Positions 1 through 64,000 of a stretch of 64,000 nt of DNA are shown here, one piece after another. Source of the DNA: an uncultured bacterium (GTDB lineage Bacteria > Omnitrophota > Gorgyraeia > Zapsychrales > Aceulaceae); the NCBI GenBank assembly GCA_937930175.1, contig CALGLP010000015.1, positions 132,174-196,173 on the forward strand, read 5' to 3'. The notes beneath the pieces are model-generated. The model worked only from the letters and a program-made list of their open reading frames with translations, made no database searches and was not told the origin of the DNA. Each line of letters opens with the position of its first letter. Within the stretch, counting starts at the first letter, position 1. Made by a program: the position numbers and the translations under genes.

Positions 1-81
1 ATGAGCGGAATATTCCACAACGGCAAGATCACGGCCGCGCATAAACCCATTATTTGGATCAATGATTCCATCTGTTTCCTT

Positions 82-1068
82 TTAAGAACACTTAGCCTTC
101 TGAAGCAAAAGACATGCCTGCGTGATCAAATGGTCAATCCCGGTTTCTGTTTTATGAATACGACAGCTTGAAACCCTGTCGTGGCCACCGCCGCCATAAG
201 TTGTGGCCAGATACCCCACATCAATTTTTCCCTTGGAGCGCAAACTCACGCGCAACATATTATTATCGATTTCCCTGAAAAACAAAGAGATTTCTGCTCC
301 GGCAAGCATCAAGAGGTCATCAGCCACAGAATCCACATCTTCTTGGCGCCCTTTATGCTGCTTGAAATCTTTTTGTGTAATTTGCGACCACACAACCTTT
401 CCCTGGTGAGCGGTCTTGATACGCGTCAACGCAAGTCCAGTTAAAACCATGGCCGGGAGATTTTTGCGCCAATAATAGCGCTCCGAAATACTGCTAAAAC
501 GGACATCCGCCTCTAAAAGCTTTGCGCAAATCTCAAAGGTCCTTTTGTTGACTTCCGCACAGCTAAACGACGCGGTTTCCACGATCGCCGAGGTCAATAA
601 ACATTCTGCAATGTGTTTGTCCACCGGAACATTTAACTCCTTAAGCAAAACAAAGACAAGCTCACCCACCGATGCGGTATGCTCCGAAACAAGCTGGACA
701 TCGCCAAATTGATCACGATAAATATGATGGTCGATCTCCACAATACATTTTGATTGCTTGAAAATCTTATCAATACCAGGAAGCTGTGCAATGCTTGCGC
801 AATCAAGGCTAATAGCGAGATCCACCGACTTTGTACATGTTTGCTTAATCGCCCTGGCCTTGGGCAAAGAAATATAGCGATCAGGAATCTTGTCCGAACA
901 AAGCATAACGACTTTTTTCTTCATCTTCATCAAGCCCAACCCCAAGCCCAACATCGATCCAATGGAGTCCCCATCGGGATTCATGTGGCAGGCCAAAACG
1001 ATCTGATGGCTTTTCCTGATCAAATCCGCAGTGGTCTTTAAATTTGTGTGAAATTCTTTTGTATGCAT
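82..1068 (-). CDS. DHH-family phosphoesterase (NrnA-like oligoribonuclease/pAp phosphatase)
   Basis: 328 aa; NPDGDSIGS and DHH motifs, GGGH near C-terminus. Confidence 0.85.
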   Translation of the reverse strand: MHTKEFHTNLKTTADLIRKSHQIVLACHMNPDGDSIGSMLGLGLGLMKMKKKVVMLCSDKIPDRYISLPKARAIKQTCTKSVDLAISLDCASIAQLPGIDKIFKQSKCIVEIDHHIYRDQFGDVQLVSEHTASVGELVFVLLKELNVPVDKHIAECLLTSAIVETASFSCAEVNKRTFEICAKLLEADVRFSSISERYYWRKNLPAMVLTGLALTRIKTAHQGKVVWSQITQKDFKQHKGRQEDVDSVADDLLMLAGAEISLFFREIDNNMLRVSLRSKGKIDVGYLATTYGGGGHDRVSSCRIHKTETGIDHLITQACLLLQKAKCS

Positions 1069-1080
1069 ATTGCTTTCTGC

Positions 1081-1992
1081 CTAATTAATGGAAACAAAGT
1101 CTTTAAAAACTTTTAGTCGCTTCTCGATCATGGTGCGGGTTAGCGCCGCAGACTTCTCAACACCAAACCCCTCAACATTAAATGACGCCAAAACCGTTGC
1201 ATAGCAAACGGCTTTTTTAAGAGTCGCAAGGTCATGTTTCTTGGCATGGGCTAAAAACCCCATCAAGCCTCCAGCAAAGGTGTCTCCTGCGCCGGTGGGG
1301 TCAACAACCCTCTCCACAGGAAAGGCGGGAAAGGCAAAGCTTCCCTGCTTTCCATAAAACAAGACACCATGCTCGCCTTTTTTAATAACGATCATTTTAG
1401 GTCCAAGCTTGTGCAAATATTTCGCAGCCTTGATCAAATTATGCTCGCCAGAAAGCATGCGTGCCTCGCTGTCATTGGCGACAAACAGATCCACTTTTTT
1501 AATCAAACCTAAGAGCCCATCCTTTTTATGTGTGATCCACAAGTTCATACTATCGAGCCCAACAAAACGCGGACGAGCAACTTGCGCAAGGACTTGGGCT
1601 TGGATCTCGGGGTCATCATTGGCTAAAAAAACATATGAGGCTTCTCGGTGCTCTTTGACAAGACAAGGCTTGAAATTTCCCAGGACGCCCAACTCCGTGG
1701 CCAAGGTAATCGCACTATTAAAATCTCCCGACTTGTATTCACCATCCCATTGGAATGTTTTTCCATCCAAGCGGATCAAGGAACCTAAATCAATTTTCTT
1801 GCGTTTAAAAAGTGTGATATGCGCCTGCGGAAAATCATGTCCGATCACGCCGGAGAGATAGACCTTGGTAAAGAGTGATGCGCTCATACAAAAATGCGAC
1901 GCCGAACCACCCAGCATCAAGCGCTTGTGGCCTGAAGGGGTTTTGACATTATCTAAAGCAACTGTTCCAGAAACAAGCAGTGACATAATCAT
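1081..1992 (-). CDS. PfkB-family carbohydrate kinase
   Basis: 303 aa; C-terminal [12 protein letters not shown] signature of ribokinase/PfkB fold; start ATG overlaps stop of upstream yjbQ remnant (ATGA). Confidence 0.85.
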
Positions 1993-2060
1993 TCTCCTAT
2001 GATTTTAATCAGTACTCTTTTTTTGCGACAGCCATCAAACTCCCCATAGAAAATCTGTTC
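1989..2060 (-). pseudogene. Duplicated 3' fragment of yjbQ (23 codons, [23 protein letters not shown])
   Basis: Reverse-strand translation matches the C-terminus of the intact YjbQ at 2141..2557 ([23 protein letters not shown]); same 14-nt core ccatagaaaatctg lies 152 nt apart. Confidence 0.6.
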
Positions 2061-2140
2061 ATAAGCGCTTAAGTTACGGCCGCTTTAGCAACGTAACTTA
2101 ACTTGCGCGAATGAATGCAGATACCTTCGTCAGCGTGGGG

Positions 2141-2557
2141 TTATTCACCGATCACCTTAATCAACACGCGTTTCTTGCGCCTGCCGTCAAACTCTCCATA
2201 GAAAATCTGCTCCCATGGCCCAAAATCTAATTTGCCGTTCGTGATCGCCACCACGACCTCACGGCCCATGATCTGGCGTTTCATATGCCCGTCAGCATTA
2301 TCCTCGCCGACATTATGCCGATATGACGAAACCGGCTCATGCGGGGCTAATTTTTCCAGCCAATCATCAAAATCTTGATGCAAGCCTTGCTCGTCATCGT
2401 TAATAAAAACACTCGCCGTGATATGCATGGCATTGACCAGGCAGAGGCCTTCCTTGATGCCGCTTTCCTCAATGGCCCCTTCCACATCTGACGTAATATT
2501 AAGGTACGCCCGCTTTGTTCTAGTCTGAAACGTTAATTCTTTGCGAAAATGTTTCAT
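2141..2557 (-). CDS. yjbQ: YjbQ/UPF0047 family protein (secondary thiamine-phosphate synthase-like)
   Basis: 138 aa; characteristic YjbQ sequence pattern ([18 protein letters not shown]). Confidence 0.85.
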
Positions 2558-2566
2558 AAAAATACT

Positions 2567-2962
2567 TTACGATAAGATCTTTGTCTTGATCTTAGCAAGA
2601 AAATCCTCAAAAGGCTCAAACGCGCGCAAGTTCATCAAATCATCGTCTTGTTCCAGAAAAGAAAAATCCCCGTACCCTTTTTGGATAGCATCCTTCATCG
2701 TTTCAAAGGCTTTTGCTAAATCGCTCATCAACGAATAACTGCACGCCAAATTATATAAAATGATAGGATCTTCGGGCCTCAGGCGCGAAAGCTTAAGGTC
2801 AATATGAAGCCCTTTTTCAAATGATCCTCTCTTGGTATAAAGATCTCCCAAGTTGATCAGCGCCTCGATAAACTCTGGACTTGTCCTGGTGACGCCTTCA
2901 AGAAACTGGATCTCAAAGTCGAGATCTTGAGTATTATCCTCACGCTTTTTATTTCGCGCCAT
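2567..2962 (-). CDS. small TPR-like repeat protein
   Basis: Start taken at internal ATG (MARNKK), 1 nt after stop of upstream gene; TPR-like helical repeats (ILYNLACSY...AKAFETMKDAIQKGY). Confidence 0.55.
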   Translation of the reverse strand: MARNKKREDNTQDLDFEIQFLEGVTRTSPEFIEALINLGDLYTKRGSFEKGLHIDLKLSRLRPEDPIILYNLACSYSLMSDLAKAFETMKDAIQKGYGDFSFLEQDDDLMNLRAFEPFEDFLAKIKTKILS

Positions 2963-2963
2963 G

Positions 2964-5345
2964 TTATTTCTCCACCACGATGCTCTGGCGGATTTCTTTC
3001 GACAAGGCCTCGAGCATACGTTTATATTCAGGGTAACTTTGAACATCAATAAAATCTTTTTTAACCACATTTTCTTCAGTAAAAACAATCTTTGATCCTT
3101 CTTGCCGATAACCGTGCTTATACGAAAACCAGGGATTATCGTTTTGGACCGGTTCTGGCAACGACTTGACGCGGTATTCTTTGGGCAAATTGATTTCTAC
3201 GATCGTCGTATACATTTGTGGGACACCCATGTCAATACCAAACACGCGCGCGCTTCGCGACACCGCGCTTAAATTAAGCCCTCCAAGCTGCGGGAGAACC
3301 CAGGTATTTTTTCCAGCTTTGATCAAGAAATCCGAACCAGAAAAAGCATACGATAAAATGATGTTATCGCTCATACCCTCAAGATTTTGAACCTTATAAT
3401 CGATGAGCCTGCCTTCAGGAACCATTTCCTGAATTCGTTGACGCAAGGTTTCCTGAACAAGAGAAGGCATGGTATAGCGAAGCCAGGAGCGCTGCCCTTG
3501 ATCAAAAACACCCGCGGCGCGGATCTCGCGGCGTCCTAAAACCTCCTTGGAGCTCGCAAGCGTCAAAGTCGTTTTCTTCACAACCTGATTGTGCGCGGCA
3601 GGATATTTGGGTGTTTGCATAAGCTTGGCTTCCTTTTCAAAGCAAACAAACACCAGGCGATCCTGATCTCCTTGCGGAAGATCACCAAACAAAACGGTTT
3701 CCCCCGTCGGGTCTAAAAAGAGATCCTCTCCGTCGATTTGCGCCATCACAATACAATGATTAAAAAGCATGGTCGGAAAATCACGCTGGAGCTTGGGAAC
3801 ATTTTTGGTGCCGATCAACACCGGATAGGCCTTGACGCCAACAGCTCTGAGCATGGAAATGAGCAAGATCGATTGATCCTTACAATCACCATACTTATTC
3901 GCAAAAATTTCTGTGGCTAAATGTGGTTCATAGCCTGCCTGCCCGTATTCAACACCGACATATCGAATATCCCGAGCACAAAAACTATAGATAGCCTTGG
4001 CTTTTTCTTTCAGCGTCGCTGCGCCTTGCGTTAACTCAGCAATTTTCTCTCGCATAGCATCATTAATTTGAATCTTATCCTTGGCGAGAGGCCACCACCA
4101 GTCATGCAACGCCTGCCACGAATCAAAAGTCGAAAGCAAAATAACCGGCGTAATCTCCGTAATCGGCGGCATTTGAGGCTCAGGAAGAATCTGTTCGATA
4201 TTATCAAAAACCCACGAATAATGGGTCTGGCCTTGATCTTGGGTAATCACAGGATTAAGAATTTCTTTATTCTTAGCAAAATCAATATTAAGAATGGCTT
4301 GATGAAGCTTCCTGCCCTTTGGCATTTTCAAATGATATTCCGCATGCGCAATGGGGCTGTCGCCTTGCAAAAGATAACTTGCCTGAAATTGGTCGTCGGC
4401 AACCATCTTGTTTTGCGTGACTTTAATTTTATATTCTAAGAATGCGCCCACCGCAACCTCGGGCATAGAAATGATCTTAGCCCGCGCGTTACTATACAAA
4501 GGAAAATTTAGATACCGTGAAACATCGCGGATATGCTTTGAACCAACCGAAACCACATCACCAGAAGGAGTAATAGTGCGCGCAAATTCAATCTCCACTT
4601 TTTCATAAGTCGAATCGTAGCCAATCTCAATCTCACCTAAATGTTTTCCACGCTCATTGAGGATCTTTACCAAACAATGTTCAGTGCTCTCAAGGGTATT
4701 ATTTTCTAAAATTACTGTGTTTTCTTGAACATAAAGCACAACAGATCCAGCCTCAGGAAAATCTTCAGCCGAGGGCGCACTGGCGATCAGCTTTTGGATT
4801 TCTGGGCTTAATTTATTAAGCTCCGTCTTTTCCATTAACGCATTGATCGCTTGCATACGCGCTTGCGCCAAAGAAACAAAAGTAGGCGTGCGCATCTTCT
4901 TATAAAGCTTGAGCGCCTCTCCAAAAAGATTGTGCTTTTCACACGTCATCGCGTAGGCATAAAGATAATGGTCGTCACCCTCGTCGCCAATCTTTTCAAA
5001 AACAGAAAGGGCTTCGGTATAATCACCATTTTTATAATAACTTTGAGCCAAAAGTTCTTGGGCTGGCAGCGAGGAACAAGCGCCAAGCGTCTTGATCGCC
5101 AAATCATAAGCGCCATGGGCATCATAAAGATGGCCTAGGTCATAACATGCTTGCGCATTTGCGGGATTAGCCACAAGAATCTTCTGATAGGTCGCAACAG
5201 CCTCCTGATAAAGATCTGCGGATTTCTCCATCAAGGCTTGCGCTGTTTTTAATGAAGGCTCCGACGCTCCAGGCTTAGACCCTGTGGGTTGACAGCCCAG
5301 CACGAACAAGCAAACGACAGCCAAAAAGATGCTTTTTGTTTTCAT
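2964..5345 (-). CDS. Lipoprotein with TPR repeats, DUF3857-like region and transglutaminase-like cysteine protease domain
   Basis: 793 aa; signal peptide with lipobox (VLGC); TPR repeats in N-terminus; YGDCKDQSILLISMLRAVGV transglutaminase-like core motif. Confidence 0.8.
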   Translation of the reverse strand: MKTKSIFLAVVCLFVLGCQPTGSKPGASEPSLKTAQALMEKSADLYQEAVATYQKILVANPANAQACYDLGHLYDAHGAYDLAIKTLGACSSLPAQELLAQSYYKNGDYTEALSVFEKIGDEGDDHYLYAYAMTCEKHNLFGEALKLYKKMRTPTFVSLAQARMQAINALMEKTELNKLSPEIQKLIASAPSAEDFPEAGSVVLYVQENTVILENNTLESTEHCLVKILNERGKHLGEIEIGYDSTYEKVEIEFARTITPSGDVVSVGSKHIRDVSRYLNFPLYSNARAKIISMPEVAVGAFLEYKIKVTQNKMVADDQFQASYLLQGDSPIAHAEYHLKMPKGRKLHQAILNIDFAKNKEILNPVITQDQGQTHYSWVFDNIEQILPEPQMPPITEITPVILLSTFDSWQALHDWWWPLAKDKIQINDAMREKIAELTQGAATLKEKAKAIYSFCARDIRYVGVEYGQAGYEPHLATEIFANKYGDCKDQSILLISMLRAVGVKAYPVLIGTKNVPKLQRDFPTMLFNHCIVMAQIDGEDLFLDPTGETVLFGDLPQGDQDRLVFVCFEKEAKLMQTPKYPAAHNQVVKKTTLTLASSKEVLGRREIRAAGVFDQGQRSWLRYTMPSLVQETLRQRIQEMVPEGRLIDYKVQNLEGMSDNIILSYAFSGSDFLIKAGKNTWVLPQLGGLNLSAVSRSARVFGIDMGVPQMYTTIVEINLPKEYRVKSLPEPVQNDNPWFSYKHGYRQEGSKIVFTEENVVKKDFIDVQSYPEYKRMLEALSKEIRQSIVVEK

Positions 5346-5386
5346 GATGATCCTAATTTAAAAGCGGTTACGATCGAAAGGAAAGA

Positions 5387-6541
5387 TTATTGCTTTAGGT
5401 AGCTCTCAATGCGCAGCATGGCTTCTTTTAAATTCTCATAACTCGAGGCATACGAAATCCTAACATAACCCTCAGTTGTAGAACCAAAGGCAACGCCGGG
5501 GACCAAAGCGACATTCTTTTTCTTTAAGAGATCTGTGGCAAACTCAACAGAGTTGTTACTAAATTTCTTGATCGAAGGAAAAACATAAAAAGCCCCTTCC
5601 GGCATATGGCAATCGAGTCCAATTTCGTTTAATCGCGACACCACAAAACGGCGTCGGCGCATATATTCTTTTTTCATATCCAAAACATCATGATTGTTCC
5701 CGCGCAAGGCCTCAATGGCCGCCATTTGGCTCGTGATCGACGCACACAACATTGTATACTGGTGGATTTTCGTCATCGCGGCAATCACCTTGGCTGGGCC
5801 GCAAGCATACCCTAAGCGAAAACCAGTCATGGCAAAAGCCTTCGAAAATCCATTGAGATAAATCACGCGCTTTTTCATACCCGGCAGAGTCGACAACGGC
5901 GTATGATCAAAGTCATAGGTCAGCTCATCATAAACTTCATCGCTGATGATGATCAAATCCCGGCGTTCCGCCACGCGAGCAATCGCCAAGAGCTCTTTTC
6001 GAGTATAGGAAGCTCCCGTGGGATTGCATGGATAATTGATCATCAAAGCCTTAGCACCTTTAGCACAAGCCTTATCAATGTCAGAAGCAGAAAATTTAAA
6101 CCCATTGCTAAGATCGGTGTTTAAGGCAACAACCTTGCCTCCGGCGAGCTCAACCACCGCTGGATAGGAAACATACGATGGGTCTGGAACCAAAACTTTT
6201 TCACCAGGATTGAGAATGGCCCGTACGGCCAAGTCCAGGCCTTCGCTCACACCGACGGTGATCAGCGTTTCCTCTTCAGGATCATAAGAAAGGCCGTGGC
6301 GCTTTTGCAAATGATGACAGATCATCTTGCGAAGCTCGATCATCCCCTTATTGGATGTATAAGAGGTGTAGCCTTGTTCAAGCGAGAAGATAGCTTTTTC
6401 GCGGATATGCCAAGGCGTGACAAAATCAGGCTCCCCAACCCCAAGGGAAATCACATCCTTCATGTTCAACACAAGGTCAAAGAAAAGCCTGATCCCCGAA
6501 GGCTTGAGTTGTTCTACTTTTTTTGAAATATCCATAGTCAA
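5387..6541 (-). CDS. Pyridoxal-phosphate-dependent aminotransferase, class I/II
   Basis: 384 aa; SKAFAMTGFRLGY lysine-containing PLP motif; aspartate/aromatic aminotransferase fold pattern. Confidence 0.85.
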   Translation of the reverse strand: MTMDISKKVEQLKPSGIRLFFDLVLNMKDVISLGVGEPDFVTPWHIREKAIFSLEQGYTSYTSNKGMIELRKMICHHLQKRHGLSYDPEEETLITVGVSEGLDLAVRAILNPGEKVLVPDPSYVSYPAVVELAGGKVVALNTDLSNGFKFSASDIDKACAKGAKALMINYPCNPTGASYTRKELLAIARVAERRDLIIISDEVYDELTYDFDHTPLSTLPGMKKRVIYLNGFSKAFAMTGFRLGYACGPAKVIAAMTKIHQYTMLCASITSQMAAIEALRGNNHDVLDMKKEYMRRRRFVVSRLNEIGLDCHMPEGAFYVFPSIKKFSNNSVEFATDLLKKKNVALVPGVAFGSTTEGYVRISYASSYENLKEAMLRIESYLKQ

Positions 6542-6670
6542 TATCCTATAAAACTAATCAATGACCAAGTCCCAATGTCGAAAGTAGCCTCAATGATCGT
6601 CTTTTCCCATGAACCATTGGAATCTTAAAAACCCCTGCGGCATTCGGCCTTCGACATTCGTCATTATTCT

Positions 6671-7156
6671 CTAGAATGATATGTTTAATCTTTGCTTTTG
6701 CTTACCTTTTTTTAAAATATTCCCGTCTTCTTTATATTTCTTTAAAAGAAAATGTGTTGCGGTACCCCGCACATTAACCATGGGCGAAAGCTTGGAGGCA
6801 ATAAAATTGGACACCGTCTGAATGTTATCCCCTTCGACTTCGACCAACAGATCGTAAGTTCCTGAAACCAAATAACAACTTTTGACTTCAGGAAAACTAT
6901 AAATCCTCTCGGCAATATAATCAAATCCCACGTCCTTTTGGGGCGTGATGCTCACCTCGATCAAGGCGCGAACGAGCGGATGACCGTCTTCAATCAATTC
7001 TTTATTCAGCACTGTCTTATACTGAACGATCACGCCCTCTTTTTCATATTTTTTTACAGCCGTTTTGACCGCGGCAAGGCTCTGGCCTGTGAGCTTTGCG
7101 ATTTCTTCAGGGGTGATACGTGCGTTCTGTGCTAATATTTCTAAAATTTCATTCAT
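6671..7156 (-). CDS. Lrp/AsnC family transcriptional regulator
   Basis: 161 aa; N-terminal HTH (ITPEEIAKLTGQSLAAVKTAVKKYE) plus RAM domain; sits upstream of aminotransferase as is typical. Confidence 0.85.
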   Translation of the reverse strand: MNEILEILAQNARITPEEIAKLTGQSLAAVKTAVKKYEKEGVIVQYKTVLNKELIEDGHPLVRALIEVSITPQKDVGFDYIAERIYSFPEVKSCYLVSGTYDLLVEVEGDNIQTVSNFIASKLSPMVNVRGTATHFLLKKYKEDGNILKKGKQKQRLNISF

Positions 7157-7323
7157 GGTTCCTCCGGGTTAAATGAGCGCGTGACTTCAAGACACCTCTT
7201 AACGATATTAATGATCTTCGCGAACCTATCTGCCGATAAGCAGACCTTCCGGCCCGCATATTAACTTGTGCCATTCTATCTTATTTTATAAACCAAATCA
7301 AATAAATTACTTAAGGTTTGTCG

Positions 7324-8877
7324 TCAATCCTTCAGGATATCCGGAATCTTCCACAAGGCCCTCGCTGGACGAGTGGCTTCCGAAGACGGCGCAGAACGAA
7401 CATCGTTGTCGACTTTGACAGCAGGGCTTCCTTGGTGCTGCTGCTTCAAAAGATCTTCTAAAAGACTCTTTTCTTCTTCAACCTTGATAATCTTTTCATT
7501 GAGCTCAGCCAATCGGTTGTTAAGGATCTTGTTTTCTGTATCCACATTATTGATTTTTACTTGAAGCTGCGACTCTAAAGCGACCCTCTTTTTCTGCTTT
7601 CTCAGTTCAGAAAGAGTTTCTATTTCTTTTGACTCCAGCGCTTGCTCTGGAAGGCCTTGAACTAATTCCAAAGAGGCTGGCTCCGGTGGAACCGATTCTT
7701 GAGAAGCCACCTTTTGCTCCAGCACCTTCTTCTGTTCTGCGTCTTTGGCTGACAATTTCTCAATGTCCTTTTTCAGACGATCGATCTCCCTTAACTTTTT
7801 CTGATTCGATGCCTGCAGGTCAACAAGCTTTTTCTTAAGCCTTTGATTTGCTTTAGTTTCTTGATCTGCCAATTTTCCAAGAATCGCAGCTTCTTTTTCT
7901 AAGCTTTTAAAATCTTCCCAAAACCCTTCTTGCCCTAAAATCGCAATCTCTTCGATGAGCTTATCATTCTTTTCTTTGATCAAGGATACATATTTCTCCC
8001 TGCCACTAGAAAACCCACCTAAATGATCCACCTTCGATACAAGACTTAAAGAAAACCTTTCCAACTGTTTAATAAGCGCCTGCGCCTGGACCTTTTGCCT
8101 CTCCAAGCTTTTCTGGCCCTGAAGACTTGAGGAAATCTTGTTTTCACCAGAAAGGCCAGCTCCCCCGCCAAGACCCTGACCGTCCACAAGGATCTTTAAA
8201 ACATCTAATCGCTTCTGATCCTCTTCTCTACTCACAAAAGGTTCTTTCATAATTAAAGCGAGTGTTTTCTCAGAGAGTGTAAGCTCTTTTGCAAATTTCT
8301 CACGTTCTATTTTAATCTTGGCTAATTTCTGCTGAGAGGCTTCCATCGTCTGAAGAATAGGCTCTACCCCATCTGGAAACTCTTTTTTCTTAAGAGACTC
8401 CTCAAAAGAAACAAGGCTCTGCTTCTGCGCCTGAAGGCTATCCAACTCTTTCTGAAGCTTACTCTTTTGTTCTTTTACGCCAGCCAGTTTTTTTCGCAAG
8501 CCCTCAAGTTCAGGGGCAAGAACTTTTAGCCTTGCTTGCGCCCCAGCGAAATACTTTTCTATCTTTTTTGTTCTTTCTTCGATACCTTTCATGATATGTT
8601 GATCATGAATAATAACAGATTTTATACTTACGCTCTCTTCCGTTAAAGAATCAATCTGATTCTGTAACTCAAACTCCTGATTCCTCAAGATTTCATTTTG
8701 CACTTTCAGCTGCCTATTCTCCTCTAAGGCTTTACGCGCGCCGCTCTTGATCCCTCTTGCCGCGCTCTCCATTTGATTATCAAGCACCGCGTCCATTGGC
8801 ACATCCTCTTGGGCAAAAACAGGAGTCAACCGCAAAACAAGAATAAAAAAAATAAAAATGGTTAGGAAACGTTTCAT
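7324..8877 (-). CDS. Secreted coiled-coil protein (function unknown)
   Basis: Start set at MKRFLTIFIFFILVLRLTPVFAQ signal peptide with AAGGAA RBS; rest is E/K/Q/L-rich heptad repeats. Confidence 0.6.
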   Translation of the reverse strand: MKRFLTIFIFFILVLRLTPVFAQEDVPMDAVLDNQMESAARGIKSGARKALEENRQLKVQNEILRNQEFELQNQIDSLTEESVSIKSVIIHDQHIMKGIEERTKKIEKYFAGAQARLKVLAPELEGLRKKLAGVKEQKSKLQKELDSLQAQKQSLVSFEESLKKKEFPDGVEPILQTMEASQQKLAKIKIEREKFAKELTLSEKTLALIMKEPFVSREEDQKRLDVLKILVDGQGLGGGAGLSGENKISSSLQGQKSLERQKVQAQALIKQLERFSLSLVSKVDHLGGFSSGREKYVSLIKEKNDKLIEEIAILGQEGFWEDFKSLEKEAAILGKLADQETKANQRLKKKLVDLQASNQKKLREIDRLKKDIEKLSAKDAEQKKVLEQKVASQESVPPEPASLELVQGLPEQALESKEIETLSELRKQKKRVALESQLQVKINNVDTENKILNNRLAELNEKIIKVEEEKSLLEDLLKQQHQGSPAVKVDNDVRSAPSSEATRPARALWKIPDILKD

Positions 8878-8975
8878 GAGTGTTCCTTGCAATATCTTTA
8901 TTATACGCACCAACACATCCCAGGGTAAACAAAAATCAGGGCTTTTCTTCTCCTTTTAGAAATCTCTTAAGCTGC

Positions 8976-9533
8976 TTACAGCAATAGATCGCTAAGCCGA
9001 TTCTGCTCATGCGCCATGTGGATCAAACGATAAAAAACTTCAAAAGTCAACTCAACATCCGCCATCGCGCGATGCTTCTGGCTTTCTTCAATGCCAAGTG
9101 CGTCCGCAACCAACCACAAGGGATAACGTTTCAACCGAGGCATCATTTGACGCGCCAGACGAATGGTGTCAATAGCCTCAATTTCGTGGCCGATCTTAAG
9201 ACTTGCCAAACCCACTTCATGATGTAAAAAACTTAAGTCAAAGCGAACATTGTGCCCGATCATCGTAGCCTGGCCTAAAAACTGCAAGAAATCAGGGAGG
9301 ATCTCGCGGCATCTGGGCGCTGCGGCAACCATATCATCGCTGATCCCATTGACCTCTGAAGCGGCAAACGAAATCGGCCGACCAGGATTGACCAAGGAAT
9401 GGAATCGCGCAACGGGCTTGAGACCTCTGACTTTTAGCGCTGCGATCTCAACAATACGATCGCCACTACCCGGCGAAAGCCCTGTTGTTTCCACATCAAA
9501 GACAACGAATTCTTTTTCGTGAAATCTCTGCAT
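8976..9533 (-). CDS. DnaQ-like 3'-5' exonuclease (DEDDh family)
   Basis: 185 aa; Exo I FDVETTGL, Exo II HNVRFDLSFL, Exo III HRAMADV motifs. Confidence 0.85.
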   Translation of the reverse strand: MQRFHEKEFVVFDVETTGLSPGSGDRIVEIAALKVRGLKPVARFHSLVNPGRPISFAASEVNGISDDMVAAAPRCREILPDFLQFLGQATMIGHNVRFDLSFLHHEVGLASLKIGHEIEAIDTIRLARQMMPRLKRYPLWLVADALGIEESQKHRAMADVELTFEVFYRLIHMAHEQNRLSDLLL

Positions 9534-9536
9534 CTC

Positions 9537-10454
9537 TTAACAATCCTTTCGCGACACAACATAACAAGAATGAATCTGACAAGGCCGAAACGAAAGCTTT
9601 GTTGCCCGAATACGCTCAAGACCAAAATCATCCATGACATTCACAAATAGAAACTTTCTGACTTGGGGATCAGCACAGAATTCTTTAAAAATATACGTTG
9701 GCAATCCCTTGATCGCGGGATCCGCGATTTCAAGCAAAACGCAAAAGGTGTCATCTTTTAAACGAAATCCGAAACTATACGCAGACAAAGCACCCTCGAT
9801 AAAAACAACCCGACCCACAAGGCCTAGCTCTTTATGATACCGCAGGCAAAGATCATGTACTTTAACATTCTCGTCGATCATCTGCTGATAAATGTCATCA
9901 GCATTCCTTGCCTTACGCACTTTCGCCCATTGCGCATACAACAAAAGACAATCCTTGCGCATCCTTAAAGTGTACGGCACAAAAAGAGGATCTGCTTGAC
10001 GGATCACTTGATTATATAGAGCTCTTTTTGACTTGTACTTATTTCCGCGCAAACACGCGATATCATCTCTAGCGTAAACAAATTCTTCACCCTTTTTGTA
10101 AACCTGATACTCTTGCAACGGAAAAAGGCCAAGATCTTTTTCTTCCACATTTTCAATCCGCGAAATACCGCGCCCCTTGTTTTCTTTAAACATCACATCA
10201 AAACAGGCATGAATGGTCTTTGGCGTAATACGCCCACCTAAAGGTGGCAAATAAAGAAAAGAGCCTAAAAAGTTTTTCGCAAAGATACATAGCGCACCAT
10301 CGATTATCTGAAACCGAAAATCAAAGAAATCTTTCCAGGTAAAGAGATTAACAAAAGCAAAAGCTGAGGAAGTATAATCCGTGGCCTGAAGAAACTTCTC
10401 AACCATTCTTTTCTTGGATAACAACAGGGCTGTTTTCATCGGGGCACAATACAA
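9537..10454 (-). CDS. DUF2156-like protein (MprF C-terminal / GNAT-like acyltransferase fold)
   Basis: 305 aa; overall similarity pattern to phosphatidylglycerol lysyltransferase C-terminal domain family; assignment from recall only. Confidence 0.5.
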   Translation of the reverse strand: MYCAPMKTALLLSKKRMVEKFLQATDYTSSAFAFVNLFTWKDFFDFRFQIIDGALCIFAKNFLGSFLYLPPLGGRITPKTIHACFDVMFKENKGRGISRIENVEEKDLGLFPLQEYQVYKKGEEFVYARDDIACLRGNKYKSKRALYNQVIRQADPLFVPYTLRMRKDCLLLYAQWAKVRKARNADDIYQQMIDENVKVHDLCLRYHKELGLVGRVVFIEGALSAYSFGFRLKDDTFCVLLEIADPAIKGLPTYIFKEFCADPQVRKFLFVNVMDDFGLERIRATKLSFRPCQIHSCYVVSRKDC

Positions 10455-10948
10455 AAAAGTGGCTGTATTTCATCTTGGGCAATATGAGCCGAACAAATAT
10501 CCTTCGCGTGCGCCTTGAGAAAGGCTTGGATCTTCTTTTGTGCAAAGAATTTCTTCAAATAACAACAATGCTCCTCAAATAAGGCGCTTGCCTGAACCTC
10601 CTGAACAAAAGGACAGGCCAAATGCGCAGCCAAAGAAATACCCTCCTGGTTCTTGAGAAAAACGAAAGGATACAACACGCACTCTAACGGCCTCGCCGGA
10701 TAAACGCGACACGCGTTGGTTAATGAGTCAAGAAATACGCAAGCATGCTCTTCGGCATAAGCCCTAGTCGCGACGCGGCCCTGAGAATCTAAGGCTTTTT
10801 CTTCAAAGTGTTCATGACCCAAAAGCTTGTCTTCCAAGGGATAAACCTTAGGCCGCCAAGGGCTCCGCGACTCTTTAAAGCGACAACACCCCTTGCAATC
10901 AAGACAAAATTTCTCATTCATCAACTGACGTAAAGAAAAATCCATCAC
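10436..10948 (-). CDS. YkgJ-family cysteine-cluster protein (CxxCxxCC)
   Basis: 170 aa; CLDCKGCC motif plus additional conserved Cys typical of UPF0153/YkgJ. Confidence 0.75.
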   Translation of the reverse strand: MMDFSLRQLMNEKFCLDCKGCCRFKESRSPWRPKVYPLEDKLLGHEHFEEKALDSQGRVATRAYAEEHACVFLDSLTNACRVYPARPLECVLYPFVFLKNQEGISLAAHLACPFVQEVQASALFEEHCCYLKKFFAQKKIQAFLKAHAKDICSAHIAQDEIQPLFCIVPR

Positions 10949-10990
10949 GTTCTCCGAGGCAACAAGGACAGCACCTTCCTTAATATGCCC

Positions 10991-11311
10991 CTACTTGACC
11001 TTACTCCCAATCTTGACATCATGATCAGGCTCTAAAATTGATGGCCCAAATTCATCCGACGCAGCCAAAAGCATGCCCTGGGACTCTTCACCGCGCAAAA
11101 CCACGGGCTCTAGGTTATTGACAACCACAACCTTGCGGCCGATCAAAGCTTCCTTGGCATACGAGGAGCGAATCCCTGCCACGATCTGCTTTTCTCCGCT
11201 ACCGGTGTCGATTTTGATCACAAAAAGCCTATCGGCATTAGGATGCTCTTTGACTTCTTTAATTTGCGCGACAATCAATTCGAGATTCTGAAACTCTTTG
11301 ATACTAACCAT
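10991..11311 (-). CDS. tRNA-binding domain protein (CsaA/Myf-like)
   Basis: Start at MVSIKEF with AAGGAG RBS 7 nt upstream; conserved tRNA-binding OB-fold pattern (HPNADRLFVIKIDTG...VVVVNNLEP). Confidence 0.8.
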   Translation of the reverse strand: MVSIKEFQNLELIVAQIKEVKEHPNADRLFVIKIDTGSGEKQIVAGIRSSYAKEALIGRKVVVVNNLEPVVLRGEESQGMLLAASDEFGPSILEPDHDVKIGSKVK

Positions 11312-11403
11312 GCTTAAGCTCCTTTTTATAGATTTTTTAAGATGTGGATATTCTACCATATTTACCACAAGAGACAAGGTTTGCAGGATTGAAGGTGAAA
11401 TTG

Positions 11404-13077
11404 ATGTCGGCTTTCTTTCATGCTATACTGCTGCTCATGATCCATATCTTGAAAAATTTCATTGCCTTTTTTCTTCGCTACCAAAAGATTTTCTTCTTCA
11501 TCCTCACACTTACATTAACAATCGCCATCTTTTTCCCTATTCACAATCTGATGCTTCCGCTTGCGCAAGGCGACCATGGACGAGATCTCTACGCCTTTAC
11601 CCAAACCATGCAAGGCGCGGAGCCTTATCAAGACTATCTCTGGACCTACGGTCCTTTCATGCCCTATTATTACGCTGGTATCTTTAAAATCCTCGGCCCA
11701 ACCATTCAAAACGCGATTTGTGGTGAAATAGCGATCAAGATCTTAGGCGTTATGGCTTTCTATTTCGCACTAGGATGTTTTGTGCCGCTTCTTTGGGCCT
11801 CCTTGGGTGCCTTGTGGCTGGCCTCCTTTTACCCGCATTTTTGTCACACCTTTAATCATGCTGGCGGCATCAGCGCTCTTTTACTCACCATCCTCGCTCT
11901 TTTCTTGTACCTTAAAACACAAAAACGCAAATTCGTTTGGCTCGGGTTTCTTGCCGTCGCGCTTGTTTCTCTTATTAAGATCAATTTTGGTGTTTTCGGT
12001 TTTCTGGCTTTCGCACTATCGATCGCCCTGATCGATGGCACAAACAAAATATTCTTTAAAAATATAAAATTCTACTTCTACAGTTCTTTCGTAACAGGAT
12101 TAGGCATCGTCTTCGTCCACCTCTTTTTTATTCGCAAACTTCCCTTCTACTACATTCTCCAATGTTTTTCCCTTCTAAAAAATTACCAACAAGCTGGTTA
12201 TGCCCCAAGCATCCCTTTAGAGCAAAATATTCTTAACTTTCTTCAGAAAACATTGACCCAAAACATCACTTTCTGGCCATATCTGATCGTGATGATCATT
12301 GTTTTGAGCCTCTTGGGACTTCTCGGTATTCTCTGCAGCAGAGACAAGAAACAATGGCCAACGCATAAAACAACCCTTCTTGTTCTTGCCACGACAAGCA
12401 TCTTTGTTGTGCTCATGCTCCACGAGGCCTTTTTAAGCGAACGCATCTACGCCAAATATTGGGGAGCGCCTTTTCAAATGCTTTTTATTTTCCTCATTAT
12501 TGGCATCATGATCACAAGAACTCCTCGCCTCTTACAAATCGCTTTAGCCCTATTTTTAAGCGCTGTTATTTTTACTAACACCCAACGGCTTCATCGCATC
12601 ATTGGCTTTTTCAAAACCCCCGCGCACCGCTTTCAAATAGACTCAAATGATATTTACATCACCAACGCCATGGACTGGCTTGCAACCGTGCACCAAACCA
12701 CATCCTTTCTCAAAGCTAATCTTAAAAAGGATGAACTCTTTTTAGCCTTACCCTGCGACACGCTCTATTATTTCTTAACAAACAAACCAAGTCCAACACG
12801 CGAGCTTTACTTTTTTACCTTTGTCAATATCCCACCTGTGCAAGAAAAGGAGATCATTACAAAGCTCGAAAATAAAAAAGTAAACTACATCCTCCTTTCC
12901 AATCGTTGTCAGACCGACGAGGCTGGCATGGGAACATTTGGCAAGGACTATTGCCCTTTGCTCGCACAATATATCTTAAAGAATTTTAGTGCAATTGAAG
13001 CCTTTGGAGATTGGAATCGACCTGCGGGTTGGATCGACAATCATGCGGTGAGGATTTTAAAACGGAAAAATCCTTAA
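11404..13077 (+). CDS. Polytopic integral membrane protein, possibly GT-C-type glycosyltransferase
   Basis: Start at MSAFFHAILLL with GAAGGTG RBS; >10 predicted TM helices; periplasmic-loop acidic motif GDHGRDLY; family assignment uncertain. Confidence 0.55.
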   Translation: MSAFFHAILLLMIHILKNFIAFFLRYQKIFFFILTLTLTIAIFFPIHNLMLPLAQGDHGRDLYAFTQTMQGAEPYQDYLWTYGPFMPYYYAGIFKILGPTIQNAICGEIAIKILGVMAFYFALGCFVPLLWASLGALWLASFYPHFCHTFNHAGGISALLLTILALFLYLKTQKRKFVWLGFLAVALVSLIKINFGVFGFLAFALSIALIDGTNKIFFKNIKFYFYSSFVTGLGIVFVHLFFIRKLPFYYILQCFSLLKNYQQAGYAPSIPLEQNILNFLQKTLTQNITFWPYLIVMIIVLSLLGLLGILCSRDKKQWPTHKTTLLVLATTSIFVVLMLHEAFLSERIYAKYWGAPFQMLFIFLIIGIMITRTPRLLQIALALFLSAVIFTNTQRLHRIIGFFKTPAHRFQIDSNDIYITNAMDWLATVHQTTSFLKANLKKDELFLALPCDTLYYFLTNKPSPTRELYFFTFVNIPPVQEKEIITKLENKKVNYILLSNRCQTDEAGMGTFGKDYCPLLAQYILKNFSAIEAFGDWNRPAGWIDNHAVRILKRKNP

Positions 13078-13207
13078 GTTTCCCACTACTGCTTGCAGTT
13101 TTCTAATACTCATGATTCAAAATCAAAGGGCGCCTATCTTTTAAGATAGGCGCCCTTTAAAACTCAACAAACATGCTTATATTTTCAAACTGACCAGCTC
13201 CCTATAC

Positions 13208-13246
13208 AAAAAAATAGCCCCTCAGGAAGAGGAGCTATTTTTTGTA
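13208..13246. terminator. Bidirectional rho-independent terminator
   Basis: Hairpin atagcccctc/gaggagctat flanked by A-run on one side and T-run on the other; sits between 3' end of membrane-protein gene (+) and 3' end of tRNA-Asp (-). Confidence 0.6.
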
Positions 13247-13250
13247 TACA

Positions 13251-13325
13251 CGGACTGGACGAGATTTGAACTCGCGATCTTCAGCGTGACAAGCTGACAT
13301 GTTAACCAGGCTACACCACCAGTCC
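13251..13325 (-). tRNA. tRNA-Asp (anticodon GUC)
   Basis: 75-nt cloverleaf folded by hand: acceptor GGACUGG/CCAGUCC, T-loop UUCAAAU, anticodon loop UUGUCAC; no encoded CCA. Confidence 0.9.
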
Positions 13326-13354
13326 AAAATATTTAAGAACACTACCAGCAAATA

Positions 13355-13431
13355 TGGTGGGCAATGGAGGACTCGAACCCCCGACCCTCTGAATGTAAGT
13401 CAGATGCTCTAACCAGCTGAGCTAATCGCCC
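13355..13431 (-). tRNA. tRNA-Val (anticodon UAC)
   Basis: 77-nt cloverleaf: acceptor GGGCGAU/AUUGCCC, T-loop UUCGAGU, anticodon loop CUUACAU, encoded CCA. Confidence 0.9.
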
Positions 13432-13445
13432 TCTTTGGAAGCGCT

Positions 13446-13474
13446 ATATTACAATAAAAAAAATAAGCTGTCAA
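13446..13474 (-). promoter_or_regulatory. Sigma70-type promoter of tRNA-Val/tRNA-Asp operon (TTGACA-17-TAATAT)
   Basis: Consensus -35 and near-consensus -10 with 17-nt spacer, -10 ends ~14 nt upstream of tRNA-Val 5' end. Confidence 0.6.
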
Positions 13475-14029
13475 CCCCGTTAGAGAAAATGCATTGGGCC
13501 ATATTAAATGTTGCCGAACAAAAACTGAAACCCATTCATTGGTTCATCATTCATGTTACCGTATCCGCCGAGATTGTCTTTCTTTTCGCAGGAGCGCTCA
13601 TGTTCCCCAGCGTGGAACCTTTCGCTCGGTGTTCGGCTTCGCTCCTTTGCCCAAAGACAGGGCAAAGACCATGCCCGCGAAGCCAGCACAACGTCCTGCT
13701 CAAAGCAAGGCAATCTCTTGGAGCGTTCTTCTTTGGCAACAGTCTTGAAAGATCAACAAGGGTTGAAAGGCGTGCTGGCATTGTCCTCTCGCGAGTTCCC
13801 TAGACCTCAGATTTCTTTCATTTTTCTAATCAAATCTGAGGACTAGGGTGTTTGAGTGAAGGATAATGCCAACACGCCTTACCCAAACAAGAACTTGTTC
13901 AGTAACATTTATCAATAAACCAACGGGAAAATACCACAATCTAAACGATACGCTTACAGGGCTAAATGTTATCTTAATTCTTTATTTCAAAACCACTCTC
14001 ATACGGTTCTTAAGCAGGGTCAAGCTCTT

Positions 14030-14485
14030 TTACCCGCTAATCTTGCCAACTGACATCAAAGAGAAAACCATTGTAAAAATAGCAACGGTTTCAATGATCC
14101 CCAAAACAATCAAATAATTCCCAAATCCTTTGCCGGTCTCCCCTAAAGCATCGGAAGCGCCTGCGCCCGCCTTGCCTTGCATCCACGCGGACATGCCAAT
14201 GGCAAGCCCTGCGAAAAGCCCTGTCCACCACAAATGCGCTCCCTTGCTTGATGATTCAAGAATCGCGTTCATCAAAATCATACCGTAAATCGTTTGGGAT
14301 AAAGGTGCGCCAACAAAAGCTGCCAATAAAAACGGTGCTTGTTTATTTTGCACAAAACACTTTTTCCATGCCCCCACAGCCGCCATGCCGGCCGCACCAG
14401 CGCCTAATCCAGAACCAACAGCCGAAAGACCTAAAGCTGCAGCAGCACCAAGATCCTGAAACTGAACTAACGTATTCGCATCCAT
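14030..14485 (-). CDS. atpK: V-type ATP synthase subunit K (proteolipid)
   Basis: Start at MDANT with AAGGAG RBS; Gly/Ala-rich two-hairpin proteolipid with conserved Glu in last helix. Confidence 0.85.
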   Translation of the reverse strand: MDANTLVQFQDLGAAAALGLSAVGSGLGAGAAGMAAVGAWKKCFVQNKQAPFLLAAFVGAPLSQTIYGMILMNAILESSSKGAHLWWTGLFAGLAIGMSAWMQGKAGAGASDALGETGKGFGNYLIVLGIIETVAIFTMVFSLMSVGKISG

Positions 14486-14498
14486 TCGTTTCTCCTTT

Positions 14499-16262
14499 TT
14501 AAATTTTAATATTTTTTGTTTTCGATAAAGGGTCATAGGCGACCCCTGACCATTCCATGCTCAAATGACTTGAGAATTCCAAAATATTTAAACGTATGCC
14601 ATGGACCATAATCGCCATAAAACCAAGTGTCAAATTTAAGGCATGCCCTACGAACAAAACGAGGATAGCCGCCACGCCAGAAAAGATTGTTTTAAATCCA
14701 ATCCCCATAACCATTTGATTAAACGCATCAGCAACTGCAACCGATGCCAGACCAACAGCAGCAAGACGAATATACGAAACAACATCTGTGAACATATTCA
14801 CAATGCTCATGAGAAGGGTTCCAAGGCCAACCCCAATAGTTTTGAAAATATTGCTTGTTTTCTGATTGAAAAAAATAACAAGAAAACATCCAGCATAGAG
14901 TAAATACATAATCAGAGGGGACATTATTTCATTTAAAATAAGTGCTTTCGCAAGAAAAAACATAAACCATAAAATCACAATCCATCCCACATCAGCTAGG
15001 GCCGTGGTCGATGGCATCTTAATCAAGGCACGCCAAGCATGCGCGATGCTCAAATGTGTTGCCCCAATAAAAAAACAAAGCATCTGCATGTTGCGCGTGT
15101 CGTTAAGCCATGGAAGCCATGGCTTAAAAGAGGGAATCAAGCTCTGGCCAAAGAAAACACCGGTTAAGACGCCCCAGACAATCGCACACATGCTAAAAAC
15201 ATACATCAAAGATAATAACTTCTTATCTTCAAGCGTATCGTTATTTTTAAGATGAAAGAAAACGATAGCCAAAAGAATCACAATGCCATATCCTGCGTCT
15301 CCAATCAGCATACCGAAAAATAAAGACAAAAATAATAAAAAGAAAATACTGATATCAAGCTCTTTATAACCTGGCAGAATATTCATGATCGCAAACACTG
15401 GCTTGATCAACTCCACCCATTTAGGATTTTTAATTAAGGTTGGAACCTTATCCTCATCGCTGGGCTCTTCCATAACCAGGCCCCATTTTTGCGTACGCGC
15501 GAGATGTTGGATTTTGGCAAAGTTTTCTGACGGACAAAACCCTTTAAGATAAAAAAGACCCTGGCTCTCTCCCATGCCCGCCAAGGCCTCCTGAAGCCTT
15601 AAATCCGAATTCTTTTTTTCTAAACGATCTTTGAAGGCATTCAAATAAACGCTATTTTCTTTGAGCTCTTTTTCCAGAGCCAAAATCTTTCGGGCATCCG
15701 CTTCTTGGAGCCTCATCATGTCGCCCAGACTTATTGTTGGCCAAGCGATCTCTGGAAAAGAAAGAGACGGCTCTTCCTGGCTTATCACAATGCAATGCGC
15801 GATCTTTTCATGAACAAAAACTGTTTCACAGACAACGCCTTCTGGCAAATGCTCAAGTTCAGCTTCCGGGATCCTATAAAGCTTGACAGACAACCCCCTA
15901 GAACGAAGAATCTGCACGTCCTGCAGATCAAAATCTCCCCAGGGCTGCCAAAAATGAATCAGGGTTTGGCGTTTGGCCATCTCGTCTTTGATGTGAGTTA
16001 ACTGAGAAAGTCGATACGTTAACGTATCGACTTTCTCCTCTGCCGCTTCTCGCTCTTGCTGCCCTTGAGGGGAACATTTCTGGAAATAATCAACTAAAGT
16101 AACAAGCTTTTGGACTTCCTCTTTGAGCGTAACAATTTCTTGCCCTTCCGGAAGCTTCTGATGCTCAACGTGCACTGTTCCCAAGCCCCTTAATTCTTCA
16201 AGGGCTGATGCCGCGTCTTTATTTTGAACAATAAGAAAAATCTTTTTCATGGGAACAATCAT
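14499..16262 (-). CDS. atpI: V-type ATP synthase subunit I (a-subunit)
   Basis: 587 aa; hydrophilic N-terminal half plus multi-TM C-terminal half; start ATG overlaps stop of atpD (ATGA). Confidence 0.85.
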   Translation of the reverse strand: MIVPMKKIFLIVQNKDAASALEELRGLGTVHVEHQKLPEGQEIVTLKEEVQKLVTLVDYFQKCSPQGQQEREAAEEKVDTLTYRLSQLTHIKDEMAKRQTLIHFWQPWGDFDLQDVQILRSRGLSVKLYRIPEAELEHLPEGVVCETVFVHEKIAHCIVISQEEPSLSFPEIAWPTISLGDMMRLQEADARKILALEKELKENSVYLNAFKDRLEKKNSDLRLQEALAGMGESQGLFYLKGFCPSENFAKIQHLARTQKWGLVMEEPSDEDKVPTLIKNPKWVELIKPVFAIMNILPGYKELDISIFFLLFLSLFFGMLIGDAGYGIVILLAIVFFHLKNNDTLEDKKLLSLMYVFSMCAIVWGVLTGVFFGQSLIPSFKPWLPWLNDTRNMQMLCFFIGATHLSIAHAWRALIKMPSTTALADVGWIVILWFMFFLAKALILNEIMSPLIMYLLYAGCFLVIFFNQKTSNIFKTIGVGLGTLLMSIVNMFTDVVSYIRLAAVGLASVAVADAFNQMVMGIGFKTIFSGVAAILVLFVGHALNLTLGFMAIMVHGIRLNILEFSSHLSMEWSGVAYDPLSKTKNIKI

Positions 16263-16876
16263 GCGAAAGCCTCCGCTAACACAGCCGCTTCAATTTTTCG
16301 CTTCGCGACCTTGCTCACGCCAACCGCATTGGCTTGTTGATCGCCTAAATAAATGCGAATGACACGAATATTCTCAACGCATTCAGGAATTTTCACCTTT
16401 TCAAACAAGTTCACACGCTGCGTCGTGATCATGAGCTCTTTGTGTAAAATAGCGATTTGCTTTTCGATCACGCGGATCTCAACGAACAAAGAACAAAACG
16501 TCCTTATTCTTTTAATAGCCTCATCCACCCAAAACGGCATCGCATAAAAATCATAATCCAAAGGCGCAAAACTAATTGCGCGAAATACAGGGATATCCGC
16601 GCCAGCAATATTTTGCGTTTCTAACTGCACCGCCTGAGGCCGAATCCATTTTTTAATATCAACGCCAGGATCCGCAAGCAACCCCACCCACGTTAAAAGA
16701 TCCCTGTCAACCTCTTGGAACGCGTCTTGTCTTTTTTCAAGATCTGTTCGAATTTGAAAAATCTTGATTTGCAATTGTTGCTTTTTAAGCTGCAGCGTCG
16801 GCAAATAATGCAAAAACTGCGTGAGGCTGTCACGCTGACGCTTAAGCTCATGCTTACTTAACTTAACCTTAGGCAT
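16259..16876 (-). CDS. atpD: V-type ATP synthase subunit D
   Basis: 205 aa; N-terminal VKLSKHELKRQRDSL pattern of V-ATPase D; sits between B and I as in canonical operons. Confidence 0.8.
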   Translation of the reverse strand: MPKVKLSKHELKRQRDSLTQFLHYLPTLQLKKQQLQIKIFQIRTDLEKRQDAFQEVDRDLLTWVGLLADPGVDIKKWIRPQAVQLETQNIAGADIPVFRAISFAPLDYDFYAMPFWVDEAIKRIRTFCSLFVEIRVIEKQIAILHKELMITTQRVNLFEKVKIPECVENIRVIRIYLGDQQANAVGVSKVAKRKIEAAVLAEAFA

Positions 16877-16879
16877 TCT

Positions 16880-18175
16880 TTATTTCTTTCGCCAATACTT
16901 TTTAACAAGGGCATCTTTGATCCCGACTTCCGCAGGTTCAAACACATCAGAGAGAATGTCCCAGCCCAAATCTAGCGCCTTTTCAAGGACAATGTTGACC
17001 GACAACGCCATCATCTCTTTTTCAAAACGTTGCCCATACTTTAAAAGCTTTTCATCCCAAGCACTCATGCGAAAACCCATGGAACGCTTTTCCAAAGTTT
17101 CACGATACTGGGCATACAGCTGGATCATGCGATCCATAATAGCGCGATGGTCGTCGCGTGTTTTTCCATTGACCTGCTGCTTTAAACGACTCAGCGATCC
17201 AAACGGCTCGATACGCCCGCCTTTCAAATAAAACTGTCCTTCGGTAATATACCCTGTGTTGTCAGGAACAGGATGCGTGACATCATCACCGGGCATGGTG
17301 GTCACCGCAAGAATCGTAATCGATCCAGCGGTATCAAAATCAACAGCCTTTTCATAGCGCTTGGCCAACTGACTATAAAGATCACCTGGGTAACCGCGAT
17401 TCGATGGGATTTGCTCCATGGTGATCGCGATTTCTTTTAACGCGTCGCAAAAGTTAGTCATGTCGGTTAACAAAACAAGCACGCGCTTATTTTGCAAGGC
17501 AAACTGCTCTGCCACCGCCAAGCACATATCCGGCACCAGAAGACACTCAACCGTCGGATCAGAGGCCGTATGAATAAAGAAAATGCTTTTGGCAAGCGAG
17601 CCATGTTTTTCCAAAGTATCTTTAAAAAACAAATAGTCATCATGTTTAAGTCCCATGCCACCTAAAATAATCAAATCGATCTCCGCCTGCATCGCAATAC
17701 GCGCCAAAAGCTCATTGTAAGGCTCGCCAGCCACAGAAAAAATCGGCAACTTCTGCGACTCCACCAGCGAATTAAACACATCGATCATCGGAACACCCGT
17801 ACGGATCATTTTGTCAGGAACAATGCGCTTGGCAGGATTGACTGACGGGCCACCAAGACTAATCATGTTTTCAGAAAGCGCTGGGCCATTATCGCGCGGC
17901 GCCCCGCTTCCTGTAAAAATACGGCCTAAAAGATTATCTGAAAAAGAGACCTGCATCGGATGCTTTAAAAACCGCACCTTGTCGTTGGTGGAGATCCCAC
18001 GGCTGCCGTTTAACACCTGTAGAGAAACCCGCGGCCCATCCAAACGGATCACCTGCGCTAAAGAAACCCCTGAACGCGCCTGGACCTCAGCGAGCTCTCC
18101 ATAACCGATCGCCTCAGCCTCGACAGTGATTACATCGCCCGCAATTTGAATAATTTCATTATATGTTTTATGCAT
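16880..18175 (-). CDS. atpB: V-type ATP synthase subunit B
   Basis: 431 aa; regulatory B-subunit sequence pattern without a complete P-loop. Confidence 0.9.
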
Positions 18176-18187
18176 CGTTAGCCACCT

Positions 18188-19915
18188 TTACTTACTATTA
18201 ATTTGCGCTTCAATTTCTTTATGCAAAAGTTTAAAGGGATCCGATAAAAACGGCATCGTATTCCAATTAACAAATTTCTGACGTAAATTCAGAAAAAACG
18301 CTCTCGCCTCTTCTTTGTCCTGGAACGAAAACTTTTTTACGATCACGCCTAGCAAAACATCAAAGACATAAGCCTGGCGATCTGAGGCCGTAGCTTCATC
18401 GATCTCGTCAAAGGCATTTTGCTGCAAATAGACCGCATCAAAAAAATCACCTTTGAGATAATCTAGAAAATCCTCCATCGCGGTTCCCTCTTCGCCAACA
18501 ACCTTCATCATCTGGTCGACTTCTTCGCTGCGCTTTAAGATCGCGGTCCCCGCCTTGACCTTGTCTTGCGCAATAAAACTTTCATACTTGCTCCAACTCT
18601 GCAGCGGGTCCACCGCAGGATACTTGCGCGCGTTAGCACGGTCACGCGATAGCCCATGAAAAGCACCAACCACTTTAAGCGTTGACTGCGTTACAGGCTC
18701 TTCAAAATTACCACCCGCAGGGCTCACCGTGCCACCAATGGTGATCGATCCCATCGTTCCATCGCGAAGCAAAACAACCCCCGCACGCTCATAAAACGAC
18801 GCGATGCGCGTCTCAAGATAGGCGGGAAAGGCTTCTTCCCCTGGAATCTCTTCCAGGCGTCCTGACATCTCACGCATAGCCTGCGCCCAACGTGATGTCG
18901 AGTCAGCCAGCAACAACACATTCAATCCCATTTGCCGATAATATTCAGCGATCGTTACCGCGGTATAAACGCTCGACTCCCGCGCCGCTACAGGCATAGA
19001 CGATGTATTGCAAATAACAACCGTACGATCCATCAATGTTTTTTTGGTTCGCGGATCGATCAGCTCAGGAAATGTTTTTAAAAGCTCGACCACCTCGCCG
19101 GCACGCTCTCCGCATGCCGCGATGATCACAATGTCCACCTCAGCATGACGGCTCAGCAAATGCTGCAACACGGTTTTGCCAGCGCCAAAAGGTCCGGGTG
19201 TGCAAAACGTACCGCCGATCGCGACGGGAACAAGCGTGTCAATAATCCGAATTTTCGTGACCAACGGTTGTGATGGTTTTAATTTCTTCTGATACGCGCG
19301 AATCGGAACCTTAACAGGCCAAACCGTTTTCATGGTCACCGCGTGGGTACGCCCTTGATCATCACGCAAAGAAGCAATGACGGCCGTGAGATCATGCTTG
19401 CCCTTCGATGCAATCTCTGTCACTTCAAGCTCCCCAGATAAATCAAAAGGAACCATGATCATGTGGGCAAAAATCTTTTCAAGAACAGACCCCAGCTTGA
19501 CCCCGGAGCGCACCTTATCGCCTTTTTTGACTAAGGGCGTAAAATCCCATAACTGATCTTCTTTAAGCGCGTTCAAATAAATACCGCGCTTTAGAAAAAA
19601 GCCATGATCATGCGCTAAACGCTCCAAAGGATTTTGTAGTCCATCATAAACTTGACCCAAGAGCCCCGGGCCAAGCTCAACGCTTAAAAGCTCTCCTGAA
19701 AACTCCACCACGTCGCCGACTTTCACATCATTGGTGTCTTCAAAAACTTGAAGCTCTGCCCTTTTGCCACGGACACGGATCACCTCTGATTTTAAACGAT
19801 TCTTCCCTTGGTGCACAAAGGCCACTTCATTTTGAACAACACGGTCCTCAAACATAACAGAAACCATGTTGCCGTTAACCCCACTCACATACCCTTTTCT
19901 AAGCTCTGCTGACAT
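18188..19915 (-). CDS. atpA: V-type ATP synthase subunit A (catalytic)
   Basis: 575 aa; Walker A GPFGAGKT, Walker B and the non-homologous insert region typical of A subunits. Confidence 0.9.
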   Translation of the reverse strand: MSAELRKGYVSGVNGNMVSVMFEDRVVQNEVAFVHQGKNRLKSEVIRVRGKRAELQVFEDTNDVKVGDVVEFSGELLSVELGPGLLGQVYDGLQNPLERLAHDHGFFLKRGIYLNALKEDQLWDFTPLVKKGDKVRSGVKLGSVLEKIFAHMIMVPFDLSGELEVTEIASKGKHDLTAVIASLRDDQGRTHAVTMKTVWPVKVPIRAYQKKLKPSQPLVTKIRIIDTLVPVAIGGTFCTPGPFGAGKTVLQHLLSRHAEVDIVIIAACGERAGEVVELLKTFPELIDPRTKKTLMDRTVVICNTSSMPVAARESSVYTAVTIAEYYRQMGLNVLLLADSTSRWAQAMREMSGRLEEIPGEEAFPAYLETRIASFYERAGVVLLRDGTMGSITIGGTVSPAGGNFEEPVTQSTLKVVGAFHGLSRDRANARKYPAVDPLQSWSKYESFIAQDKVKAGTAILKRSEEVDQMMKVVGEEGTAMEDFLDYLKGDFFDAVYLQQNAFDEIDEATASDRQAYVFDVLLGVIVKKFSFQDKEEARAFFLNLRQKFVNWNTMPFLSDPFKLLHKEIEAQINSK

Positions 19916-19932
19916 ATACCACTCCTTCGGTG

Positions 19933-20481
19933 CTAAAGATGAATATTCTCAAAAATTTCAACATCTTTATAATGTGCAAACTTTTCCTGGCCCTTGGCCG
20001 ACGCCAATTCATGATGACGGTCAAGGATTTGAAGCTTCAAACCATAAACAATAATAACATCCAGATCAAAAGAATGTCCAGACGACAACTCCTCAAATTT
20101 CTTCCAACGAAAAAGATCCAAAGCCTTCTGGGCCTCCAGTGGATTCACCATCTTTGCAGCCTGCGCCACGCTCTCGCTTATCTCCCCAGGCATATAATGG
20201 TCCCCGCGAAAGAAATCCGCGCTATCCCGGGAAAGCGTTTTGCAGCGAAAAAGCGCGATTTCATTCTTCAGTCTCCGGTTCAAATCTGCCAACACCTGGA
20301 GGGTGGGATGCGGCGCAACAAGCGCATCATAATCAAGCGTGGCCATAGTAAGAAAATGAAAATCACCGGCGGATAAATGACGACGGGCTTCCTCCAAGAA
20401 GTCAGGATACAAAAGACTCACGGATTGATCAAAATCAAGCGAAGGAAGACTTGCCACAAAATAATAATAAGGATATCCCAT
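19933..20481 (-). CDS. DUF2764-like protein (putative V-ATPase accessory subunit)
   Basis: 182 aa; positional equivalent of the DUF2764 gene between atpE and atpA in Bacteroidetes/Chlamydiae/Spirochaete-type V-ATPase operons. Confidence 0.55.
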   Translation of the reverse strand: MGYPYYYFVASLPSLDFDQSVSLLYPDFLEEARRHLSAGDFHFLTMATLDYDALVAPHPTLQVLADLNRRLKNEIALFRCKTLSRDSADFFRGDHYMPGEISESVAQAAKMVNPLEAQKALDLFRWKKFEELSSGHSFDLDVIIVYGLKLQILDRHHELASAKGQEKFAHYKDVEIFENIHL

Positions 20482-20488
20482 GAAAATA

Positions 20489-21106
20489 TTATTTAGGTTT
20501 AGACGCGTCTTTTAATAACGCGGAGATCTGTGGGTTAAGATAAGCGCTTAGGTATTGCGCCAAGCTTTGATCTGAGAAATCAAAAGACGATTTACCTTGG
20601 TCAAAACTAATACGCAAACCAGCGCCCATGTCTTCGGCAGAAGAGATCACAAACTTAGTTTTTACTTCTTTTTGCAGATGCGCAAGAACATGCTCAATCA
20701 ATTTTTCCTTATCCTTAAGACTCACCTCAATCTTAATAGGCTCTGCGGATACCTTATCTAACGATTTAAGAACCAATTCTTGAATGATCCCAGAAAGGGC
20801 TTCGGCGGTTAACGCGCCGCGCACATCTTTGAGAACGATCTTGTTTAAAAGCCCGGTGATCTCTTTTCTTAAGCTAAGCATCATATCACGGCTAGCCTGC
20901 TTGATCGACATCTTGGCACTCTCCTCAAGCTTTTTTGCCTCTAGCTTAGCCTGCTCGACCATGGCAGCAGCTTTCTTCTCTGCCTCTTTGATTGTTTTCT
21001 CACCTTGCAGCTTGGCAAGATGCTCAATGTCTTGAGCTTTTTGCTCGGCAACCTCAATACCTTCCCGTTTAATTTTATCGATCAACTCTTGCACTTGCTT
21101 AACCAT
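20489..21106 (-). CDS. atpE: V-type ATP synthase subunit E
   Basis: 205 aa; long charged N-terminal helix (EAEKKAAAMVEQAKLEAKKLEE) and globular C-terminus typical of subunit E. Confidence 0.8.
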   Translation of the reverse strand: MVKQVQELIDKIKREGIEVAEQKAQDIEHLAKLQGEKTIKEAEKKAAAMVEQAKLEAKKLEESAKMSIKQASRDMMLSLRKEITGLLNKIVLKDVRGALTAEALSGIIQELVLKSLDKVSAEPIKIEVSLKDKEKLIEHVLAHLQKEVKTKFVISSAEDMGAGLRISFDQGKSSFDFSDQSLAQYLSAYLNPQISALLKDASKPK

Positions 21107-21128
21107 ATATAAACTCCTGTCAGAAACG

Positions 21129-21863
21129 TTATGTTATACTTGCAATTTCTTTTAAGATCTCTTGAGCCGCACTCAAAGGATTTTTCGCTTTCACAATGGG
21201 ACGGCCAACAACGAGATAATGACTTCCGCTCTGGACGGCCAAACTTGGCGTAGCCACACGCTTTTGATCGCCAACATCCGCATCCAAAGGACGGATCCCT
21301 GGCGTAACAATAATAAAGTCGGATCCACATTCTTTGCGGATCATTGGCGCCTCCTGCACCGACGCCACGACGCCATCAAGCCCAACTTTCTTGGCTAAAA
21401 GGGCGCGCTTCAAAACAAGAAGCTGTATATTATCCCCACTGCCTTCACTTGTCAAGACTGTTATCCCCAAGGACAGAGGCCTCCGCAACCCTGTTTCTTG
21501 CGCTGTCTTCTGAGCCGCCTCAAGGGCACGCGCAAGCATTTCTTCGCCGCCAGCAATATGCATTGTATACATCAAAATGCTCTTATCTCCTTGACCGCTA
21601 ATACGCCCAGCCGTGAGCGCTTTAACCGCAGCCTGCACAGCATTGGCCACAGTATTTGGAATATCGTGATATTTTAAATCCAAAAAGACTTCCTTTTGCC
21701 GCGCTTCAATAAAACGCACCACCACAGGACCACAGGAGGTAAAAAGCTGGCTCCCTACTTTAAAAATATCAACCGCCGATGACAGAGTGTCGATCAACAC
21801 CCTGGCTTCTTCAAAAGTTTCCACATCAAGAGCCACAATAAGCTTTGGTTTTAAATTTGCCAT
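21129..21863 (-). CDS. pyrF: Orotidine 5'-phosphate decarboxylase
   Basis: 244 aa; DLKYHDIPNTV and PGIRP motifs. Confidence 0.9.
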   Translation of the reverse strand: MANLKPKLIVALDVETFEEARVLIDTLSSAVDIFKVGSQLFTSCGPVVVRFIEARQKEVFLDLKYHDIPNTVANAVQAAVKALTAGRISGQGDKSILMYTMHIAGGEEMLARALEAAQKTAQETGLRRPLSLGITVLTSEGSGDNIQLLVLKRALLAKKVGLDGVVASVQEAPMIRKECGSDFIIVTPGIRPLDADVGDQKRVATPSLAVQSGSHYLVVGRPIVKAKNPLSAAQEILKEIASIT

Positions 21864-21864
21864 A

Positions 21865-22773
21865 TTATATTTTTAAACTCCCGATCAATTTGTGAATATC
21901 AGACATTTTATGCGCCTTCATGTACTTTTTAATCCCTTCCAAGATCTCTAAAGGAGCCTTAGGATTAATGAAACTGGCTGTCCCGATCGCCACCATTGTG
22001 GCTCCAGTAATTAAAAACTCTAGGGCATCCTCTGCGCTCATGATGCCGCCCATAGCAAGAATAGGGATCTGGACGCGCCTTTTCACGTCATAAACCATTT
22101 TTAACGCTATTGGCTTAATTGCCGGGCCGCTTAAGCCTCCGGTGATATTTCCTAAAACGGGTTTACGCCTTTGAATATCAACAGCCATGGCCATAAAGGT
22201 ATTGACCAGGCTCACCGCATCGGCACCAGCGTCTTGGGCGGCTAAAGCTATTTCAGAGATATCCGTCACGTTAGGTGAAAGCTTCGCAATAAGAGGTTTC
22301 GTCACAGCCCCTCTGATCTGGCGCACTAACTCTGCAGTGGCGGCTGCGTCTTGAGCAATCAGTTTCTTATTGGCTAAATTTGGACACGAAAGATTAAGCT
22401 CGATCGCGCTCACGCTCGCCTTGGCATCCAAGGCCTTGGCAAGAATCATAAACTCATCATTGCTGGACGCTGAAATACTGACGATCAAAGGGATCCCCAA
22501 CGACTCTAAAGAAGAAAGCTTATTTTGAAGAAAATAATCCAACCCTTCATTCTCAATGCCGATGGCATTGATCATGCCAGATGCCGTTTCAACAATCCTA
22601 GGCAATGGATTGCCTACGCGCTTTTTTAATGTTATTGTTTTTGGAACAAAAGCTCCTAGCTTCTTAAGATCGCTAGCCTTCGTATATGGCTTGACATAAC
22701 CAAAGGTTCCCGACGCGATGGTCACAGGATTTTTAAACTGTATGTTTCCAATTTTGACAGCAAGATTTATCAT
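21865..22773 (-). CDS. pyrD: Dihydroorotate dehydrogenase catalytic subunit (class 1B)
   Basis: 302 aa; TIM-barrel DHOD pattern (NPVTIASGTFGY, SNDEF...). Confidence 0.9.
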   Translation of the reverse strand: MINLAVKIGNIQFKNPVTIASGTFGYVKPYTKASDLKKLGAFVPKTITLKKRVGNPLPRIVETASGMINAIGIENEGLDYFLQNKLSSLESLGIPLIVSISASSNDEFMILAKALDAKASVSAIELNLSCPNLANKKLIAQDAAATAELVRQIRGAVTKPLIAKLSPNVTDISEIALAAQDAGADAVSLVNTFMAMAVDIQRRKPVLGNITGGLSGPAIKPIALKMVYDVKRRVQIPILAMGGIMSAEDALEFLITGATMVAIGTASFINPKAPLEILEGIKKYMKAHKMSDIHKLIGSLKI

Positions 22774-23129
22774 TTTAAAAATACCATTCTCAATCCTAAG
22801 ACAACTAAAAAAATCCCAAAGGCGCGCTTGAGCTCTGGCCCGGGCAAACCTTGGATCATGTCCGCGCCCAGATAAGCCCCGAACACAAAACCCAGGGCCA
22901 CAAAAAGGGCCACCGTGAAATTAACATGCCCGGCTTGATAATATCGCCAGACTGCCAAGATGCCAATCGGTGGAAGAAGAATGGCGAGACATGTCCCTTG
23001 CGCCTGATGTTGTGTCATACCAACAAAATACGTTAACGCTGGAATCATAATCGCGCCACCACCAATCCCAAAAAGTCCGCTAAAAATGCCTCCAATCAAA
23101 CCCACCAGAATATAAATAAAATACTGCAT
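22770..23129 (-). CDS. Half-size TSUP (TauE/SafE) family membrane protein
   Basis: 119 aa, 4 TM; GLFGIGGGAIMIPAL motif; embedded between pyrK and pyrD. Confidence 0.7.
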   Translation of the reverse strand: MQYFIYILVGLIGGIFSGLFGIGGGAIMIPALTYFVGMTQHQAQGTCLAILLPPIGILAVWRYYQAGHVNFTVALFVALGFVFGAYLGADMIQGLPGPELKRAFGIFLVVLGLRMVFLK

Positions 23130-23144
23130 CTAGATCCCCTCCCG

Positions 23145-23912
23145 CTAAAAAATAATATCACTTAAATCAAACACAGGCCCATCATGACAAACCGTCTTGT
23201 ATCCATGGGTCGTCTTCGTAGAGCATCCCAGGCACGCGCCAACGCCACAGGCCATGACCTCTTCTAGCGATGCCTGACCCTCAAGATGTTTTTCTTTAGC
23301 AAAAGCTTGGACGCAGGCCAGCATCGGCCTTGGCCCGCAAGTATAAAGATAAGTCGACATATCACGCTTGATCTTAGGAAAAAGAACTGACACCCATCCC
23401 TTGGCACCAATGCTACCGTCATCGGTTGCGACATGCACTTGACAGCCATTCTCTTTAAAATCCTTCATCGGAAAAATCTGCGCCTTGCTTCTTGCCCCAT
23501 ACAAAAGAATAAGCTTATAATTTTTCTTCTTTAAAATATCTGTCAGCGCTAAAAATGGCGCAACGCCCACGCCTCCGGCAATCAAAACGACTTGCTTTAC
23601 GTTTTTAGGCGGTAACGTAAAGGGCGTCCCTAAAGGCCCCAAACAATCAACGCGCTCACCCTTTTTCTTTTCAGAAAGCATCCGGGTCCCTGCGCCCACA
23701 ATATCATAGAGAATATCCACGGTTTTTAAGGCACGATAAATACTAAAGGGGCGCCTCAAAAAAGGCTTTAAACCATCATTGACACGGATGTGCATAAATT
23801 GACCGGGTAGAACCTTGCGCACTAGCGTCGGGGCATCAAGCGAAAGCTGATACAGCGTCCCCGCAACTTTTTTGTTGGCAACAATCGTGTATTTTTGTTG
23901 AAAGTCTATCAT
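23145..23912 (-). CDS. pyrK: Dihydroorotate dehydrogenase electron-transfer subunit
   Basis: 255 aa; FNR-like FAD/NAD fold plus C-terminal CGVGACLGC 2Fe-2S motif. Confidence 0.85.
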   Translation of the reverse strand: MIDFQQKYTIVANKKVAGTLYQLSLDAPTLVRKVLPGQFMHIRVNDGLKPFLRRPFSIYRALKTVDILYDIVGAGTRMLSEKKKGERVDCLGPLGTPFTLPPKNVKQVVLIAGGVGVAPFLALTDILKKKNYKLILLYGARSKAQIFPMKDFKENGCQVHVATDDGSIGAKGWVSVLFPKIKRDMSTYLYTCGPRPMLACVQAFAKEKHLEGQASLEEVMACGVGACLGCSTKTTHGYKTVCHDGPVFDLSDIIF

Positions 23913-24586
23913 AAGTTAAATCGATAGCGGAAAACAAGTCCAAGGGCAAAAACAAGAATAGCAGCGAAAAAAACATAAAAGACACGCGCAAAATCAATGA
24001 CCGAATGCATCGCATAGCCCTGGAGAAGCTCAAGGACAAAAGCCAACGCTGGCCACCCCAAAAGCCCTAGACGCTCCTTAGTGCTCCAGCACATCTTCCA
24101 AGGGAAGATCTTTGTCGCCTTCAGATTGATCAACGCCTTTAAGGTTGGAAAAAACCGTGGCGTCGTCTGGCAATATTTTTCATACTTTGCGCCAAAAAGT
24201 TTTTTAAGATGCGCCTCCTCCTTAACCATCTGCACATTAAACCTGACAAAAAAAAGCACGGAAAAAATAATCAAAAACCACCATGGCCAGACCACAAGAA
24301 CAAATCCTGCGCCAATCAAATACGTTCCCAAATACATTGGATTTCTCGTCAAGGTGTAGAGCCCATCGACAACCAAATCTTGTCCTTTTTGAGAAAATTC
24401 TTTCTTGTATCCACGGGCGGCCATGCGCAAATACGTTCCCTTAAGAATCAAGATCATTCCCACAAAATTTAACAGATTGTCCCAAAAAATATTTTGTGTA
24501 TAAAGAATAGAGAAAAAATACAGAAATCCCGTCAAAACAATAGTCAAGACCATCATGGTACCATCTATTTTAATGCGCTGTTTCAT
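23909..24586 (-). CDS. Isoprenylcysteine carboxyl methyltransferase (ICMT/PEMT)-family membrane methyltransferase
   Basis: 225 aa; multi-TM with TRNPMYLG hallmark; embedded in pyr operon. Confidence 0.75.
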   Translation of the reverse strand: MKQRIKIDGTMMVLTIVLTGFLYFFSILYTQNIFWDNLLNFVGMILILKGTYLRMAARGYKKEFSQKGQDLVVDGLYTLTRNPMYLGTYLIGAGFVLVVWPWWFLIIFSVLFFVRFNVQMVKEEAHLKKLFGAKYEKYCQTTPRFFPTLKALINLKATKIFPWKMCWSTKERLGLLGWPALAFVLELLQGYAMHSVIDFARVFYVFFAAILVFALGLVFRYRFNL

Positions 24587-24744
24587 CTCAAAATCCGCCT
24601 TTTCTTTATTTCATCCAAGAATTACTTTATGTTTGCTTTAAAACATCTTTGTTTTTATCATACCATCAATTGTCTGATTTCCTAAATCAATTGCAGGAGG
24701 TTTTCCTGCTGGCAGCATCTTCCCAATCAAACATTCCAAGGATA

Positions 24745-26016
24745 TTAGGCCTGGTAAACAATCTTTCCGTTGCACATTGTAAAGACAATGGATCCTTTTA
24801 ATTTTTCTCCGATAAAAGGAGAGTTTTTAGACTTGGACACGATCTGTTCTTTGGTGAAGATCCATTCTTTCTTGGGGTCAACCAAAACCAAATCCGCGTC
24901 TTTGCCTTCCGCGATCTCTCCCTTATGGTCAAGGCCAAGGATCTTCGCCGGCATGGATGACATCTTTTCTGCCAAGGTGCTCCAAGTAATATGCTTAGGT
25001 TCAACCAATTCGCGCACAGCAAGACCCAGCGCGGTTTCAAAACCAATCATGCCAACCGGAGCTGCGTCAAACTCCAATTCTTTCTCCTCCTGGGCATGCG
25101 GCGCGTGATCCGTTGAAATAGCGTCGAGTGTCCCATCTTTAAGCGCAAGCTTGATCGCCTCCACATCTTCCCTCGAACGTAGCGGCGGATTGACCTTGGT
25201 GTTGGTATCAAAACCCTGCACGGCTTTTTCCGTCAACGAAAAATGATGTGGGCACGCCTCGGCAGTAACCTGAAGGCCTTGCGCCTTGGCCTCGCGGATC
25301 AATTCGACCGATCGCCGTGAACTAATATGTGAAAAATGGATCCTTGTTTTTAAATACCGTGCAAGCTCAATATCCCGGGCCACAATAATCGTCTCCGCGA
25401 TATCAGGAATACCTTTTAAGCCCAACAGGGTTGAATAATAGCCTTCATTCATCATCCCCTTGGAAATGGTCGCATCTTCGCAATGCTCCATCAAAAGAAT
25501 TTCCGCCATCTTGGCGTATTCCAAGGCATAACGCATCAACTGGCTGTTTTGAACACTTTTTCCGTCGTCAGACAAGGCAATACACCCGGCAGCTTTAAGC
25601 TCAAGCATGTCTGAAAGCTCTTCGCCTTTTTGTCCCCTCGTAATCGCACCCGCAGGAAAAACATGGATCAGACCAATACGCTTAACTTCTTTTAAGATCC
25701 CCTCAACAATTTTCGCATGATCGATGACAGGGTTGGTGTTAGGCATACACACAACCGAAGTAAAGCCTCCCTTGGCCGCTGAATGAATACCGGTCTCAAG
25801 GGTTTCCTTGTGCTCTTGCCCTGGCTCGCGCAGGTGGCAATGCAGGTCAATGAAGCCCGGTAAAAGATAGTGTTCATTGGCTTCAATAACCTTAGCGTCG
25901 GGATTAGAGATCTTGCCGATCTTGACAATGACGCCTTTATCGATCAACACATCCTGAGGCTCCTTGCTAATCCCCTTGCTATTGACGATGATGGCTTTTT
26001 CAATAAGAGTGAGCAT
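24745..26016 (-). CDS. pyrC: Dihydroorotase
   Basis: Start at MLTLIEK (GAAGGAA RBS, 25 nt after pyrB stop); DLHCHLREPG metal-binding motif. Confidence 0.85.
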   Translation of the reverse strand: MLTLIEKAIIVNSKGISKEPQDVLIDKGVIVKIGKISNPDAKVIEANEHYLLPGFIDLHCHLREPGQEHKETLETGIHSAAKGGFTSVVCMPNTNPVIDHAKIVEGILKEVKRIGLIHVFPAGAITRGQKGEELSDMLELKAAGCIALSDDGKSVQNSQLMRYALEYAKMAEILLMEHCEDATISKGMMNEGYYSTLLGLKGIPDIAETIIVARDIELARYLKTRIHFSHISSRRSVELIREAKAQGLQVTAEACPHHFSLTEKAVQGFDTNTKVNPPLRSREDVEAIKLALKDGTLDAISTDHAPHAQEEKELEFDAAPVGMIGFETALGLAVRELVEPKHITWSTLAEKMSSMPAKILGLDHKGEIAEGKDADLVLVDPKKEWIFTKEQIVSKSKNSPFIGEKLKGSIVFTMCNGKIVYQA

Positions 26017-26041
26017 ACATTCATTCCTTCGTTTGTTCGTT

Positions 26042-27720
<1,679 letters not shown>

Positions 27721-27751
27721 TTGACTTAAAGGTTACTTACTTTTATTGGCA

Positions 27752-27780
27752 AATATAGCACCCGAACATAACGTTGTCAA
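27752..27780 (-). promoter_or_regulatory. Sigma70-type promoter of pyr operon (TTGACA-17-TATATT)
   Basis: Consensus -35, 17-nt spacer, near-consensus -10, ~220 nt upstream of pyrR ATG. Confidence 0.55.
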
Positions 27781-27914
27781 GGACTAGACGTACTAGGAAA
27801 AAAAGCAGCAGAGGATCGAAGATAGAAAATGGATGTTAGAAAAGTCAGAAACAAAGAAGAATAATGAGAAACTTTTATCAGATTTTGCCATGCTTTCTTT
27901 CTGTCCTCTCCCCT

Positions 27915-30900
27915 CTAACTTCCAACTTCTAACTTCTCTTTTTCTTCAAAACCCAAAAGCGCATTAAAGCTTGTGATCGGCGCTGCCTCAAGGCCTCCTA
28001 CCTTTGAATATTGCTCAGCCCTAGGCACTCCGCTATCTGTTAAGAATTGACCAAAATTCATAGGAACGATGCCAGTAATCACCGGCACAAAGCCCGGGAT
28101 GTTTTCTAAGTCCACCCCCTGCCATTCAGGCGGAAGGTTAAATTGAATCGGCGAGGAGCCCGTACGCTTAAGCTCAAGGTTGGCGGAGTTGAGGTCGATG
28201 CCGCCTTTGAGAAAATCGCTATTAGTACCAGCCTTACCGGTATCAACCCCATCCGGAGCTGCAACATCAAGAACAATCTCATCCGGTAAGTCAGGAAGAA
28301 ATTCTTTAGGGGCGACAGAAGCTGGCTCCATTTCTCCTGCATCGGCTTGATTTGGCTGATCCATTGATGAATCTGCAAGCTCTAAGGGATTCAGATGATG
28401 GCCATGCACACCAACATCTTGATACCATTGCTTATATTGCGCAAGCGTGAATTCATGCTCAAGCAAGGCTTTTTGTTGAGATAACAGCGCAAAAACAATG
28501 CCCCTTTCTTTGTACGCTTCATTAAACTGATCAACCAATTCTTGAGTCAAATAGGCATCATTGAGAAGAACATATTTGATTCCATTGGAGAAATCATCAG
28601 CACCTTTTTCAGCCAAAATGACCGCAACGCCATCCTTATACGCCGTTCCGCTTGCAGTGCCAACACCTGCCCCTGCTCCAGCCCGATCCTCATCTCGAAT
28701 CTCAAACGGAGCTGTATAAAATGTCTTTTCTGAAGATATCCCGTTATTTAATAAATTAAGCAAGCCATCCATCATGTCGGTTGCGCTCCCCTTAGCAATT
28801 CCATGCGCTTGATATTGTCTGCCAATCTCAGGGTCAACTTTTTCAAAAGTAAATTTCTCATCCGGCATTAAACCATGACTAACTAAAAAGGCAGTATCTG
28901 CAGAGCCTTTTTTCCCATGAAATCCCTTCACGTCTTCCACAGACGTTATGCCGAGAAAAGCTTCCTCCTCCAAAGAAGATGCCTCATCGGAGATATAACC
29001 CAAAGCTGAGAAATGTTCTTCTTTTATTCCTTTCCGAATCAAATCAAGAATAATCGCGTTTAGCCTTACCCGAAGATCTGCCTGCGCAACCTGATCATTC
29101 ATCTCAAATGCCCCTTCGCTCAATAAAGCATCAAGCAAAGTAGACATAGCATTATCATAATAACTGAACAATCGTTGACGAGCTTCAAAGCTGCTCTTAA
29201 CAAAGGCTTGAAAATCCTCACTTACCTGAGAAGCTAGAAAAAGATCAAAGTCATCATACTCATCCTCTGCAGCATCCATCATGTTGATAAATTCATCAAC
29301 GCGCTGCAATCGAACAGCATCATCCTCTCTACCGGTGATTATTTTATTAATGATCTTGAGCTTAATTGGATAAAGATGCTCTTGAGGTGATGTTTCTGTT
29401 TCCGATAGCATCTTTTTGATAATACTCCATCTGTCGCCCAATAAACTTTCAAGCAAAGATTCATCACCTTTTTTCAAAAACTCCATTACGGCGGCATTAG
29501 CTTTTTTATCATCATAAGAAGAAAATATTGTCGATATCTTATTTAAAAATGCTCGCTCTTCTTGATAAATCTCAGATGAGAACAGGCCTTCCAAGCCCTC
29601 TCTCTTGTAAATATACTTCATACCCGTGTTAAAATATTTCTGAAAAAGATCTTCATTTCTTTGAACAATCTCACGCTGAATCTCAAGGCTTCGTTTCTCC
29701 ACCCAGGCCTCTTCCAGGATTCTTCTCATTTCAAAAAACTTTGCTGCAGCAGCTTCTCTAAAGCCATCAAAAAGACTATGCAAATTTTCATGAATAATTA
29801 TTTCTATAATACGAAGAATATTTTTAGAATCAGTAACAACAACATCAACCAACCCCGTACTATTACCGTCAGTAAGCAACAAGTGATAACCTTCAATCCT
29901 GCTATGAAACCCCGAGTCTAAAAGATGATTGACCCATGACGATCTTGGAACGAAAAGAATGCTAGAGGGATTAACGTTGAGATCGGGGTACCTGGAGGCT
30001 TCATTCTTGAAGATTTCAAGAGCTCCTTTCTGCCGATCAGATAGCTGATCGTAAGGCAAGGCTCCCCCTTCAACCTCCTTAAGTGCTTCAATAAATCCAG
30101 ACAAAGTCCCGTCCTTCCAATGCTGCCTAAGCTTTGCTAAATGGCCTTCTTCATCAATGCGTGAATAGCTATCCATTCGCTGGTCAATATTAATGATCCC
30201 GGAGGAGGCTTGAGTTTCAACTTCATCTACAATAGAATTTGGATCATTAAATCCAGCTTGAATCGCTTGAGAATCAAAAAATTCTTCTCGTGAAGCCGCA
30301 TCACTAGTTTGATCTTCGAAATCAAGCGCTAATCCCAAGAGACGCACCCAGCCATTTTCCGTCATTGAGTTCATTAAATTATCAGATTCACCGATAGCTG
30401 CTCCGATATCAATAATTTTCAATTTTCTCCGGGCTGCTTCTAAATCTTGGAAGCGTCCCTGTTCATCAAAACCCATATCGCGTATTTTCAATAAGACGCT
30501 CTCTACTGAATACTTTTCCTGCACTTCCCTTAATGACTTAGCCGGCCTCGGTGTTCCTCTATCGTCTTCAGCATCCATCTGCATGACAATCTGCTCTGTC
30601 CCAACTCCTCTCAAGCCGCCTTCATATCTTTTATAAACCCCATCATTTTTAAATAACATTTTTAATGTTCTGATCGTTGACAAGATAAATTGCTCTCCCG
30701 CCTTTTGGTCCCCCGGGGATAGGCCAGAAAGCAGATATTCCATATTTTCAACAAATTTCTTTGCATACCGAGGCCCGTCATTGTGCTTTTCGATATTATA
30801 AAAGACAACATCGACAGATAAGACAGGATTATTCTGATCCGCACCCTCAAAGACTCCAACCGTAATGCGTGAATACCCTTGCTCTGGCCTAAAGTCGGTC

Positions 30901-33900
30901 GTAAAGGGGCGCACAGAATATTGCCTTGATTTCTCGCTAAATAATTCTTTAAATATTTCACTCTCCTCCAATGCTTTCGCATACTTTATTTGAAATTCTG
31001 ATAGCTGACCATTCACAGGTAAATCCCCATCAACATAAACCATAAGATCTAAATCCTCGCTTAGGCCATCAAACTTCTCTTGATATGTTCCGCGAATAGA
31101 TGAGCCGGAGTCCATAACGCTACGTGCAGTAATGCCTGAACCTTCTAAAAGATTCTCTGTCATCTCCTCCAAGGCTTTTGACAAGCGCTGAACATCCTGC
31201 CATCTTGTCAAATAAGGAACAGCTTTGTACTTTTGCACTTGATATTCTGCGAGATCATCAATGACGCGATTAATGCCAAGAACCTTCACGGCACCCCGGC
31301 CAACGCTATCGCACTTAAATCCATCACTCGATCCCAAATCACGAAAACCTTTGGGCATTCTACTGATAAGAACACTTTCGGTCTTTTCCATCATCTCTCT
31401 CATCTCTTTCAGCCCCTCAGCGGCTGTTTTTCCATTATAATAGTAAATTTTATTAGGGGGCTTCCATTGGGGGTATTGGGTCTGGATTTCATGCATCAAA
31501 TCTTGGATGACCTTTTTCGAGGACATAGGCGCCAGAAAAACACCGGAACCAAGAGGAATCGCATGGCTCGAGTCATCCTTGCGCGCGGTAAATCCACCCA
31601 CAGGCCAATCGTTCTTCTCTAAAAGTGGGTTTAATAAAAAAGATTTGTTTTCTAAAAGAATCTCTATGGGGGTTACATAAGCAAAAGATGCCGATTTATA
31701 CGTAACGGCTTGATTAACAGAGAAATGCACAAATTCCGTTCCTATCAAAGAACGAACCTTGCCTTCTTTTAGTAAGCTATCAAAAGCATTTTCATCGTTC
31801 AGGGTCTTCAAAATATTCGCAGGCAAAAGATATCCAGACATCAATACAGCTTTGACAAGATCAAGATTGTCATTGATCTGATGCATGGCTAAATTGCCAG
31901 ACAAGCCTTCTTGAGATAAAAATGTTTCAACATTATCAATCTTAGAGACTGACTTAAATGAAAACTTCTGTGCCTGATTCGGATCAGTCTTGTAGGCGGA
32001 CTCAAAGCTTGGGATAACCCGGCTGGAAAATTTATTTAATGTCATAAAATCTTGTCGATATCCTGGAATGCGGAATTTGTGTTTTGTCAAAACCTGCCTC
32101 AACATAGACTCTGTAAAGAATTCCTCGCTTAGGTTTTGAACAATACTATTATAAATTTCTTGGTTAAACCCTAAATTTTTATTGATGAGCTCATCTGCCA
32201 ATTGCTCGGCAAGATGTATGTTAGCCCCTTGAGAATCACTAATTTTTTTTCGGTCAGTTAGCTCTCTAATGAACGATAAAAATATCTGAGAATAAAAACT
32301 TTTCCGGTGGTTAAGATTATTTTCAATTCCCTCTTCCAGAAGAGCATTAACGAATGGCGCCTGGAGCTCAAACGTAGATATCTTGCTTAGAGAATCGATA
32401 ATTTCAAAAATTAGCTTCTTGGCAGATAACTCAGGAAAGTGGCTATAGATTGCCAAAAGGGTTGATACAACATCATCGGCAACTATATTTTCTGCTGAAT
32501 TATTCAATTGGTAAATAAGGTCACTAAAATATTTTGAAAACATATCGATCTGATTTTTGGTCAATATAATTTTATTTGAATAGTTTAATTTATTAAAAAA
32601 TAGCTTTAACAAAGCATTGCGGGCTTTATCTGGAATTCCAGGGTCTTGAATATACTGAATAAACTCTTCTTTTTGCTGCAATGTTGCATCAGGCAAATAC
32701 TGGCTATTGTTCATAAGCTCTGCCATAGATGCCCGTGTCACGGGAGAAGTTCCGGGATCCAAAATGAAATCAAAGATTTGACTATCGTATTCAAGCCCAA
32801 TATAACCCTTCTTCACAAAAGAATCCGCTAAGGATCCTCGAAATGAGTCTGGGGACTTTTTATCCAGCATTATCTCGCAAACTTTCTTTGTTATTCTGTC
32901 GTGCCTAGAATCTTTTGCTAATTGACATAAAACGTTTTCTAAACTTTTCCGTAGATCAGCAGATATTTCTTTGTCTAATTCTTCTATAATTTGATCGAAA
33001 ATCTCATAATCTTGCTCTATCGATTCACTCAATACCGTCTCAAAAGCACTTCGCGCATCGATTTTCACATCGTTTCTTGCTAAAATATTCATGACAAAAT
33101 GAATATTTTCGTACGTTGGCATGGGGTCATAATAATACCCCCGATTTGAAACAAAAAGGGTGATTGCTTTGGCTAAAATCAGTTGAGCCTCAAAATCCAT
33201 TGGATCAACTTGCTCAAGCTCAGCGAAAGCCTGCTCAATCAGAAATTTATTTTTGGGATATCTGACGAGAGAATTGAAGTGGTCCCGTGCATCGCGAGAT
33301 AGCGCAGGAACGCCTTTTGCAAATGCTTTAAAGTCCTCCAAGGTCAGCGGTTTTTCTTTTCCATATGCACCTACCTGGAAATAATAAGCGTTAACAATCG
33401 CATTATGCAAAGGAGGTGAATCGATCTTGAGCATTTCGGAATATGCTTGTGGAAAAAGACTTGAGTCACCTTGAAAGACTACGGTGAAAATGGACGTTAA
33501 ACTTTCTTCTCCTTGATCAGGTTGTTGCGCATATAGCTGAACAATCTCAGGCAATAAGGCTGGGTCCCGCAAAGCGCTCATGCCTACGGCAGCAGCCCAA
33601 AACCCTCCCAGCTCATAAACGGAAGGCTTGGTCTGTCCTAACGCTAATATTTTTTCACGCGTTAATTTGAAATCTTGATTGGCAACGACAATTTCTGTTA
33701 ATTTTCCTAGAATGTCTCTTGTTTCGTATTTGCCTTGGGTTCGAAGGCCAACTCCCGATGGACTCATTTTACTTGACCCATCTTGGAAGTTAATGCGAAC
33801 CCTATCTTTATTTGACTGAACAATAAGATCATCTCCCTCTACAATAATTTTTACATCCTTGGCTTGCGCGAGGCGGTCAAGGAGCTTTTTCTCAAGCTTT

Positions 33901-36032
33901 CTCACAGTTGGCCCATGAAGAGACCAGGCTAAGAAGCCAAGAATGCTTGCAGCAAAAACTCCAAGTACAGAAAACATTATTCGATCTGAAGCGCGTATTG
34001 CTTCAACAGTTTCTTGAACAACGCTTTGCTGTTGCTGTAAATATTCTTGATTCTCAACAAGGGCTTCATCCACGCACATGACATAACCAGCAGAGCCATA
34101 CTCAACATATGAAGAGGTTAGTCCTTTGATGGGTATGATATAAACCGTAATGCTATCCCCATTAATAAGGTAGGTCCGGGGAGGATACATTTTCACTGCT
34201 TCCAGATCGCCAATCCACTTTCCTGTGCGCTTAGATTCAGCCTGAAGATCAGAGGGAAGATTATTCGATATATAATCATAGCCTTGGTCTAATGTTACTT
34301 CGGCTGGAATGCTATCCTTAACCGGCGGGCCATCGACATCAGCTTGCGTTTCACCCACGGTTGAATCTCCGGATTTTATCGGTGGGCCATCGAGGGATGG
34401 ACTTGCCTTGACAGCCGCACCCTCTTTGAAAGATGCAACGGTGTTTGCTAAAGGCTGAGATTGATCCTGCGCCAACACGATTTGGTCTTCATTATCTTGG
34501 CTTGGTGTTTGGGCTGATGCGGGATTTAACGCCACGCTAATAAAAAGAGCTGTGCCGATGATGATCCCGGTAAAGATTGTTTTTGCTGCACTTGCTATAG
34601 ATTTTACAGTCATGCATGATGATATCGCAGGAACACCTGTAGCATTGCCAAACCCCCCCGAGAAATACTTTCGCGGGATGTGTTTCTTGGCGTAGGTGTC
34701 GTACTCGATCTTCAAGATATTGCACACACCTTTTTTGTAGGCGGCGAGATACTGTTGATAAATAACTTCAACATTAGAAGTTAGAGGAGAGACGTTAGAA
34801 GTTAGAAGAGGCGAAGAAGAAGCAGGAGTTGTGAGTTGTAAGTTATCAGTCTTAAGTGTTTCCGGGTTTTCCTTAGAACTTATGACTTTTGACTTATCAC
34901 TTTTTTCTCCCTTCTCCCTTCTATCTTCTCCCTTCAATCCTGCTATTTTCTTCTTATCCCCATACACTTTATTTAAGATCGATTCCTTGAGCGCTGTCTT
35001 GTACCACGTGGCCAGGACCATGGCGTGGAACATCTGCCTAAGCTCACTAAAGTTCTTGCCTTCGTTGACTTCACGTTCTAATAAAGGAATAAGCACTTCT
35101 CGCACAATACTTGAAGAGATATCAGAAGTTAGAGGAGAGATATTAGAAGTTAGAAGAGTCGAAGAAGAAACAGTGTTTGGTATATTGTCGTTAGTATTTA
35201 GTGGCTGAGTTTTTAAATGAGCGCCTGACTTATGGAGGCCATCGGCCGACATCAAGTCAGCCTGCGCGAATTTATCCCGTTTTGACTGCGGCCCAGCAGG
35301 CAAAATCGGGACTTCCCTTCCATCTTCTATCTTCTTCTCTCTACTCTCTACTTTCTCCTCTCTACTTTTCTGCTCTGCCAAATAGTCACTTTCCAGCATC
35401 ACCTTTAAATGACTCTCCGTCACCAATGCCTTGTCCGTGTCTTCATACACAACCGCCTTTTCAGGCACGATCCAGACTTTGTTAAAGGTATCAACCGGGA
35501 TATTGGTGGTGCCGTATTCTTCATAAGCCTTCTTGTAGACTTTAGCCCAGAATTCCTTGCCTGTTTCACTATCAGGAAGCATGAGAGAAGCCGTGACTTG
35601 CTTGAGGATATAATCCTGGGCCAAGAGTTCCTGGCCCATTTCTGTTTGTCCTAAGGCTTCTGGGATAATACGGTCTGATTCATACGGTGAAAGGTTGACC
35701 CACAGGTCCTCTTCAGGGGTGGTAAGTGTTGCTAGAAAGTAACGGGCAAGCATTTCACTTTCAGCTTTTAATTCATCACCTTGAAGGCCGGTGTTTCCAC
35801 TATCCACAATAAAATCAAACTGAAAAGGATTGTCCGGATAAACCTTAAGGCCTCTTAGCATCACCGGCACAAAGCCAGGGCTTAAAGGAACAACAGTACC
35901 GGGAACGGGGAGATTGAAAGCGCCTTGGGCTAGGGCTTCACGCGGGATAAGAGTCGTTGCCAAAAAGCAGGCAATAACCCCTGCGCAAACATTCTTGAAA
36001 AAGAAAGACTTTTTAAAACAACAGCAAAACAT
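27915..36032 (-). CDS. Giant secreted protein (2705 aa), function unknown; paralog of 36243..40724
   Basis: Signal peptide with ALA-Q cleavage site; N-terminal ~450 aa homologous to neighbour; 2-3 internal TM-like segments; S/T/L-rich repeats LLTSN(I/V)SPLTS(D/N); an HENLH (HExxH) motif; C-terminal GFVPVI motif. Confidence 0.7.
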   Translation of the reverse strand: MFCCCFKKSFFFKNVCAGVIACFLATTLIPREALAQGAFNLPVPGTVVPLSPGFVPVMLRGLKVYPDNPFQFDFIVDSGNTGLQGDELKAESEMLARYFLATLTTPEEDLWVNLSPYESDRIIPEALGQTEMGQELLAQDYILKQVTASLMLPDSETGKEFWAKVYKKAYEEYGTTNIPVDTFNKVWIVPEKAVVYEDTDKALVTESHLKVMLESDYLAEQKSREEKVESREKKIEDGREVPILPAGPQSKRDKFAQADLMSADGLHKSGAHLKTQPLNTNDNIPNTVSSSTLLTSNISPLTSDISSSIVREVLIPLLEREVNEGKNFSELRQMFHAMVLATWYKTALKESILNKVYGDKKKIAGLKGEDRREKGEKSDKSKVISSKENPETLKTDNLQLTTPASSSPLLTSNVSPLTSNVEVIYQQYLAAYKKGVCNILKIEYDTYAKKHIPRKYFSGGFGNATGVPAISSCMTVKSIASAAKTIFTGIIIGTALFISVALNPASAQTPSQDNEDQIVLAQDQSQPLANTVASFKEGAAVKASPSLDGPPIKSGDSTVGETQADVDGPPVKDSIPAEVTLDQGYDYISNNLPSDLQAESKRTGKWIGDLEAVKMYPPRTYLINGDSITVYIIPIKGLTSSYVEYGSAGYVMCVDEALVENQEYLQQQQSVVQETVEAIRASDRIMFSVLGVFAASILGFLAWSLHGPTVRKLEKKLLDRLAQAKDVKIIVEGDDLIVQSNKDRVRINFQDGSSKMSPSGVGLRTQGKYETRDILGKLTEIVVANQDFKLTREKILALGQTKPSVYELGGFWAAAVGMSALRDPALLPEIVQLYAQQPDQGEESLTSIFTVVFQGDSSLFPQAYSEMLKIDSPPLHNAIVNAYYFQVGAYGKEKPLTLEDFKAFAKGVPALSRDARDHFNSLVRYPKNKFLIEQAFAELEQVDPMDFEAQLILAKAITLFVSNRGYYYDPMPTYENIHFVMNILARNDVKIDARSAFETVLSESIEQDYEIFDQIIEELDKEISADLRKSLENVLCQLAKDSRHDRITKKVCEIMLDKKSPDSFRGSLADSFVKKGYIGLEYDSQIFDFILDPGTSPVTRASMAELMNNSQYLPDATLQQKEEFIQYIQDPGIPDKARNALLKLFFNKLNYSNKIILTKNQIDMFSKYFSDLIYQLNNSAENIVADDVVSTLLAIYSHFPELSAKKLIFEIIDSLSKISTFELQAPFVNALLEEGIENNLNHRKSFYSQIFLSFIRELTDRKKISDSQGANIHLAEQLADELINKNLGFNQEIYNSIVQNLSEEFFTESMLRQVLTKHKFRIPGYRQDFMTLNKFSSRVIPSFESAYKTDPNQAQKFSFKSVSKIDNVETFLSQEGLSGNLAMHQINDNLDLVKAVLMSGYLLPANILKTLNDENAFDSLLKEGKVRSLIGTEFVHFSVNQAVTYKSASFAYVTPIEILLENKSFLLNPLLEKNDWPVGGFTARKDDSSHAIPLGSGVFLAPMSSKKVIQDLMHEIQTQYPQWKPPNKIYYYNGKTAAEGLKEMREMMEKTESVLISRMPKGFRDLGSSDGFKCDSVGRGAVKVLGINRVIDDLAEYQVQKYKAVPYLTRWQDVQRLSKALEEMTENLLEGSGITARSVMDSGSSIRGTYQEKFDGLSEDLDLMVYVDGDLPVNGQLSEFQIKYAKALEESEIFKELFSEKSRQYSVRPFTTDFRPEQGYSRITVGVFEGADQNNPVLSVDVVFYNIEKHNDGPRYAKKFVENMEYLLSGLSPGDQKAGEQFILSTIRTLKMLFKNDGVYKRYEGGLRGVGTEQIVMQMDAEDDRGTPRPAKSLREVQEKYSVESVLLKIRDMGFDEQGRFQDLEAARRKLKIIDIGAAIGESDNLMNSMTENGWVRLLGLALDFEDQTSDAASREEFFDSQAIQAGFNDPNSIVDEVETQASSGIINIDQRMDSYSRIDEEGHLAKLRQHWKDGTLSGFIEALKEVEGGALPYDQLSDRQKGALEIFKNEASRYPDLNVNPSSILFVPRSSWVNHLLDSGFHSRIEGYHLLLTDGNSTGLVDVVVTDSKNILRIIEIIIHENLHSLFDGFREAAAAKFFEMRRILEEAWVEKRSLEIQREIVQRNEDLFQKYFNTGMKYIYKREGLEGLFSSEIYQEERAFLNKISTIFSSYDDKKANAAVMEFLKKGDESLLESLLGDRWSIIKKMLSETETSPQEHLYPIKLKIINKIITGREDDAVRLQRVDEFINMMDAAEDEYDDFDLFLASQVSEDFQAFVKSSFEARQRLFSYYDNAMSTLLDALLSEGAFEMNDQVAQADLRVRLNAIILDLIRKGIKEEHFSALGYISDEASSLEEEAFLGITSVEDVKGFHGKKGSADTAFLVSHGLMPDEKFTFEKVDPEIGRQYQAHGIAKGSATDMMDGLLNLLNNGISSEKTFYTAPFEIRDEDRAGAGAGVGTASGTAYKDGVAVILAEKGADDFSNGIKYVLLNDAYLTQELVDQFNEAYKERGIVFALLSQQKALLEHEFTLAQYKQWYQDVGVHGHHLNPLELADSSMDQPNQADAGEMEPASVAPKEFLPDLPDEIVLDVAAPDGVDTGKAGTNSDFLKGGIDLNSANLELKRTGSSPIQFNLPPEWQGVDLENIPGFVPVITGIVPMNFGQFLTDSGVPRAEQYSKVGGLEAAPITSFNALLGFEEKEKLEVGS

Positions 36033-36192
36033 ACCGTGGCCCTCAAATTATGTTTGCCTAATATGCTCTATCTATATAAAGGATATCATATAAATATAGG
36101 TATTTAGGGGGTTGGGGGGCACTGGAGGGAAAGCGCTTTCTTGAAATTTTCATCGTCGAGAATAAGCACGAAAACCACAGAAGGGCATTAAT

Positions 36193-36238
36193 TTCCTAAA
36201 TTAATTAAGACAACAAATTCGCCCTTGGGAAGGTTTGG
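36193..36238 (-). pseudogene. Duplicated 3' fragment of rsmI (…KGEFVVLINLGN*)
   Basis: Translates to the C-terminus of RsmI (intact gene ends …KGEFVVLINLQN* at 40879); flanking intergenic blocks are also homologous (ggaaagcg.tttc.tgaaa). Confidence 0.6.
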
Positions 36239-36242
36239 GAAC

Positions 36243-39200
36243 TTAAAGTCGGCTAAGTTCTAAAGAACTTTTTTCCGCATCATCAGGACCCAGGCCCAGA
36301 AACACATTAAAGCTTGTGATGGGGGTGATATTGATGATGACCGGCGTAAAGCCGATGATATTTTCTAATTCTAAATTTATCTTTTCGGAATTTGCTGACA
36401 CATCAAACTTGATTCCTTCACCTTTGCTCTTAATAATGCTATCAGTGCTTTTTAGGTCAATGCCACCTGGAGCTGGAGATGAGCTTGCCTGCGATGCCTT
36501 AAATAAGTCATCGGCACTCACTAAAACATTAGGGCTAGCTAAATCTTGACTCTTAGGAATGATCGATATTGTATCAGCTGCTTTATCATTATTCTCTGAT
36601 TTACAGGTGTTATTTAATTCACAATCCGCTACTTTTCTAACCTCCTTACGCTGAGAATGACTAGTTATTTTTAAGATTGCTAACTGGGCTTGCCTGTCCC
36701 GTGTAGCATTTTGCTCTTGGCCACGAGACAATACAAAATCGGATTTCTCGTCTTTCGTCGGCATGATGGCTGTTGCTGTATCAAGAAGTATCTGCGCAGC
36801 AGTGTTTTCGTCGCCATATCTCAGCCCTGCGACTATTTCTTGATCAATTAAATTTTCCGAAAGATTTAATGTGGCCTCAGGATTCTGCCTCTCAACATTA
36901 GCAACTGGCATTGAATCCACATCTTTATCTGGAAAACGAAACTGCGGGGTAGGCATTCTTGCCTCCTGTCGCTGGGCTCCCTGCTGTTGTGCTGTCTGAC
37001 TCGTTTGTGATGCTTGCGCATTGCCTGGCAGATCGCTGATACGATAATCAAATGTTGCTTTCACGCCACGGTGCATTTGATCAGCTCCAATCGCTGCCTC
37101 AATAGCATTTACTTGCCCTGAAGTTAGCGTGACAGTCGACTCCTTAATGGTTTTCCAATTACGCCAAAAATAATCAACTTCTTCATCGCTGAGCGCTAGT
37201 CCTGCTGCATTGAGGTGACCCTTTAAGATGCTCAGAAAGTCTCTATCAACTTTATCCTGTAACGCGCTCCATACCCTTAGTAAAGCTTTGTCGGAGGTGT
37301 CGTATTCTTCGGGATGCATATCCAGCATGCGGTTTCCCTGACCGTTATAACTAGGAAGTTTATACCATTTCTTAGGGCTGCTAATATATTTTGCATTTGG
37401 TAGTTTTTGATCCCAAGTCGAACCAGGAGGTGACGATTCCCCAGGACTTTTCGTATTTTCAATCGTATCACTTCTCGGGCTTGTGTTTTGGTCGTTATCA
37501 GAATTCATACCGACGCCGAAACGCAATGTCAAAAAAAGTGCGGCCATCGGGATCAACAAAAGTAACCAGCGAAGCTTTTTGGACATCCGTGGCGGCCGGC
37601 GAACGCTAGCCACCAATCTTTCGACGCGACTTGCATCCTCCGATATGACCGCCTTCATAATTTCTCTAACTCTTCGTTGTGAAATATGCTCAGGCAGCGA
37701 CTGCTCTAGGGTCGAGGGAGTCATGACTTCACCGAACTCCTCTTGCTCCTTCACAGCCGCTTTTACATTATTACGAATATTCTTAGGAATAAAATTAATG
37801 GCATCCTTAAAAAAGATTTCCCTGGCCCACTCAGCTCTTGCCTCTGTCACCTCGCCGGGAGACATTGAATCAATCCCTGGACATTGCTGCTGAAACATCG
37901 CTTCTTCCTCATCGCTAAGTTTTTCATTTTGCGAGACCATTTCTTCCCGTGCATGCAAAAAACTACGGACAATCCGTCTGATAACATAACGCTGACTTAA
38001 GAAACGGCTTAAAACATCTGGGGTGTCCCGAAATTGCTGCTGAGCTTGGTAAACTAAACCTAACCCAAACCTATTATATTCACGGGCTTGGCTATCTTCT
38101 GAAGGTCCTTCCTGGTCATGGTTTTGAAGGTTCTCCCAAAGCTGTTCATCAGCTAGCGTCTCATTGCTGATTTGAACATTCAATTGTTCACGAATCGCCC
38201 GCATCAAAGGAGCCCACATTTCCAATGGAAAGAAACCCAAAAACTGCCGCTTACCTTCTTCTGTGTTAAAAAAGTTTGCATTATTCGAACGTATAAGGTC
38301 TTCTGCAAGTTTTCTTAAATTGTCCGGCGCCAAAAGATGTTTGACGATGTCCTCATCACATCCATCGTGCGAGGCATGAAGCTCATAGACAAGGCCAAGG
38401 CCAAAATCACTATAAGCCCTTTTCATGGTATCTTCCATTTCAAGTTGCTCGTCACGAGACGCGCCTGATTCTGCACGCGATAAAGAATAAAATATTTGTT
38501 CCGCAAGAATTTTTCCAAAAAGATCGTCCACGTAAACTATATTGAGAAATCTTTGTATGTTCTTTTCTTTTGGCTTGCTACCGCCTAGCACGGGAAGCCC
38601 TAGAACGCTTAAAGGCGCGTTATCGTGTTTTCGACTAACTAAATCTAACAATGTAAACGCCCAATAAAGATCCTTTTCAATCGTCTCAGGATTAAGATGA
38701 TTATTTGCATCAAGAAGCCCTGTAATAATTTTTATTTCAATGGTTGGAAAACTGCCAGATAAATTGATGATACGACTATGCTCCCTAACGCTACCTCCGC
38801 TAAACGGCGCTTGTTCATCTAGCACCTTGACATAAGACCCCCTCGGCTTCGTCCATGCATTACCGGATAAGGCACGCCACATAGCTTCATAAACTTTTCC
38901 CACTCTACCTAAGCGCCTTTGATCAACCTTAAGCTGTCCACCTTCCACCAAAGACTTACGACTTATATGCATATGCACACTATAAAGACCTCCAACCATG
39001 GGCCCCTCATTAAGCTTTTTAAGAATATTCTTAAACGCATCCCAGTCTTTTCGCGTGTTAAGGTTTATTTTTGTTTTTAGCTCATTAAAGTTTTCGCGCC
39101 CTTCAAGCTGCCAATCAGGAGGAACAATAGATTGAATACGTTCAATAACACGTTGTCGCTCGCTCGCTGTAAACGATTGGCCTGGATCAAGCCCAAGCAA

Positions 39201-40724
39201 TTGTTTAATATTAAACTCAAGCTCTAAAGAAAACGTGATGTCTGAAGGAAATTGTTTGAGGATGACATCCCCTGCCAAAGCGGAGAAATCCTTAGAAAGA
39301 AACGATGTTTCGAGGGCGTTCGGTGCTTCTGCCAATGATTGCCGTTGAGCACCAACACTTGTGTTAGCTGGCAATCCCGCAGCGGACTGATTGACGATAA
39401 GCGACGAAGCAGCTGGCTGAGAAAGGCTTTTCAATCGAACCTCAGCAACGCTAAGATCTCCCATAGCCTGATGACCATTCAAATCTTTTTCGTTTGCCGT
39501 TATGATGATGCTGGATCCAGCAATTCCGCCAAAACCTAGCCTCTCACCCCCTGCAAAATATTTTCGTGGAATATTTTTATTTGTATATGGGTCATATTCA
39601 ACCTTGATAAAGTTCATGACGCCTTTTTTAAAGGAATCGAGATATTGATTATAAATTTCTTGAGAGGTGGGATTTATGCTTGAAACATCGCCAATGTCCT
39701 TTTCTGCTAATGACATCTTGCTATGTACCAATTCAATTCCTTCCACCTTATTCCTATCTGCGTAGACTGTATTTAAAATGGAGTCTTTAAGCTTTGTTTT
39801 AAACCAATAGGCTAAAATGATTGCATTGTAGATTTGCCGCAATTGAGAAAAGTTTTTACCGCTGTTGACCTCTTTTTCAAGCTCAGGGATGATCATTTCC
39901 CGGACGATACTAGAAGAGATATCGGAAGGAAGAGGCTGGAGGCTAGAAGTTAGAGAAGAAACAGAAGATGGAGAATAGACGATGGAAGATGGAGCCGAAT
40001 CAGAAGAAACTTTATCGACGTTGCTTTTTCTATCTTCTATCTTCTCCCTTCTATCTTCCTTGCTTTTCTCCATTGCCACATAATCTTCTTCGATCATTAC
40101 TTTTAAGCTGGATTCCACCACAAAAGCTTTGTCGCTTTGTTCATACACAACCGCTCTTGCAGGCACAATCCAGACCTTGTTAAAGGTGTCGATAGGGATA
40201 TTGGTGGTGCCATATTGTTCATAAGCTTTTTTATAAACTTCTTTCCAAAAGACTTTCCCTTGATCTCCTTCGGGATAGATAAGAGAAGCTGTAATTTGTT
40301 TTAAAAGATAATCTTGAGCCAGCATGTCCTTGCCCATATCCGTTTGTGAAAGGGCGTCGGGGATAATCCGGTCTTTTTCGTAAGGGCTCAGGTTAACCCA
40401 CAAGTCATCTTGAGGAACGGTAAGCGAAGCCAAGAAATAACGGGCCAGCTTTTCACTTTCAGCTTTTAACTCATCACCGGCAAGGCCTGTGTTTCCGCTA
40501 TCGACAATAAAATCAAATTTAAAAGGATTGTCAGGATAAACCTTAAGACCTTTTAGCATCACCGGCACAAAGCCAGAGCTTAAGTTGACAATGGTTCCGG
40601 GAATGGGAAGATTAAAAGCAGATTGGGCTAGGGCTTTCGGGGGAATAATAGCAGTCGCCAGGAAGCAGAGAATAATTCCAAGGCAAATACCTCTAAAAAA
40701 GATATTCTTTTTAGCGCAAAACAT
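36243..40724 (-). CDS. Giant secreted protein (1493 aa), function unknown; paralog of 27915..36032
   Basis: Same signal peptide/N-terminal domain (about 70% identical over first ~230 aa), central TM segment (LLLLIPMAALFLTLRFGV), two FGLGLVY repeats, C-terminal GFTPVI motif. Confidence 0.7.
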   Translation of the reverse strand: MFCAKKNIFFRGICLGIILCFLATAIIPPKALAQSAFNLPIPGTIVNLSSGFVPVMLKGLKVYPDNPFKFDFIVDSGNTGLAGDELKAESEKLARYFLASLTVPQDDLWVNLSPYEKDRIIPDALSQTDMGKDMLAQDYLLKQITASLIYPEGDQGKVFWKEVYKKAYEQYGTTNIPIDTFNKVWIVPARAVVYEQSDKAFVVESSLKVMIEEDYVAMEKSKEDRREKIEDRKSNVDKVSSDSAPSSIVYSPSSVSSLTSSLQPLPSDISSSIVREMIIPELEKEVNSGKNFSQLRQIYNAIILAYWFKTKLKDSILNTVYADRNKVEGIELVHSKMSLAEKDIGDVSSINPTSQEIYNQYLDSFKKGVMNFIKVEYDPYTNKNIPRKYFAGGERLGFGGIAGSSIIITANEKDLNGHQAMGDLSVAEVRLKSLSQPAASSLIVNQSAAGLPANTSVGAQRQSLAEAPNALETSFLSKDFSALAGDVILKQFPSDITFSLELEFNIKQLLGLDPGQSFTASERQRVIERIQSIVPPDWQLEGRENFNELKTKINLNTRKDWDAFKNILKKLNEGPMVGGLYSVHMHISRKSLVEGGQLKVDQRRLGRVGKVYEAMWRALSGNAWTKPRGSYVKVLDEQAPFSGGSVREHSRIINLSGSFPTIEIKIITGLLDANNHLNPETIEKDLYWAFTLLDLVSRKHDNAPLSVLGLPVLGGSKPKEKNIQRFLNIVYVDDLFGKILAEQIFYSLSRAESGASRDEQLEMEDTMKRAYSDFGLGLVYELHASHDGCDEDIVKHLLAPDNLRKLAEDLIRSNNANFFNTEEGKRQFLGFFPLEMWAPLMRAIREQLNVQISNETLADEQLWENLQNHDQEGPSEDSQAREYNRFGLGLVYQAQQQFRDTPDVLSRFLSQRYVIRRIVRSFLHAREEMVSQNEKLSDEEEAMFQQQCPGIDSMSPGEVTEARAEWAREIFFKDAINFIPKNIRNNVKAAVKEQEEFGEVMTPSTLEQSLPEHISQRRVREIMKAVISEDASRVERLVASVRRPPRMSKKLRWLLLLIPMAALFLTLRFGVGMNSDNDQNTSPRSDTIENTKSPGESSPPGSTWDQKLPNAKYISSPKKWYKLPSYNGQGNRMLDMHPEEYDTSDKALLRVWSALQDKVDRDFLSILKGHLNAAGLALSDEEVDYFWRNWKTIKESTVTLTSGQVNAIEAAIGADQMHRGVKATFDYRISDLPGNAQASQTSQTAQQQGAQRQEARMPTPQFRFPDKDVDSMPVANVERQNPEATLNLSENLIDQEIVAGLRYGDENTAAQILLDTATAIMPTKDEKSDFVLSRGQEQNATRDRQAQLAILKITSHSQRKEVRKVADCELNNTCKSENNDKAADTISIIPKSQDLASPNVLVSADDLFKASQASSSPAPGGIDLKSTDSIIKSKGEGIKFDVSANSEKINLELENIIGFTPVIINITPITSFNVFLGLGPDDAEKSSLELSRL

Positions 40725-40878
40725 ACCGTGGCTCTCATCTTATGGTTTACTTTAGATTGTGTATCTACAATAAAGATAGCATACATTTATAAGTATTTAT
40801 GAGGGTTTGGTATGTGCTAGGAAAGCGGTTTCCTGAAAAGTCCACCGTCGGGAAAAAGAAAAAAGCTGTAAAATAATA

Positions 40879-41544
40879 CTAGTTTTGTAAATTAATTAAG
40901 ACAACGAATTCGCCTTTGGGGGGCTTTTGGGAGAAATGAGTGATGAGGACGCTCGCTTTATCCTTGAGGACTTCTTCAAACTTCTTTGTGATTTCACGGG
41001 TACAAATAACAACAGGATCGCCTAAAATATCTTTGATATCTTCCAATGTCTTAAGCATTCGATGCGGGGCTTCATAAAAAATAATGGTCCGCTGTTCGCT
41101 TTTAAGTTCAGCGAGCTTTTTCTGGCGGGCACCAGGCTTCACAGGCAGAAATCCTTCAAAAATAAACTGATGCGCTGGCGCGCCTGATAGGGACAAGGCC
41201 GCAATGAGCGCGGTGGCCCCAGGAATAACCGTCATGGGGATTTGGTTTTCTTGTGCCAACTTGATTAAGGCATAACCAGGATCGCTAATCCCTGGCGTTC
41301 CGGCATCCGTTACCACCGCAATATTCTTTCCTTGCTTTAAAAGGTCGAGGAGGTATTTCGATTTTGAAAACTCATTATGCTCATAATAGCTTGTGAGCGG
41401 GGTGGCAATGTCGTAGGCTTTAAGCAAGATACACGTATGGCGTGTATCCTCAGCCGCAATCAAATCAACGCTTTTAAGCGTTTCAATGGCACGCAAAGTG
41501 ATATCTTTGAGATTACCGATAGGGGTGGAGACGATGTATAACAT
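40879..41544 (-). CDS. rsmI: 16S rRNA (cytidine1402-2'-O)-methyltransferase
   Basis: 221 aa; tetrapyrrole-methylase fold motifs (LYIVSTPIGNLKDIT, AAEDTRHT, VTDAGTPGISDPG). Confidence 0.9.
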   Translation of the reverse strand: MLYIVSTPIGNLKDITLRAIETLKSVDLIAAEDTRHTCILLKAYDIATPLTSYYEHNEFSKSKYLLDLLKQGKNIAVVTDAGTPGISDPGYALIKLAQENQIPMTVIPGATALIAALSLSGAPAHQFIFEGFLPVKPGARQKKLAELKSEQRTIIFYEAPHRMLKTLEDIKDILGDPVVICTREITKKFEEVLKDKASVLITHFSQKPPKGEFVVLINLQN

Positions 41545-41699
41545 AAAAGCTCAAGAAAAGAAATCCGAATGACTCAGTGATTCAATGTCGAATGAATTCC
41601 TAGCCGTTCCAATGCCCCATTAAACATTGGGACTTGAAACATTCCTTCGTCATTGAAATTTGGTCATTGGGCATTCACTATCACCTTCGACGATTACGC

Positions 41700-43532
41700 C
41701 TACTCTACCGTCACAGACTTGGCCAGATTGCGCGGCTGATCCACATCATTGCCTCGCACAACGGCAATGTAATAGGCAAGAAGCTGCAAAGGAATCACAA
41801 CAATAAGAGGCGTGAGCATCGGATGCACCGACGGAACATAAAGGACATGATTAGCCTGCTGCTTGATGCTTGTGTCTCCTTGGGTGGCAACGGCAATGAT
41901 CTTTCCTTTGCGTGCACGGATCTCCTGCATATTGGAAATCACCTTCTCATAGGTCTCGGCTTGCGGACAAAGACAGACCACAGCGCGATATTCATCGATC
42001 AAGGCAATCGGCCCGTGCTTCATTTCGCCGGCCGCATACCCTTCCGCCGGAATATAAGAAATTTCTTTTAGTTTTAAGGCGCCTTCAAGCGCGGAGGGAT
42101 AATTGACATTGCGTCCCAAGAAAAGAAAGGATCCAAAATGAGAATTGGCCTTGGCCACTTTCGCAATAAGATGCTTTGTCTTTAAGATTGACGTGATCGC
42201 CAACGGAATTTTCTTTAAATCGTGAATCATCACCCTGGCCTTTGACGGCGAGAGACTCTTTTTCACAAGACTTAATTTTAAACCAAATAAATACATCATG
42301 GCAAGCTGGGCTGTATACGCCTTGGTTGAGGCCACGCCGATTTCCGGCCCGGCGTAAGTATAAAGCACGCCATGGGCTTCTCGGGTCAACGTTGATCCAA
42401 CAACATTGCAGATGGCAATGACTTTTCCTCCCCGCGCCTTAGCCTCTCGCGCTGCCGCCAAGGTATCCGCAGTTTCTCCCGACTGGCTAATCGCGATGAC
42501 AAGAGTATTCTTGCTAACGATCGGCAAGCGGTAGCGAAACTCACTTGAAAACTCAACAGAAACGGATACACCGGCCAACTGTTCAATGATATATTCGCCC
42601 ACAAGCCCGGCGTGATACGCGGTGCCGCAGCCAATGATAATCACATGTTGCATCTTGCGAAACTCTTGATCGGTGAGGCCCAGGCCATCAAGGTGAACAG
42701 AATTTCCCTTCAGCCGCGCCGACAACATGGTATGCAAAACATGCGCTTGTTCATGGATTTCTTTGAGCATAAAATGAGGGAATCCATCTTTTTGAACTGC
42801 GTCGAGCTTAAACATTACTTTTTGGATCTTGGGAGAAACACTGCGACCTTGCGCGTCGACAATCTTCATGGAATCTTTCTGCATCACGGCCACTTCCCCG
42901 TCCTTAAGATAAATGATCTTGCGCGTCCTGTCTAAAACCGCTGAAACATCCGAAGCTGCAAAATATTCACCTTGGCCAACACCAATGATCAATGGCGAAC
43001 CTAAGCGCGCCGCGATCAACGTATCTGGAAAATCGCTAGAAATAATTGCCAGCGCAAAAGAACCTCTTAGCTTTTTAATCGTTTTCTGAACAGCCGATAG
43101 GAAATCTTTTTTAAGAAATAAAGAGATCAAATGGGCAATGACCTCGGAGTCCGTTTCTGAAACAAAGCGGCAACCTTGGGCCTGAAGCTCTTTTTTAAGC
43201 TCTTGATAATTTTCAATAATACCATTATGAACAATCAAGATCTTGCCGCTGGCATCACTATGGGGATGCGCATTAGCCTTGGTTGGCTTGCCATGCGTGG
43301 CCCAGCGCGTATGCGAAATGCCAAGATGACTTAAAGGTAACGGATTGTTTTTAAGAAGATCAGATAAGTTTTGGATTTTACCAGGGGTTTTCTGAAGAGC
43401 GAGCTGCTGATTTTTCTGGGAAATGACGCCCACACCACAAGAATCATATCCCCGATACTCCAAACGCTTTAAAGCCGTCAGGAGTATCGGCGTCACATCT
43501 TTTGTGCCTACATAGCCTACAATTCCACACAT
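41700..43532 (-). CDS. glmS: Glutamine--fructose-6-phosphate aminotransferase
   Basis: 610 aa; MCGIVGY N-terminal nucleophile, two SIS domains, C-terminal …VTVE. Confidence 0.9.
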   Translation of the reverse strand: MCGIVGYVGTKDVTPILLTALKRLEYRGYDSCGVGVISQKNQQLALQKTPGKIQNLSDLLKNNPLPLSHLGISHTRWATHGKPTKANAHPHSDASGKILIVHNGIIENYQELKKELQAQGCRFVSETDSEVIAHLISLFLKKDFLSAVQKTIKKLRGSFALAIISSDFPDTLIAARLGSPLIIGVGQGEYFAASDVSAVLDRTRKIIYLKDGEVAVMQKDSMKIVDAQGRSVSPKIQKVMFKLDAVQKDGFPHFMLKEIHEQAHVLHTMLSARLKGNSVHLDGLGLTDQEFRKMQHVIIIGCGTAYHAGLVGEYIIEQLAGVSVSVEFSSEFRYRLPIVSKNTLVIAISQSGETADTLAAAREAKARGGKVIAICNVVGSTLTREAHGVLYTYAGPEIGVASTKAYTAQLAMMYLFGLKLSLVKKSLSPSKARVMIHDLKKIPLAITSILKTKHLIAKVAKANSHFGSFLFLGRNVNYPSALEGALKLKEISYIPAEGYAAGEMKHGPIALIDEYRAVVCLCPQAETYEKVISNMQEIRARKGKIIAVATQGDTSIKQQANHVLYVPSVHPMLTPLIVVIPLQLLAYYIAVVRGNDVDQPRNLAKSVTVE

Positions 43533-43558
43533 GGCGTATCACTTAAACGTTGAAGAAC

Positions 43559-43843
43559 TTAAGCAGCCTTTTTGCTTGTTTTCTTTTTTGGCTTGTCTTC
43601 GACAGAGCGAACATTAACAAAGGTCACAGACTTCTTATATTTTCCAGCTTTATGGGTAAAATAAACTTCCCCGTCACACCCTGCGGTCAAATGCATCCGC
43701 CCGATAACATTGATCCCAGGCTTCCATTTGCCACCCTCGCGGGTTAAGACCGTGCCGGATGTAACCTTGGATCCCCCGCTCACCTTGATGCCACGGGTTT
43801 CTTTGTAATTGATATGCGATATCCCACCAACTCGACCACCCAT
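43559..43843 (-). CDS. rpmA: 50S ribosomal protein L27-like
   Basis: 94 aa; aligns to L27 core (GIKVSGG..V.SGTVL.REGGKW.PG.NVG...H.L.A..DG.V.F); AAGGAGG RBS; N-terminus atypical. Confidence 0.65.
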   Translation of the reverse strand: MGGRVGGISHINYKETRGIKVSGGSKVTSGTVLTREGGKWKPGINVIGRMHLTAGCDGEVYFTHKAGKYKKSVTFVNVRSVEDKPKKKTSKKAA

Positions 43844-43954
43844 AAGAATCCTCCTTCACTGAGTCCGCCCCTTTGTACGGGCAGACAAATCAACCCCGCA
43901 ACGCACTATTGCTTTACGAGGTCACCCTAAGTTAAACCTTTATCCCAATACCCC

Positions 43955-44707
43955 TTATTTCTTTAACAACTCATCAATTTGTTTTTTAAGTTCTTCACTC
44001 GTGCGCGCATTTGTCTTTTTGCCATTAATAAAAAACGTCGGCGTGCCCTGAACCGAAGCTTTTCCAGCCGCGGTAAGATCCTCTTCGATCAATTTCTCAA
44101 ACTGCGCATCTTTTTCTTTGAGATCGCTCATAAATTTATCGACATTGATCCCAAGCTGCCCAGCCAATTCTTTAAATTTGGTTTCGGTTAAGTCTTTGGC
44201 ATTCTGAAAAATAAGCGCCATCATATCCCAATATTTGCCTTGCTCATTGGCAGCCCAAAGAGCCTTGGCTGCGGGACGAGCTTGCGGGTGATATCCTAAA
44301 GGAAAGCTTTTATAAACATACTTAACACCCTGAGGATAGGTCTTAACCACATCCCAAAAAATCGGATGAAACTTTTGCGAAAAGGGACATTGAACATCCG
44401 AAAATTCCACAATGATTACTTGGCCTTTCGGGTCACCGGCAATAGGAGAGGCGCCAAGGCTAATCTCATACACCTTATTAGGATCTTCAGCTGGTGGCTG
44501 TGGCAGGGCTTCAGCCTTTTTCCCAAACGTATTGCCACGGTTACTTAATTGCTTTAAAATTTCATCTTGTTTTGTTTCAAGAGCCGCAAGCTTTTGCAAT
44601 AAATTCTTTTCAAAAAGGAAATCTCGCTTATACTCTCTCATCTTAAGCCCAATCAAAACAAGAATACATGCCGCACACGCCCAAACAACAAGAATCTTTT
44701 TTGCCAT
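43955..44707 (-). CDS. DsbA-like thioredoxin-fold protein (CxxS variant)
   Basis: 250 aa; N-terminal membrane anchor, coiled segment, thioredoxin fold with CPFS in place of CxxC; AAGGAG RBS. Confidence 0.7.
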   Translation of the reverse strand: MAKKILVVWACAACILVLIGLKMREYKRDFLFEKNLLQKLAALETKQDEILKQLSNRGNTFGKKAEALPQPPAEDPNKVYEISLGASPIAGDPKGQVIIVEFSDVQCPFSQKFHPIFWDVVKTYPQGVKYVYKSFPLGYHPQARPAAKALWAANEQGKYWDMMALIFQNAKDLTETKFKELAGQLGINVDKFMSDLKEKDAQFEKLIEEDLTAAGKASVQGTPTFFINGKKTNARTSEELKKQIDELLKK

Positions 44708-44792
44708 ACAAGCTCCTTGGTTAAGTATTTTTCCTTCGCAAAAGAAAAGATTTTAGCGTATAAATACCTTTTTAGCAAACACTTTTAAATGA

Positions 44793-44914
44793 GGCCACAG
44801 CTTACGGACGAGCAGAGCGAGGAACGTAAGTTGTCTGGCCGAATTCCCCCTTCTTTAGTAGGGGGTCCGTTTTTAGCGGATATTCTCCGCCTCTTTTGGG
44901 CGGAGACAAATGAG
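44793..44914. repeat. Repeat family 1, copy A (stem-loop element with conserved loop GAGCGAGGAACGUAAGUUGU)
   Basis: Tandem with copy B; ggcca…tggcc stem enclosing conserved loop, then CCCCC/GGGGG and UCUCCGCC/GGCGGAGA hairpins. Confidence 0.6.
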
Positions 44915-44922
44915 ATTTTAAA

Positions 44923-45037
44923 CACATCACTTACGCGACCGAAGGGAGCGTTAAGTTACCTGTACGAATTCCCCTCCTTTAAGAAGGGTCGGTTTTTAAC
45001 AAATATTCTTCGCCATTTTTTGACGGAAACAAGTAGT
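44923..45037. repeat. Repeat family 1, copy B (degenerate)
   Basis: About 70% identical to copy A over ~110 nt. Confidence 0.55.
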
Positions 45038-45050
45038 GCAAGCCTATGAC

Positions 45051-45905
45051 CTAAAGCGGGATTCCACCGTAGACCGAAACAATATGTTTGATCTCTTTCC
45101 ACCGACGCCCGCTTTGACATCCAAAGATCGCGATGATCACATCATCGTTGCCTTTTTTCGTATAACCAACAAAGCAGGACTTGGCCGAACGCGTATAACC
45201 CGTTTTGCCATAGAGCTTTTGCTTCCATTTCGAAAAAAGAATATCATTGTGACTTGTTAAAGCAATTCTTCGCCCTGCTTGCGAATAAATAACTTTATGT
45301 TGATACGTTATAGCCTCACGAAAGAAAGAATACTTGAGCACCTCCCGGAAGATCAGATACATATCGTACGCTGTTGTGTACTGTGTTTGACCATGCGGCA
45401 AGCCGTGAGGGTTAACAACTTTTGTACTCTTACAACCAAGCGCCTTAGCACGCCGATTCATCATAGCAACAAACTCTGTCTCAGATCCCGCAACCGCTTC
45501 TGCCAAAACAACCGCCGCGTCATTGGCAGAATTAAGCAGCAGCGCGTAAAGAAGGCTTTTGACGTCGTACTGCTCCCCAGCTTTCACATGAATCTTGCTT
45601 GGCTGAGGATAAAGCGCTCTGCTACTAACAGTCACAACCTTGTCGAGGGGAAGCTTTTCTAAAACTAAAAGAGCGGTAAGGACCTTGACCGTACTCGCCG
45701 GAGGAACACGCGTATTAACGTTTTTCCCGTAAAGGCGTTTAGCTCGTGTGCTATTGGAAAAGATGACAGACCGCGCAGAAATTTTTCCTATGCCACGTTT
45801 TTTCTTAGCGGCCCAACTTTTCGCAATAGGAGAAAACAAAAAGACAAGGCTGAAGAAAAGGACAAACCAGGCCTTTGGCTTGAAAGACGCCATAACACTC
45901 CTCAA
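45051..45905 (-). CDS. D-alanyl-D-alanine carboxypeptidase (peptidase S11, PBP5/6-like)
   Basis: 284 aa; signal peptide; SxxK (ASTVK), SxN (SANDAA), KTG (KTGYT) motifs. Confidence 0.85.
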   Translation of the reverse strand: MRSVMASFKPKAWFVLFFSLVFLFSPIAKSWAAKKKRGIGKISARSVIFSNSTRAKRLYGKNVNTRVPPASTVKVLTALLVLEKLPLDKVVTVSSRALYPQPSKIHVKAGEQYDVKSLLYALLLNSANDAAVVLAEAVAGSETEFVAMMNRRAKALGCKSTKVVNPHGLPHGQTQYTTAYDMYLIFREVLKYSFFREAITYQHKVIYSQAGRRIALTSHNDILFSKWKQKLYGKTGYTRSAKSCFVGYTKKGNDDVIIAIFGCQSGRRWKEIKHIVSVYGGIPL

Positions 45906-46059
45906 AAGATATCGTTACCTATGGGTGGCAAAACTACAGACGAAATTATAGCACAAGCCCCCTGCTGAAAAAAAGGATGTTTACATTTTGTTTTATTTCC
46001 TTAACGCAAAAAAATATTTTATGTTATGATGAAAAAATCATCCACCAAAGGAGAGGACA

Positions 46060-46854
46060 ATGTTGGAAGCCATTATCTTAGGAATCATTCAAGGCGTGAC
46101 CGAGTGGGTCCCCGTGAGCTCTGAAGGAATGTTTGTCTTGGCCAAAGTCAAATTTTTTCATTCCACCTTTACTATCGAAGAGCTTATTCTCCAATCTTTA
46201 TTCTTACATTTAGGCACTTTTTTTGCCGCTTTGGTTTATTTCCGAGCCGAAATCTTTGCCCTCATCAAAGCGCTCTTTGCCTTTAAGCACACAGACATAG
46301 AAACAAGAAATACCTTTCGCTTCCTTCTTTTGACAACGCTCATCAGCAGCGTTTTAGGATTTGCCGTGATGTCTGGCATCAAACATTTCTCGTTCTCCTT
46401 TGAGAACTCTGGAAAAGCCATCACAATCCTTGTTGCTCTTCTTTTATTGATTACCGCAGGGCTTCAACTTCGCTCACAAAATCAAGGAAAAAAAGATACT
46501 AAAGATCTAAAACCCATAGATGGAGCTATGTTAGGTATCATCCAGGGCCTCGCAACATTGCCTGGACTTTCCCGTTCAGGAACAACGATCGCCTGCCTTC
46601 TTATGAAAGGCTTTGATAAAACTGTTGCTCTGCGCCTAAGCTTCTTGATGAGCCTTCCGATCATCCTTGCGGGAAATATTCTTCTTAATTTACGCAAGGC
46701 TCAATTCTCAGCGGAAAATCTTGTAAGCCTGGCTGTTTCCTTTGTGGTTGGATTGCTTTCAATCAACTTACTTTTCAAAGTTGCCGCGAAAATTAACTTT
46801 GGGATCTTTGTGGCATGTTTCGCACTTCTAGTTTTATCTTCTGTCTTCTTTTAA
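46060..46854 (+). CDS. uppP: Undecaprenyl-diphosphatase
   Basis: 264 aa; 8 TM; IIQGVTEWVPVSSEG and SRSGTTI motifs of BacA/UppP. Confidence 0.9.
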   Translation: MLEAIILGIIQGVTEWVPVSSEGMFVLAKVKFFHSTFTIEELILQSLFLHLGTFFAALVYFRAEIFALIKALFAFKHTDIETRNTFRFLLLTTLISSVLGFAVMSGIKHFSFSFENSGKAITILVALLLLITAGLQLRSQNQGKKDTKDLKPIDGAMLGIIQGLATLPGLSRSGTTIACLLMKGFDKTVALRLSFLMSLPIILAGNILLNLRKAQFSAENLVSLAVSFVVGLLSINLLFKVAAKINFGIFVACFALLVLSSVFF

Positions 46855-46895
46855 GAGTCCACAAAACAATATCCTCTTCCCGACCTCTTAAACGC

Positions 46896-48008
46896 TTACG
46901 CGCAAAATGCTGTTGCGGACAAATCCGTAAGAAATCTGGCTTTCAGCAAACCTTCATCCCATTCCCCTTGGGGCGTGGAATCCCAAACAATGCCGCCACC
47001 AATGCCCATTTCGCCGTGGCTGCCTTCGAGTAATAAAGTGCGGATCGGAATATTAAAATAAAAATCATGATTCGGCGCGATATAGCCAATAGCGCCGGTA
47101 TAAATTTTACGTTCCTCGCGCTCAAGGCCTTGGATGATCTGCATCGCGCGAATTTTCGGTGCACCAGTCACAGATCCCGATGGGAAAATGGCTTTAAAAA
47201 TATCAATTATTGGCCTCTCCTTAGCAAGGACCCCTTTAACCGTGGAGGTCATTTGATATAGCGTTTGATATGGCGTGACCGTAAAAAGTTTTGGCGTTCT
47301 AATCCGATTCGCAATTTTACCTAAATCATTTCTTAATAGATCAGCAATCATTACGTTTTCGGCGCGATTTTTCTCATCATGGCCAAGCTGCCAGCCTGCG
47401 GCTACATCTGAAAGAAAATTTTTGCCTCTGGGCCATGTCCCTTTCATGGGCTCCACAACAAGCCGTTTCTTTGTTTTCTTGATCAAGCGCTCCGGAGAAA
47501 GAGAAAGAATTTTGTATTGGCCTGTTTCAAGATAGGCGGGATATGGAACTGGTTGCCGACGCAAAAGCTGCGCATAAAGATCTTGGGCGTCCCCCGAGAA
47601 AGAAAAATGCAACTTAATGCAATAGGTGATCTGATATACATCACCCGAGGCAATGGCCGCTCGGATGTGAGCAATTGCCAAGGCATATTCCTCTTTTGAA
47701 ATATTGAGAGAGAACTCATGAACGGCAAAATGCGTCGCTCTTGATCCCTTGAAAGCAAAAGACTCTGGCCTTCGATACGCGCCCATGAGCAAAAGCGGAA
47801 AAGCGTATTCTTGATCTTGATGAAAAACTGTTTCAAAGCAATACCCTGCCTCATATGAAAGAAACCCAGCAATATAAAATCCCTCCCGGCGTAGCGCTTC
47901 CAGTTGATGAAAGGCATCCGCCAATTGCGAAGGATTTTTACAGCAAACAATGACGTCTGGCTTTGTGAAGAAAAAAGGCTTTTGTTCAAACTGGATCAAT
48001 ATATTCAT
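46896..48008 (-). CDS. pabB: Chorismate-binding enzyme, aminodeoxychorismate synthase component I-like
   Basis: Start at MNILIQ; SPERL, MKGTWPRGK, SGSVTGAPK, GIGGGIV motifs; small size (370 aa) favours PabB over TrpE. Confidence 0.75.
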   Translation of the reverse strand: MNILIQFEQKPFFFTKPDVIVCCKNPSQLADAFHQLEALRREGFYIAGFLSYEAGYCFETVFHQDQEYAFPLLLMGAYRRPESFAFKGSRATHFAVHEFSLNISKEEYALAIAHIRAAIASGDVYQITYCIKLHFSFSGDAQDLYAQLLRRQPVPYPAYLETGQYKILSLSPERLIKKTKKRLVVEPMKGTWPRGKNFLSDVAAGWQLGHDEKNRAENVMIADLLRNDLGKIANRIRTPKLFTVTPYQTLYQMTSTVKGVLAKERPIIDIFKAIFPSGSVTGAPKIRAMQIIQGLEREERKIYTGAIGYIAPNHDFYFNIPIRTLLLEGSHGEMGIGGGIVWDSTPQGEWDEGLLKARFLTDLSATAFCA

Positions 48009-48310
48009 GGAGCCCCACAACTAAAGTCGCGGTACCTTTCTGTATGTGATCCTTCTTCGCTCCAAAACTTTTATTTGGGAGCTTCGCAGGTTTCATCCGC
48101 CTTTCCAAAAAAGGGCGAACATCCGCCGAAGCACTGGTGCCACCATTTTCGCATTTCTCAACGTGCAAGCCCGTGGTATTCTGCGTAGGCGGATGACCTT
48201 TGGGCAGGTCTGGGTGCCCCTCTTTTAGCGAAGGGCTCAAGGTCATGACGCTGTCTTTAAAGATTTATTCTCCCTGGTCCACAACAACGCAGGGATTCTT
48301 TTGCAACACA
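48009..48310 (-). promoter_or_regulatory. Conserved structured 5' leader (repeat family 2, copy 1) upstream of pabB
   Basis: About 185-nt core (48014..48196) ~85% identical to 51033..51219; contains GGUACCGCG (T-box-like), CUUCGG tetraloop, duplicated GGCGGAUG able to pair with upstream CAUCCGCC; variable hairpin differs between copies but remains a hairpin. Confidence 0.45.
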
Positions 48311-48316
48311 GGCCTT

Positions 48317-48345
48317 AGTATAAATGGGAAGCTTAAGATAATCAA
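48317..48345 (-). promoter_or_regulatory. Putative sigma70 promoter of pabB leader (TTGATT-17-TATACT)
   Basis: Found by eye on minus strand about 300 nt upstream of pabB ATG. Confidence 0.4.
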
Positions 48346-48369
48346 GAAATTCTGGCGAAAGGATTGTTC

Positions 48370-48401
48370 GGGAGCCCCGCGGGAATACCCGCGGGGCTCC
48401 C
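48370..48401. terminator. GC-rich perfect palindrome hairpin (14-bp stem) downstream of rho
   Basis: GGGAGCCCCGCGGG-aaua-CCCGCGGGGCUCCC, 24 nt after rho stop; U-tract imperfect. Confidence 0.4.
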
Positions 48402-48424
48402 TAAAACCAACTTTCAATACTTTT

Positions 48425-49390
48425 CTAAGAATGCGAACTGATAGCGGCAAGCAAATCGTTATTAGTAGGATACACCTTTAATTTTTCAATCAGAGCCTGC
48501 GCGGCTTCAATCGGCCCCAAACCCGCAAGAGCACAACGCAACTTTTTCACCTGAGCCATTTCCTCTTTGCCAAGCAACAATTCTTCCTTGCGTGTTCCAC
48601 TTTTGGAAATATCAATAGCTGGAAATATGCGACGATTGGAAATATCACGCGAAAGAAAGATTTCCATATTCCCTGTTCCTTTAAACTCTTCAAAGATAAC
48701 TTGATCCATGCGGCTACCAGTTTCCACCAAGATCGTTGCCAGGATCGTCAGAGATCCTCCGTTCTCGATGTTACGCGCCGATCCAAAGATGCGTCGAGGA
48801 ATCTCAAGGGCGCGGGCATCCACGCCTCCAGACAAGGTCCTACCGCCCGAAGGCCGTTCCGCATTATGAACACGTGCCAGCCGCGTCAAGGAATCAATCA
48901 AGACCATCACATTTTCCCCTAAAGAAACTTCGCGGTACACCTGCTGCATCAAGGCATTGGCTGTGGCCACATGATGATCATAGGGTTGATCCGATGAAGA
49001 CCAGTGGACCTCCGCGGATATGTTGCGTCGGAAATCTGTGACCTCTTCTGGCCGTTCATCAATCAATAAGCAATACCGCTTAACGGTCGGACAACTTTGA
49101 GCCACAGCCTGACAAATATGCTTAAGAAGCGTTGTTTTGCCTGAACCAGGTGGCGCGACGATGAGCCCCCGCTGCCCCATGCCAATAGGACAAATCAAAT
49201 CCATCACCCTCATCGTGAGCTCAGGAAGACCCTCCTCGAGGCGCATGCGTGGCGAAGGATCAAGGGCAACCCCAGCAAAGAAACGCCCTTCGTCTTCATT
49301 GACTATTCTTCGCGGCTGAGGACGCGAAGACGGGTGACCCCTATGACGGGCCTGGTCATGTTTTCTTGAATGATGGGAAAATGGTTTCAT
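48425..49390 (-). CDS. rho: Transcription termination factor Rho, lacking most of the N-terminal RNA-binding domain
   Basis: 321 aa; Rho ATPase domain (GQRGLIVAPPGSGKTTLL, FPAIDISKSGTRKEELLL, Q- and R-loops) but only ~46 aa precede the connector; in-frame stop 4 codons upstream of ATG; His/Arg-rich N-tail. Confidence 0.8.
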   Translation of the reverse strand: MKPFSHHSRKHDQARHRGHPSSRPQPRRIVNEDEGRFFAGVALDPSPRMRLEEGLPELTMRVMDLICPIGMGQRGLIVAPPGSGKTTLLKHICQAVAQSCPTVKRYCLLIDERPEEVTDFRRNISAEVHWSSSDQPYDHHVATANALMQQVYREVSLGENVMVLIDSLTRLARVHNAERPSGGRTLSGGVDARALEIPRRIFGSARNIENGGSLTILATILVETGSRMDQVIFEEFKGTGNMEIFLSRDISNRRIFPAIDISKSGTRKEELLLGKEEMAQVKKLRCALAGLGPIEAAQALIEKLKVYPTNNDLLAAISSHS

Positions 49391-49554
49391 GGAGCTTTTA
49401 AATCAATTTCTTTTAGGACAACGCGAAGTTTAAACGATTGCAGCGGACCGATGCCTTTAACATCTCTATTCTATCTCCTATTCCTCCGTTAGAAAGCTTT
49501 TTCTCATTTTAATCTTCAAGCGCCTATAGGTCACCGTACAAACAAATGGTTTTT

Positions 49555-50424
49555 CTACAAACCTCTAAATATTTCTGGCCTCAAGCTGATATCCCCTTCA
49601 AGCGCAGCCTCCAGAGTTCTTAACAACATCGCTTTATCTTTAGGGAGTGTCCCTTCCAATGCAAGATGGTTTGACGCGTGATTTGAACGAAAAATTGTTT
49701 TCTGGAGATCAATCCCTTGCATGATTTCATACGATTCCCTCAACAACTCCATCACGTTTAATTCCTCAAAATCACCACGCTCAACTTCCCGCGCTAAAGG
49801 TGTTCCAGGAATAACCATAAGCGAAAGAAAAGATAAATATCTTGGCTGCATTCGATTCAATGCCGCAATGGTACCTTGAACGTGATCCTTGGAATGTTTT
49901 CTGCCACCCAAACCAAGCAAGACAATAACCGAAGACTTAATCCGTGCTTTTTCTGCCCTGTGAACCGCTTGAATCATTTCCTCAACGCTGGAAGACTTTC
50001 CGCATCGATCCAAAACATCCTGGCTCCCGCTTTCCAAGCCCATATAAAGGAGGCTTAGTTTATGCGCAGAAAGCTCTTCTAACTCGCGATCGCTTTTTCG
50101 CGTGATATGACATCCATTGGCGTAACTTGAAACACGCGCTAATCTGGGGAAAGCCTGCTCTAAATTTTCCAGGATGGGAACAAGCTTGCTATTGCTCAAA
50201 ACAAGGGCATCGCCATCCATCAAGAAAACGCGTCTAGTCTCTTGATGCCGACGGGCATGCGCATAAATATCCGCGCTTATGACCTTGGGATCTTTGATGC
50301 AAAAAGGTTTGCTTTTGTAGGCACCGCAAAAACTACAATGATCAGCGGAGCATCCAAGCGTAACCTGCAGGAGAAAACTATCTGCCTCTGAAGGTGGCCT
50401 TATCACAGGTTCTACGATCGGCAT
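49555..50424 (-). CDS. Radical SAM protein with non-canonical CX4CX2C cluster motif
   Basis: 289 aa; GCSADHCSFCG, glycine-rich SAM motif region, partial TIM barrel; start overlaps stop of upstream TPR gene. Confidence 0.7.
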   Translation of the reverse strand: MPIVEPVIRPPSEADSFLLQVTLGCSADHCSFCGAYKSKPFCIKDPKVISADIYAHARRHQETRRVFLMDGDALVLSNSKLVPILENLEQAFPRLARVSSYANGCHITRKSDRELEELSAHKLSLLYMGLESGSQDVLDRCGKSSSVEEMIQAVHRAEKARIKSSVIVLLGLGGRKHSKDHVQGTIAALNRMQPRYLSFLSLMVIPGTPLAREVERGDFEELNVMELLRESYEIMQGIDLQKTIFRSNHASNHLALEGTLPKDKAMLLRTLEAALEGDISLRPEIFRGL

Positions 50425-51020
50425 TACATTGTTCCTTTAACTAATATTTCAATCTTGGCATCAATCTGCTCTTTGATCTTAAGCTGTGACAACGTCAGGA
50501 GCTGCGCTGCTTTTCTCAAAGCGCTAATGGCTTTCTGCACTTCTTTAAGATGTATATACGTATCCGCTAGATTTTCAAAAGTCACAGCCCGGTCTGGCTC
50601 AAGAGCAAGGGCCTTTTCAAAGAAAGGCAGGGCTTCTTGATGTTGGCCCAATTGATTGAGCAACCATCCTTTGTTGTGATAAATATTGGCATAATCCGGT
50701 TCGCTTGCGATTCCTTTGTCAAAATACAAGAAAGCCTCTTGCACCATGCCAAGCTCAATCATGCACAAAGCACGATCATTGTACGCCGCGCCATCACAAG
50801 GATTGTGCTTGATCGCCAAATCTAAATAAATCATCGCGTCGCGATCATTTCCCTCAATGATTTCTCTCTGGGCCTTAAAATACGCTATCTCTGAAGACCA
50901 GTCCCACTCTTGGGCAATCCGCAGGCCTTCGGCGACTAACTTTTTGGCCGCGGATAAATCTCCATACGTTATGGCCTCATCGAGTAAATGTCTTAATGTA
51001 GTAAGGCCAATAATCGCCAT
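50424..51020 (-). CDS. TPR repeat protein
   Basis: Start at MAIIG; 4-5 TPR units (AYNDRALCMIELGMVQEAFLYFDKGIASEPDYANIYHNKGWLL…). Confidence 0.7.
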   Translation of the reverse strand: MAIIGLTTLRHLLDEAITYGDLSAAKKLVAEGLRIAQEWDWSSEIAYFKAQREIIEGNDRDAMIYLDLAIKHNPCDGAAYNDRALCMIELGMVQEAFLYFDKGIASEPDYANIYHNKGWLLNQLGQHQEALPFFEKALALEPDRAVTFENLADTYIHLKEVQKAISALRKAAQLLTLSQLKIKEQIDAKIEILVKGTM

Positions 51021-51245
51021 AGGATGAAGCCCCACGACTAAAGTCGCGGTACCTTTCTATATGTGATCCCGCTTCGTCCGCCATTGATTCGGTGGCGGAC
51101 TTCGCAGGATTCATCCGCCTTTCTAAGAAAAGGGCGAACATCCGCCGAAGCGGCAATGCTGATACCATTTTCGCATTCCTCCACGAAGAACCCTGTTGTA
51201 TCCTGCGTAGGCGGATGAAGCTCTCGATATGTTCATGGTGGGAAG
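51021..51245 (-). promoter_or_regulatory. Conserved structured 5' leader (repeat family 2, copy 2) upstream of TPR/radical-SAM operon
   Basis: See copy 1; ends at GUGGGGCU just upstream of the ATG. Confidence 0.45.
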
Positions 51246-51248
51246 AAA

Positions 51249-51290
51249 ATAAGGGGCCCGGCGTTACACAATGCCGGGCCCCTTATGATT
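51249..51290. terminator. Rho-independent terminator (bidirectional) after cspA
   Basis: AAGGGGCCCGGC-N10-GCCGGGCCCCUU hairpin followed by U-run on both strands. Confidence 0.7.
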
Positions 51291-51298
51291 TTTTGAAG

Positions 51299-51502
51299 TT
51301 ATATCTTTACAACGTTTGTTGCTTGAGGACCCTTAGGGCCATCTTCGACTTCAAATTCAACTGCTTGTCCTTCAGCTAAAGACTTAAAACCTTCACCCTG
51401 AATTGCCTTGTGGTGAACAAAACAATCTTTGCTGCCATCATCAGGGGTTATAAACCCATAACCTTTTTGGTCGTTGAACCATTTTACTTTTCCTTTAGTC
51501 AT
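51299..51502 (-). CDS. cspA: Cold-shock protein (CspA family)
   Basis: 67 aa; [19 protein letters not shown]1 and VHHKAI RNP2 motifs. Confidence 0.9.
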
Positions 51503-51678
51503 TACGCACTACCTCCTTCCAATAGAATTTAGTAAATCGAGGTAGAAAAAAACGCAAGGCAGTAAATCTTGCTCCTTGCGCATATGACTATCTACTCACC
51601 TATTTACCATTGCGTTTAATTTACTTCACAGCTCGACATTTGTCAACAAAATTTCTTAAAGCTCTTCTTTCAAGACCA

Positions 51679-53580
51679 TTACACGCCAAAACCCTCAAAA
51701 GCCTCCAGATATTCCCAGCGCTCATAGGCCTTAAAAATTTCTTCACCCAAGGCCTCGACTTTAACCTGCGCGTGATCCGCGCCCTTGGGATCCCTACGAT
51801 AAAAATCAACATCCGCTAAAAGCTCATAAAGCTTGCCCTGCTCTTCTTCTAACTTTTCGATCAAGGCGGGCAACTCTTGCAATTCCTTTTTTTCTTTAAA
51901 AGAAAGCTTTCTAAAAGCGTCTTCTTTTTTTATCAGGCTTTCTTGTTTCACGGCTTTGCGCATAGGCCCAGCTTCTTTAACCTTTGCCGCACGCTGTGTC
52001 AACCAATCATCATAACCGCCAGGATATTCATACACCTCGCCGTGACCCTCAAGCACAATCGTTGAGGTCACCACATTGTTTAAAAACGCGCGATCATGGC
52101 TTACCAAAATCAACGTGCCAGCATATTCCATCAGAATTTCTTCCAACAGCTCCTGGGTCTCAATATCCAAATCGTTGGTCGGCTCATCCATGACCAAAAA
52201 GTTAAAAGGCTTTGTAAAAAGACGTGCCAAGAAAAGACGATTGCGCTCACCACCGGACAAGACCTTGATAGGCGTGCGCGCCCTATCAGGGGTAAACAAG
52301 AAATCCTGCAAATAACCAATGATATGCCGCGGCTTGCCATTAATCGTAACGGTGTCGCCGCCCTTGGTCACATTTTCAATCACCGTTCGTTCTTCATCAA
52401 GCTGTTCGCGCAATTGATCATAATACGCAACTTCCAGATTGGTCCCAAGGCGAGACTTACCTTTGTGGGGAGCAAGCTCCCCCAAAAGAATACGTAGCAA
52501 AGTCGTCTTACCAGAACCGTTGGCGCCAATCACGCCAATCTTATCCCCACGCATGATCTGCGTCGAGAAATCACGAATGATACACTGCTCTCCATAACTA
52601 AAACCTAAATGCGAGGCCTTGACCACCAAGTGTCCCGACGACCCTGTCTCTTGCGCGCGCATGCGTGCCTGGCCAATTTGCTGACGCTGCGCCTTCTTCT
52701 CTTCCCGCATACGCTCAAGGGCTTTCACGCGGCCTTCATTGCGACTACGTCGAGCTTTCACCCCTTTGCGGATCCAGACTTCTTCCTCAGCCAACTTTTT
52801 ATCGAAATCTGCACGCTGAACTGTTTCCACGTCCAGGGCCATCTGTTTACGCTCTAAAAATGTTTGATAGTCACAAGACCAACTAAAAATCTTACCGCGG
52901 TCAAGCTCAATAATGCGCGTCGCTAAATGCGTCATGAACATGCGGTCATGGGTGACAAAAAATAAGGTGCCCGCATAATTTTGAAGAAAAGCTTCTAGCC
53001 AGTTAATGGTATCAATGTCCAAATGATTGGTGGGCTCATCCAAAAGAAGGATCTCAGGGTTAATGATAAGAGCCTTGGCTAAAAGCACGCGTCGCTTTTG
53101 CCCTCCCGAAAGAGTTTCAAAAGCCGCTTCTCCATCGAGTTTCATATGAGACAACATCACTTCAACCTCCATGTTAAGATCCCAACCCTTGGTCGCATCA
53201 AGCTCAGCTTGCAAGCGATCAAGTTCTTGCATCAATTCAGCAGTGTGCTCACTATGAAGCCGATGGGTAAGATGATGATAATCGCTTAGAAGTTTGGCGC
53301 GCTCGCCCAAACCAGAAAAAACAATATCAAACACCGTGCCTTGCACATCCTTGGAAACCTCTTGGGGCAAGTAGGTCACTTTCACACCTTTTTGATAAAT
53401 CAATTCTCCCTTGTCAATTTCAACCTCACCGGCCACGACCTTCATCAAGGTTGTCTTACCAACACCGTTACGACCAATCAAGGCAACACGCTCTCCAGGC
53501 TCAAGCTGTAAGCTTAATCCGTCAAAGACAAGCGGCCCCCCAAAGGCCAGGGAAATTTCTTGCATACTAATCAGCGCCAT
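51679..53580 (-). CDS. ABC-F family ATPase (Uup-like), tandem ABC domains plus C-terminal coiled coil
   Basis: Start set at MALISMQEISLAFGG (matches Uup N-terminus MSLISMHGAWLSF); two Walker A (GRNGVGKTT, GANGSGKTT) and two LSGG signatures. Confidence 0.85.
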   Translation of the reverse strand: MALISMQEISLAFGGPLVFDGLSLQLEPGERVALIGRNGVGKTTLMKVVAGEVEIDKGELIYQKGVKVTYLPQEVSKDVQGTVFDIVFSGLGERAKLLSDYHHLTHRLHSEHTAELMQELDRLQAELDATKGWDLNMEVEVMLSHMKLDGEAAFETLSGGQKRRVLLAKALIINPEILLLDEPTNHLDIDTINWLEAFLQNYAGTLFFVTHDRMFMTHLATRIIELDRGKIFSWSCDYQTFLERKQMALDVETVQRADFDKKLAEEEVWIRKGVKARRSRNEGRVKALERMREEKKAQRQQIGQARMRAQETGSSGHLVVKASHLGFSYGEQCIIRDFSTQIMRGDKIGVIGANGSGKTTLLRILLGELAPHKGKSRLGTNLEVAYYDQLREQLDEERTVIENVTKGGDTVTINGKPRHIIGYLQDFLFTPDRARTPIKVLSGGERNRLFLARLFTKPFNFLVMDEPTNDLDIETQELLEEILMEYAGTLILVSHDRAFLNNVVTSTIVLEGHGEVYEYPGGYDDWLTQRAAKVKEAGPMRKAVKQESLIKKEDAFRKLSFKEKKELQELPALIEKLEEEQGKLYELLADVDFYRRDPKGADHAQVKVEALGEEIFKAYERWEYLEAFEGFGV

Positions 53581-53682
53581 AAATGAGGTCACAATTTTAC
53601 GAACGCCCCAGCTTCCTCGAAATATTTCCATAGAGAGCTGGGATAGTCCCAATTTTCCCAAAAGTCAAATCAAACTGTAATT

Positions 53683-53757
53683 GGGTCGAACAACGCGAGG
53701 AACGTAAATTATTCGACCGAATTTACTCCGCACATTCAAAGAATGTATCGGAGAGAA
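53683..53757. repeat. Repeat family 1, copy C (stem-loop with conserved loop CGCGAGGAACGUAAAUUAU)
   Basis: GGUCGAA…UUCGACC stem replaces GGCCA…UGGCC of copy A around the same loop; followed by nested hairpin CUCCG…ACAUUC/GAAUGU…CGGAG. Confidence 0.55.
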
Positions 53758-53868
53758 ATGTTCAGTGTACTACAATGTTTAAATTTCTGCCAGAACTATG
53801 TCGACCAGGCAAAGGATATTGAAACAACGAGAAGATAACGGCCACGCTTTTAAAAAATAAAAACATGA

Positions 53869-53906
53869 AAAGGGCCATGATTGATGATATCAATCATGGC
53901 CCTTTA
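53869..53906 (-). terminator. Rho-independent terminator (17-bp perfect palindrome plus U-run on minus strand)
   Basis: AAAGGGCCAUGAUUGAU-ga-AUCAAUCAUGGCCCUUU then UCAUGUUUUUAUUUUUU on minus strand, directly downstream of the tRNA fragment. Confidence 0.55.
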
Positions 53907-53938
53907 CCTCTCTCTTTTCCCTACGAGAGAGAGCTTAC

Positions 53939-53968
53939 TGGTAGCCCCAACCGGATTTGAACCGGTGT
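53939..53968 (-). other. tRNA 3'-end fragment (T-arm plus acceptor 3' strand plus CCA), putative att site
   Basis: ACCGGUUCAAAUCCGGU T-arm then UGGGGCU-A-CCA; no matching 5' acceptor strand or anticodon arm could be folded from upstream sequence; adjacent to integrase. Confidence 0.45.
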
Positions 53969-54064
53969 TTATAGGCTGAGAACCTAGCGTTGTGAAACTT
54001 GGTGTCGTTTGTCGTCGAGCCATCATTTCCCGTTTAGGACCTTTTTAGGACCTTTTCTCCTTTC

Positions 54065-55189
54065 TTATCTAAAATCTCCGAATATTTCCATCATTCTCTT
54101 CGATGGGTTCGATACTCTATTTGCATAGTGCTTAAGAAGCGTATCCATGGAGCTATGCCCTAGATCATACATAAGCCGATAGGGAGGCTGACCACACGCT
54201 AGGCGCCAACTAGCAAAGGTTTTTCTGAATTGGTGAAGATCCTTATCTTGATTCTCTGTTAGCTTAATGCCGGAAGCCTTAAAGATATCATCCAGAAAAT
54301 CTCTGTTTAAATGAGCATCCAAAGGCTTGCCGGTTGGCTTTAAAAAAACATGTCCTTCGTTTTGGCGAATCTTCTTCAACAATTCAAAACTAATCTTTGG
54401 AATGTAGATCGTTCTGGCCTTGCTATACTTTGGATCAAAAGTACTATCCTGAAAAATGTTATACTGCTGATTCTTCCAATCAATGTGTTGCCATCGAAAA
54501 TGAACATACTCCATGAGGCGCATCCCCATCTGTAAGGCTACCATCAGAAGCGTATAGTATGGAAAAACATTGTATTGTGATTGCGCTCCCTTCGCGCCTT
54601 CTATAAGGTCCAATATTTGTTTTTCAATAAAAGGCTCAACAATCTTACCTTCTGCTGATAGTCCATATCCAATGACAGGATTTTTAGTTAATGTCCTTTC
54701 TTTTACGAGAGCCACAAAGAAAGCAGAAAGACTTTTGAGGTAGTCAATCCGGCTGATGGGCTTAAGGTCCTTTTTCAAATACTCGCCAAGATTATGCCCT
54801 ATATCAATAATGTGATCTTCGGTTATGTCCTCAACATACGGGGGCAGAAACTTTGCTAGAAGAGATATATCTTTTATATATGATCGGATGGTTTCGGGCT
54901 TTAAAGGTTTGGCTTGTGTTTCCCATCGCTTCCTTGCCTTGATAATAGCTTGAGCCATAGGTGTCTTGCTTGAAACCTTTTCGCCATTCATCTTCAAGCT
55001 TCGATCAAGCAATACAACGGCATCATCGCGATTGGTGGCCTCGCCCTTAGAGTTATATACTACCCTGAAAAGCTTGCCGGATTCATCCCTTAAGCTTTCC
55101 TTTTTGCGCTCTGGCCTTCCATCAGGACCGCGTTCTTCCCAAAGCTTGTACCAAATGCCGTTATTAGGCGTTAGCCAAGGTTTTTTCAC
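54065..55189 (-). CDS. Tyrosine-type site-specific integrase
   Basis: 374 aa; catalytic R…HxxR…Y pattern (FRKTFASWRL, GHSSMDTLLKHY). Confidence 0.85.
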   Translation of the reverse strand: MKKPWLTPNNGIWYKLWEERGPDGRPERKKESLRDESGKLFRVVYNSKGEATNRDDAVVLLDRSLKMNGEKVSSKTPMAQAIIKARKRWETQAKPLKPETIRSYIKDISLLAKFLPPYVEDITEDHIIDIGHNLGEYLKKDLKPISRIDYLKSLSAFFVALVKERTLTKNPVIGYGLSAEGKIVEPFIEKQILDLIEGAKGAQSQYNVFPYYTLLMVALQMGMRLMEYVHFRWQHIDWKNQQYNIFQDSTFDPKYSKARTIYIPKISFELLKKIRQNEGHVFLKPTGKPLDAHLNRDFLDDIFKASGIKLTENQDKDLHQFRKTFASWRLACGQPPYRLMYDLGHSSMDTLLKHYANRVSNPSKRMMEIFGDFR

Positions 55190-55373
55190 AAACTAGCCCC
55201 TGAATTTCTCTTCTTTGAAACAATCTTCTCCCTAAGACCTTTTTTCCTTTAGGAATCTTACCCGACTTAATTCCCCTGTAAAAAGCTGATGTTGAAGTTC
55301 TGAGAAACGCTATTGATTCGTCTGCGGTCCATAGCTGAGCATCAAAATTTATCTGAATATTCTCCTTAACCAT
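55164..55373 (-). CDS. Excisionase/AlpA-like small DNA-binding protein
   Basis: 69 aa; wing-helix pattern AFLRTSTSAFYRGIKSGKIPKGKKVLGRRLF; sits immediately upstream of int. Confidence 0.5.
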   Translation of the reverse strand: MVKENIQINFDAQLWTADESIAFLRTSTSAFYRGIKSGKIPKGKKVLGRRLFQRREIQGLVCEKTLANA

Positions 55374-55589
55374 TTAAAACCTCCTTTTAAAATCCATCCT
55401 TCTTATTTTTATTCCTTCTTGGTTTTCCTTTTTATCCCTTTCAAGACATTCTTTGTGAAAATAACAAGGACTAAACCACGTATTTTCGGCTTCATCGTCA
55501 AAAAATCCGCGAAAATCAACAGCAAGATCGCACTGCAGAATAGGCTTATGGCAATATTCACAGGATACTTTTTTATTTTCGTCAACCAT
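55374..55589 (-). CDS. Small Cys-rich (zinc-binding-like) hypothetical protein
   Basis: 71 aa; C-x2-C…C…C-x-H…C spacing. Confidence 0.4.
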   Translation of the reverse strand: MVDENKKVSCEYCHKPILQCDLAVDFRGFFDDEAENTWFSPCYFHKECLERDKKENQEGIKIRRMDFKRRF

Positions 55590-55608
55590 TTAAAACCTCC
55601 TTAGTTTG

Positions 55609-56289
55609 TTATTTCTCGTTTAACATGGCATCTACCTTTTTCCATCTTTCCCTGTACCCTGAACGGATCCGTGGGCGTTTATCCCCGGCGCCTTCTGGCC
55701 GGCCAAGCTTCTTTCCTTCTACCTTTGAACGGGCCATGCCGGCTTTCACGCGGGAAGAAATTTTTGCTCTTTCGACTTTAGCTAGCCATGCAAAGATAGT
55801 CATTAAAAGCTCTGTCGTTGGATTATCCTCAGCCGTATTGAGCCAGGATTCAGTATAGGATAGAAGCGCAACGCCGTTACGCGTTAGCCTCTTAATATAT
55901 CCGCAAACGTTGCTCCATCCTTCCCTTGAGAAGCGATCCATGCTCCAAAAGATAAGCCATTGAAATAACATCTTGTCTGAATCATTGAGCATCATAGAAA
56001 AGGCCTTGCGATCACTCTTGGAGCCGGAAGCCTTATCTCCATAGATGCGGATTGATCTCTCTTCGCCCGTTTTCTTATTCTTATAGATTTTCTCAAGAAA
56101 CCCATCATCGTCTAAGCACCTTAGCTCCCTTGATACAGAATTATATTCCGCGAAGATATTTATCTCTTCCCACTCACTAGTTAATTCTAGCTTGGCCTGG
56201 GCAAACGTAAGCAAAGGGTTTAGCTGATTGTCCAATGATTGCCCCTTATTTTCCGTTGAGACGCGGACGTATAAAGCTATTGTTTTCAT
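55609..56289 (-). CDS. Serine recombinase (resolvase/invertase family)
   Basis: 226 aa; N-terminal ALYVRVST catalytic Ser motif and DRFSR; C-terminal basic HTH. Confidence 0.75.
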   Translation of the reverse strand: MKTIALYVRVSTENKGQSLDNQLNPLLTFAQAKLELTSEWEEINIFAEYNSVSRELRCLDDDGFLEKIYKNKKTGEERSIRIYGDKASGSKSDRKAFSMMLNDSDKMLFQWLIFWSMDRFSREGWSNVCGYIKRLTRNGVALLSYTESWLNTAEDNPTTELLMTIFAWLAKVERAKISSRVKAGMARSKVEGKKLGRPEGAGDKRPRIRSGYRERWKKVDAMLNEK

Positions 56290-56496
56290 TTATTCCTCGC
56301 TTGTAAGATTATTTTTTTGTAAGAATTCTCTAAAAGCAATCCTTGGCTCGTTTCGCTTTTGGAGTAGTTTTTCTTTTTCCTTCTCTACCTTGTGCAACTT
56401 CCGGCGAGCCTCAGCAATTCTGTTCTTAAGTGGCACACCTTTCTCATCAACTTCCTCTTTGTCCGGCTTATTGTTCTCTGAACTTGGCATCTTCAT
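56290..56496 (-). CDS. hypothetical protein
   Basis: 68 aa; basic/coiled; abuts recombinase start. Confidence 0.35.
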   Translation of the reverse strand: MKMPSSENNKPDKEEVDEKGVPLKNRIAEARRKLHKVEKEKEKLLQKRNEPRIAFREFLQKNNLTSEE

Positions 56497-56737
56497 TTTC
56501 CTTTTTTAATTGTTCGTTTAACTCCCATTCCTCGATTTTGTCCGCGATCTCTTCAACACTCCTTCGCGCGTCAACATAGCTACACAACGCCTCAAACATC
56601 CTTTGCTCGTGATCAATGGCCGTCTTAACTACTGAATCCATGCCTTTAGTAGTCTTTTCAAATTTTTCCCTGGCTACATCAAGCATCTTTTGAGCTAACA
56701 TAAGGCCATCGCGGATCTCTTGCTCCCTATCCATCAA
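56468..56737 (-). CDS. hypothetical protein
   Basis: 89 aa; helical, acidic. Confidence 0.35.
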   Translation of the reverse strand: MMDREQEIRDGLMLAQKMLDVAREKFEKTTKGMDSVVKTAIDHEQRMFEALCSYVDARRSVEEIADKIEEWELNEQLKKENEDAKFREQ

Positions 56738-56855
56738 TAGTCTCCTCTTTCAACTTGTGAAAGTAGATCATAATAAGCTTCCTCATCCATATTGAAATTG
56801 AAACCTTTGGAACTTTTCTTCCGGGTAAACCATTTGATCATTTTTTTAATGGCGC

Positions 56856-57167
56856 TCATAATGCCTCCTTCTTTGGAATTACTACCGATGTTGTTCTCTG
56901 CGGTTCGTTTATTAGGGCATCAATATCAAAAACTCTCCCACAAGGACATTGGAAGGCTTCTAAGTTTCCAACATCAACAAATTTCGCATCAAATATTCTT
57001 GCGAAGATTTCCAACCCCTCAAGCTCACCATCCATTTTTTCGCTAAAATCCAATTCCCTTCGCTCATCCTTCGACATACCAGAAATATCTTCCTGTCTTT
57101 GCTTTGGGATAAAAAATTGATAATATTTTCCGCACTTGCACTTTTTTAAACATCCTGTTGCCATCAT
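56856..57167 (-). CDS. hypothetical zinc-ribbon protein
   Basis: 103 aa; CKCGKYY … CPCGRVF paired Cys motifs. Confidence 0.4.
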   Translation of the reverse strand: MMATGCLKKCKCGKYYQFFIPKQRQEDISGMSKDERRELDFSEKMDGELEGLEIFARIFDAKFVDVGNLEAFQCPCGRVFDIDALINEPQRTTSVVIPKKEAL

Positions 57168-57460
57168 GCCTCCTCAAGTTCGTTTTCGATTTCTTCGACT
57201 CTTTCCAGACAGCGTCTTTTCTCGTGTTCCAAGAGATATTTTTTGTATTTTATAAATGCTTCTGACAACACCCAAAATGCGTTCATGCAAGAACCCCGAA
57301 GGTATAAATATGTTCTCCATTCTTCCTCGTCTCTGTTTAAAGTGTCCAAAGTTTCGAGGATAGCTCCATCCCCACGCAAATCCTTAACCAAACACGTAAA
57401 AATATTTTCGTTTTTTGATTCTTCAACCATCCACCTGAAAAATGGTTTTGTTTCTTTCAT
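57164..57460 (-). CDS. hypothetical protein
   Basis: 98 aa; start overlaps downstream ORF by 4 nt. Confidence 0.35.
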   Translation of the reverse strand: MKETKPFFRWMVEESKNENIFTCLVKDLRGDGAILETLDTLNRDEEEWRTYLYLRGSCMNAFWVLSEAFIKYKKYLLEHEKRRCLERVEEIENELEEA

Positions 57461-57472
57461 TTAATTACCCTC

Positions 57473-57859
57473 CTAGTTTTGTTGTTCTTTTAATTTCTTG
57501 GCGCACTCTGAACAGATAGCCTGTTCCTTTTCGTTAGACTTATCCATGCAATCATCGTGAACGAAAACAAAAGGCTCATCAAACTCTGGAAACGTTGTAA
57601 GCCTTCTCTTTTCACTATCATTACATCTAAAGACAGAAAAATCCTCATACTCTCTGACAGGAAATCTACACTCTGCGCAAGCTCCGAGAATGTCTCCATC
57701 TTTTTTATGTGTCTTGCTCTCAAGTAATTCCTTGTATTGCTTTAAACATTTTCCTTTGTGAACACTTATGCCGATAATGTCATGGACAACTTCTCCTTGA
57801 TCTTCTTTCTCAATTTCAAATTCACAAATTGGGCAAACATCTTTATATTGTGCGCTCAT
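57473..57859 (-). CDS. hypothetical Cys-rich protein (multiple CxxC)
   Basis: 128 aa; CPICEF, CAECRF, CSECAKK. Confidence 0.4.
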   Translation of the reverse strand: MSAQYKDVCPICEFEIEKEDQGEVVHDIIGISVHKGKCLKQYKELLESKTHKKDGDILGACAECRFPVREYEDFSVFRCNDSEKRRLTTFPEFDEPFVFVHDDCMDKSNEKEQAICSECAKKLKEQQN

Positions 57860-58157
57860 TTAATCCTCCCATTGTTTTGCAAAATGTTTCATAATGCCTC
57901 AAACAACTTTCCTTGATATATTGGCTCCACTCATCCAATTCTTTTTTTATTTCTTCTCGACTATACCCATCCACGACACAAGCCCCAACTAATGATGAGC
58001 GAAAAACAATCGAAATTGCGTTTAATACTTCTTCGCTGACGAAATCCTGTCCTTGGCCTTTATGCTCAAGGCAAAAGTTCCCAACGATCTCCAGAAGTTC
58101 ATCTATTAACTTTCCTCCAACTTCTGTTTGTCCATCTGGTCTATATGCTTTGATCAT
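57843..58157 (-). CDS. hypothetical protein
   Basis: 104 aa. Confidence 0.35.
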   Translation of the reverse strand: MIKAYRPDGQTEVGGKLIDELLEIVGNFCLEHKGQGQDFVSEEVLNAISIVFRSSLVGACVVDGYSREEIKKELDEWSQYIKESCLRHYETFCKTMGGLNERTI

Positions 58158-58334
58158 TTAGCCCTCGCTTTTCGTAATAGGGGCCCTGGCCGGCATCACG
58201 CACCCGTATTGACATTGCCACGAACCGCGAACAGCTCTCCCGTTCTTAACACAACTCCCTTTAACAGCACCGCAAACTTTGCATTGCTTAATTCCTAAAT
58301 CCTTATCAACTAACTCCATTACCTTTTTACTCAT
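58158..58334 (-). CDS. small Cys-rich hypothetical protein (58 aa, below ORF-track cutoff)
   Basis: Hand translation MSKKVMELVDKDLGIKQCKVCGAV…; fills gap between two minus-strand ORFs. Confidence 0.3.
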   Translation of the reverse strand: MSKKVMELVDKDLGIKQCKVCGAVKGSCVKNGRAVRGSWQCQYGCVMPARAPITKSEG

Positions 58335-58358
58335 GCTGACCCCCTTTCGCTTTTAAGA

Positions 58359-58562
58359 TTATTCTGGTTTAGATCCATAACGTAACTCTTCCTGGGTAAC
58401 TCCTAACGCATTGGCCAACGTGCTAAGCTCATAGTCAGTAGGAGCAGATCTCCCGGTTTCTAGCCGGCACAACCGGGCCTCTGTAATACCTGTTTTTTCC
58501 TGGAGCCCAAACTGTGTTAGATCATTTCGCTTGCGCGCCATCCTAAGTCCTGGTAACTTCAT
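58359..58562 (-). CDS. XRE-family HTH regulator (Cro-like)
   Basis: 67 aa; LTQFGLQEKTGITEARLCRLETGRS HTH; AAGGAGGTG RBS. Confidence 0.7.
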   Translation of the reverse strand: MKLPGLRMARKRNDLTQFGLQEKTGITEARLCRLETGRSAPTDYELSTLANALGVTQEELRYGSKPE

Positions 58563-58837
58563 TTAAATCACCTCCTTTATTAAAAAATTTGTTTTGCAGT
58601 TTTAAACTTTAAAAAAATGGCTCTACGATAAGCCACAATCAACGATCTTTGGACAAGCCATATCCTAGCACTCCCAAAAATCTGTCTTTCCTCGACGAGA
58701 AACCCAATACCTGATAAAGAACAATATTTTAAAACTGAACTGATTTGAACTATTTAGATGTATGGTATCACTTAAGATATTGTCTGTCAAGATTATTTTT
58801 GAACCGAAGTGAACTGATTTGATTTCTTAATTTAGAT

Positions 58838-58866
58838 TGACGGCTTCCTTGTTGTGTGGTTTAATG
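58838..58866 (+). promoter_or_regulatory. Putative promoter for cI-like gene (TTGACG-17-TTTAAT)
   Basis: In divergent intergenic region that also carries direct repeats tgaactgatttga (58735 and 58810). Confidence 0.35.
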
Positions 58867-58889
58867 CTTCTATGATAAATTGGAAAACA

Positions 58890-59597
58890 ATGAAATTTGG
58901 GGATTTCCTTCATCATCTTCGGCAAGAGCAAAAAGAAAAAATAACTGCAACGGCTGTGGCGAAGGCAGTTGGTAAAACCCCTACCGCAATCTTGAACATG
59001 GAAAAGAATAAGATACTCCCCTCTTATGATGTGTTCACAAAGATTGTCTTGTTCCTCGATATTGACTTTCCAGATATATGGATGCTCTACGACAAATTTA
59101 AAGAGCAGAAAATTCCAGATAAGAATGATGTAAAAGCCAGAATACAATTTTCAACATCATTTCTTCGTGATGCCGAAAAAGCCATTTCGGAAAGTAAATC
59201 CAGGTACAAGGCAAAAGTTCAAGAACATTTGCTTAAACAAATAAATTATGATTTAAAAGATGTTCAATTTAAAAATAAAATGAGCGAGTTGAAAAAATGG
59301 CAAACACTATCAGCCAAAGAAATAAAGATTGAGAAAAAAGACCTGAGTACTGCTCTCAAGAGAATATCAGCCATAATCACTCGATTCTCGCTCGGAACTT
59401 TAAATCCGTCAAAAACTGCCGAACAGGTCGCAGATTTCTCAATAAGAATTGCAAACCCTGACCGTATCAACGACGAAAAGTATGTTTCGGAAATTGTGGA
59501 TTTGCTGAAAAACTCCCGAAAGATTGGTAATACATTTTGGAAAGAGCTAGACCCTAGCCAAGAGCGAATCTTTAAGAAGCTCAAAGAAAAGAAATAG
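58890..59597 (+). CDS. Phage repressor-like HTH protein (cI-like)
   Basis: Start placed at MKFGDF downstream of predicted promoter (ORF-track start 58854 would include the -10); XRE HTH ITATAVAKAVGKTPTAILNMEKNK plus C-terminal helical domain. Confidence 0.55.
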   Translation: MKFGDFLHHLRQEQKEKITATAVAKAVGKTPTAILNMEKNKILPSYDVFTKIVLFLDIDFPDIWMLYDKFKEQKIPDKNDVKARIQFSTSFLRDAEKAISESKSRYKAKVQEHLLKQINYDLKDVQFKNKMSELKKWQTLSAKEIKIEKKDLSTALKRISAIITRFSLGTLNPSKTAEQVADFSIRIANPDRINDEKYVSEIVDLLKNSRKIGNTFWKELDPSQERIFKKLKEKK

Positions 59598-59632
59598 CCC
59601 TCAGATTGCTCCAAGGGCATACTCCCTCCATC

Positions 59633-60529
59633 TTAGTCTGAGATCATCCCGCCTTTGCGTAATATTTCTCCCATCGCTGACGAGGCGTCCTTCATTGAGC
59701 CTGTTGCCTTTAGCTTGGCCATGGCGTTTTGAAGGCCGGCGTTACCAGGCACATAGTTTGATGCGTTGCCCCCTCCTTCGGTCATAACTTTTGTCTGTAA
59801 GCGAGCGTATTTATTTTTTAGCTGTTGATTCTCACGCGCTCGATAATTAACATGATCCTTTAATAGCGTTGACGCGGTTATGGCCATGGCTCCGTAAAGC
59901 CCGAAAGGATGCGAGGAGATTCCCGGATCTGAGTTATACAAGGCCCTGGCTTTTTGAAAGAGAATAGAATTCTCGTTCCATCGTCCTGTAAAATTTCCTC
60001 TGTTGTCGCGCTCGAAGGCCTCGGGGAATTCGGTCTGGCATTTAATCAAGGCATCCCGTTGCGCAAGCTGATAATTCTTATTCGCCTCTAGCTTTTCATA
60101 TTCTTTGCGCACAAGGTCAATCGTATTCTGTTTCTCTATGGCTTTTATCTGATCGTAAGCCCATTGACGGCTTGCCTGATCTTCTGTGCTGTTGTAGAAG
60201 GCAGTTAAATCCTCAATGCTGTACGCCGGCTTTTCTTCTTGAGCAAGTTGCTGTTGAAGAAGAATGTCTTGCTTTTCTTTTTCAGCTTGAGCTAACTTTC
60301 GGCGCTCTTCCGCGAGCCTTTCGCGTAGCGTAGATCCTTTCTCATCAACTTCATTCAATTCTTTCTCATCGAATTCCTTGGTGAGATCTGGTGTTTTTTC
60401 TATATCTTCGTCGGTAATATCAGTTTTTACTTCTGGTGTGGCCTCTTGTTCTACTTCTGGAACGGATGTTTCTTCTGGTGTCTCCGGCGCCTGTGCATGT
60501 GCATCAATTTCGTTTTCTTCCATTTTCAT
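59633..60529 (-). CDS. acidic hypothetical protein
   Basis: 298 aa; Glu/Thr/Pro-rich N-terminus. Confidence 0.45.
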   Translation of the reverse strand: MKMEENEIDAHAQAPETPEETSVPEVEQEATPEVKTDITDEDIEKTPDLTKEFDEKELNEVDEKGSTLRERLAEERRKLAQAEKEKQDILLQQQLAQEEKPAYSIEDLTAFYNSTEDQASRQWAYDQIKAIEKQNTIDLVRKEYEKLEANKNYQLAQRDALIKCQTEFPEAFERDNRGNFTGRWNENSILFQKARALYNSDPGISSHPFGLYGAMAITASTLLKDHVNYRARENQQLKNKYARLQTKVMTEGGGNASNYVPGNAGLQNAMAKLKATGSMKDASSAMGEILRKGGMISD

Positions 60530-60534
60530 TCTCC

Positions 60535-61284
60535 TTAATCGTTTATGTTGTATCCGTAAGAATCATCGCCTAAAGCGCGTAATGTTTTTCTCATTGTTGC
60601 CTCACGAACTCCCTCATCAATTTCTTGCTGTTCACGCGGGGAAAGTGGCATCTTCGTATCTGCCTTCCGGCGTAAACGCTTATCATTCATCTGCCTTCTT
60701 TCTTCTTCAATGCGCTGTTTGCGTTCTTCCTCATCGCGCTTAATCTTTTCTTGAAGCTCCTGTTCTTTTTGAAGTGCTTGCTCTGACGTCTGAGAAAATC
60801 CTTCCAAAGCTTCTTGATGTTTTGAGCGAGCACGTTCTTCACGTTCCCGGGAAAGCTCCCCGGCCATGTCGCCTTTGTACATAGCATTTATATAATTTCC
60901 GGCGTTAGCCGTAGTCGGATTATCATCAAAGACTTGTTTGGCAATTTTAAGCCTTAGAGCCTGGTCTGTGGTCCATCCATGAGGAACTTTCTCCCCATAC
61001 CCTTTTTCATAAATTTCTTCTTCTTTAACTCTTTGGCCGATCTCTTTGGTGATCAAGGCTGTTTCGTCCTCGAGATTTCCTAAACTTTTACTCCTGGCCA
61101 TTTCCTCTTGTAGTGCTGTATTGAGCTCGTTCACTTTTTGGCGATAGGCTATGCGTGTCTGCTCATTATTATTTTTTAATAATTCTTTTCTTAAATGCTT
61201 ATACTCAGCTACTTCCTTACCATATCCTTTTTGTTGAAGGTATAGCTCGTAGCCCATTTCCAGGTGTTCAGGTTTAAATTCCAT
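60535..61284 (-). CDS. coiled-coil hypothetical protein
   Basis: 249 aa; E/K/R-rich. Confidence 0.45.
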   Translation of the reverse strand: MEFKPEHLEMGYELYLQQKGYGKEVAEYKHLRKELLKNNNEQTRIAYRQKVNELNTALQEEMARSKSLGNLEDETALITKEIGQRVKEEEIYEKGYGEKVPHGWTTDQALRLKIAKQVFDDNPTTANAGNYINAMYKGDMAGELSREREERARSKHQEALEGFSQTSEQALQKEQELQEKIKRDEEERKQRIEEERRQMNDKRLRRKADTKMPLSPREQQEIDEGVREATMRKTLRALGDDSYGYNIND

Positions 61285-61588
61285 TTTCTTTCCTCCGTAT
61301 TTTTATTCTGTTTTCTAAAAGTTTAAATGCCTCTTTAAAACTGCAAGGCTCGATCATTCTTATAAAGTCAACGGCTGAGCCCGCGTGCCAACACAATAAG
61401 CACGTCCAAGTCTGTGTTCTTGGATTAACAAAGAACGATTCAAGTTCGCTTTTCTTTATTCCTTCTAAATCCTCATTTTCACAAAAAGGACAAGTGGAGC
61501 GATAAAGCGAGCCCGTTCTTTTCATGCGGTAGTAGCTTTGAACAACATCTTCAAGCCTATTCTCGGACAATATAGCTTCGTATGTCAT
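61274..61588 (-). CDS. CHC2-type (primase-like) zinc-finger protein
   Basis: 104 aa; CPFC…(24)…CLLCWHAG pattern like the DnaG/phage primase zinc-binding domain. Confidence 0.5.
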   Translation of the reverse strand: MTYEAILSENRLEDVVQSYYRMKRTGSLYRSTCPFCENEDLEGIKKSELESFFVNPRTQTWTCLLCWHAGSAVDFIRMIEPCSFKEAFKLLENRIKIRRKENGI

Positions 61589-62063
61589 AAGTCGCCCCCT
61601 CTAGCGCTTGTTGCCTGGCTTTAAGATCCTTGATCTGGTTTTCCATGGCTACGAACTCCCATATCTTCTCAAAAGACTTTTCCCGACCGCGGGGAAACCC
61701 GACCTGGATTTGAAGATCTCTCAAAAGCTTCAAGCCTTCTGATAATGACCGGCCCTGACTGAAAGCATGTTTGCTTATATCTTTTAGCTTTTCCGCGTCT
61801 TTGTCTGACAATTTGCTAGGCTCCGTTTCAAAGAATTCCCATATTGCCGGGCTTATGTCGCGCCATCCTCTTTCCTGATCTGCCTTGAGATTAGCCAGGA
61901 AGTCTTTTTTGTTGCCCTTGCTGTCCTCAAACTTAACACGCTTAACTTCTGGCTCCTCCATTGACCTGAAAACGTCTTTGATCCTTTCCGCGCCTTCATC
62001 CAAAGGCTTATAGCCTTCATCAAAAGTCTCATAATCTTTGTCCGTAAAATCGTCTTTTTTCAT
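61557..62063 (-). CDS. hypothetical protein
   Basis: 168 aa; preceded by iterons. Confidence 0.4.
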   Translation of the reverse strand: MKKDDFTDKDYETFDEGYKPLDEGAERIKDVFRSMEEPEVKRVKFEDSKGNKKDFLANLKADQERGWRDISPAIWEFFETEPSKLSDKDAEKLKDISKHAFSQGRSLSEGLKLLRDLQIQVGFPRGREKSFEKIWEFVAMENQIKDLKARQQALEGATYDIRSYIVRE

Positions 62064-62132
62064 CCTTTCGTCCTTTCTTCGTTTTCCTGTGTAAAATGGC
62101 TTAGGGGTATGTAGGTATGGCTTTTCAAAAGA

Positions 62133-62186
62133 GGGGTGCCTAAGGGGTGCCTAAGGGGTGCCTAAGCCTCCCTAAGGGGTGCCTAA
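62133..62186. repeat. Iteron array: ggggtgcctaa x4 perfect + 1 degenerate, 11-bp period
   Basis: Read directly: 62133, 62144, 62155 and 62176 perfect, 62166 variant gcctccctaa. Confidence 0.75.
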
Positions 62187-62411
62187 AAAACCACTCCTAG
62201 ACTTTTGGCAAATATCCCAAAAGAAATCTATAACATCGCTTTCCAGGAAGAATCTCTCATCACCAACTTTAAAGCTTTTTAACCCCTGGGAAATCCAATA
62301 AGAGATCTGCCGGCTCTTATCTTTCTTCATTTCGATTCCAAACAGATCCGCGAGTATGCTTTCCGGGATTATTTCTTTGAGGCTTTGTGGTTTGCTTGTC
62401 TTGTCTGACAC
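62172..62411 (-). CDS. Excisionase-type HTH (HTH_17-like) DNA-binding protein
   Basis: 79 aa; ADLFGIEMKKDKSRQISYWISQG…FKVGDERFF; C-terminus runs into iterons. Confidence 0.45.
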   Translation of the reverse strand: MSDKTSKPQSLKEIIPESILADLFGIEMKKDKSRQISYWISQGLKSFKVGDERFFLESDVIDFFWDICQKSRSGFLGTP

Positions 62412-63064
62412 TATTTCCTTTCCCTAGCCATGATGCTAGTAAACTTGCTTTCTCTGGCCGGCCTTTGCCGATTAACTTAAGATAAAGCTGTTCTAGTTGT
62501 TTTCCTGTTAGATTCATGAGTTTAACAACACACTTCCAACAAGTGAGTTTGGTTTCTTTGTTGAAATTGCCTTTGATTTCTGTTTCACAAAAACTGCAAT
62601 ACATATATTCCTTTCTGGTTAAGGTTTTGGTATACTTTTGGCATGGAAAATGAAAAATCAGCCAAGATCAGGAACTTGTTACAGCGCATTAAAACATCTT
62701 TAGAGCTACTTTCCCAAGATAAGGCTGTTCCAAAGAAATTCCTTCAAGAAGCCCTCAAAGATTTAAAAACCATTGAAGAGATCCTCTAGCCAATATTTCA
62801 ATTTTTATTTGTAGTTTACTGAGCCAGAATGGCTAAGGCCGGCTTTTCAATTTTGGCGTGTAGTTCAGCGAGCGGGTTTATAGTACTACTAAGGCCCCCT
62901 TTGGGTGCCTATGGTGCCCTGTGGGAATTGTTCCCCTGTGTTGTTCCCGGGCTTGCACTGGCCCGCATGCGCGAGCTTGCGTACTGAACCGGAAACAAAC
63001 CCCCCCTCTAAAAAGTCCTGTTGCCCCTATTGAATAAGCCATAAGATAAAAGACTATAAAGTAA

Positions 63065-63631
63065 TCATTGTTTAGTCGTATTCTCGACGGGATTAAGTAT
63101 CTCTTGTATCTCCGGCACGCTCTCACGTGCTTGTATTTGTGCTCTAACGGCCTCTAATTGCCTCTCTAGGCTACGTTCTGCCTCGTATAAGTCATGAGCG
63201 CCCACGTCGGATAGATCGCGCGTCTTATCGCCTATATTGATCTGTATAGCGGTAGATCCATTATTAGTCTTAAAACGTCCTTCGGCTTCCCATTTTGTCC
63301 TTATCCCCGCGAGCTTATCTCTTGGAGTTGTATCTGAGCCAAAGATGATCCCGGCAAGCTCTTTTCCTAGTTTGTCGTCGGTCAATCCGTTCTCTTGAAA
63401 GACTTGCTGAAGCTCCATAGCTACTTTTGGGTTATTCTTAATGATCCATCCCAAAGACTTCTCGGAATCTCTCGTCGTGCAATTGTAATTAGCGTCCCGG
63501 ACCGCCTGTGAAGCTGAGTTTCCTTCCAGGTAAGACTTCACCCATTGTTTTTGGTGTAAGGTGAGTTCCTTCCGCTTAAAATCAGGTTTAGCTACATGTT
63601 TAGCTTCTTTCTTGTGTATATCTTTAGGCAT
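63065..63631 (-). CDS. Phage terminase small subunit-like protein
   Basis: 188 aa; N-terminal HTH QKQWVKSYLEGNSASQAVRDANYN resembles Terminase_2 family. Confidence 0.55.
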   Translation of the reverse strand: MPKDIHKKEAKHVAKPDFKRKELTLHQKQWVKSYLEGNSASQAVRDANYNCTTRDSEKSLGWIIKNNPKVAMELQQVFQENGLTDDKLGKELAGIIFGSDTTPRDKLAGIRTKWEAEGRFKTNNGSTAIQINIGDKTRDLSDVGAHDLYEAERSLERQLEAVRAQIQARESVPEIQEILNPVENTTKQ

Positions 63632-64000
63632 AGAGTATCCTTATAGGGTTATTAGTAAATAAAGGTAAATATGGAGTTATCGGGTGTATTGGTACTACTT
63701 GTGGAGGCTAGGCTTGTCTTTTCTTCTTGCTTTCTTTCCGCGGTTTTGGTTTAGAGCGTGGCTTCTTGGGCAAGAATCTTCCGAGTAATATGGTAAATAT
63801 TGACTTCTTGCACTTCTTACAGCACTTGTGAGTTTTCATGGTGTCCTTTGGTTTGTTCTTTTGCTTTTTCCCCGGGATAATGGAAAAGCCTACGAGATCG
63901 CTCCCATAGGCTTAACCGATTAAACTGCTTACTTACCATTTTTGCCCTTCTTTGCTTTCTTCAAAGGTAATTTAGCTTTCTTTGCCTTAAGCTTTTTCAA

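Follow-up and report, generated by a model that had tools for sequence, protein, structure and literature searches.

Tandem paralogues from an Omnitrophota genome belong to a large family of modular proteins with two conserved end domains

Two long genes, here called A and B, lie in tandem within the window, the stretch of 64,000 nucleotides that was analysed as a whole. Their order is B, then A, then pyrR; the neighbours in the window are pyrimidine biosynthesis genes, glmS and rsmI, and a third copy of the same family sits just outside. Both reading frames are intact, with the lengths first reported (2705 and 1493 aa). Because ERZ724084, ERZ724082 and GCA_036722365.1, three assemblies independent of each other, all contain the pair with identical sequence, a frameshift or assembly artefact, in which each frame would really be several genes, is unlikely: A and B are real genes.

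From N-terminus to C-terminus, A consists of a signal peptide, an N-terminal domain (N-domain), two hydrophobic segments, a variable middle and a C-terminal domain (C-domain); B consists of a signal peptide, the N-domain, a unique middle and the C-domain. A sequence-only reading had described tandem paralogues with a signal peptide and a common N-terminal domain, and the comparison supports this, the signal peptides being of Sec type. BLASTP aligns A 1-466 with B 1-403 at 54% identity (E 4e-147), and the identity across the first 230 residues, first put at about 70%, is 72% when recomputed. These are old paralogues rather than products of a recent duplication, since the N-domain of A shares 75% identity with P0004, which comes from a different genome, but only 62% with B. 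The earlier statement that both proteins diverge completely past the N-domain does not hold, as it overlooked the C-domain common to both (A 2610-2664, B 1420-1478, BLASTP E 2e-5).

Table 1. Coordinates of genes A and B and of their parts in the window; the oblique stroke marks a predicted cleavage site.
Gene	Residues	Feature	Position	Strand	Basis
A	2705 aa	whole gene; P0001 in the protein collection	27915..36032	(-)	ORF list and translation
A	1-35	Sec-type signal peptide (K-rich n-region, hydrophobic core, A-L-A/Q)	35928..36032	(-)	sequence reading
A	36-466	family-defining N-domain with two low-complexity S/T/L-rich inserts	34635..35927	(-)	
A	~472-510	internal signal-peptide-like segment (MTVKSIASAAKTIFTGIIIGTALFISVALNPASA/QTP)	34503..34619	(-)	hydropathy scan and inspection
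A	685-703	second TM-like segment, then K/R-rich flank	33924..33980	(-)	Kyte-Doolittle 2.17
A	~1303-1600	module M1a, conserved domain	31233..32126	(-)	
A	~1610-1915	module M1b, bilobal Pol-beta-type nucleotidyltransferase (Cid1/PAP/CCA class I/CD-NTase/OAS-like)	30288..31205	(-)	
A	~1949-2265	module M2, putatively zincin-like (H2081-E-x-x-H2085 … E2108/E2112)	29238..30188	(-)	
A	2610-2705	C-domain (GGIDLNSANLELKRTG..IQFNLP…PGFVPVITGIVP…) and tail	27918..28205	(-)	BLASTP against B and 50+ relatives; tblastn
B	1493 aa	whole gene; P0013 in the protein collection	36243..40724	(-)	
B	1-33	Sec-type signal peptide (A-L-A/Q)	40626..40724	(-)	sequence and hydropathy
B	34-395	N-domain	39540..40625	(-)	
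B	396-1040	unique middle with two FGLGLVY motifs (774, 886)	37605..39539	(-)	
B	~1045-1075	internal Met and signal-peptide/anchor-like segment (MSKKLRWLLLLIPMAALFLTLRFGVG)	37500..37592	(-)	hydropathy 2.04 and inspection
B	1420-1493	C-domain (GGIDLKS…GFTPVIINITPITSFNVFLGLG…LELSRL)	36246..36467	(-)	

The pair does not stand alone: a database search finds more than 2029 protein matches with the same N-domain. Among the matches listed, all are 1.5-4.5 kaa long; what they have in common is restricted to the N-terminus, 8-20% of the query, while their Pfam content is very diverse. At least 592 N-domain loci occur in species-representative genomes, of which 80 were kept and listed (79 distinct). All of these come from MAGs of Omnitrophota, where a genome has several copies and same-strand tandem arrays are common; among the loci inspected, the family is thus confined to Candidatus Omnitrophota. 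The lengths of members start at ~750 aa and exceed 4500 aa, the median being ~1500 aa. Size is thus no defining feature, and the label 'giant', offered earlier as a hallmark, does not fit a field in which it denotes ORFs >20 kb or proteins >10,000 aa (PMC10066038; bioRxiv 10.64898/2026.06.07.730766). Large Omnitrophota proteins as such are already known; it is the architecture of this very large family that had not been described before.

The N-domain comprises ~360 residues and ends family-wide at about residue 395 of B. Members share 50-65% identity over it, with ~57 invariant columns, and nearly all of 120 relatives start with LNLPxPG…PDNPFxFDF after the signal peptide. No Pfam or NCBIfam family matches A or B, in agreement with the first impression; neither end contains a known domain, and the predicted alpha/beta model of the N-domain corresponds to no known fold. 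Since many of its invariant residues are polar, the N-domain could itself be an enzyme or ligand-binding domain instead of a targeting module. Of a linker repeat reported to occur three times in A, LLTSN[IV]SPLTS[DN], the full form is present only twice (A 293 and 409), while the short form LTS[ND][IV]S does occur three times.

The C-domain is shorter, ~65 residues, and its signature GGIDL…GFxPVIINIxP…LLG is strongly conserved family-wide. In an iterative profile search with jackhmmer it lies at the extreme C-terminus in 115 of the 120 relatives, with GGID[LF] 60-100 residues before the protein end in nearly all of them. Averaged over pairs, identity amounts to 56% in the N-domain versus 31% in the C-domain. 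The end domains do not always occur together: P0132 carries only the C-domain of the two, and from a divergent N-domain subfamily the C-domain is missing.

Between these ends the picture changes, as the middles are unrelated from member to member and shuffled, in contrast to the constant N-domain. About half of the members carry enzyme domains of cytoplasmic type, among them SAM methyltransferases, kinases with PP2C, GNAT, NUDIX, PRTase, PGM, NDK and PEP-utilising enzymes, and some contain NHL or HEAT repeats. Modules of A likewise reappear at other positions in other members. One of these, M1, spans ~600 residues and always has M1a upstream of a nucleotidyltransferase (M1b), which folds as a Cid1/PAP/CD-NTase-type enzyme. 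The GS…D.D patch, which the first inspection rightly likened to nucleotidyltransferases, falls into this domain (GSSIRGTYQEKFDGLSEDLDL at A 1643); the catalytic triad is intact and the catalytic residues are conserved. Its closest known relatives are Cid1/TUTase, poly(A) polymerase, class I CCA-adding enzyme, CD-NTase and OAS, at only 8-18% identity, and no Pfam model matches it above threshold. Unlike these enzymes, M1b is embedded in a 2705-aa predicted exported protein and fused to the ~300-aa M1a; no CBASS-type operon surrounds gene A. The HExxH motif that had also been picked out, HENLH at A 2081, is part of a conserved module (M2) with homologues in ~20 proteins. In its alignment (A5) the residues H, E, H, E and E are all invariant, with a motif spacing of 19-27 residues; matches to Pfam zincin families are sub-threshold only, and by its motif M2 appears zincin-like. 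For the middle of B (396-1040), comparisons with the 120 relatives, the 79 loci, Pfam and PDB gave no match; this region shows a weak internal repeat (E 1e-4), and the FGLGLVY repeats seen at the outset amount to two copies.

The signal peptides of A (…CFLATTLIPREALA/QGAFNLP, Kyte-Doolittle peak at 11-29) and B (…CFLATAIIPPKALA/QSAFNLP) are near-identical, and inspection finds the same n/h/AxA-Q layout in nearly all of the 120 relatives. From this conserved layout, and from the 71 of the 120 that have no other strong hydrophobic segment, we infer that the proteins are exported. Internal signal-peptide-like or TM-like segments occur in ~30% of members, including A and B, where the TM-like stretches noticed earlier map to A 479-503, A 685-703 and B 1051-1072. 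The first is kept, together with a preceding ISSSIVKKpLKxLK motif, within A's subfamily (~20 of the 120 matches), which suggests function rather than decay; an equivalent of the second is found in P0002, P0004, P0006 and P0008. The charges flanking internal segments do not fit a simple topology with everything outside, and in members with a single internal segment the payload could be cytoplasmic.

Several known systems resemble this arrangement in part. The 'multi-enzyme metabolic cluster' class of Nielsen & Lui 2026 (bioRxiv 10.64898/2026.06.07.730766) and the giant ORFs of Seymour et al. 2023 (PMC10066038) share phylum and signal peptide and/or TM with the A/B family. Both show chains of enzyme domains of cytoplasmic type, and PF08241 methyltransferase, PF02518, PF00583, PGM, GT and NUDIX occur in the Omnitrophota multi-enzyme catalogue as well as in the A/B family; many very long Omnitrophota proteins are likewise Pfam-dark. 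Those proteins are, however, ≥10,000 aa or encoded by ORFs >20 kb and mostly sequence-unique, whereas the A/B family, with proteins of 0.75-4.5 kaa, has its two ends as the defining feature; neither study describes a conserved N-terminal domain or a GGIDL C-terminal domain. Archaeovorins and Dockerin-type giant proteins (West-Roberts et al. 2023, bioRxiv 10.1101/2023.11.21.568195), also from Omnitrophota and with host or prey cells as their supposed targets, similarly have N-terminal regions near the signal peptide in which no domain is identifiable, but they reach ≥30,000 aa and feature dockerin/TSP3/CBM repeats, C39/S8 peptidases and T2SS/pilus and PilZ neighbours, none of which is found in the A/B family. 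Two-partner secretion proteins (TpsA/CdiA/FHA) combine a signal peptide with a conserved N-terminal domain (TPS, ~250-300 aa) and are very long, polymorphic and present as multiple paralogues. The TPS domain (PF05860) is a Pfam-detected beta-helix with a TpsB transporter encoded next door; the N-domain of the A/B family has no Pfam match and an alpha/beta model, no Omp85-like neighbour is present, and there is a conserved C-terminal domain in addition. Type IX secretion cargo carries an N-terminal Sec signal and a short conserved C-terminal domain (70-100 aa) on unrelated, often large enzymes. This is a Bacteroidota/FCB system whose cargo, unlike the A/B family, lacks a common N-terminal domain, and no NCBIfam or Pfam CTD model matches the family.

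How can these observations be combined? We favour, with a probability of about 0.45, a reading of A and B as members of an Omnitrophota family of Sec-exported carriers of modular, often enzymatic payload that act at the surface or in host cells. A less probable view, though one to be taken seriously, sees envelope-resident housekeeping scaffolds, kept in the producer's periplasm or inner membrane for extracytoplasmic or membrane-proximal biochemistry of its own and without any delivery; the N-domain would then bind peptidoglycan, outer membrane or lipid. We consider it rather unlikely that the family represents polymorphic toxins deployed in competition among bacteria, with trafficking domains at the ends, toxins (nucleotidyltransferase, zincin) in the middle or at the end and cognate immunity proteins. 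A conserved N-terminus with variable payload, multiple copies and tandem arrays do recall CdiA/Rhs/MafB-type systems, and nucleotidyltransferase toxins exist (MenT/TglT), which rank low in the Foldseek list for A's enzyme. Yet the variable part is internal, not C-terminal, nucleases, deaminases or ADP-ribosyltransferases (ARTs) are not what the payload domains mostly are, the majority being enzymes of metabolism or signalling, neither A (pyrR is next) nor B (A is next) is followed by a small immunity-like ORF, and no gene cluster recurs as a conserved neighbour in more than 5 of the 79 loci.

A structural coat or adhesin, with N- and C-domains self-assembling (for example head-to-tail) into a surface layer or host attachment and with mostly degenerate enzyme-like modules, seems similarly doubtful. 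For the giant ORFs of Omnitrophota, earlier work has suggested functions in adhesion and as a 'coat' (PMC10066038; bioRxiv 10.1101/2023.11.21.568195), and the NHL or HEAT repeats would suit them. In gene A, moreover, both the N-terminus and the C-domain contain FNLP followed 14-16 residues on by PGFVPV, encoded by a 21-nt stretch identical at 20 of 21 positions, but when the N-terminal motif and the C-domain are compared profile to profile, the similarity is not significant (probability 8.7%). Adhesin-type repeats are rare among members, and conservation of the nucleotidyltransferase catalytic residues and the zincin motif argues against degeneration. Little probability is also assigned to in-frame fusions of adjoining exported-protein genes devoid of a common function, in which internal segments are relics and the ends reflect common ancestry only. 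Some internal segments do resemble complete signal peptides (B's has a Met start, MSKKLRW…, and A's ends in AxA/Q), and the loss of a stop codon would join family genes, which often lie head-to-tail. Against this stand the strong purifying selection on the N-domain over hundreds of genomes, seen in its invariant columns, the correlated divergence of N- and C-domains (Spearman 0.44, 0/300 permutations) and the conserved first internal segment with its motif. Fusion is nonetheless compatible with the payload-carrier reading, not exclusive of it.

If A and B are payload carriers, the cleavable Sec signal peptide (…AxA/Q) would take the chain across the inner membrane. The constant end domains would be its 'handling' parts, either anchoring it in the envelope or serving as recognition sites for a common machinery whose genes would lie elsewhere in the genome; that machinery is hypothetical, since the neighbours of A and B in the window are those listed above, no gene cluster recurs in more than 5 of the 79 loci, and the family shows no linkage to a gene for secretion or sorting. 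The exchangeable middle would be the payload, often enzymes that need cytoplasmic co-substrates. In A, the nucleotidyltransferase would extend RNA 3' ends by nucleotides or synthesise (cyclic) oligonucleotides; it is followed along the chain by the putative HExxH…E zincin-like module. A host-dependent or predatory life is described for Omnitrophota (PMC10066038), most of their very long proteins are multi-enzyme chains with a signal peptide or TM (bioRxiv 10.64898/2026.06.07.730766), and predator RNA has been observed within prey cells (PMC13153191). The payload would work outside the producer's cytoplasm, on the cell surface or within the host or prey cell that these bacteria live on.

The two very long open reading frames A and B lie side by side on the minus strand and take up 12.8 kb of the window. 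That they are genuine, as the sequence-only reading had proposed, is borne out: a pair with residue-identical products occurs in ERZ724084, ERZ724082 and GCA_036722365.1, and since these are three independent assemblies, the long frames are not artefacts of assembly or of frameshifts. Near-identical signal peptides, both ending A-L-A/Q (the slash marks the cleavage site), and a shared N-terminal region were found as described, the latter with 54% identity between A 1-466 and B 1-403 (BLASTP, E 4e-147) and 72% over the first 230 residues. The motifs HENLH, GS…DLDL and FGLGLVY also lie where that reading had placed them, as do the TM-like segments (motif check, hydropathy). Its interpretation as a whole is supported in part. 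The observation itself stands with two corrections: the long S/T/L repeat of A, claimed to occur three times, is counted twice, and the complete divergence of A and B after their N-termini does not hold, as both end in a common C-terminal domain.

The first of the two constant ends, here called the N-domain, comprises about 360 residues directly after the signal peptide and carries the motifs WVNLSP[YH]E..R, TFNKVW and RKYFSGG in both A and B. It is aligned to its end (B residue ~395) in all of the 120 best database matches. In an alignment of 36 sequences, identity to B is 50-65% and about 57 columns are invariant, including WVNLSP.E..R, D.LAQDY.LKQ, TFNK.W and R.Y..GG. The second end, the C-domain of about 65 residues, was recognized by an iterative jackhmmer profile search at the extreme C-terminus of 115 of these 120 relatives, with the consensus GGIDlNa.nLnLqt.G.Gi.F.lP……l.ni.GFvPVIINI.PvtNLp.lLGl. 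Many members terminate in a short conserved '[LIV]S' motif 15-20 residues past its LLG (…LELSRL, …LSKL, …ISKV; alignment A6). Searches of Pfam, NCBIfam and PDB sequences gave no match for either domain, be it with single sequences or with each member in turn.

Over 114 members the pairwise identities of N-domain and C-domain are correlated (Spearman 0.44; 0 of 300 permutations), and the nearest relatives of A (P0004-P0009) are the same for both ends, while their middles differ from that of A. At the same time, the ends are separable. One relative (P0132) has a GGIDL C-domain and, in place of the N-domain, TM anchors; a divergent N-domain subfamily (P0121, P0122, P0133, P0134, P0148) lacks GGIDL and has a different C-terminus. 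Members of this subfamily start with '…GFAQVAAELDLSAHF…KFRPLHLRYL', and the two whose C-termini were inspected (P0122, P0133) share another C-terminal region, '…ERIKEYL…DILR[LI]EEE…LES'. Within A itself, FNLP is followed 14-16 residues on by PGFVPV in both the mature N-terminus and the C-domain, and the underlying 21-nt DNA repeat is identical at 20 of 21 positions between these two sites and at 19 of 21 for the N-terminus of B. A family-wide homology of mature N-terminus and C-domain was rejected, as hhalign gives a probability of 8.7% over 10 columns.

How large is the family to which the pair belongs? A database search with A returned more than 2029 significant matches. Those listed are 1487-4558 aa long, come from Candidatus Omnitrophota wherever a source is named, and mostly cover 8-20% of the query, that is the N-terminus only. 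Nearly all of the best 120 start alike, with a signal peptide …AxAQ followed by LNLPxPGxMVxLSPxFxPxxLKGxKVxPDNPFxFDF, and nearly all carry GGID[LF] 60-100 residues before the C-terminus. When one genome of each species was scanned, family members turned up at 592 loci or more. Of these, 80 were listed (79 distinct), every one from an Omnitrophota MAG, though some carry the wrong label 'uncultured Planctomycetales'; a single genome commonly has several copies, and head-to-tail arrays on one strand, like B-A, are frequent in the 79 loci. Among everything inspected, the two-ended family is known only from Omnitrophota. The median length of complete ORFs is ~1530 aa, and members that have both ends go down to 753 aa, so size is not what defines the family; a minimal protein made of N-domain and C-domain only was looked for and not found. 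An origin from phages or mobile elements was dismissed on the basis of 3 matches only in 2.9 million viral contigs. When all ORFs of the 79 loci were clustered, no neighbour recurred in more than 5 of them.

The surroundings of the pair are ordinary chromosomal genes: pyrR-pyrB-pyrC-(PEMT-like)-pyrK downstream, and rsmI-like, glmS, dsbA-like, dacA-like and uppP upstream, with a V/A-type ATPase operon further along. Promoter and terminator scans around A and B returned chance level only. With 62% identity in the N-domain and 32% in the C-domain, A and B are old paralogues. A recent tandem duplication was considered and rejected, as both A and B are closer to proteins of other genomes than to one another, and their DNA identity does not exceed 73% over 300 nt. 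On the same strand, ~1.2 kb past the left edge of the window and after an Era-like GTPase, there is a third member of the family (P0069, 1511 aa), at 10001-14536 of loci L083/L084, where the window genes 82..1068 and 1081..1992 adjoin; this makes at least three family copies within ~46 kb of the genome. Elsewhere in the window, the last 10 kb probably represent an integrated phage or mobile element, with several ORFs that have no Pfam match, a lower GC (0.39-0.43) and a strong AT skew. Two further ORFs are without a Pfam match at E<=1e-5, one of them among the few plus-strand genes of a window that is otherwise almost all minus-strand. Features are collected in the table.

Features of the window and of proteins A and B (nucleotide positions in the window; residues in the protein named)
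Feature	Position (nt)	Strand	Residues (aa)	Remark
A	27915..36032	-	2705 in total	ORF list and translation
B	36243..40724	-	1493 in total	ORF list and translation
C-domain of A			2610-2664	
C-domain of B			1420-1478	
21-nt repeat encoding PGFVPV(I/M), A C-domain	28078-28098			
21-nt repeat, A N-terminus	35860-35880			
21-nt repeat, B N-terminus	40558-40578			
Internal hydrophobic segment, A	34503-34619		~472-510	conserved across A's subfamily
Second TM-like segment, A	33924-33980		685-703	
Met-initiated anchor-like segment, B	37500-37592		~1045-1075	
Module M1, A			~1303-1908	~600-aa unit, common to ~10 large proteins
Module M2, A			~1949-2265	common to ~20 proteins
ORF without Pfam match	7324..8916	-	530 in total	
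ORF without Pfam match	11344..13077	+	577 in total	
tRNA-Asp(GTC) and tRNA-Val(TAC)	13250-13431			adjoin the ATPase operon
V/A-type ATPase operon	14030-20481			I, A, B and DUF2764-type subunits
Probable integrated phage or mobile element	54065-64000			
Tyrosine integrase	54065..55189			in putative phage/mobile element
Serine resolvase	55609..56289			in putative phage/mobile element
HTH_3 repressor-like gene	58854..59597	+		in putative phage/mobile element
Small terminase subunit	63065..63631			in putative phage/mobile element

Between the constant ends, the middles of different members are either unrelated or built from modules that recur at different positions. For example, A 1308-1907 matches 1396-2022 of one relative (P0003) with 40% identity, A 1104-1673 matches 2263-2786 of another (P0002), and A 1962-2289 is found at 1267-1569 of P0014 and 1187-1489 of P0017. 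The middle of B has no match among the 120 relatives. About half of these carry Pfam domains in the middle, overwhelmingly enzymes and regulators of a cytoplasmic type: class I SAM methyltransferases, M48 peptidase with ABC1 kinase, GNAT, Ser/Thr kinase with PP2C, HATPase and receiver domains, NUDIX, PRTase, phosphoglucomutase, NDK and PEP-utilising enzymes, as well as UDPGP, PLD, HAD and XRE-type HTH. For A and B themselves, whole or cut into eight pieces, no hit to Pfam, NCBIfam, PADLOC or PDB sequences passed the threshold. An ELE…HMH…EIK pattern at residues ~480-720 of B led us to consider an Amidoligase_2 or GS-like ligase there, and this was dropped: neither Pfam (PF12224) nor PDB sequences match there at E<=10.

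The payload of A could be taken further. An exhaustive HMMER search of 1.84 billion representatives with A 1104-2300 found 45 proteins only at E<=1e-3, and these define two modules, M1 and M2. The second half of M1 (A ~1633-1856) is found by itself, too, in proteins of only 200-350 aa that stand alone. An AlphaFold2 model of A 1290-1915 is confident (pLDDT 86.4, pTM 0.86), and the Foldseek matches of its second lobe pair are Cid1 (4e7x, E 7.7e-6), CdnC, DwCdnB, GLD-2, Tailor, yeast PAP and CdnD. As modelled, residues 1610-1915 are a bilobal Pol-beta-type nucleotidyltransferase (NTase), with an NTase palm and a helical PAP/OAS-type lobe; the resemblance that had been noted in the GS…D.D patch is thereby confirmed at the level of the predicted fold. 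The catalytic signature hG[GS]…[DE]h[DE]h is present together with the third acidic residue, and G1643-S1644, D1660, D1662 and D1741 are each kept by at least 90% of the homologues aligned. DZF domains are inactive; in contrast to these, A retains the catalytic residues, and nucleotidyl transfer is predicted.

Sequence methods give a mere hint of this kinship. Curated NTase models in Pfam (e.g. PF01909, PF22600, PF03828) do not match A, its stand-alone homologues reach PF22600 only (E 0.009-0.04), and a profile search of PDB sequences brings up PAP at E 0.51. A cyclase model of PADLOC matches A over 63 residues only (E 0.0042, 14.4 bits). With this weak hit, no CBASS-type neighbour, and a domain that sits inside a 2705-aa protein, a CBASS CD-NTase was rejected for A. 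The model is good for the first half of M1 as well (M1a, A ~1303-1600), and the conserved polar residues R1321, H1384, H1436, E1457 and N1462 of this half suggest an enzyme. In M2, all 13 homologues aligned have H2081, E2082, H2085, E2108 and E2112 unchanged, at a motif spacing of 19-27 aa; HExxH with a downstream Glu as third zinc ligand is the signature of gluzincins, and M2 is a putative metallopeptidase of this kind. The M2 homologues show sub-threshold Pfam hits to Peptidase_M78 (E 0.016), Peptidase_M1 (E 0.12) and MPTase-PolyVal (E 0.19), and M2 has no match among PDB sequences.

Reading the sequences together with their hydropathy reveals a positively charged n-region, a hydrophobic h-region and an AxA site in A, B and nearly all relatives; A and B are putative Sec-exported proteins with a cleavable signal peptide. 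A simple hydropathy scan finds no strong hydrophobic segment past the signal peptide in 71 of the 120 members, as would be expected if the whole chain crosses the inner membrane. About 30%, including the subfamily of A, have a segment right behind the N-domain that resembles a complete signal peptide: an n-region of K/R is followed by ~19 hydrophobic residues and an AxA/Q site; in A it reads MTVKSIASAAKTIFTGIIIGTALFISVALNPASA/QTP. In A, P0002, P0004, P0006 and P0008 a second TM-like segment follows ~180-200 residues after the first. The charges that flank these internal segments are at odds with the simplest topology. The segments may be relics of an in-frame fusion of adjacent genes for exported proteins, true TM hairpins, or processing sites.

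Giant or very long proteins are already known from Omnitrophota, and catalogues of them include multi-enzyme chains that bear signal peptides or TM helices; those studies concern ORFs longer than 20 kb or proteins of 10,000 aa and more, mostly sequence-unique, and mention neither a conserved N-domain nor a GGIDL C-domain (PMC10066038; bioRxiv 10.1101/2023.11.21.568195; bioRxiv 10.64898/2026.06.07.730766). A search of full-text literature for the motif strings of the family found nothing relevant. Polymorphic effector families have an architecture that works alike, but no membership test places the present family among them. The architecture also resembles that of TpsA and CdiA, which have a conserved N-terminal secretion domain; TpsA is, however, characterized by a TPS domain (PF05860, beta-helix) and an adjacent TpsB, while A and B show no Pfam match, an alpha/beta model and no Omp85-type neighbour. 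Cargo of the T9SS likewise combines a signal peptide with a C-terminal domain, but NCBIfam models of Por_Secre_tail, PEP-CTERM, GlyGly-CTERM and similar sorting domains match neither A, B nor 25 C-domains at E<=5, and a TM-plus-basic tail is absent from the C-terminus of the family. Archaeovorin or Dockerin-type giants measure 30,000 aa or more, contain dockerin/TSP3/CBM repeats and are flanked by T2SS/pilus and PilZ genes (bioRxiv 10.1101/2023.11.21.568195), in contrast to A and B with 2705 and 1493 aa, no such Pfam domains and housekeeping neighbours. Both defining domains are new; the architecture is of a known kind, that of the long modular exported proteins of Omnitrophota and, in a wider sense, of polymorphic carrier-plus-payload proteins.

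These observations establish a very large family of proteins, confined to Omnitrophota in everything inspected, with two constant, undescribed end domains and a shuffled enzymatic middle; in A they also establish a nucleotidyltransferase of the Cid1/CD-NTase type that keeps its catalytic residues, and a zincin-type motif. The giant-gene framing is not new, and the function of the family we infer. In our preferred reading, to which we give a probability of roughly 45%, these are exported carriers: the chain would leave the cell by means of its signal peptide, shared machinery encoded elsewhere in the genome would use the constant ends for targeting, secretion or anchoring, and the payload would work outside the cytoplasm of the producer. 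The payload enzymes require ATP, SAM, acetyl-CoA, PRPP or NTPs, which makes the cytoplasm of another cell or a tight cell-cell interface the most economical site of action for exported copies. Such a site also fits with the host-dependent or predatory lifestyle of Omnitrophota (PMC10066038) and with the transfer of predator RNA into prey cells (PMC13153191).

The main rival places the proteins in the envelope, where they would serve the cell's own physiology; we regard this as unlikely. Still less probable, and about equally so, are roles as toxins, as adhesins or coats, and a reading of the chains as nothing but gene fusions. The exported-carrier reading can be sharpened into a more far-reaching but unlikely form, in which N-domain and GGIDL C-domain are the recognition signals of an undescribed, phylum-specific route that delivers cytoplasm-type enzymes onto or into a host. 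If so, the cargo would include nucleotidyltransferases, kinases, methyltransferases, NUDIX hydrolases and peptidases, and the family would be a large, quickly reshuffled effector repertoire with a role akin to the Dot/Icm or T3SS effector sets, with signals and machinery that are new.

Omnitrophota are widespread and ultra-small. Published work on them has centred on record-length genes, and a family of thousands of mid-sized, predicted exported proteins is more tractable. If the ends are targeting or anchoring signals, the tags WVNLSPYE, TFNKVW and GGIDL…PVIINI would suffice to compile the entire candidate 'interaction proteome' from any genome of the phylum, the handling machinery could be found by co-occurrence analysis, and payloads such as the Cid1/CD-NTase-like enzyme of A could be selected for biochemistry. 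Modular shuffling and in-frame fusion of exported units also offer a plausible building-block origin for the Omnitrophota proteins of 10,000-147,000 aa. With its size, two constant domains, enzyme payloads and restriction to one host-dependent phylum, the family gives a concrete and testable point of access to the interaction of these bacteria with their hosts.

Follow-up and report, generated by a model that had tools for sequence, protein, structure and literature searches.

In the genome of an uncultured Omnitrophota bacterium, the 3′ end of the housekeeping gene rsmI occurs twice, once in the gene itself and once in the interval between two large genes that follow it, which raises the question of how the second copy arose and what the interval does for the genes that flank it. 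The window, by which we mean the whole 64-kb stretch of DNA analysed here, carries all genes of the locus on its minus strand, in the 5′-to-3′ order of a DsbA-like gene, glmS (43532..41700), rsmI (40879..41544), gene A (36243..40724), gene B (27915..36032), pyrR, pyrB and pyrC, and is in this part a housekeeping chromosomal neighbourhood. Downstream of pyrC come more pyrimidine genes and then a V-type ATPase operon. The rsmI gene is intact and encodes a 16S rRNA C1402 2′-O-methyltransferase of 221 aa, recognized by the NCBIfam equivalog TIGR00096 (268 bits, with a cutoff of 167.9) and by Pfam TP_methylase (5.8e-33); its orthologues in relatives are likewise 217-221 aa long. Gene A encodes a protein of 1493 aa that consists of a signal peptide and an N-terminal domain (N-domain) belonging to a wider family, a unique middle, and a C-terminal module of the same family, and gene B encodes its paralogue of 2705 aa. 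An earlier note on this DNA called both genes giant, a label that we do not retain, given that at 1.5 and 2.7 kaa they are large, but the giant genes of Omnitrophota are those of at least 10 kaa. Our reading of the interval between them, in which we have considerable confidence, is that it consists of the junction and upstream region left by an old tandem duplication, the rsmI fragment being a relic and the upstream region a functional promoter.

The rsmI repeat at the A-B junction

The A-B intergenic region (36033..36242, minus strand) is 210 nt long and is made up, in the direction of transcription, of the copied rsmI 3′ end, which we call the scar, a diverged spacer, a palindromic box, an extended -10 element and a ribosome-binding site. 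The scar (36188..36241, minus strand) comprises a homologous tract at 36197-36241 followed by GGAAAT and a pseudo-stop TAA (36190-36188). The original copy of this tract, with rsmI as the donor, is 45 nt long and lies inside the rsmI coding sequence (40888..40932, minus strand), where it encodes ...SQKPPKGEFVVLINL; the two align without gaps and are identical at 38 of 45 positions. In translation, the rsmI 3′ end ...PPKGEFVVLINLQN reappears as ...PKGEFVVLINLGN at 36229..36188 (12 of 13 residues by tblastn), the share of rsmI in the scar amounting to its final 13 codons and the stop. Within the tract, a 27-nt core, GGCGAATTYGTTGTCTTAATTAATTTA, has two occurrences in the 64-kb window, at 36197-36223 and 40888-40914 (26 of 27 positions identical), and no core-like match turned up in 100 shuffles with up to three mismatches permitted. 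A repeat finder reported the same pair as 36189-36239 and 40880-40930, at 82% identity. The earlier note had claimed that the rsmI end recurs upstream of B in the same orientation and at the same relative position, and this is confirmed, with the pseudo-stop 155 nt ahead of the B ATG and the true rsmI stop 154 nt ahead of the A ATG, across the rsmI-A intergenic region.

When we looked for a complete methyltransferase domain and a start codon in the scar, we found only the 13 homologous codons. By direct reading, its frame has no start codon and is shut by a TAG at 36262-36260, and it is offset by one base from the reading frame of A.

A repeat of this kind could also be made by an assembler, through a chimeric join or through the collapse or expansion of a repeat between paralogues, and the setting is one that invites such errors: the paralogous 5′ ends stand 4.7 kb apart, and many members of the family lie at contig ends in public data. 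However, units A and B are 74% identical and the longest exact word common to them is 24 nt, which is too short to mislead the usual assemblers. An independently assembled 60-kb contig (ENA ERZ724084 NODE_345) moreover matches the window at 100% identity along 16.5 kb, through rsmI, A, the scar and the start of B, and protein A is present on three contigs of the public collection. A contig from a second sample (ERZ724083) matched 36223..35032 at 99.9%; it opens with an Illumina adapter and so does not itself span the junction. The earlier note had named a chimeric assembly as the first thing that could undo its reading, but the junction is not chimeric, the independent contig being identical across it, and we give an assembly artefact next to no weight.

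The similarity of the two units extends far beyond the scar. Comparison of unit A with unit B by blastn returned a single colinear alignment, 900 nt long and 73.7% identical, that leads from within the scar across the intergenic region into the coding sequence. Weaker segments reach ~1.2 kb of coding sequence, and a 29-nt match lies at the far 3′ ends. In coordinates, the 5′ coding part of A at 39504..40724 (minus strand) is homologous to 34623-36032 of B, with support for A and B as sisters over ~codons 1-285. Formal significance, on which the earlier note had also made its claim depend, is given by E=5e-152 for the alignment and by 0 of 100 shuffles. The edge of the homology is sharp: identity stands at 39% upstream of 36242 and rises to 84% once the scar begins. 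Against the rsmI-A region, the identities of the successive segments are 84% for the scar, 58% for the spacer (53 nt), 78% for the box, 67% from the box to the -10 element and 73% from the -10 element to the ribosome-binding site. A third copy of the repeat was sought downstream of B and was not found.

The scar, its place relative to B and the colinear homology that continues into coding sequence are together explained by a tandem duplication of a unit whose start lay ~45 nt short of the rsmI stop. The A stop codon (36245-36243, minus strand) touches the scar, whose first base is no more than 2 nt away, and a head-to-tail duplication of such a unit yields exactly this join, of the base that follows the stop of a family gene to a position 45 nt ahead of the rsmI stop. 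The earlier note had proposed that the rsmI 3′ end, the promoter region and ~1.3 kb of the 5′ part of the gene were tandemly duplicated. The duplication stands, with its 900 nt of colinear homology, but the extent of the unit has to be revised: because the scar abuts the A stop codon, the duplicated unit ran to the end of the family gene and did not stop 1.3 kb inside it.

This locus shares with textbook tandem segmental duplication its adjacent paralogues on the same strand, a colinear homology that includes non-coding upstream sequence and a truncated piece of the neighbouring gene, and a junction of the 3′ end of the unit with its 5′ start. It departs from the textbook case in that A and B became mosaic afterwards and are sisters by their 5′ part only, and in that the fragment has been kept better than the synonymous sites of the adjacent coding sequence. 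The scar is thus an ordinary duplication relic, the textbook by-product of such an event, and it exposes a conserved promoter. It proves a local duplication history of A and B and fixes one boundary of the duplicated unit within a few bases.

Direct repeats that derive from the 3′ end of a housekeeping gene and flank a 4.7-kb segment are also what one would expect if gene A were an inserted cassette, with the 45-nt repeats as attL- and attR-like ends and the element having carried a copy of the rsmI 3′ end. The rsmI-pyrR gap is variable among relatives, and an integrase and a resolvase gene are present within the window. Integration, however, predicts no homology beyond the repeats, but the homology observed runs ~900 nt past the repeat into both coding sequences. 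Gene A is also the sole gene between the repeats, which enclose no recombinase, and the integrase and resolvase genes lie past housekeeping genes, 13-15 kb from the A unit. We judge the insertion of a cassette to be very improbable, and return to tandem duplication.

The backbone dsbA-glmS-rsmI-pyrR-pyrB-pyrC is also that of relatives, and the contents of its rsmI-pyrR gap differ among them. In 11 metagenomic loci rsmI is followed directly by pyrR after a gap of 156-360 nt, and in seven others 2-5.7 kb of other genes lie between the two. A gene of the N-domain family comes after rsmI in 4 of 68 loci (L082, L110, L115 and L122), with two family genes in tandem in L110. Another arrangement is found in L002, whose pyrB is 80% identical to that of the window and in which two tandem family genes abut pyrR upstream, essentially without a spacer. 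These layouts show that gene content varies recurrently between rsmI and pyrR in these genomes, which makes the junction a variable slot. We saw no rsmI fragment ahead of a second family copy in these relatives or in other tandem arrays, and the scar is therefore specific to the lineage of the window. In the search for closer relatives, matches to rsmI reached 72% identity at most and those to the N-domain 73%; near-identical DNA was found only from the same population. We also considered whether promoters of the family generally include the rsmI 3′ end, and rejected this because 64 of the 68 rsmI loci have no family gene downstream and, in the others, both sequence and distance differ.

The repeat, the colinear homology, the position of the junction, its independent assembly and the variable rsmI-pyrR slot are direct observations, and from them we infer an order of duplication events. 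The backbone dsbA-glmS-rsmI-pyrR-pyrB would first have gained a gene of the secreted-protein family downstream of rsmI. A unit that began ~45 nt ahead of the rsmI stop and closed with the stop codon of the family gene would then have doubled head to tail, so that B would have come to be preceded by a dead rsmI fragment of 13 codons and by a second copy of the promoter region. Later, A and B would have turned mosaic as they recombined with other paralogues, diverged rapidly, or did both. One possible route, which calls on ordinary events only, is that the unit was duplicated and that recombination between tandem paralogues then joined the 5′ module so gained to a gene already present downstream.

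Age and mosaic structure of A and B

How much of the two genes still goes back to this duplication can be read from their proteins. A and B have a common signal peptide (MFC...ALAQ) and a common C-terminal module of ~70 aa (GGIDL...GF.PVI...PITSFN.LLG). Residues 1-470 of B and 1-407 of A are 54% identical, with 73% in the first 225 residues. The middles, of ~1000 aa in A and ~2100 aa in B, match neither each other nor anything within 159 loci. At the fourfold-degenerate sites of the aligned N-terminal codons, A and B are 55-59% identical, where ~28% is expected at random, which indicates that the duplication is old.

The relationship of A to B changes along their length. For residues 31-224, A and B are sisters in NJ trees with 88.5% bootstrap support and are reciprocal best matches, at 75.8% identity compared with at most 70.5% for any other genome. 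For residues 265-410, by contrast, the sister grouping receives 0% bootstrap support, and A is only 44% identical to B but 55-61% identical to genes of other genomes. The best matches of the C-terminal modules of A and B are not reciprocal. In the tree, the branch of B is a long one. Windowed identities place the similarity that is specific to A and B at residues 1-120 and in a low-complexity linker at 241-270, with none detected past ~residue 285; they are patchy, and no single clean recombination breakpoint was found in them. Since the sister signal is lost past ~codon 285, a single whole-gene duplication is insufficient to explain the pair. Downstream of this point, the pattern fits either rapid divergence of B or replacement by recombination with another paralogue.

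These results agree with the proposal in the earlier note that the copies diverged or recombined downstream, a proposal to which the unalignable middles also lend support. Its estimate of ~1.3 kb of 5′ homology is right in part: the similarity is specific to the duplication up to ~codon 285, but beyond that, as in the C-terminal ~70 aa, it is of the level seen in the family at large. It is the promoter and the 5′ secretion and N-domain module that move together, the remaining gene being replaced or diverged beyond recognition. Such a module pattern is typical of surface and effector families under diversifying pressure.

Conservation of the rsmI fragment

For a relic of an old duplication the scar is well kept, at 84% identity (96% in the core), whereas the 53 nt that follow it are 58% identical and synonymous sites 55-59%. 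With the coding constraint on rsmI taken into account, the expected identity of the scar is 0.685, from which the observed values deviate with binomial p=0.012 (38/45) and 5e-4 (26/27). Chance, short-patch conversion from rsmI and a lineage-specific function are the candidate reasons for this over-conservation. Most likely, in our view, the scar is a non-functional relic.

If conversion were the reason, a neutral relic would have been kept or reset by short patches copied from the rsmI 3′ end 4.7 kb away, and would look younger than the duplication that made it. The excess identity of the scar is in line with this, as are the exact runs of 18 and 8 nt that the repeat copies share in direct orientation and the signs of mosaic recombination across the family. 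However, such short runs barely reach, or fall short of, the length that homologous recombination usually requires, and with identity falling to 58% right 3′ of the scar, the converted tract would have to be very short. We consider gene conversion unlikely.

The other explanation is that the 45-mer is under selection, as part of a terminator for A, as a distal regulatory or protein-binding site for B (the scar lies at ~-115 to -168 relative to the predicted transcription start of B), or as a recombination substrate for the loss or amplification of gene A between the direct repeats. It would account for conservation above that of neighbouring and synonymous sites (p ~0.01 to 5e-4), and a structure is at hand in a candidate hairpin, AAGGGCG...UGCCCUU (36181..36226, minus strand), which is built partly from the scar, the 5′ arm of the B copy pairing with new downstream sequence, and is followed by a U-rich stretch. 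The 101 nt of 36150-36250 fold at -22.3 kcal/mol. This stability is not significant, however (z=-1.9, with 8 of 200 shuffles as stable), and the hairpin is missing at the rsmI copy. It is long and imperfect, its U-rich tail is interrupted, and a consensus terminator scan did not call it. No RNA structure was found to be formed by both copies, the B copy alone folding, and the best-conserved part of the scar, TTGTCTTAATTAATTTA, falls in the hairpin loop and not in the stem. As a terminator for A, the hairpin is a weak candidate.

Relatives and RNA families point the same way. At the DNA level, relatives show no conservation of the rsmI 3′ end, a finding that speaks against a general function of the scar; even in L082 and L110, where it stands before family genes, it differs in DNA and in distance to the box. 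Other tandem arrays lack such an element, and Rfam gave no credible match at E<=1 in 35900-41000, a range that includes both intergenic regions. Selection on the 45-mer is, on this evidence, quite unlikely, and a non-functional relic remains our preferred reading of the scar. Over the whole window, two tRNAs alone reach the Rfam gathering score.

The upstream module and its protein family

Unlike the scar, the sequence between it and B has counterparts throughout the family. The earlier note had observed that a block, ggaaagcg.tttc.tgaaa, recurs upstream of both genes and might hold their common promoter. The block does recur, at 36129-36140 and 40821-40832, and the suggestion of a common promoter has gained strong support. 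Upstream of B the box is a perfect palindrome, GAAAGCGCTTTC (36129..36140), with its centre at ~-61 from the predicted transcription start, and upstream of A it reads GAAACCGCTTTC (40821..40832). A predicted -10 element of the extended type (TGnTATACT class) follows 43 nt downstream of the box in B (TGaTATCCT, 36080..36088, minus strand) and 42 nt downstream in A (TGcTATCTT, 40773..40781, minus strand); the -35 regions of both genes are poor. Transcription is predicted to start at ~36073 for B and ~40766 for A, with a leader of ~40 nt, and GAGG-type ribosome-binding sites stand 7 nt ahead of each ATG (GAGGG at 36044-36040 for B and GAGAG at 40736-40732 for A, minus strand).

Two other candidates were set aside. 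A generic promoter and terminator scan gave counts no better than those of shuffled sequence, and its one -10-like match near B would leave the ribosome-binding site out of the transcript; the family-conserved TGnTATCCT was preferred to it. An antisense promoter at box A, suggested by a plus-strand AATACT 42 nt away, has no equivalent at box B and was attributed to chance.

In a box-anchored alignment across genomes, a 12-bp palindrome, GAAAnCGnTTTC, which we take as the family-wide box, is followed by a C-rich stretch, an AT-rich stretch, TATACTT and a short leader. Allowing one mismatch, we found the box in 34 of 94 upstream regions of family genes, as against a background of 0.023 per 330 nt in all fetched DNA. 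Of 38 boxes, 19 have TATACT, also with at most one mismatch, at a distance of 42-43 nt (10 exact at 42 nt), and every other single spacing between 20 and 69 nt has a count of three or fewer. Composite sites with both box and -10 element are directly upstream of family genes in 21 of 28 instances in 1.93 Mb. The fixed distance of 42-43 nt puts the centre of the palindrome near -60.5. Judged from these sequence features, the box is probably a transcription-factor site, and a dimeric DNA-binding protein probably controls A, B and their paralogues through the palindrome.

Two known systems offer points of comparison. Class I activator promoters, of which CRP at lac, centred at -61.5, is an example, have in common with this module a palindrome ~60 bp upstream of the (here predicted) start, a poor -35 region and fixed helical phasing, but the sequence of the box is unrelated to the CRP site. 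A closer likeness in sequence is to the sites of CcpA, of the LacI family, in B. subtilis, where the high-affinity cre consensus is TGAAAGCGCTTTCA and cre sites upstream of promoters can activate transcription (PMC3463425). Box B equals the inner 12 bases of this consensus and box A matches 11 of 12, and the box resembles activating cre sites in being palindromic, in its central CG and in its placement upstream of a promoter. In contrast to cre, the outer positions in the family are usually A/G...C/T, not T and A; the outer T and A of cre are unmatched in the window and matched in L110. The phylum is distant, the spacing to the -10 element is strictly 42-43 nt, and the Omnitrophota box is tied to one protein family, not to carbon catabolism genes. 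A tblastn search of the window and 159 loci (1.93 Mb) with approximate LacI and CcpA queries found no homologues at E<=1e-3. At the level of sequence, then, the likeness to cre is a resemblance only.

A more far-reaching proposal, which we put forward tentatively as a possibility that falls short of probable, is that GAAAnCGnTTTC is the operator, similar to cre in sequence and to a class I activator site in position, of a dimeric regulator that would turn on and off together the members of a multi-copy, hypervariable family of large secreted proteins present throughout the Omnitrophota. If this is true, the A/B pair shows new members joining the regulon by means of a duplicated promoter and signal-peptide/N-domain module. 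In a weaker variant of the proposal, the over-conserved rsmI scar may itself be maintained, for example as a repeat for the gain and loss of gene A. Compared with the history of the scar, the more useful result is the promoter module of fixed geometry for a large, uncharacterised family of Omnitrophota proteins, whose motif, spacing and predicted starts are a testable handle for metatranscriptomics and for a search for the regulator. The phylum is uncultured, and its members are presumed to be host-dependent or predatory.

The family itself combines a conserved secreted N-domain, an unalignable middle and a conserved C-terminal module, in multiple copies. Neither A nor B has a Pfam or NCBIfam match, and a profile search of PDB sequences gave prohibitin only, which was non-significant (E=0.41). 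An AlphaFold2 model of the N-domain, built from a 30-sequence alignment, has a mean pLDDT of 60.7, and is for that reason too poor for a fold search.

Two bioRxiv papers on the giant genes of Omnitrophota (10.1101/2023.11.21.568195; 10.64898/2026.06.07.730766) concern the same phylum and, like this study, long secreted or membrane-associated proteins that mostly have no recognisable domains, although A and B are far smaller than the sizes treated there. Keyword look-ups in both turned up no mention of promoters and no passage on an architecture of N-domain, variable middle and C-terminal module or on tandem arrays.

The N-domain family is confined to Candidatus Omnitrophota and has more than 1080 proteins, mostly cut at contig ends. 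Species-representative genomes hold at least 590 confirmed relatives among the at least 598 pattern matches listed, with several copies per genome. Two or three copies stand in tandem on the same strand at 15 of the 78 fetched loci, which makes tandem arrays common in this family.

The rsmI-pyrR junction and the reach of the promoter module

Across this Omnitrophota lineage the rsmI-pyrR junction recurs as a variable slot. In related loci, the gap between the two genes measures 156-360 nt in 11 loci and 2-5.7 kb in 7 loci, reaching 13.2 kb in the window (27646-40878), and its content varies from locus to locus. The loci named for this slot are L081, L083, L084, L088, L093, L109, L121, L110 and L002, plus the window itself.

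The promoter module of the family genes, a 12-bp palindromic box placed 42-43 nt upstream of a TATACT-type -10 element, also precedes genes that were missed by the profile of the shared N-terminal domain (N-domain). It was found downstream of rsmI in L093 (~10874), L094 (~10783) and L119 (~10729), and between rsmI and pyrR, on the opposite strand, in L084 (~4018). Behind the module, the profile-negative genes of L093 and L119 begin with signal-peptide-like sequences. It may be that the regulon reaches past the family as defined by the N-domain, or that the genes in these four loci are very divergent members of it.

Start motifs and repeated upstream sequences

Near the start of family genes we found a recurring CCACGG(A/G)G motif, for example in the window (36039-36033 and 40731-40725), in L110 (6538-6545), and in L005, L009 and L033. 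Some family genes carry it in the leader just 5' of the ATG, where both window genes have GCCACGGTATG; in other members it falls within the first codons (MFFLPRRK).

Two family copies of one array in L005 (CAZYOA010000005.1) have in common a 164-nt block of 79% identity, possibly another case of a flank duplicated along with its gene. This block sits far upstream of the promoters of both copies, at 262-425 nt upstream of the copy at 9998 and 336-499 nt upstream of that at 18901.

Within the window, a repeat of ~198 nt occurs on the minus strand at 48007-48196 and 51024-51218, with 81% identity overall and sub-blocks of up to 91%. Its copies lie just 5' of, and overlap, the starts of two unrelated minus-strand genes, one for a chorismate-binding enzyme (46896-48020), the other for a TPR protein (50424-51035). 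Small ORFs overlapping the two copies showed no convincing conservation, and a search of Rfam with the repeat gave no match. The repeat may represent a duplicated leader or promoter, or a small repeat element.

Recombinase genes, linker repeats and an adapter-bearing contig

Neighbouring minus-strand genes for a tyrosine recombinase of the phage integrase family (54065-55189) and a serine recombinase (resolvase; 55609-56289) may mark a mobile element. They lie 13-15 kb from the duplicated pair of large genes, the 1493-aa gene A and the 2705-aa gene B, and are without link to that duplication.

Within their low-complexity linkers, both A (39921-40060) and B (34773-35173) contain short purine-rich direct repeats, the coding strand giving S/T/L-rich stretches such as SSTLLTSNISPLTS. 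ENA contig ERZ724083 NODE_109335 opens with 47 nt of untrimmed sequence (GTGACTGGAGTTCAGACGTGTGCTCTTCCGATCT, positions 1-47), which we take to be an Illumina TruSeq adapter, fused directly to the sequence of window position 36223; the deposited public assembly is contaminated with adapter here. The match of this contig to the window ends at 35032, within the linker repeat region of B.

Follow-up and report, generated by a model that had tools for sequence, protein, structure and literature searches.

A conserved clade of Rho homologues without the N-terminal RNA-binding domain in Omnitrophota and marine Gammaproteobacteria

Rho is mechanistically defined by two RNA sites, of which the N-terminal primary site picks the transcripts for termination, and comparative studies judge whether a lineage has a functional Rho by the presence of that primary site. 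A rho gene in a 64-kb stretch of DNA from an uncultured bacterium (64,000 nucleotides, hereafter the window) raises the question of what a Rho can be when this site is missing. The initial annotation described the gene as a Rho factor that had lost about 90 N-terminal residues, including most of the OB fold, and proposed either a decaying gene or an unusual Rho variant with a different mode of RNA recruitment. The features of the locus are collected in Table 1.

Table 1. Features of the short rho locus, in coordinates of the window; residue numbers refer to the 321-aa protein.
Feature	Residues	Coordinates	Strand	Remarks
Short (ATPase-only) rho CDS		48425..49390	-	ATG start, 321 aa + stop; ORF list
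N-terminal tail MKPFSHHSRKHDQARHRGHPSSRPQPRRIVNEDEG	1-35	49286..49390	-	'M-K-P-F' start, Arg/His/Pro/Ser-rich low complexity, then acidic NEDEG
Connector RFFAGVALDPSPRMRLEEG	36-54	49229..49285	-	First Rho-homologous segment, E. coli ~131-155
Walker A / P-loop APPGSGKTT	79-87	49130..49156	-	E. coli K181 replaced by Gly
IDERPEEV	110-117	49040..49063	-	Catalytic Glu and Arg valve (E. coli E211/R212)
Walker B region VLIDSLTRLAR	163-173	48872..48904	-	E. coli D265, S266, R269
Q-loop RPSGGRTLSGGVD, secondary RNA-binding site	179-191	48818..48856	-	K283R and T286S relative to E. coli
R-loop ETGSRMDQ, secondary RNA-binding site	223-230	48701..48724	-	K326R relative to E. coli
KSGTRKEELL with Arg finger	263-272	48575..48604	-	E. 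coli R366; from the alignment
Intergenic region upstream of rho, 164 nt		49391..49554	-	Stops in the rho frame; too short for an NTD
Radical-SAM protein		49555..50424	-	Directly upstream of rho, 164-nt gap
TPR protein		50424..51035	-	Between csp and the radical-SAM gene
csp, 67-aa cold-shock-domain protein, CspE/CspA-like		51299..51502	-	NCBIfam CspE, 120.9 bits (cutoff 120)
ABC-F ATPase Uup		51679..53661	-	NCBIfam Uup, 803.9 bits (equivalog cutoff 900)

We analyzed the domain content of the predicted protein using Pfam and NCBIfam. The only Pfam match was ATP-synt_ab, at residues 60-264. Rho_N (PF07498) was absent at E<=1, while the positive control, the closest canonical representative (P0126, from Firmicutes), was found at 8e-14; Rho_RNA_bind (PF07497) was likewise absent, and the three controls (P0126, P0125 and P0208) all matched. 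The NCBIfam model PRK09376 (NF006886) scored 380.7 bits against a cutoff of 315, so that PGAP would call the protein Rho, with an alignment spanning model positions 137-412 of 413. TIGR00767 gave 368.3 bits against a cutoff of 509.45. The NCBIfam Rho models align over their C-terminal two thirds only, from model position ~137. Models for FliI, type III secretion and F1-type ATPases did not exceed 86 bits against cutoffs of 380-750. Rho chains in the PDB aligned residues 43-314 with E. coli residues 139-413 (E values of 1e-85 to 1e-90), and in an explicit alignment homology to E. coli Rho started at residue 36, equivalent to E. coli ~131. The ATPase/translocase domain is thus complete, with ~50% identity to E. 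coli Rho residues 139-413. These alignments, running from the connector onward, bear out the initial annotation in treating the ORF as real and its ATPase domain as that of Rho. The reported N-terminal loss is also real, but its extent was underestimated: the entire N-terminal domain (NTD) is missing, that is, E. coli residues 1 to ~130 with both the helix bundle and the OB fold.

One possibility raised at the outset was that a sequencing or assembly frameshift conceals the NTD. The ORF list and the translation of the upstream region confirmed a stop codon in frame four codons before the ATG, several more farther upstream (the in-frame reading is '...KRN*FKSS-MKPFSHH'), and a gap of only 164 nt to the next gene. 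A tblastn search with the E. coli Rho NTD found nothing in this gap or anywhere else in the window, and neither did an NTD HMM built from 14 canonical sequences, run on the window and on ~0.5 Mb of related loci translated in all six frames. No adjacent gene encoding a split-off NTD was present at any locus examined. A hidden or frameshifted NTD was rejected on the strength of the gap translation, the tblastn search and the NTD HMM. Within the same gap, a single weak sigma-70-like match (49534-49506) was no better than matches in shuffled sequence, and Rfam returned nothing relevant to rho.

We further examined the motifs and predicted fold of the remaining domain. All catalytic and RNA-contact motifs known from E. 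coli Rho are retained, and the substitutions in the Q- and R-loops are conservative (K to R and T to S). Across 98 aligned clade members, the motor residues (Walker A and B, catalytic Glu, Arg valve and Arg finger) are invariant, as are F37, P45, R48, L51, E52 and G54 of the connector. The Q-loop, R-loop and C-terminal region are as highly conserved as in canonical Rho. An AlphaFold2 model, with the 98-sequence alignment as input, had a mean pLDDT of 89, with a helix at residues 32-39 and values above 90 from residue 31 onward; the Q-loop was lower, at 64-67, as expected of a flexible loop. The top Foldseek matches of this model were E. coli Rho chains (TM 0.85, rmsd 1.5 A), with ~50% identity over ~285 columns, a span that agrees with the C-terminal domain in the sequence alignments.

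To investigate whether the gene is intact, we considered its assemblies and its relatives. The identical ORF, with the same flanks, was assembled on at least 8 contigs, which come from at least 6 independent samples (ERZ724081-84, SRR3330208 and SRR3330211). In a search of 5.8 billion proteins, the best 120 relatives were 290-380 aa long, 67-87% identical to the query and ATPase-only in every case, so the truncation extends to the orthologues, a point that the initial annotation had left to be checked. Their precomputed Pfam annotations comprise PF00006 and generic P-loop families, never Rho_N or Rho_RNA_bind. Those with names are called Rho and come mostly from Candidatus Omnitrophica/Omnitrophota, and all Omnitrophota proteins named Rho among these 120 are short. 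In comparisons with four relatives, the core showed a pN of 0.09-0.19 against a saturated pS of 0.73-0.82, which corresponds to a dN/dS of roughly 0.04 or below. The gene is therefore neither an artefact nor a pseudogene, and its core is under strong purifying selection.

To determine how widely this architecture is distributed, we conducted a single scan of GTDB species representatives for short rho loci. As a result, 15 loci with the same architecture (L001-L015) were identified, labelled either Omnitrophota or, by third parties, 'uncultured Planctomycetes', 'uncultured bacterium' or 'Eisenbacteria', together with two Elusimicrobia MAGs. The scan also returned, unexpectedly, more than 60 marine Gammaproteobacteria, including Marinobacter, Halomonas/Vreelandella, Marinomonas, Colwellia and Glaciecola. 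The gammaproteobacterial forms are 314-320 aa long and are 60-68% identical to the window protein and ~46% identical to E. coli Rho. In a neighbor-joining tree of the ATPase domain, the short forms of Omnitrophota, Elusimicrobia and Gammaproteobacteria were monophyletic (bootstrap 98), with the Gammaproteobacteria nested beside Elusimicrobia and canonical Rho forming a separate cluster. Scores against 1.84 billion cluster representatives showed a corresponding gap, with the short-Rho clade at 374-387 bits and other Rho representatives at 320 bits or below. Members of the clade share, besides monophyly, the ATPase-only architecture, the connector motif F..G.A.[DN]PSPR.RLE.G and at least 60% identity across phyla. 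Judging from the named relatives, the short form looks like the standard Rho homologue of Omnitrophota.

The genomic contexts differ between these lineages. In Omnitrophota, the short rho lies in a chromosomal, housekeeping-type context, with neighbors such as groEL, smpB and dnaE. Among the Gammaproteobacteria, one copy is carried by a Spartinivicinus phage-plasmid, where it is flanked by holin (lysis) genes and small ORFs; other copies neighbor IS21 and toxin-antitoxin-like genes, one locus carries two copies, and the gene is often convergent with a DEAD-box helicase gene. These surroundings suggest that the short rho is accessory or mobile in Gammaproteobacteria. Apart from the one phage-plasmid copy, a defence-system or phage origin was rejected as a general explanation, since PADLOC gave generic P-loop matches only and viral contigs in IMG/VR gave 11 matches, of which six lay no more than 25 bases from the end of their contig.

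In place of the NTD, the window protein carries a tail of 35 residues. It is short and His/Arg-rich, as first described, with 7 Arg, 5 His and 4 Pro, a pI of 11.3 and a net charge of +4. Pfam, tblastn and alignment to E. coli Rho revealed no homology between its residues and any Rho NTD. In the AlphaFold2 model, residues 1-30 had pLDDT values of ~50-64 and no secondary structure, which argues that no cryptic OB fold is present, and the tail is predicted to be disordered. Tails from 111 clade members span 6-81 aa (median 39) with a median net charge of +4; they comprise 17.8% R, 12.6% P, 9.3% H and 9% S, and 73 start with M-x-(x)-F/Y. The tail evolves several times faster than the core, with a pN of 0.31-0.50, and its composition is nonetheless kept.

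Such a tail is found neither in all members of the clade nor in this clade only. Three near-tailless members (L064, P0026 and P0095) have only 6-15 residues before the connector; the N-terminus of the first is MANYSREPKSAFLSG, with a stop two codons upstream. Since not every member has such a tail, RNA loading across the clade cannot generally rely on it. The gammaproteobacterial forms start with 'MTRK.L.LK' instead. Arg-rich low-complexity tails also occur in further ATPase-only Rho lineages (P0121, P0192, P0262, P0267 and P0128), one exception being P0127, an ATPase-only Rho from 'Sericytochromatia'. From these sequences, a basic tail gained where the primary site was lost is a recurrent theme across independent ATPase-only lineages, as would be expected if a basic disordered region replaces the primary site.

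We consider it probable, at roughly 0.6, that the gene encodes a functional, naturally NTD-less Rho-family RecA-type ATPase that acts as a hexameric RNA translocase without the canonical primary site. The conserved motor and loops are most parsimoniously read as those of a ring-shaped Rho-type translocase driven by ATP, which would assemble into a Rho-like hexamer and move RNA 5'->3' through the central secondary site, along the Q- and R-loops, with a presumed role in termination. Without the helix bundle and an OB fold with YC-dinucleotide pockets, the protein cannot recognize rut sites in the canonical style, and because the primary site is gone, RNA must enter the central channel by another route. 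The basic, lineage-variable disordered tail might capture RNA by non-specific electrostatic binding. Alternatively, NusG-KOW might assist ring closure, an OB-fold protein of the CspA type might deliver RNA in trans, or the protein might be loaded from an RNAP-bound state. The initial proposal of an unusual Rho variant thus holds for the architecture, which characterizes a whole conserved clade, while the different mode of RNA recruitment is a matter of inference.

The third of these routes is pointed to by the linkage to csp. The csp, TPR and radical-SAM genes lie upstream of rho as the initial annotation had described, with csp 1.9 kb upstream on the same strand. Among 28 Omnitrophota-type loci, five (the window, L007, L093, L088 and L096) have a same-strand csp within 3 kb of the short rho, in arrangements that differ among the five; the remaining 348 kb of flanks contained no csp (binomial p = 0.003, post hoc). 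The csp product is a possible functional partner of the short Rho. The association with the radical-SAM/TPR cassette did not recur, and this pair was absent next to rho at all other loci examined. In many Omnitrophota (L001, L003-L006, L090, L092 and L095), Uup is encoded directly upstream of the short rho, and the uup stop codon often overlaps the rho start codon; in the window the csp, TPR and radical-SAM genes separate the two in an arrangement unique to the source strain. The radical-SAM/TPR pair is an insertion specific to the source strain, interrupting a uup-rho order that is common elsewhere, and a functional link between it and rho was rejected because the adjacency exists in the source strain alone.

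A possible, though less favored, explanation is that the short form is an accessory paralogue, with a canonical rho elsewhere in the genome. It might then form mixed hexamers that tune rut specificity through fewer primary-site pockets per ring, or serve as a specialized second translocase. The Gammaproteobacteria provide the clearest precedent. In the one gammaproteobacterial contig where the presence of canonical rho could be checked (L070), the short form is encoded 4 kb from a canonical gene (78% identical to E. coli Rho) and is therefore a paralogue there. The separation of the short-Rho clade from canonical Rho in the phylogeny is consistent with this explanation, and the literature has suggested mixed hexamers in species that carry two rho genes (PMC11347177). 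However, all named Omnitrophota Rho proteins among the best 120 relatives are short, and the conserved housekeeping context in Omnitrophota contrasts with the mobile contexts in Gammaproteobacteria. In addition, no canonical rho or NTD was found in the window or in ~0.5 Mb of Omnitrophota-type flanks, which weighs little because these sequences represent a small fraction of a genome. The initial annotation had held that a full-length paralogue would make the short gene a pseudogene remnant. This was too strong, given that the gammaproteobacterial short form is intact and conserved beside the canonical rho on L070. An accessory paralogue in Gammaproteobacteria may leave room for a non-termination or modulatory role.

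It is improbable, in our assessment, that the protein is a Rho-derived, ATP-driven translocase working outside termination, for example in removing R-loops, in RNA decay or remodelling, or in the service of a mobile element or phage. The domain lost is the one for rut recognition, which directs Rho to nascent untranslated RNA, and the gammaproteobacterial contexts (a phage-plasmid, IS21 and toxin-antitoxin-like neighbors, frequent convergence with a DEAD-box helicase gene) would suit such a role. Nevertheless, the Q-loop, R-loop and C-terminal region are as conserved as in canonical Rho, the Omnitrophota context is chromosomal and of housekeeping type, and neither the generic P-loop matches in PADLOC nor the few, often contig-terminal matches in IMG/VR point to a defence or viral function. 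Another reading, to which we likewise assign little probability, is that Omnitrophota and relatives lack canonical Rho altogether and terminate transcription with a 'split Rho', in which a motor without the primary site would work with a free CspA-type OB-fold protein, often encoded nearby, that captures RNA in trans as the fused, cold-shock-like OB fold does in canonical Rho. If true, this could offer a possible model for the origin of the fused factor. Finally, a decaying remnant or a frameshift hiding the NTD has in its favor the absent NTD and the stop four codons before the start, and nothing else; it is effectively refuted by the independently assembled identical ORFs, the gap closed in frame, the lack of any NTD-like stretch in the six-frame translations of the window, the architecture shared by the best 120 relatives, the intact motor motifs and the very strong purifying selection on the core.

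The favored reading, a functional Rho-type translocase without the primary site, can be compared with the Rho forms already described. Canonical Rho (E. coli, 'Type 1' of Moreira et al. 2024, TIGR00767) shares the RecA-type C-terminal domain, its motifs and the C-terminal helices with the window protein. Whereas canonical Rho has the primary site formed by Rho_N and Rho_RNA_bind, the window protein has the 35-aa basic disordered tail instead. YC-dinucleotide recognition of rut sites, which is crown-like, resides wholly in the NTD (PMC12360218). Against the favored reading, E. coli Rho without its first 27 residues is reported to lose RNA binding (PMC11347177). NusG-KOW contacts the C-terminal domain, and in E. 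coli it promotes ring closure and lets Rho use poor rut sites (PMC7819879).

Shortened and tail-bearing Rho proteins are also known. Type 4 or 'group B' Rho, as in Fusobacterium nucleatum, similarly has a shortened N-terminus without Rho_N (PMC11347177). Unlike the window protein, it keeps the Rho_RNA_bind OB fold, which we also observed in P0125 and P0208. In our neighbor-joining tree, Type 4 lineages fell outside the canonical Rho cluster, near other ATPase-only forms. The model NF041509 ('paralog_Rho2', 360 aa) describes another short form: the ATPase part of the window protein aligns to positions 79-359, leaving the first 78 model positions unmatched, and scores 326.1 bits against a cutoff of 628. 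The gammaproteobacterial short forms were also below this cutoff, at 316 and 331 bits. On these scores, NF041509 represents a different short lineage. The Rho proteins of Bacteroides thetaiotaomicron, Mycobacterium tuberculosis and Micrococcus luteus likewise have a basic, disordered, Arg-rich segment on the N-terminal side, but there it is an insert within a complete NTD, whereas the window protein has a short 35-aa tail alone, without an OB fold. Basic disordered insertions in Rho have been described to raise RNA affinity or drive condensation (PMC12360218; PMC11347177), which offers an analogy for non-specific RNA capture by the tail.

The ATPase-only architecture as such has already been catalogued. 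The survey recognizes Rho Types 1-4 and takes a functional Rho to combine RNA-binding and ATPase domains, a definition that counts against the favored reading; there, 'Rho-like' names a catalogue class of sequences, drawn from RefSeq complete genomes, that are presumed to be non-functional and are detailed in the supplement only (PMC11347177). The window protein fits the 'Rho-like' class of Moreira et al. 2024 in having the Rho-type ATPase as its only Rho domain. The survey's main text contains no Omnitrophota and no analysis of conservation, clade or context for 'Rho-like' sequences (PMC11347177). A 2025 Rho review does not mention ATPase-only sequences, and the Omnitrophota literature that we found does not discuss Rho. 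We found no publication on the conservation of the short Rho, its clade structure, its apparently standard status in Omnitrophota, the mobile gammaproteobacterial paralogue or the recurrent neighbors.

A large and strongly conserved clade that combines a perfect motor with no primary site bears on the debate over substrate selection by Rho. Two possibilities follow: rut recognition is dispensable for targeting Rho-type termination, which is then guided by the basic tail, NusG, RNAP or Csp-like partners, or the motor has taken on a different RNA task. Surveys that score lineages with short rho as 'lacking functional Rho' may thus be wrong. If Omnitrophota have no canonical rho, a whole phylum would run on a Rho without the primary site; if a canonical rho is also present, the short form would be an ancient and widely transferred paralogue. 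Because cultured Gammaproteobacteria (Marinobacter, Halomonas/Vreelandella and Marinomonas) carry members of the clade, the question is open to experiment.

Two further observations concern details of the motor and the neighborhood. The E. coli P-loop has Lys at position 181, whereas the window protein has Gly. This position is presumably part of the bicyclomycin pocket, and the change could alter bicyclomycin binding. Furthermore, a basic protein of ~75 aa flanks the short rho in 11 of 28 related loci. It is mostly downstream, but in L089, whose Rho shares 83% identity with that of the window, it lies upstream. Its family has more than 5000 members, all 'hypothetical', without a Pfam match and assigned to Omnitrophota where named. 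We rejected this protein as an RNA adaptor, since it is not encoded in the window and its structural model has a Cro/lambda-repressor-like five-helix HTH fold; on that model, it is more likely a DNA-binding regulator.

The radical-SAM, TPR and short rho genes of the window share their upstream sequence with a second transcription unit. Two copies of a direct repeat of about 195 nt form the leaders immediately upstream of the TPR/radical-SAM/rho unit and of a pabB-like gene (see table). Both copies contain UCAUCCGCC, which can pair with either of two GGCGGAUG segments downstream, and one of these pairing options gives a terminator-like hairpin, GGCGGAUGUUCGCC, with a U-run behind it. In a second hairpin the sequence is not the same in the two copies, but the pairing is preserved. 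Judged from these sequence features, the leader looks like an attenuator or a riboswitch-type element. A search of Rfam returned no match to it, and among the sequences compared it was restricted to contigs of the window's strain. The neighboring csp gene and its 5' leader scored 70.6 bits against Rfam's cspA thermoregulator (RF01766), slightly short of the gathering score of 78, and the 5' end of the match was clipped by the edge of the searched region. At the other end of the unit, past the rho stop codon, lies a perfect hairpin rich in G and C, GGGAGCCCCGCGGG-uauu-CCCGCGGGGCUCCC; neither strand carries a U-tract there.

We also considered the small proteins that flank short rho in related genomes. 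A basic protein of about 75 aa adjoins the gene, either downstream or upstream, in 11 of the 28 Omnitrophota-type loci, with the consensus ...QPLD.LM...GLSNH.LV.AST.QL.HK.VQK.RKGRRLT...K.LNAL....F..RDLFNY. More than 5000 proteins make up its family; all are annotated as "hypothetical", those with a named source belong to Omnitrophota, and none has a Pfam match. Its structure as modeled with AF2 (pLDDT 86) resembles HTH proteins such as Cro, lambda repressor and C.AhdI. The 64-kb window itself contains no copy of this protein. In two loci with near-tail-less short Rho variants (L093 and L097; 296 and 301 aa), its place is occupied by a conserved ORF of about 110 aa directly upstream of each rho; these two ORFs share 51% identity and have no Pfam family on record.

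In Gammaproteobacteria, short rho was found in mobile contexts, including a phage-plasmid and a locus with two copies of the gene, and in another locus (L016) it adjoins a HigB/HigA-like pair. A DEAD-box helicase gene lies near short rho in 18 of the gammaproteobacterial loci retrieved, some of them from Halomonas/Vreelandella, and was immediately downstream on the opposite strand in all four loci inspected.

Coordinates of features in the window and in loci carrying short rho
Feature	Location	Strand	Details
Direct repeat, ~195 nt	window 48007-48205 and 51024-51222	both read on -	80-91% identical
csp and 5' leader	window 51251-51700	-	
14-bp hairpin	window 48371-48402		23 nt past rho stop codon
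Integrative-element or prophage-like island	window about 54065-59400		integrase 54065-55189; resolvase 55609-56289; many small ORFs; HTH genes
Two adjacent very long ORFs	window 27915-36032; 36243-40724	both -	2705 aa; 1493 aa
V/A-type ATPase operon	window about 14499-21863	-	A subunit 18188-19915; B subunit 16880-18175; I-subunit-like gene 14499-16262
~75-aa basic protein	L001-L007, L013, L089, L090, L092		e.g. L090:11043-11273; L089:2938-3162
~110-aa ORF upstream of short rho	L093:9508-9843; L097:9597-9929		
Short rho on phage-plasmid	L109 (NZ_CP048880.1, Spartinivicinus ruber plasmid pB) 6917-7876		capsid, terminase and holin genes present
Two short-rho copies in one locus	L028, 9779-10873 and about 16306-17364		beside IS21 genes

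Within the window, the island lies directly upstream of uup and may explain the local rearrangement that parts uup from rho in this strain. A 300-nt repeat with 73% identity recurs in both of the very long ORFs, as do 53-nt repeats rich in purines, and no Pfam family matches the product of the shorter one. Giant proteins have been reported to be typical of Omnitrophota (bioRxiv 10.64898/2026.06.07.730766). The V/A-type ATPase A subunit was the sole other, weak Rho-ATPase tblastn match within the window.

Outside the short-rho clade studied here, six cluster representatives (P0121, P0127, P0192, P0262, P0267 and P0128) represent further ATPase-only Rho lineages, most of which carry N-terminal tails that are strongly enriched in Arg (e.g. 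MGRRRRGKRKGRNRNRNQQ...). P0127 comes from a bacterium classed as "Candidatus Sericytochromatia", which is related to Cyanobacteria, a phylum reported to be without Rho. One of the six lineages sits on contigs of 4.4-4.9 Mb.
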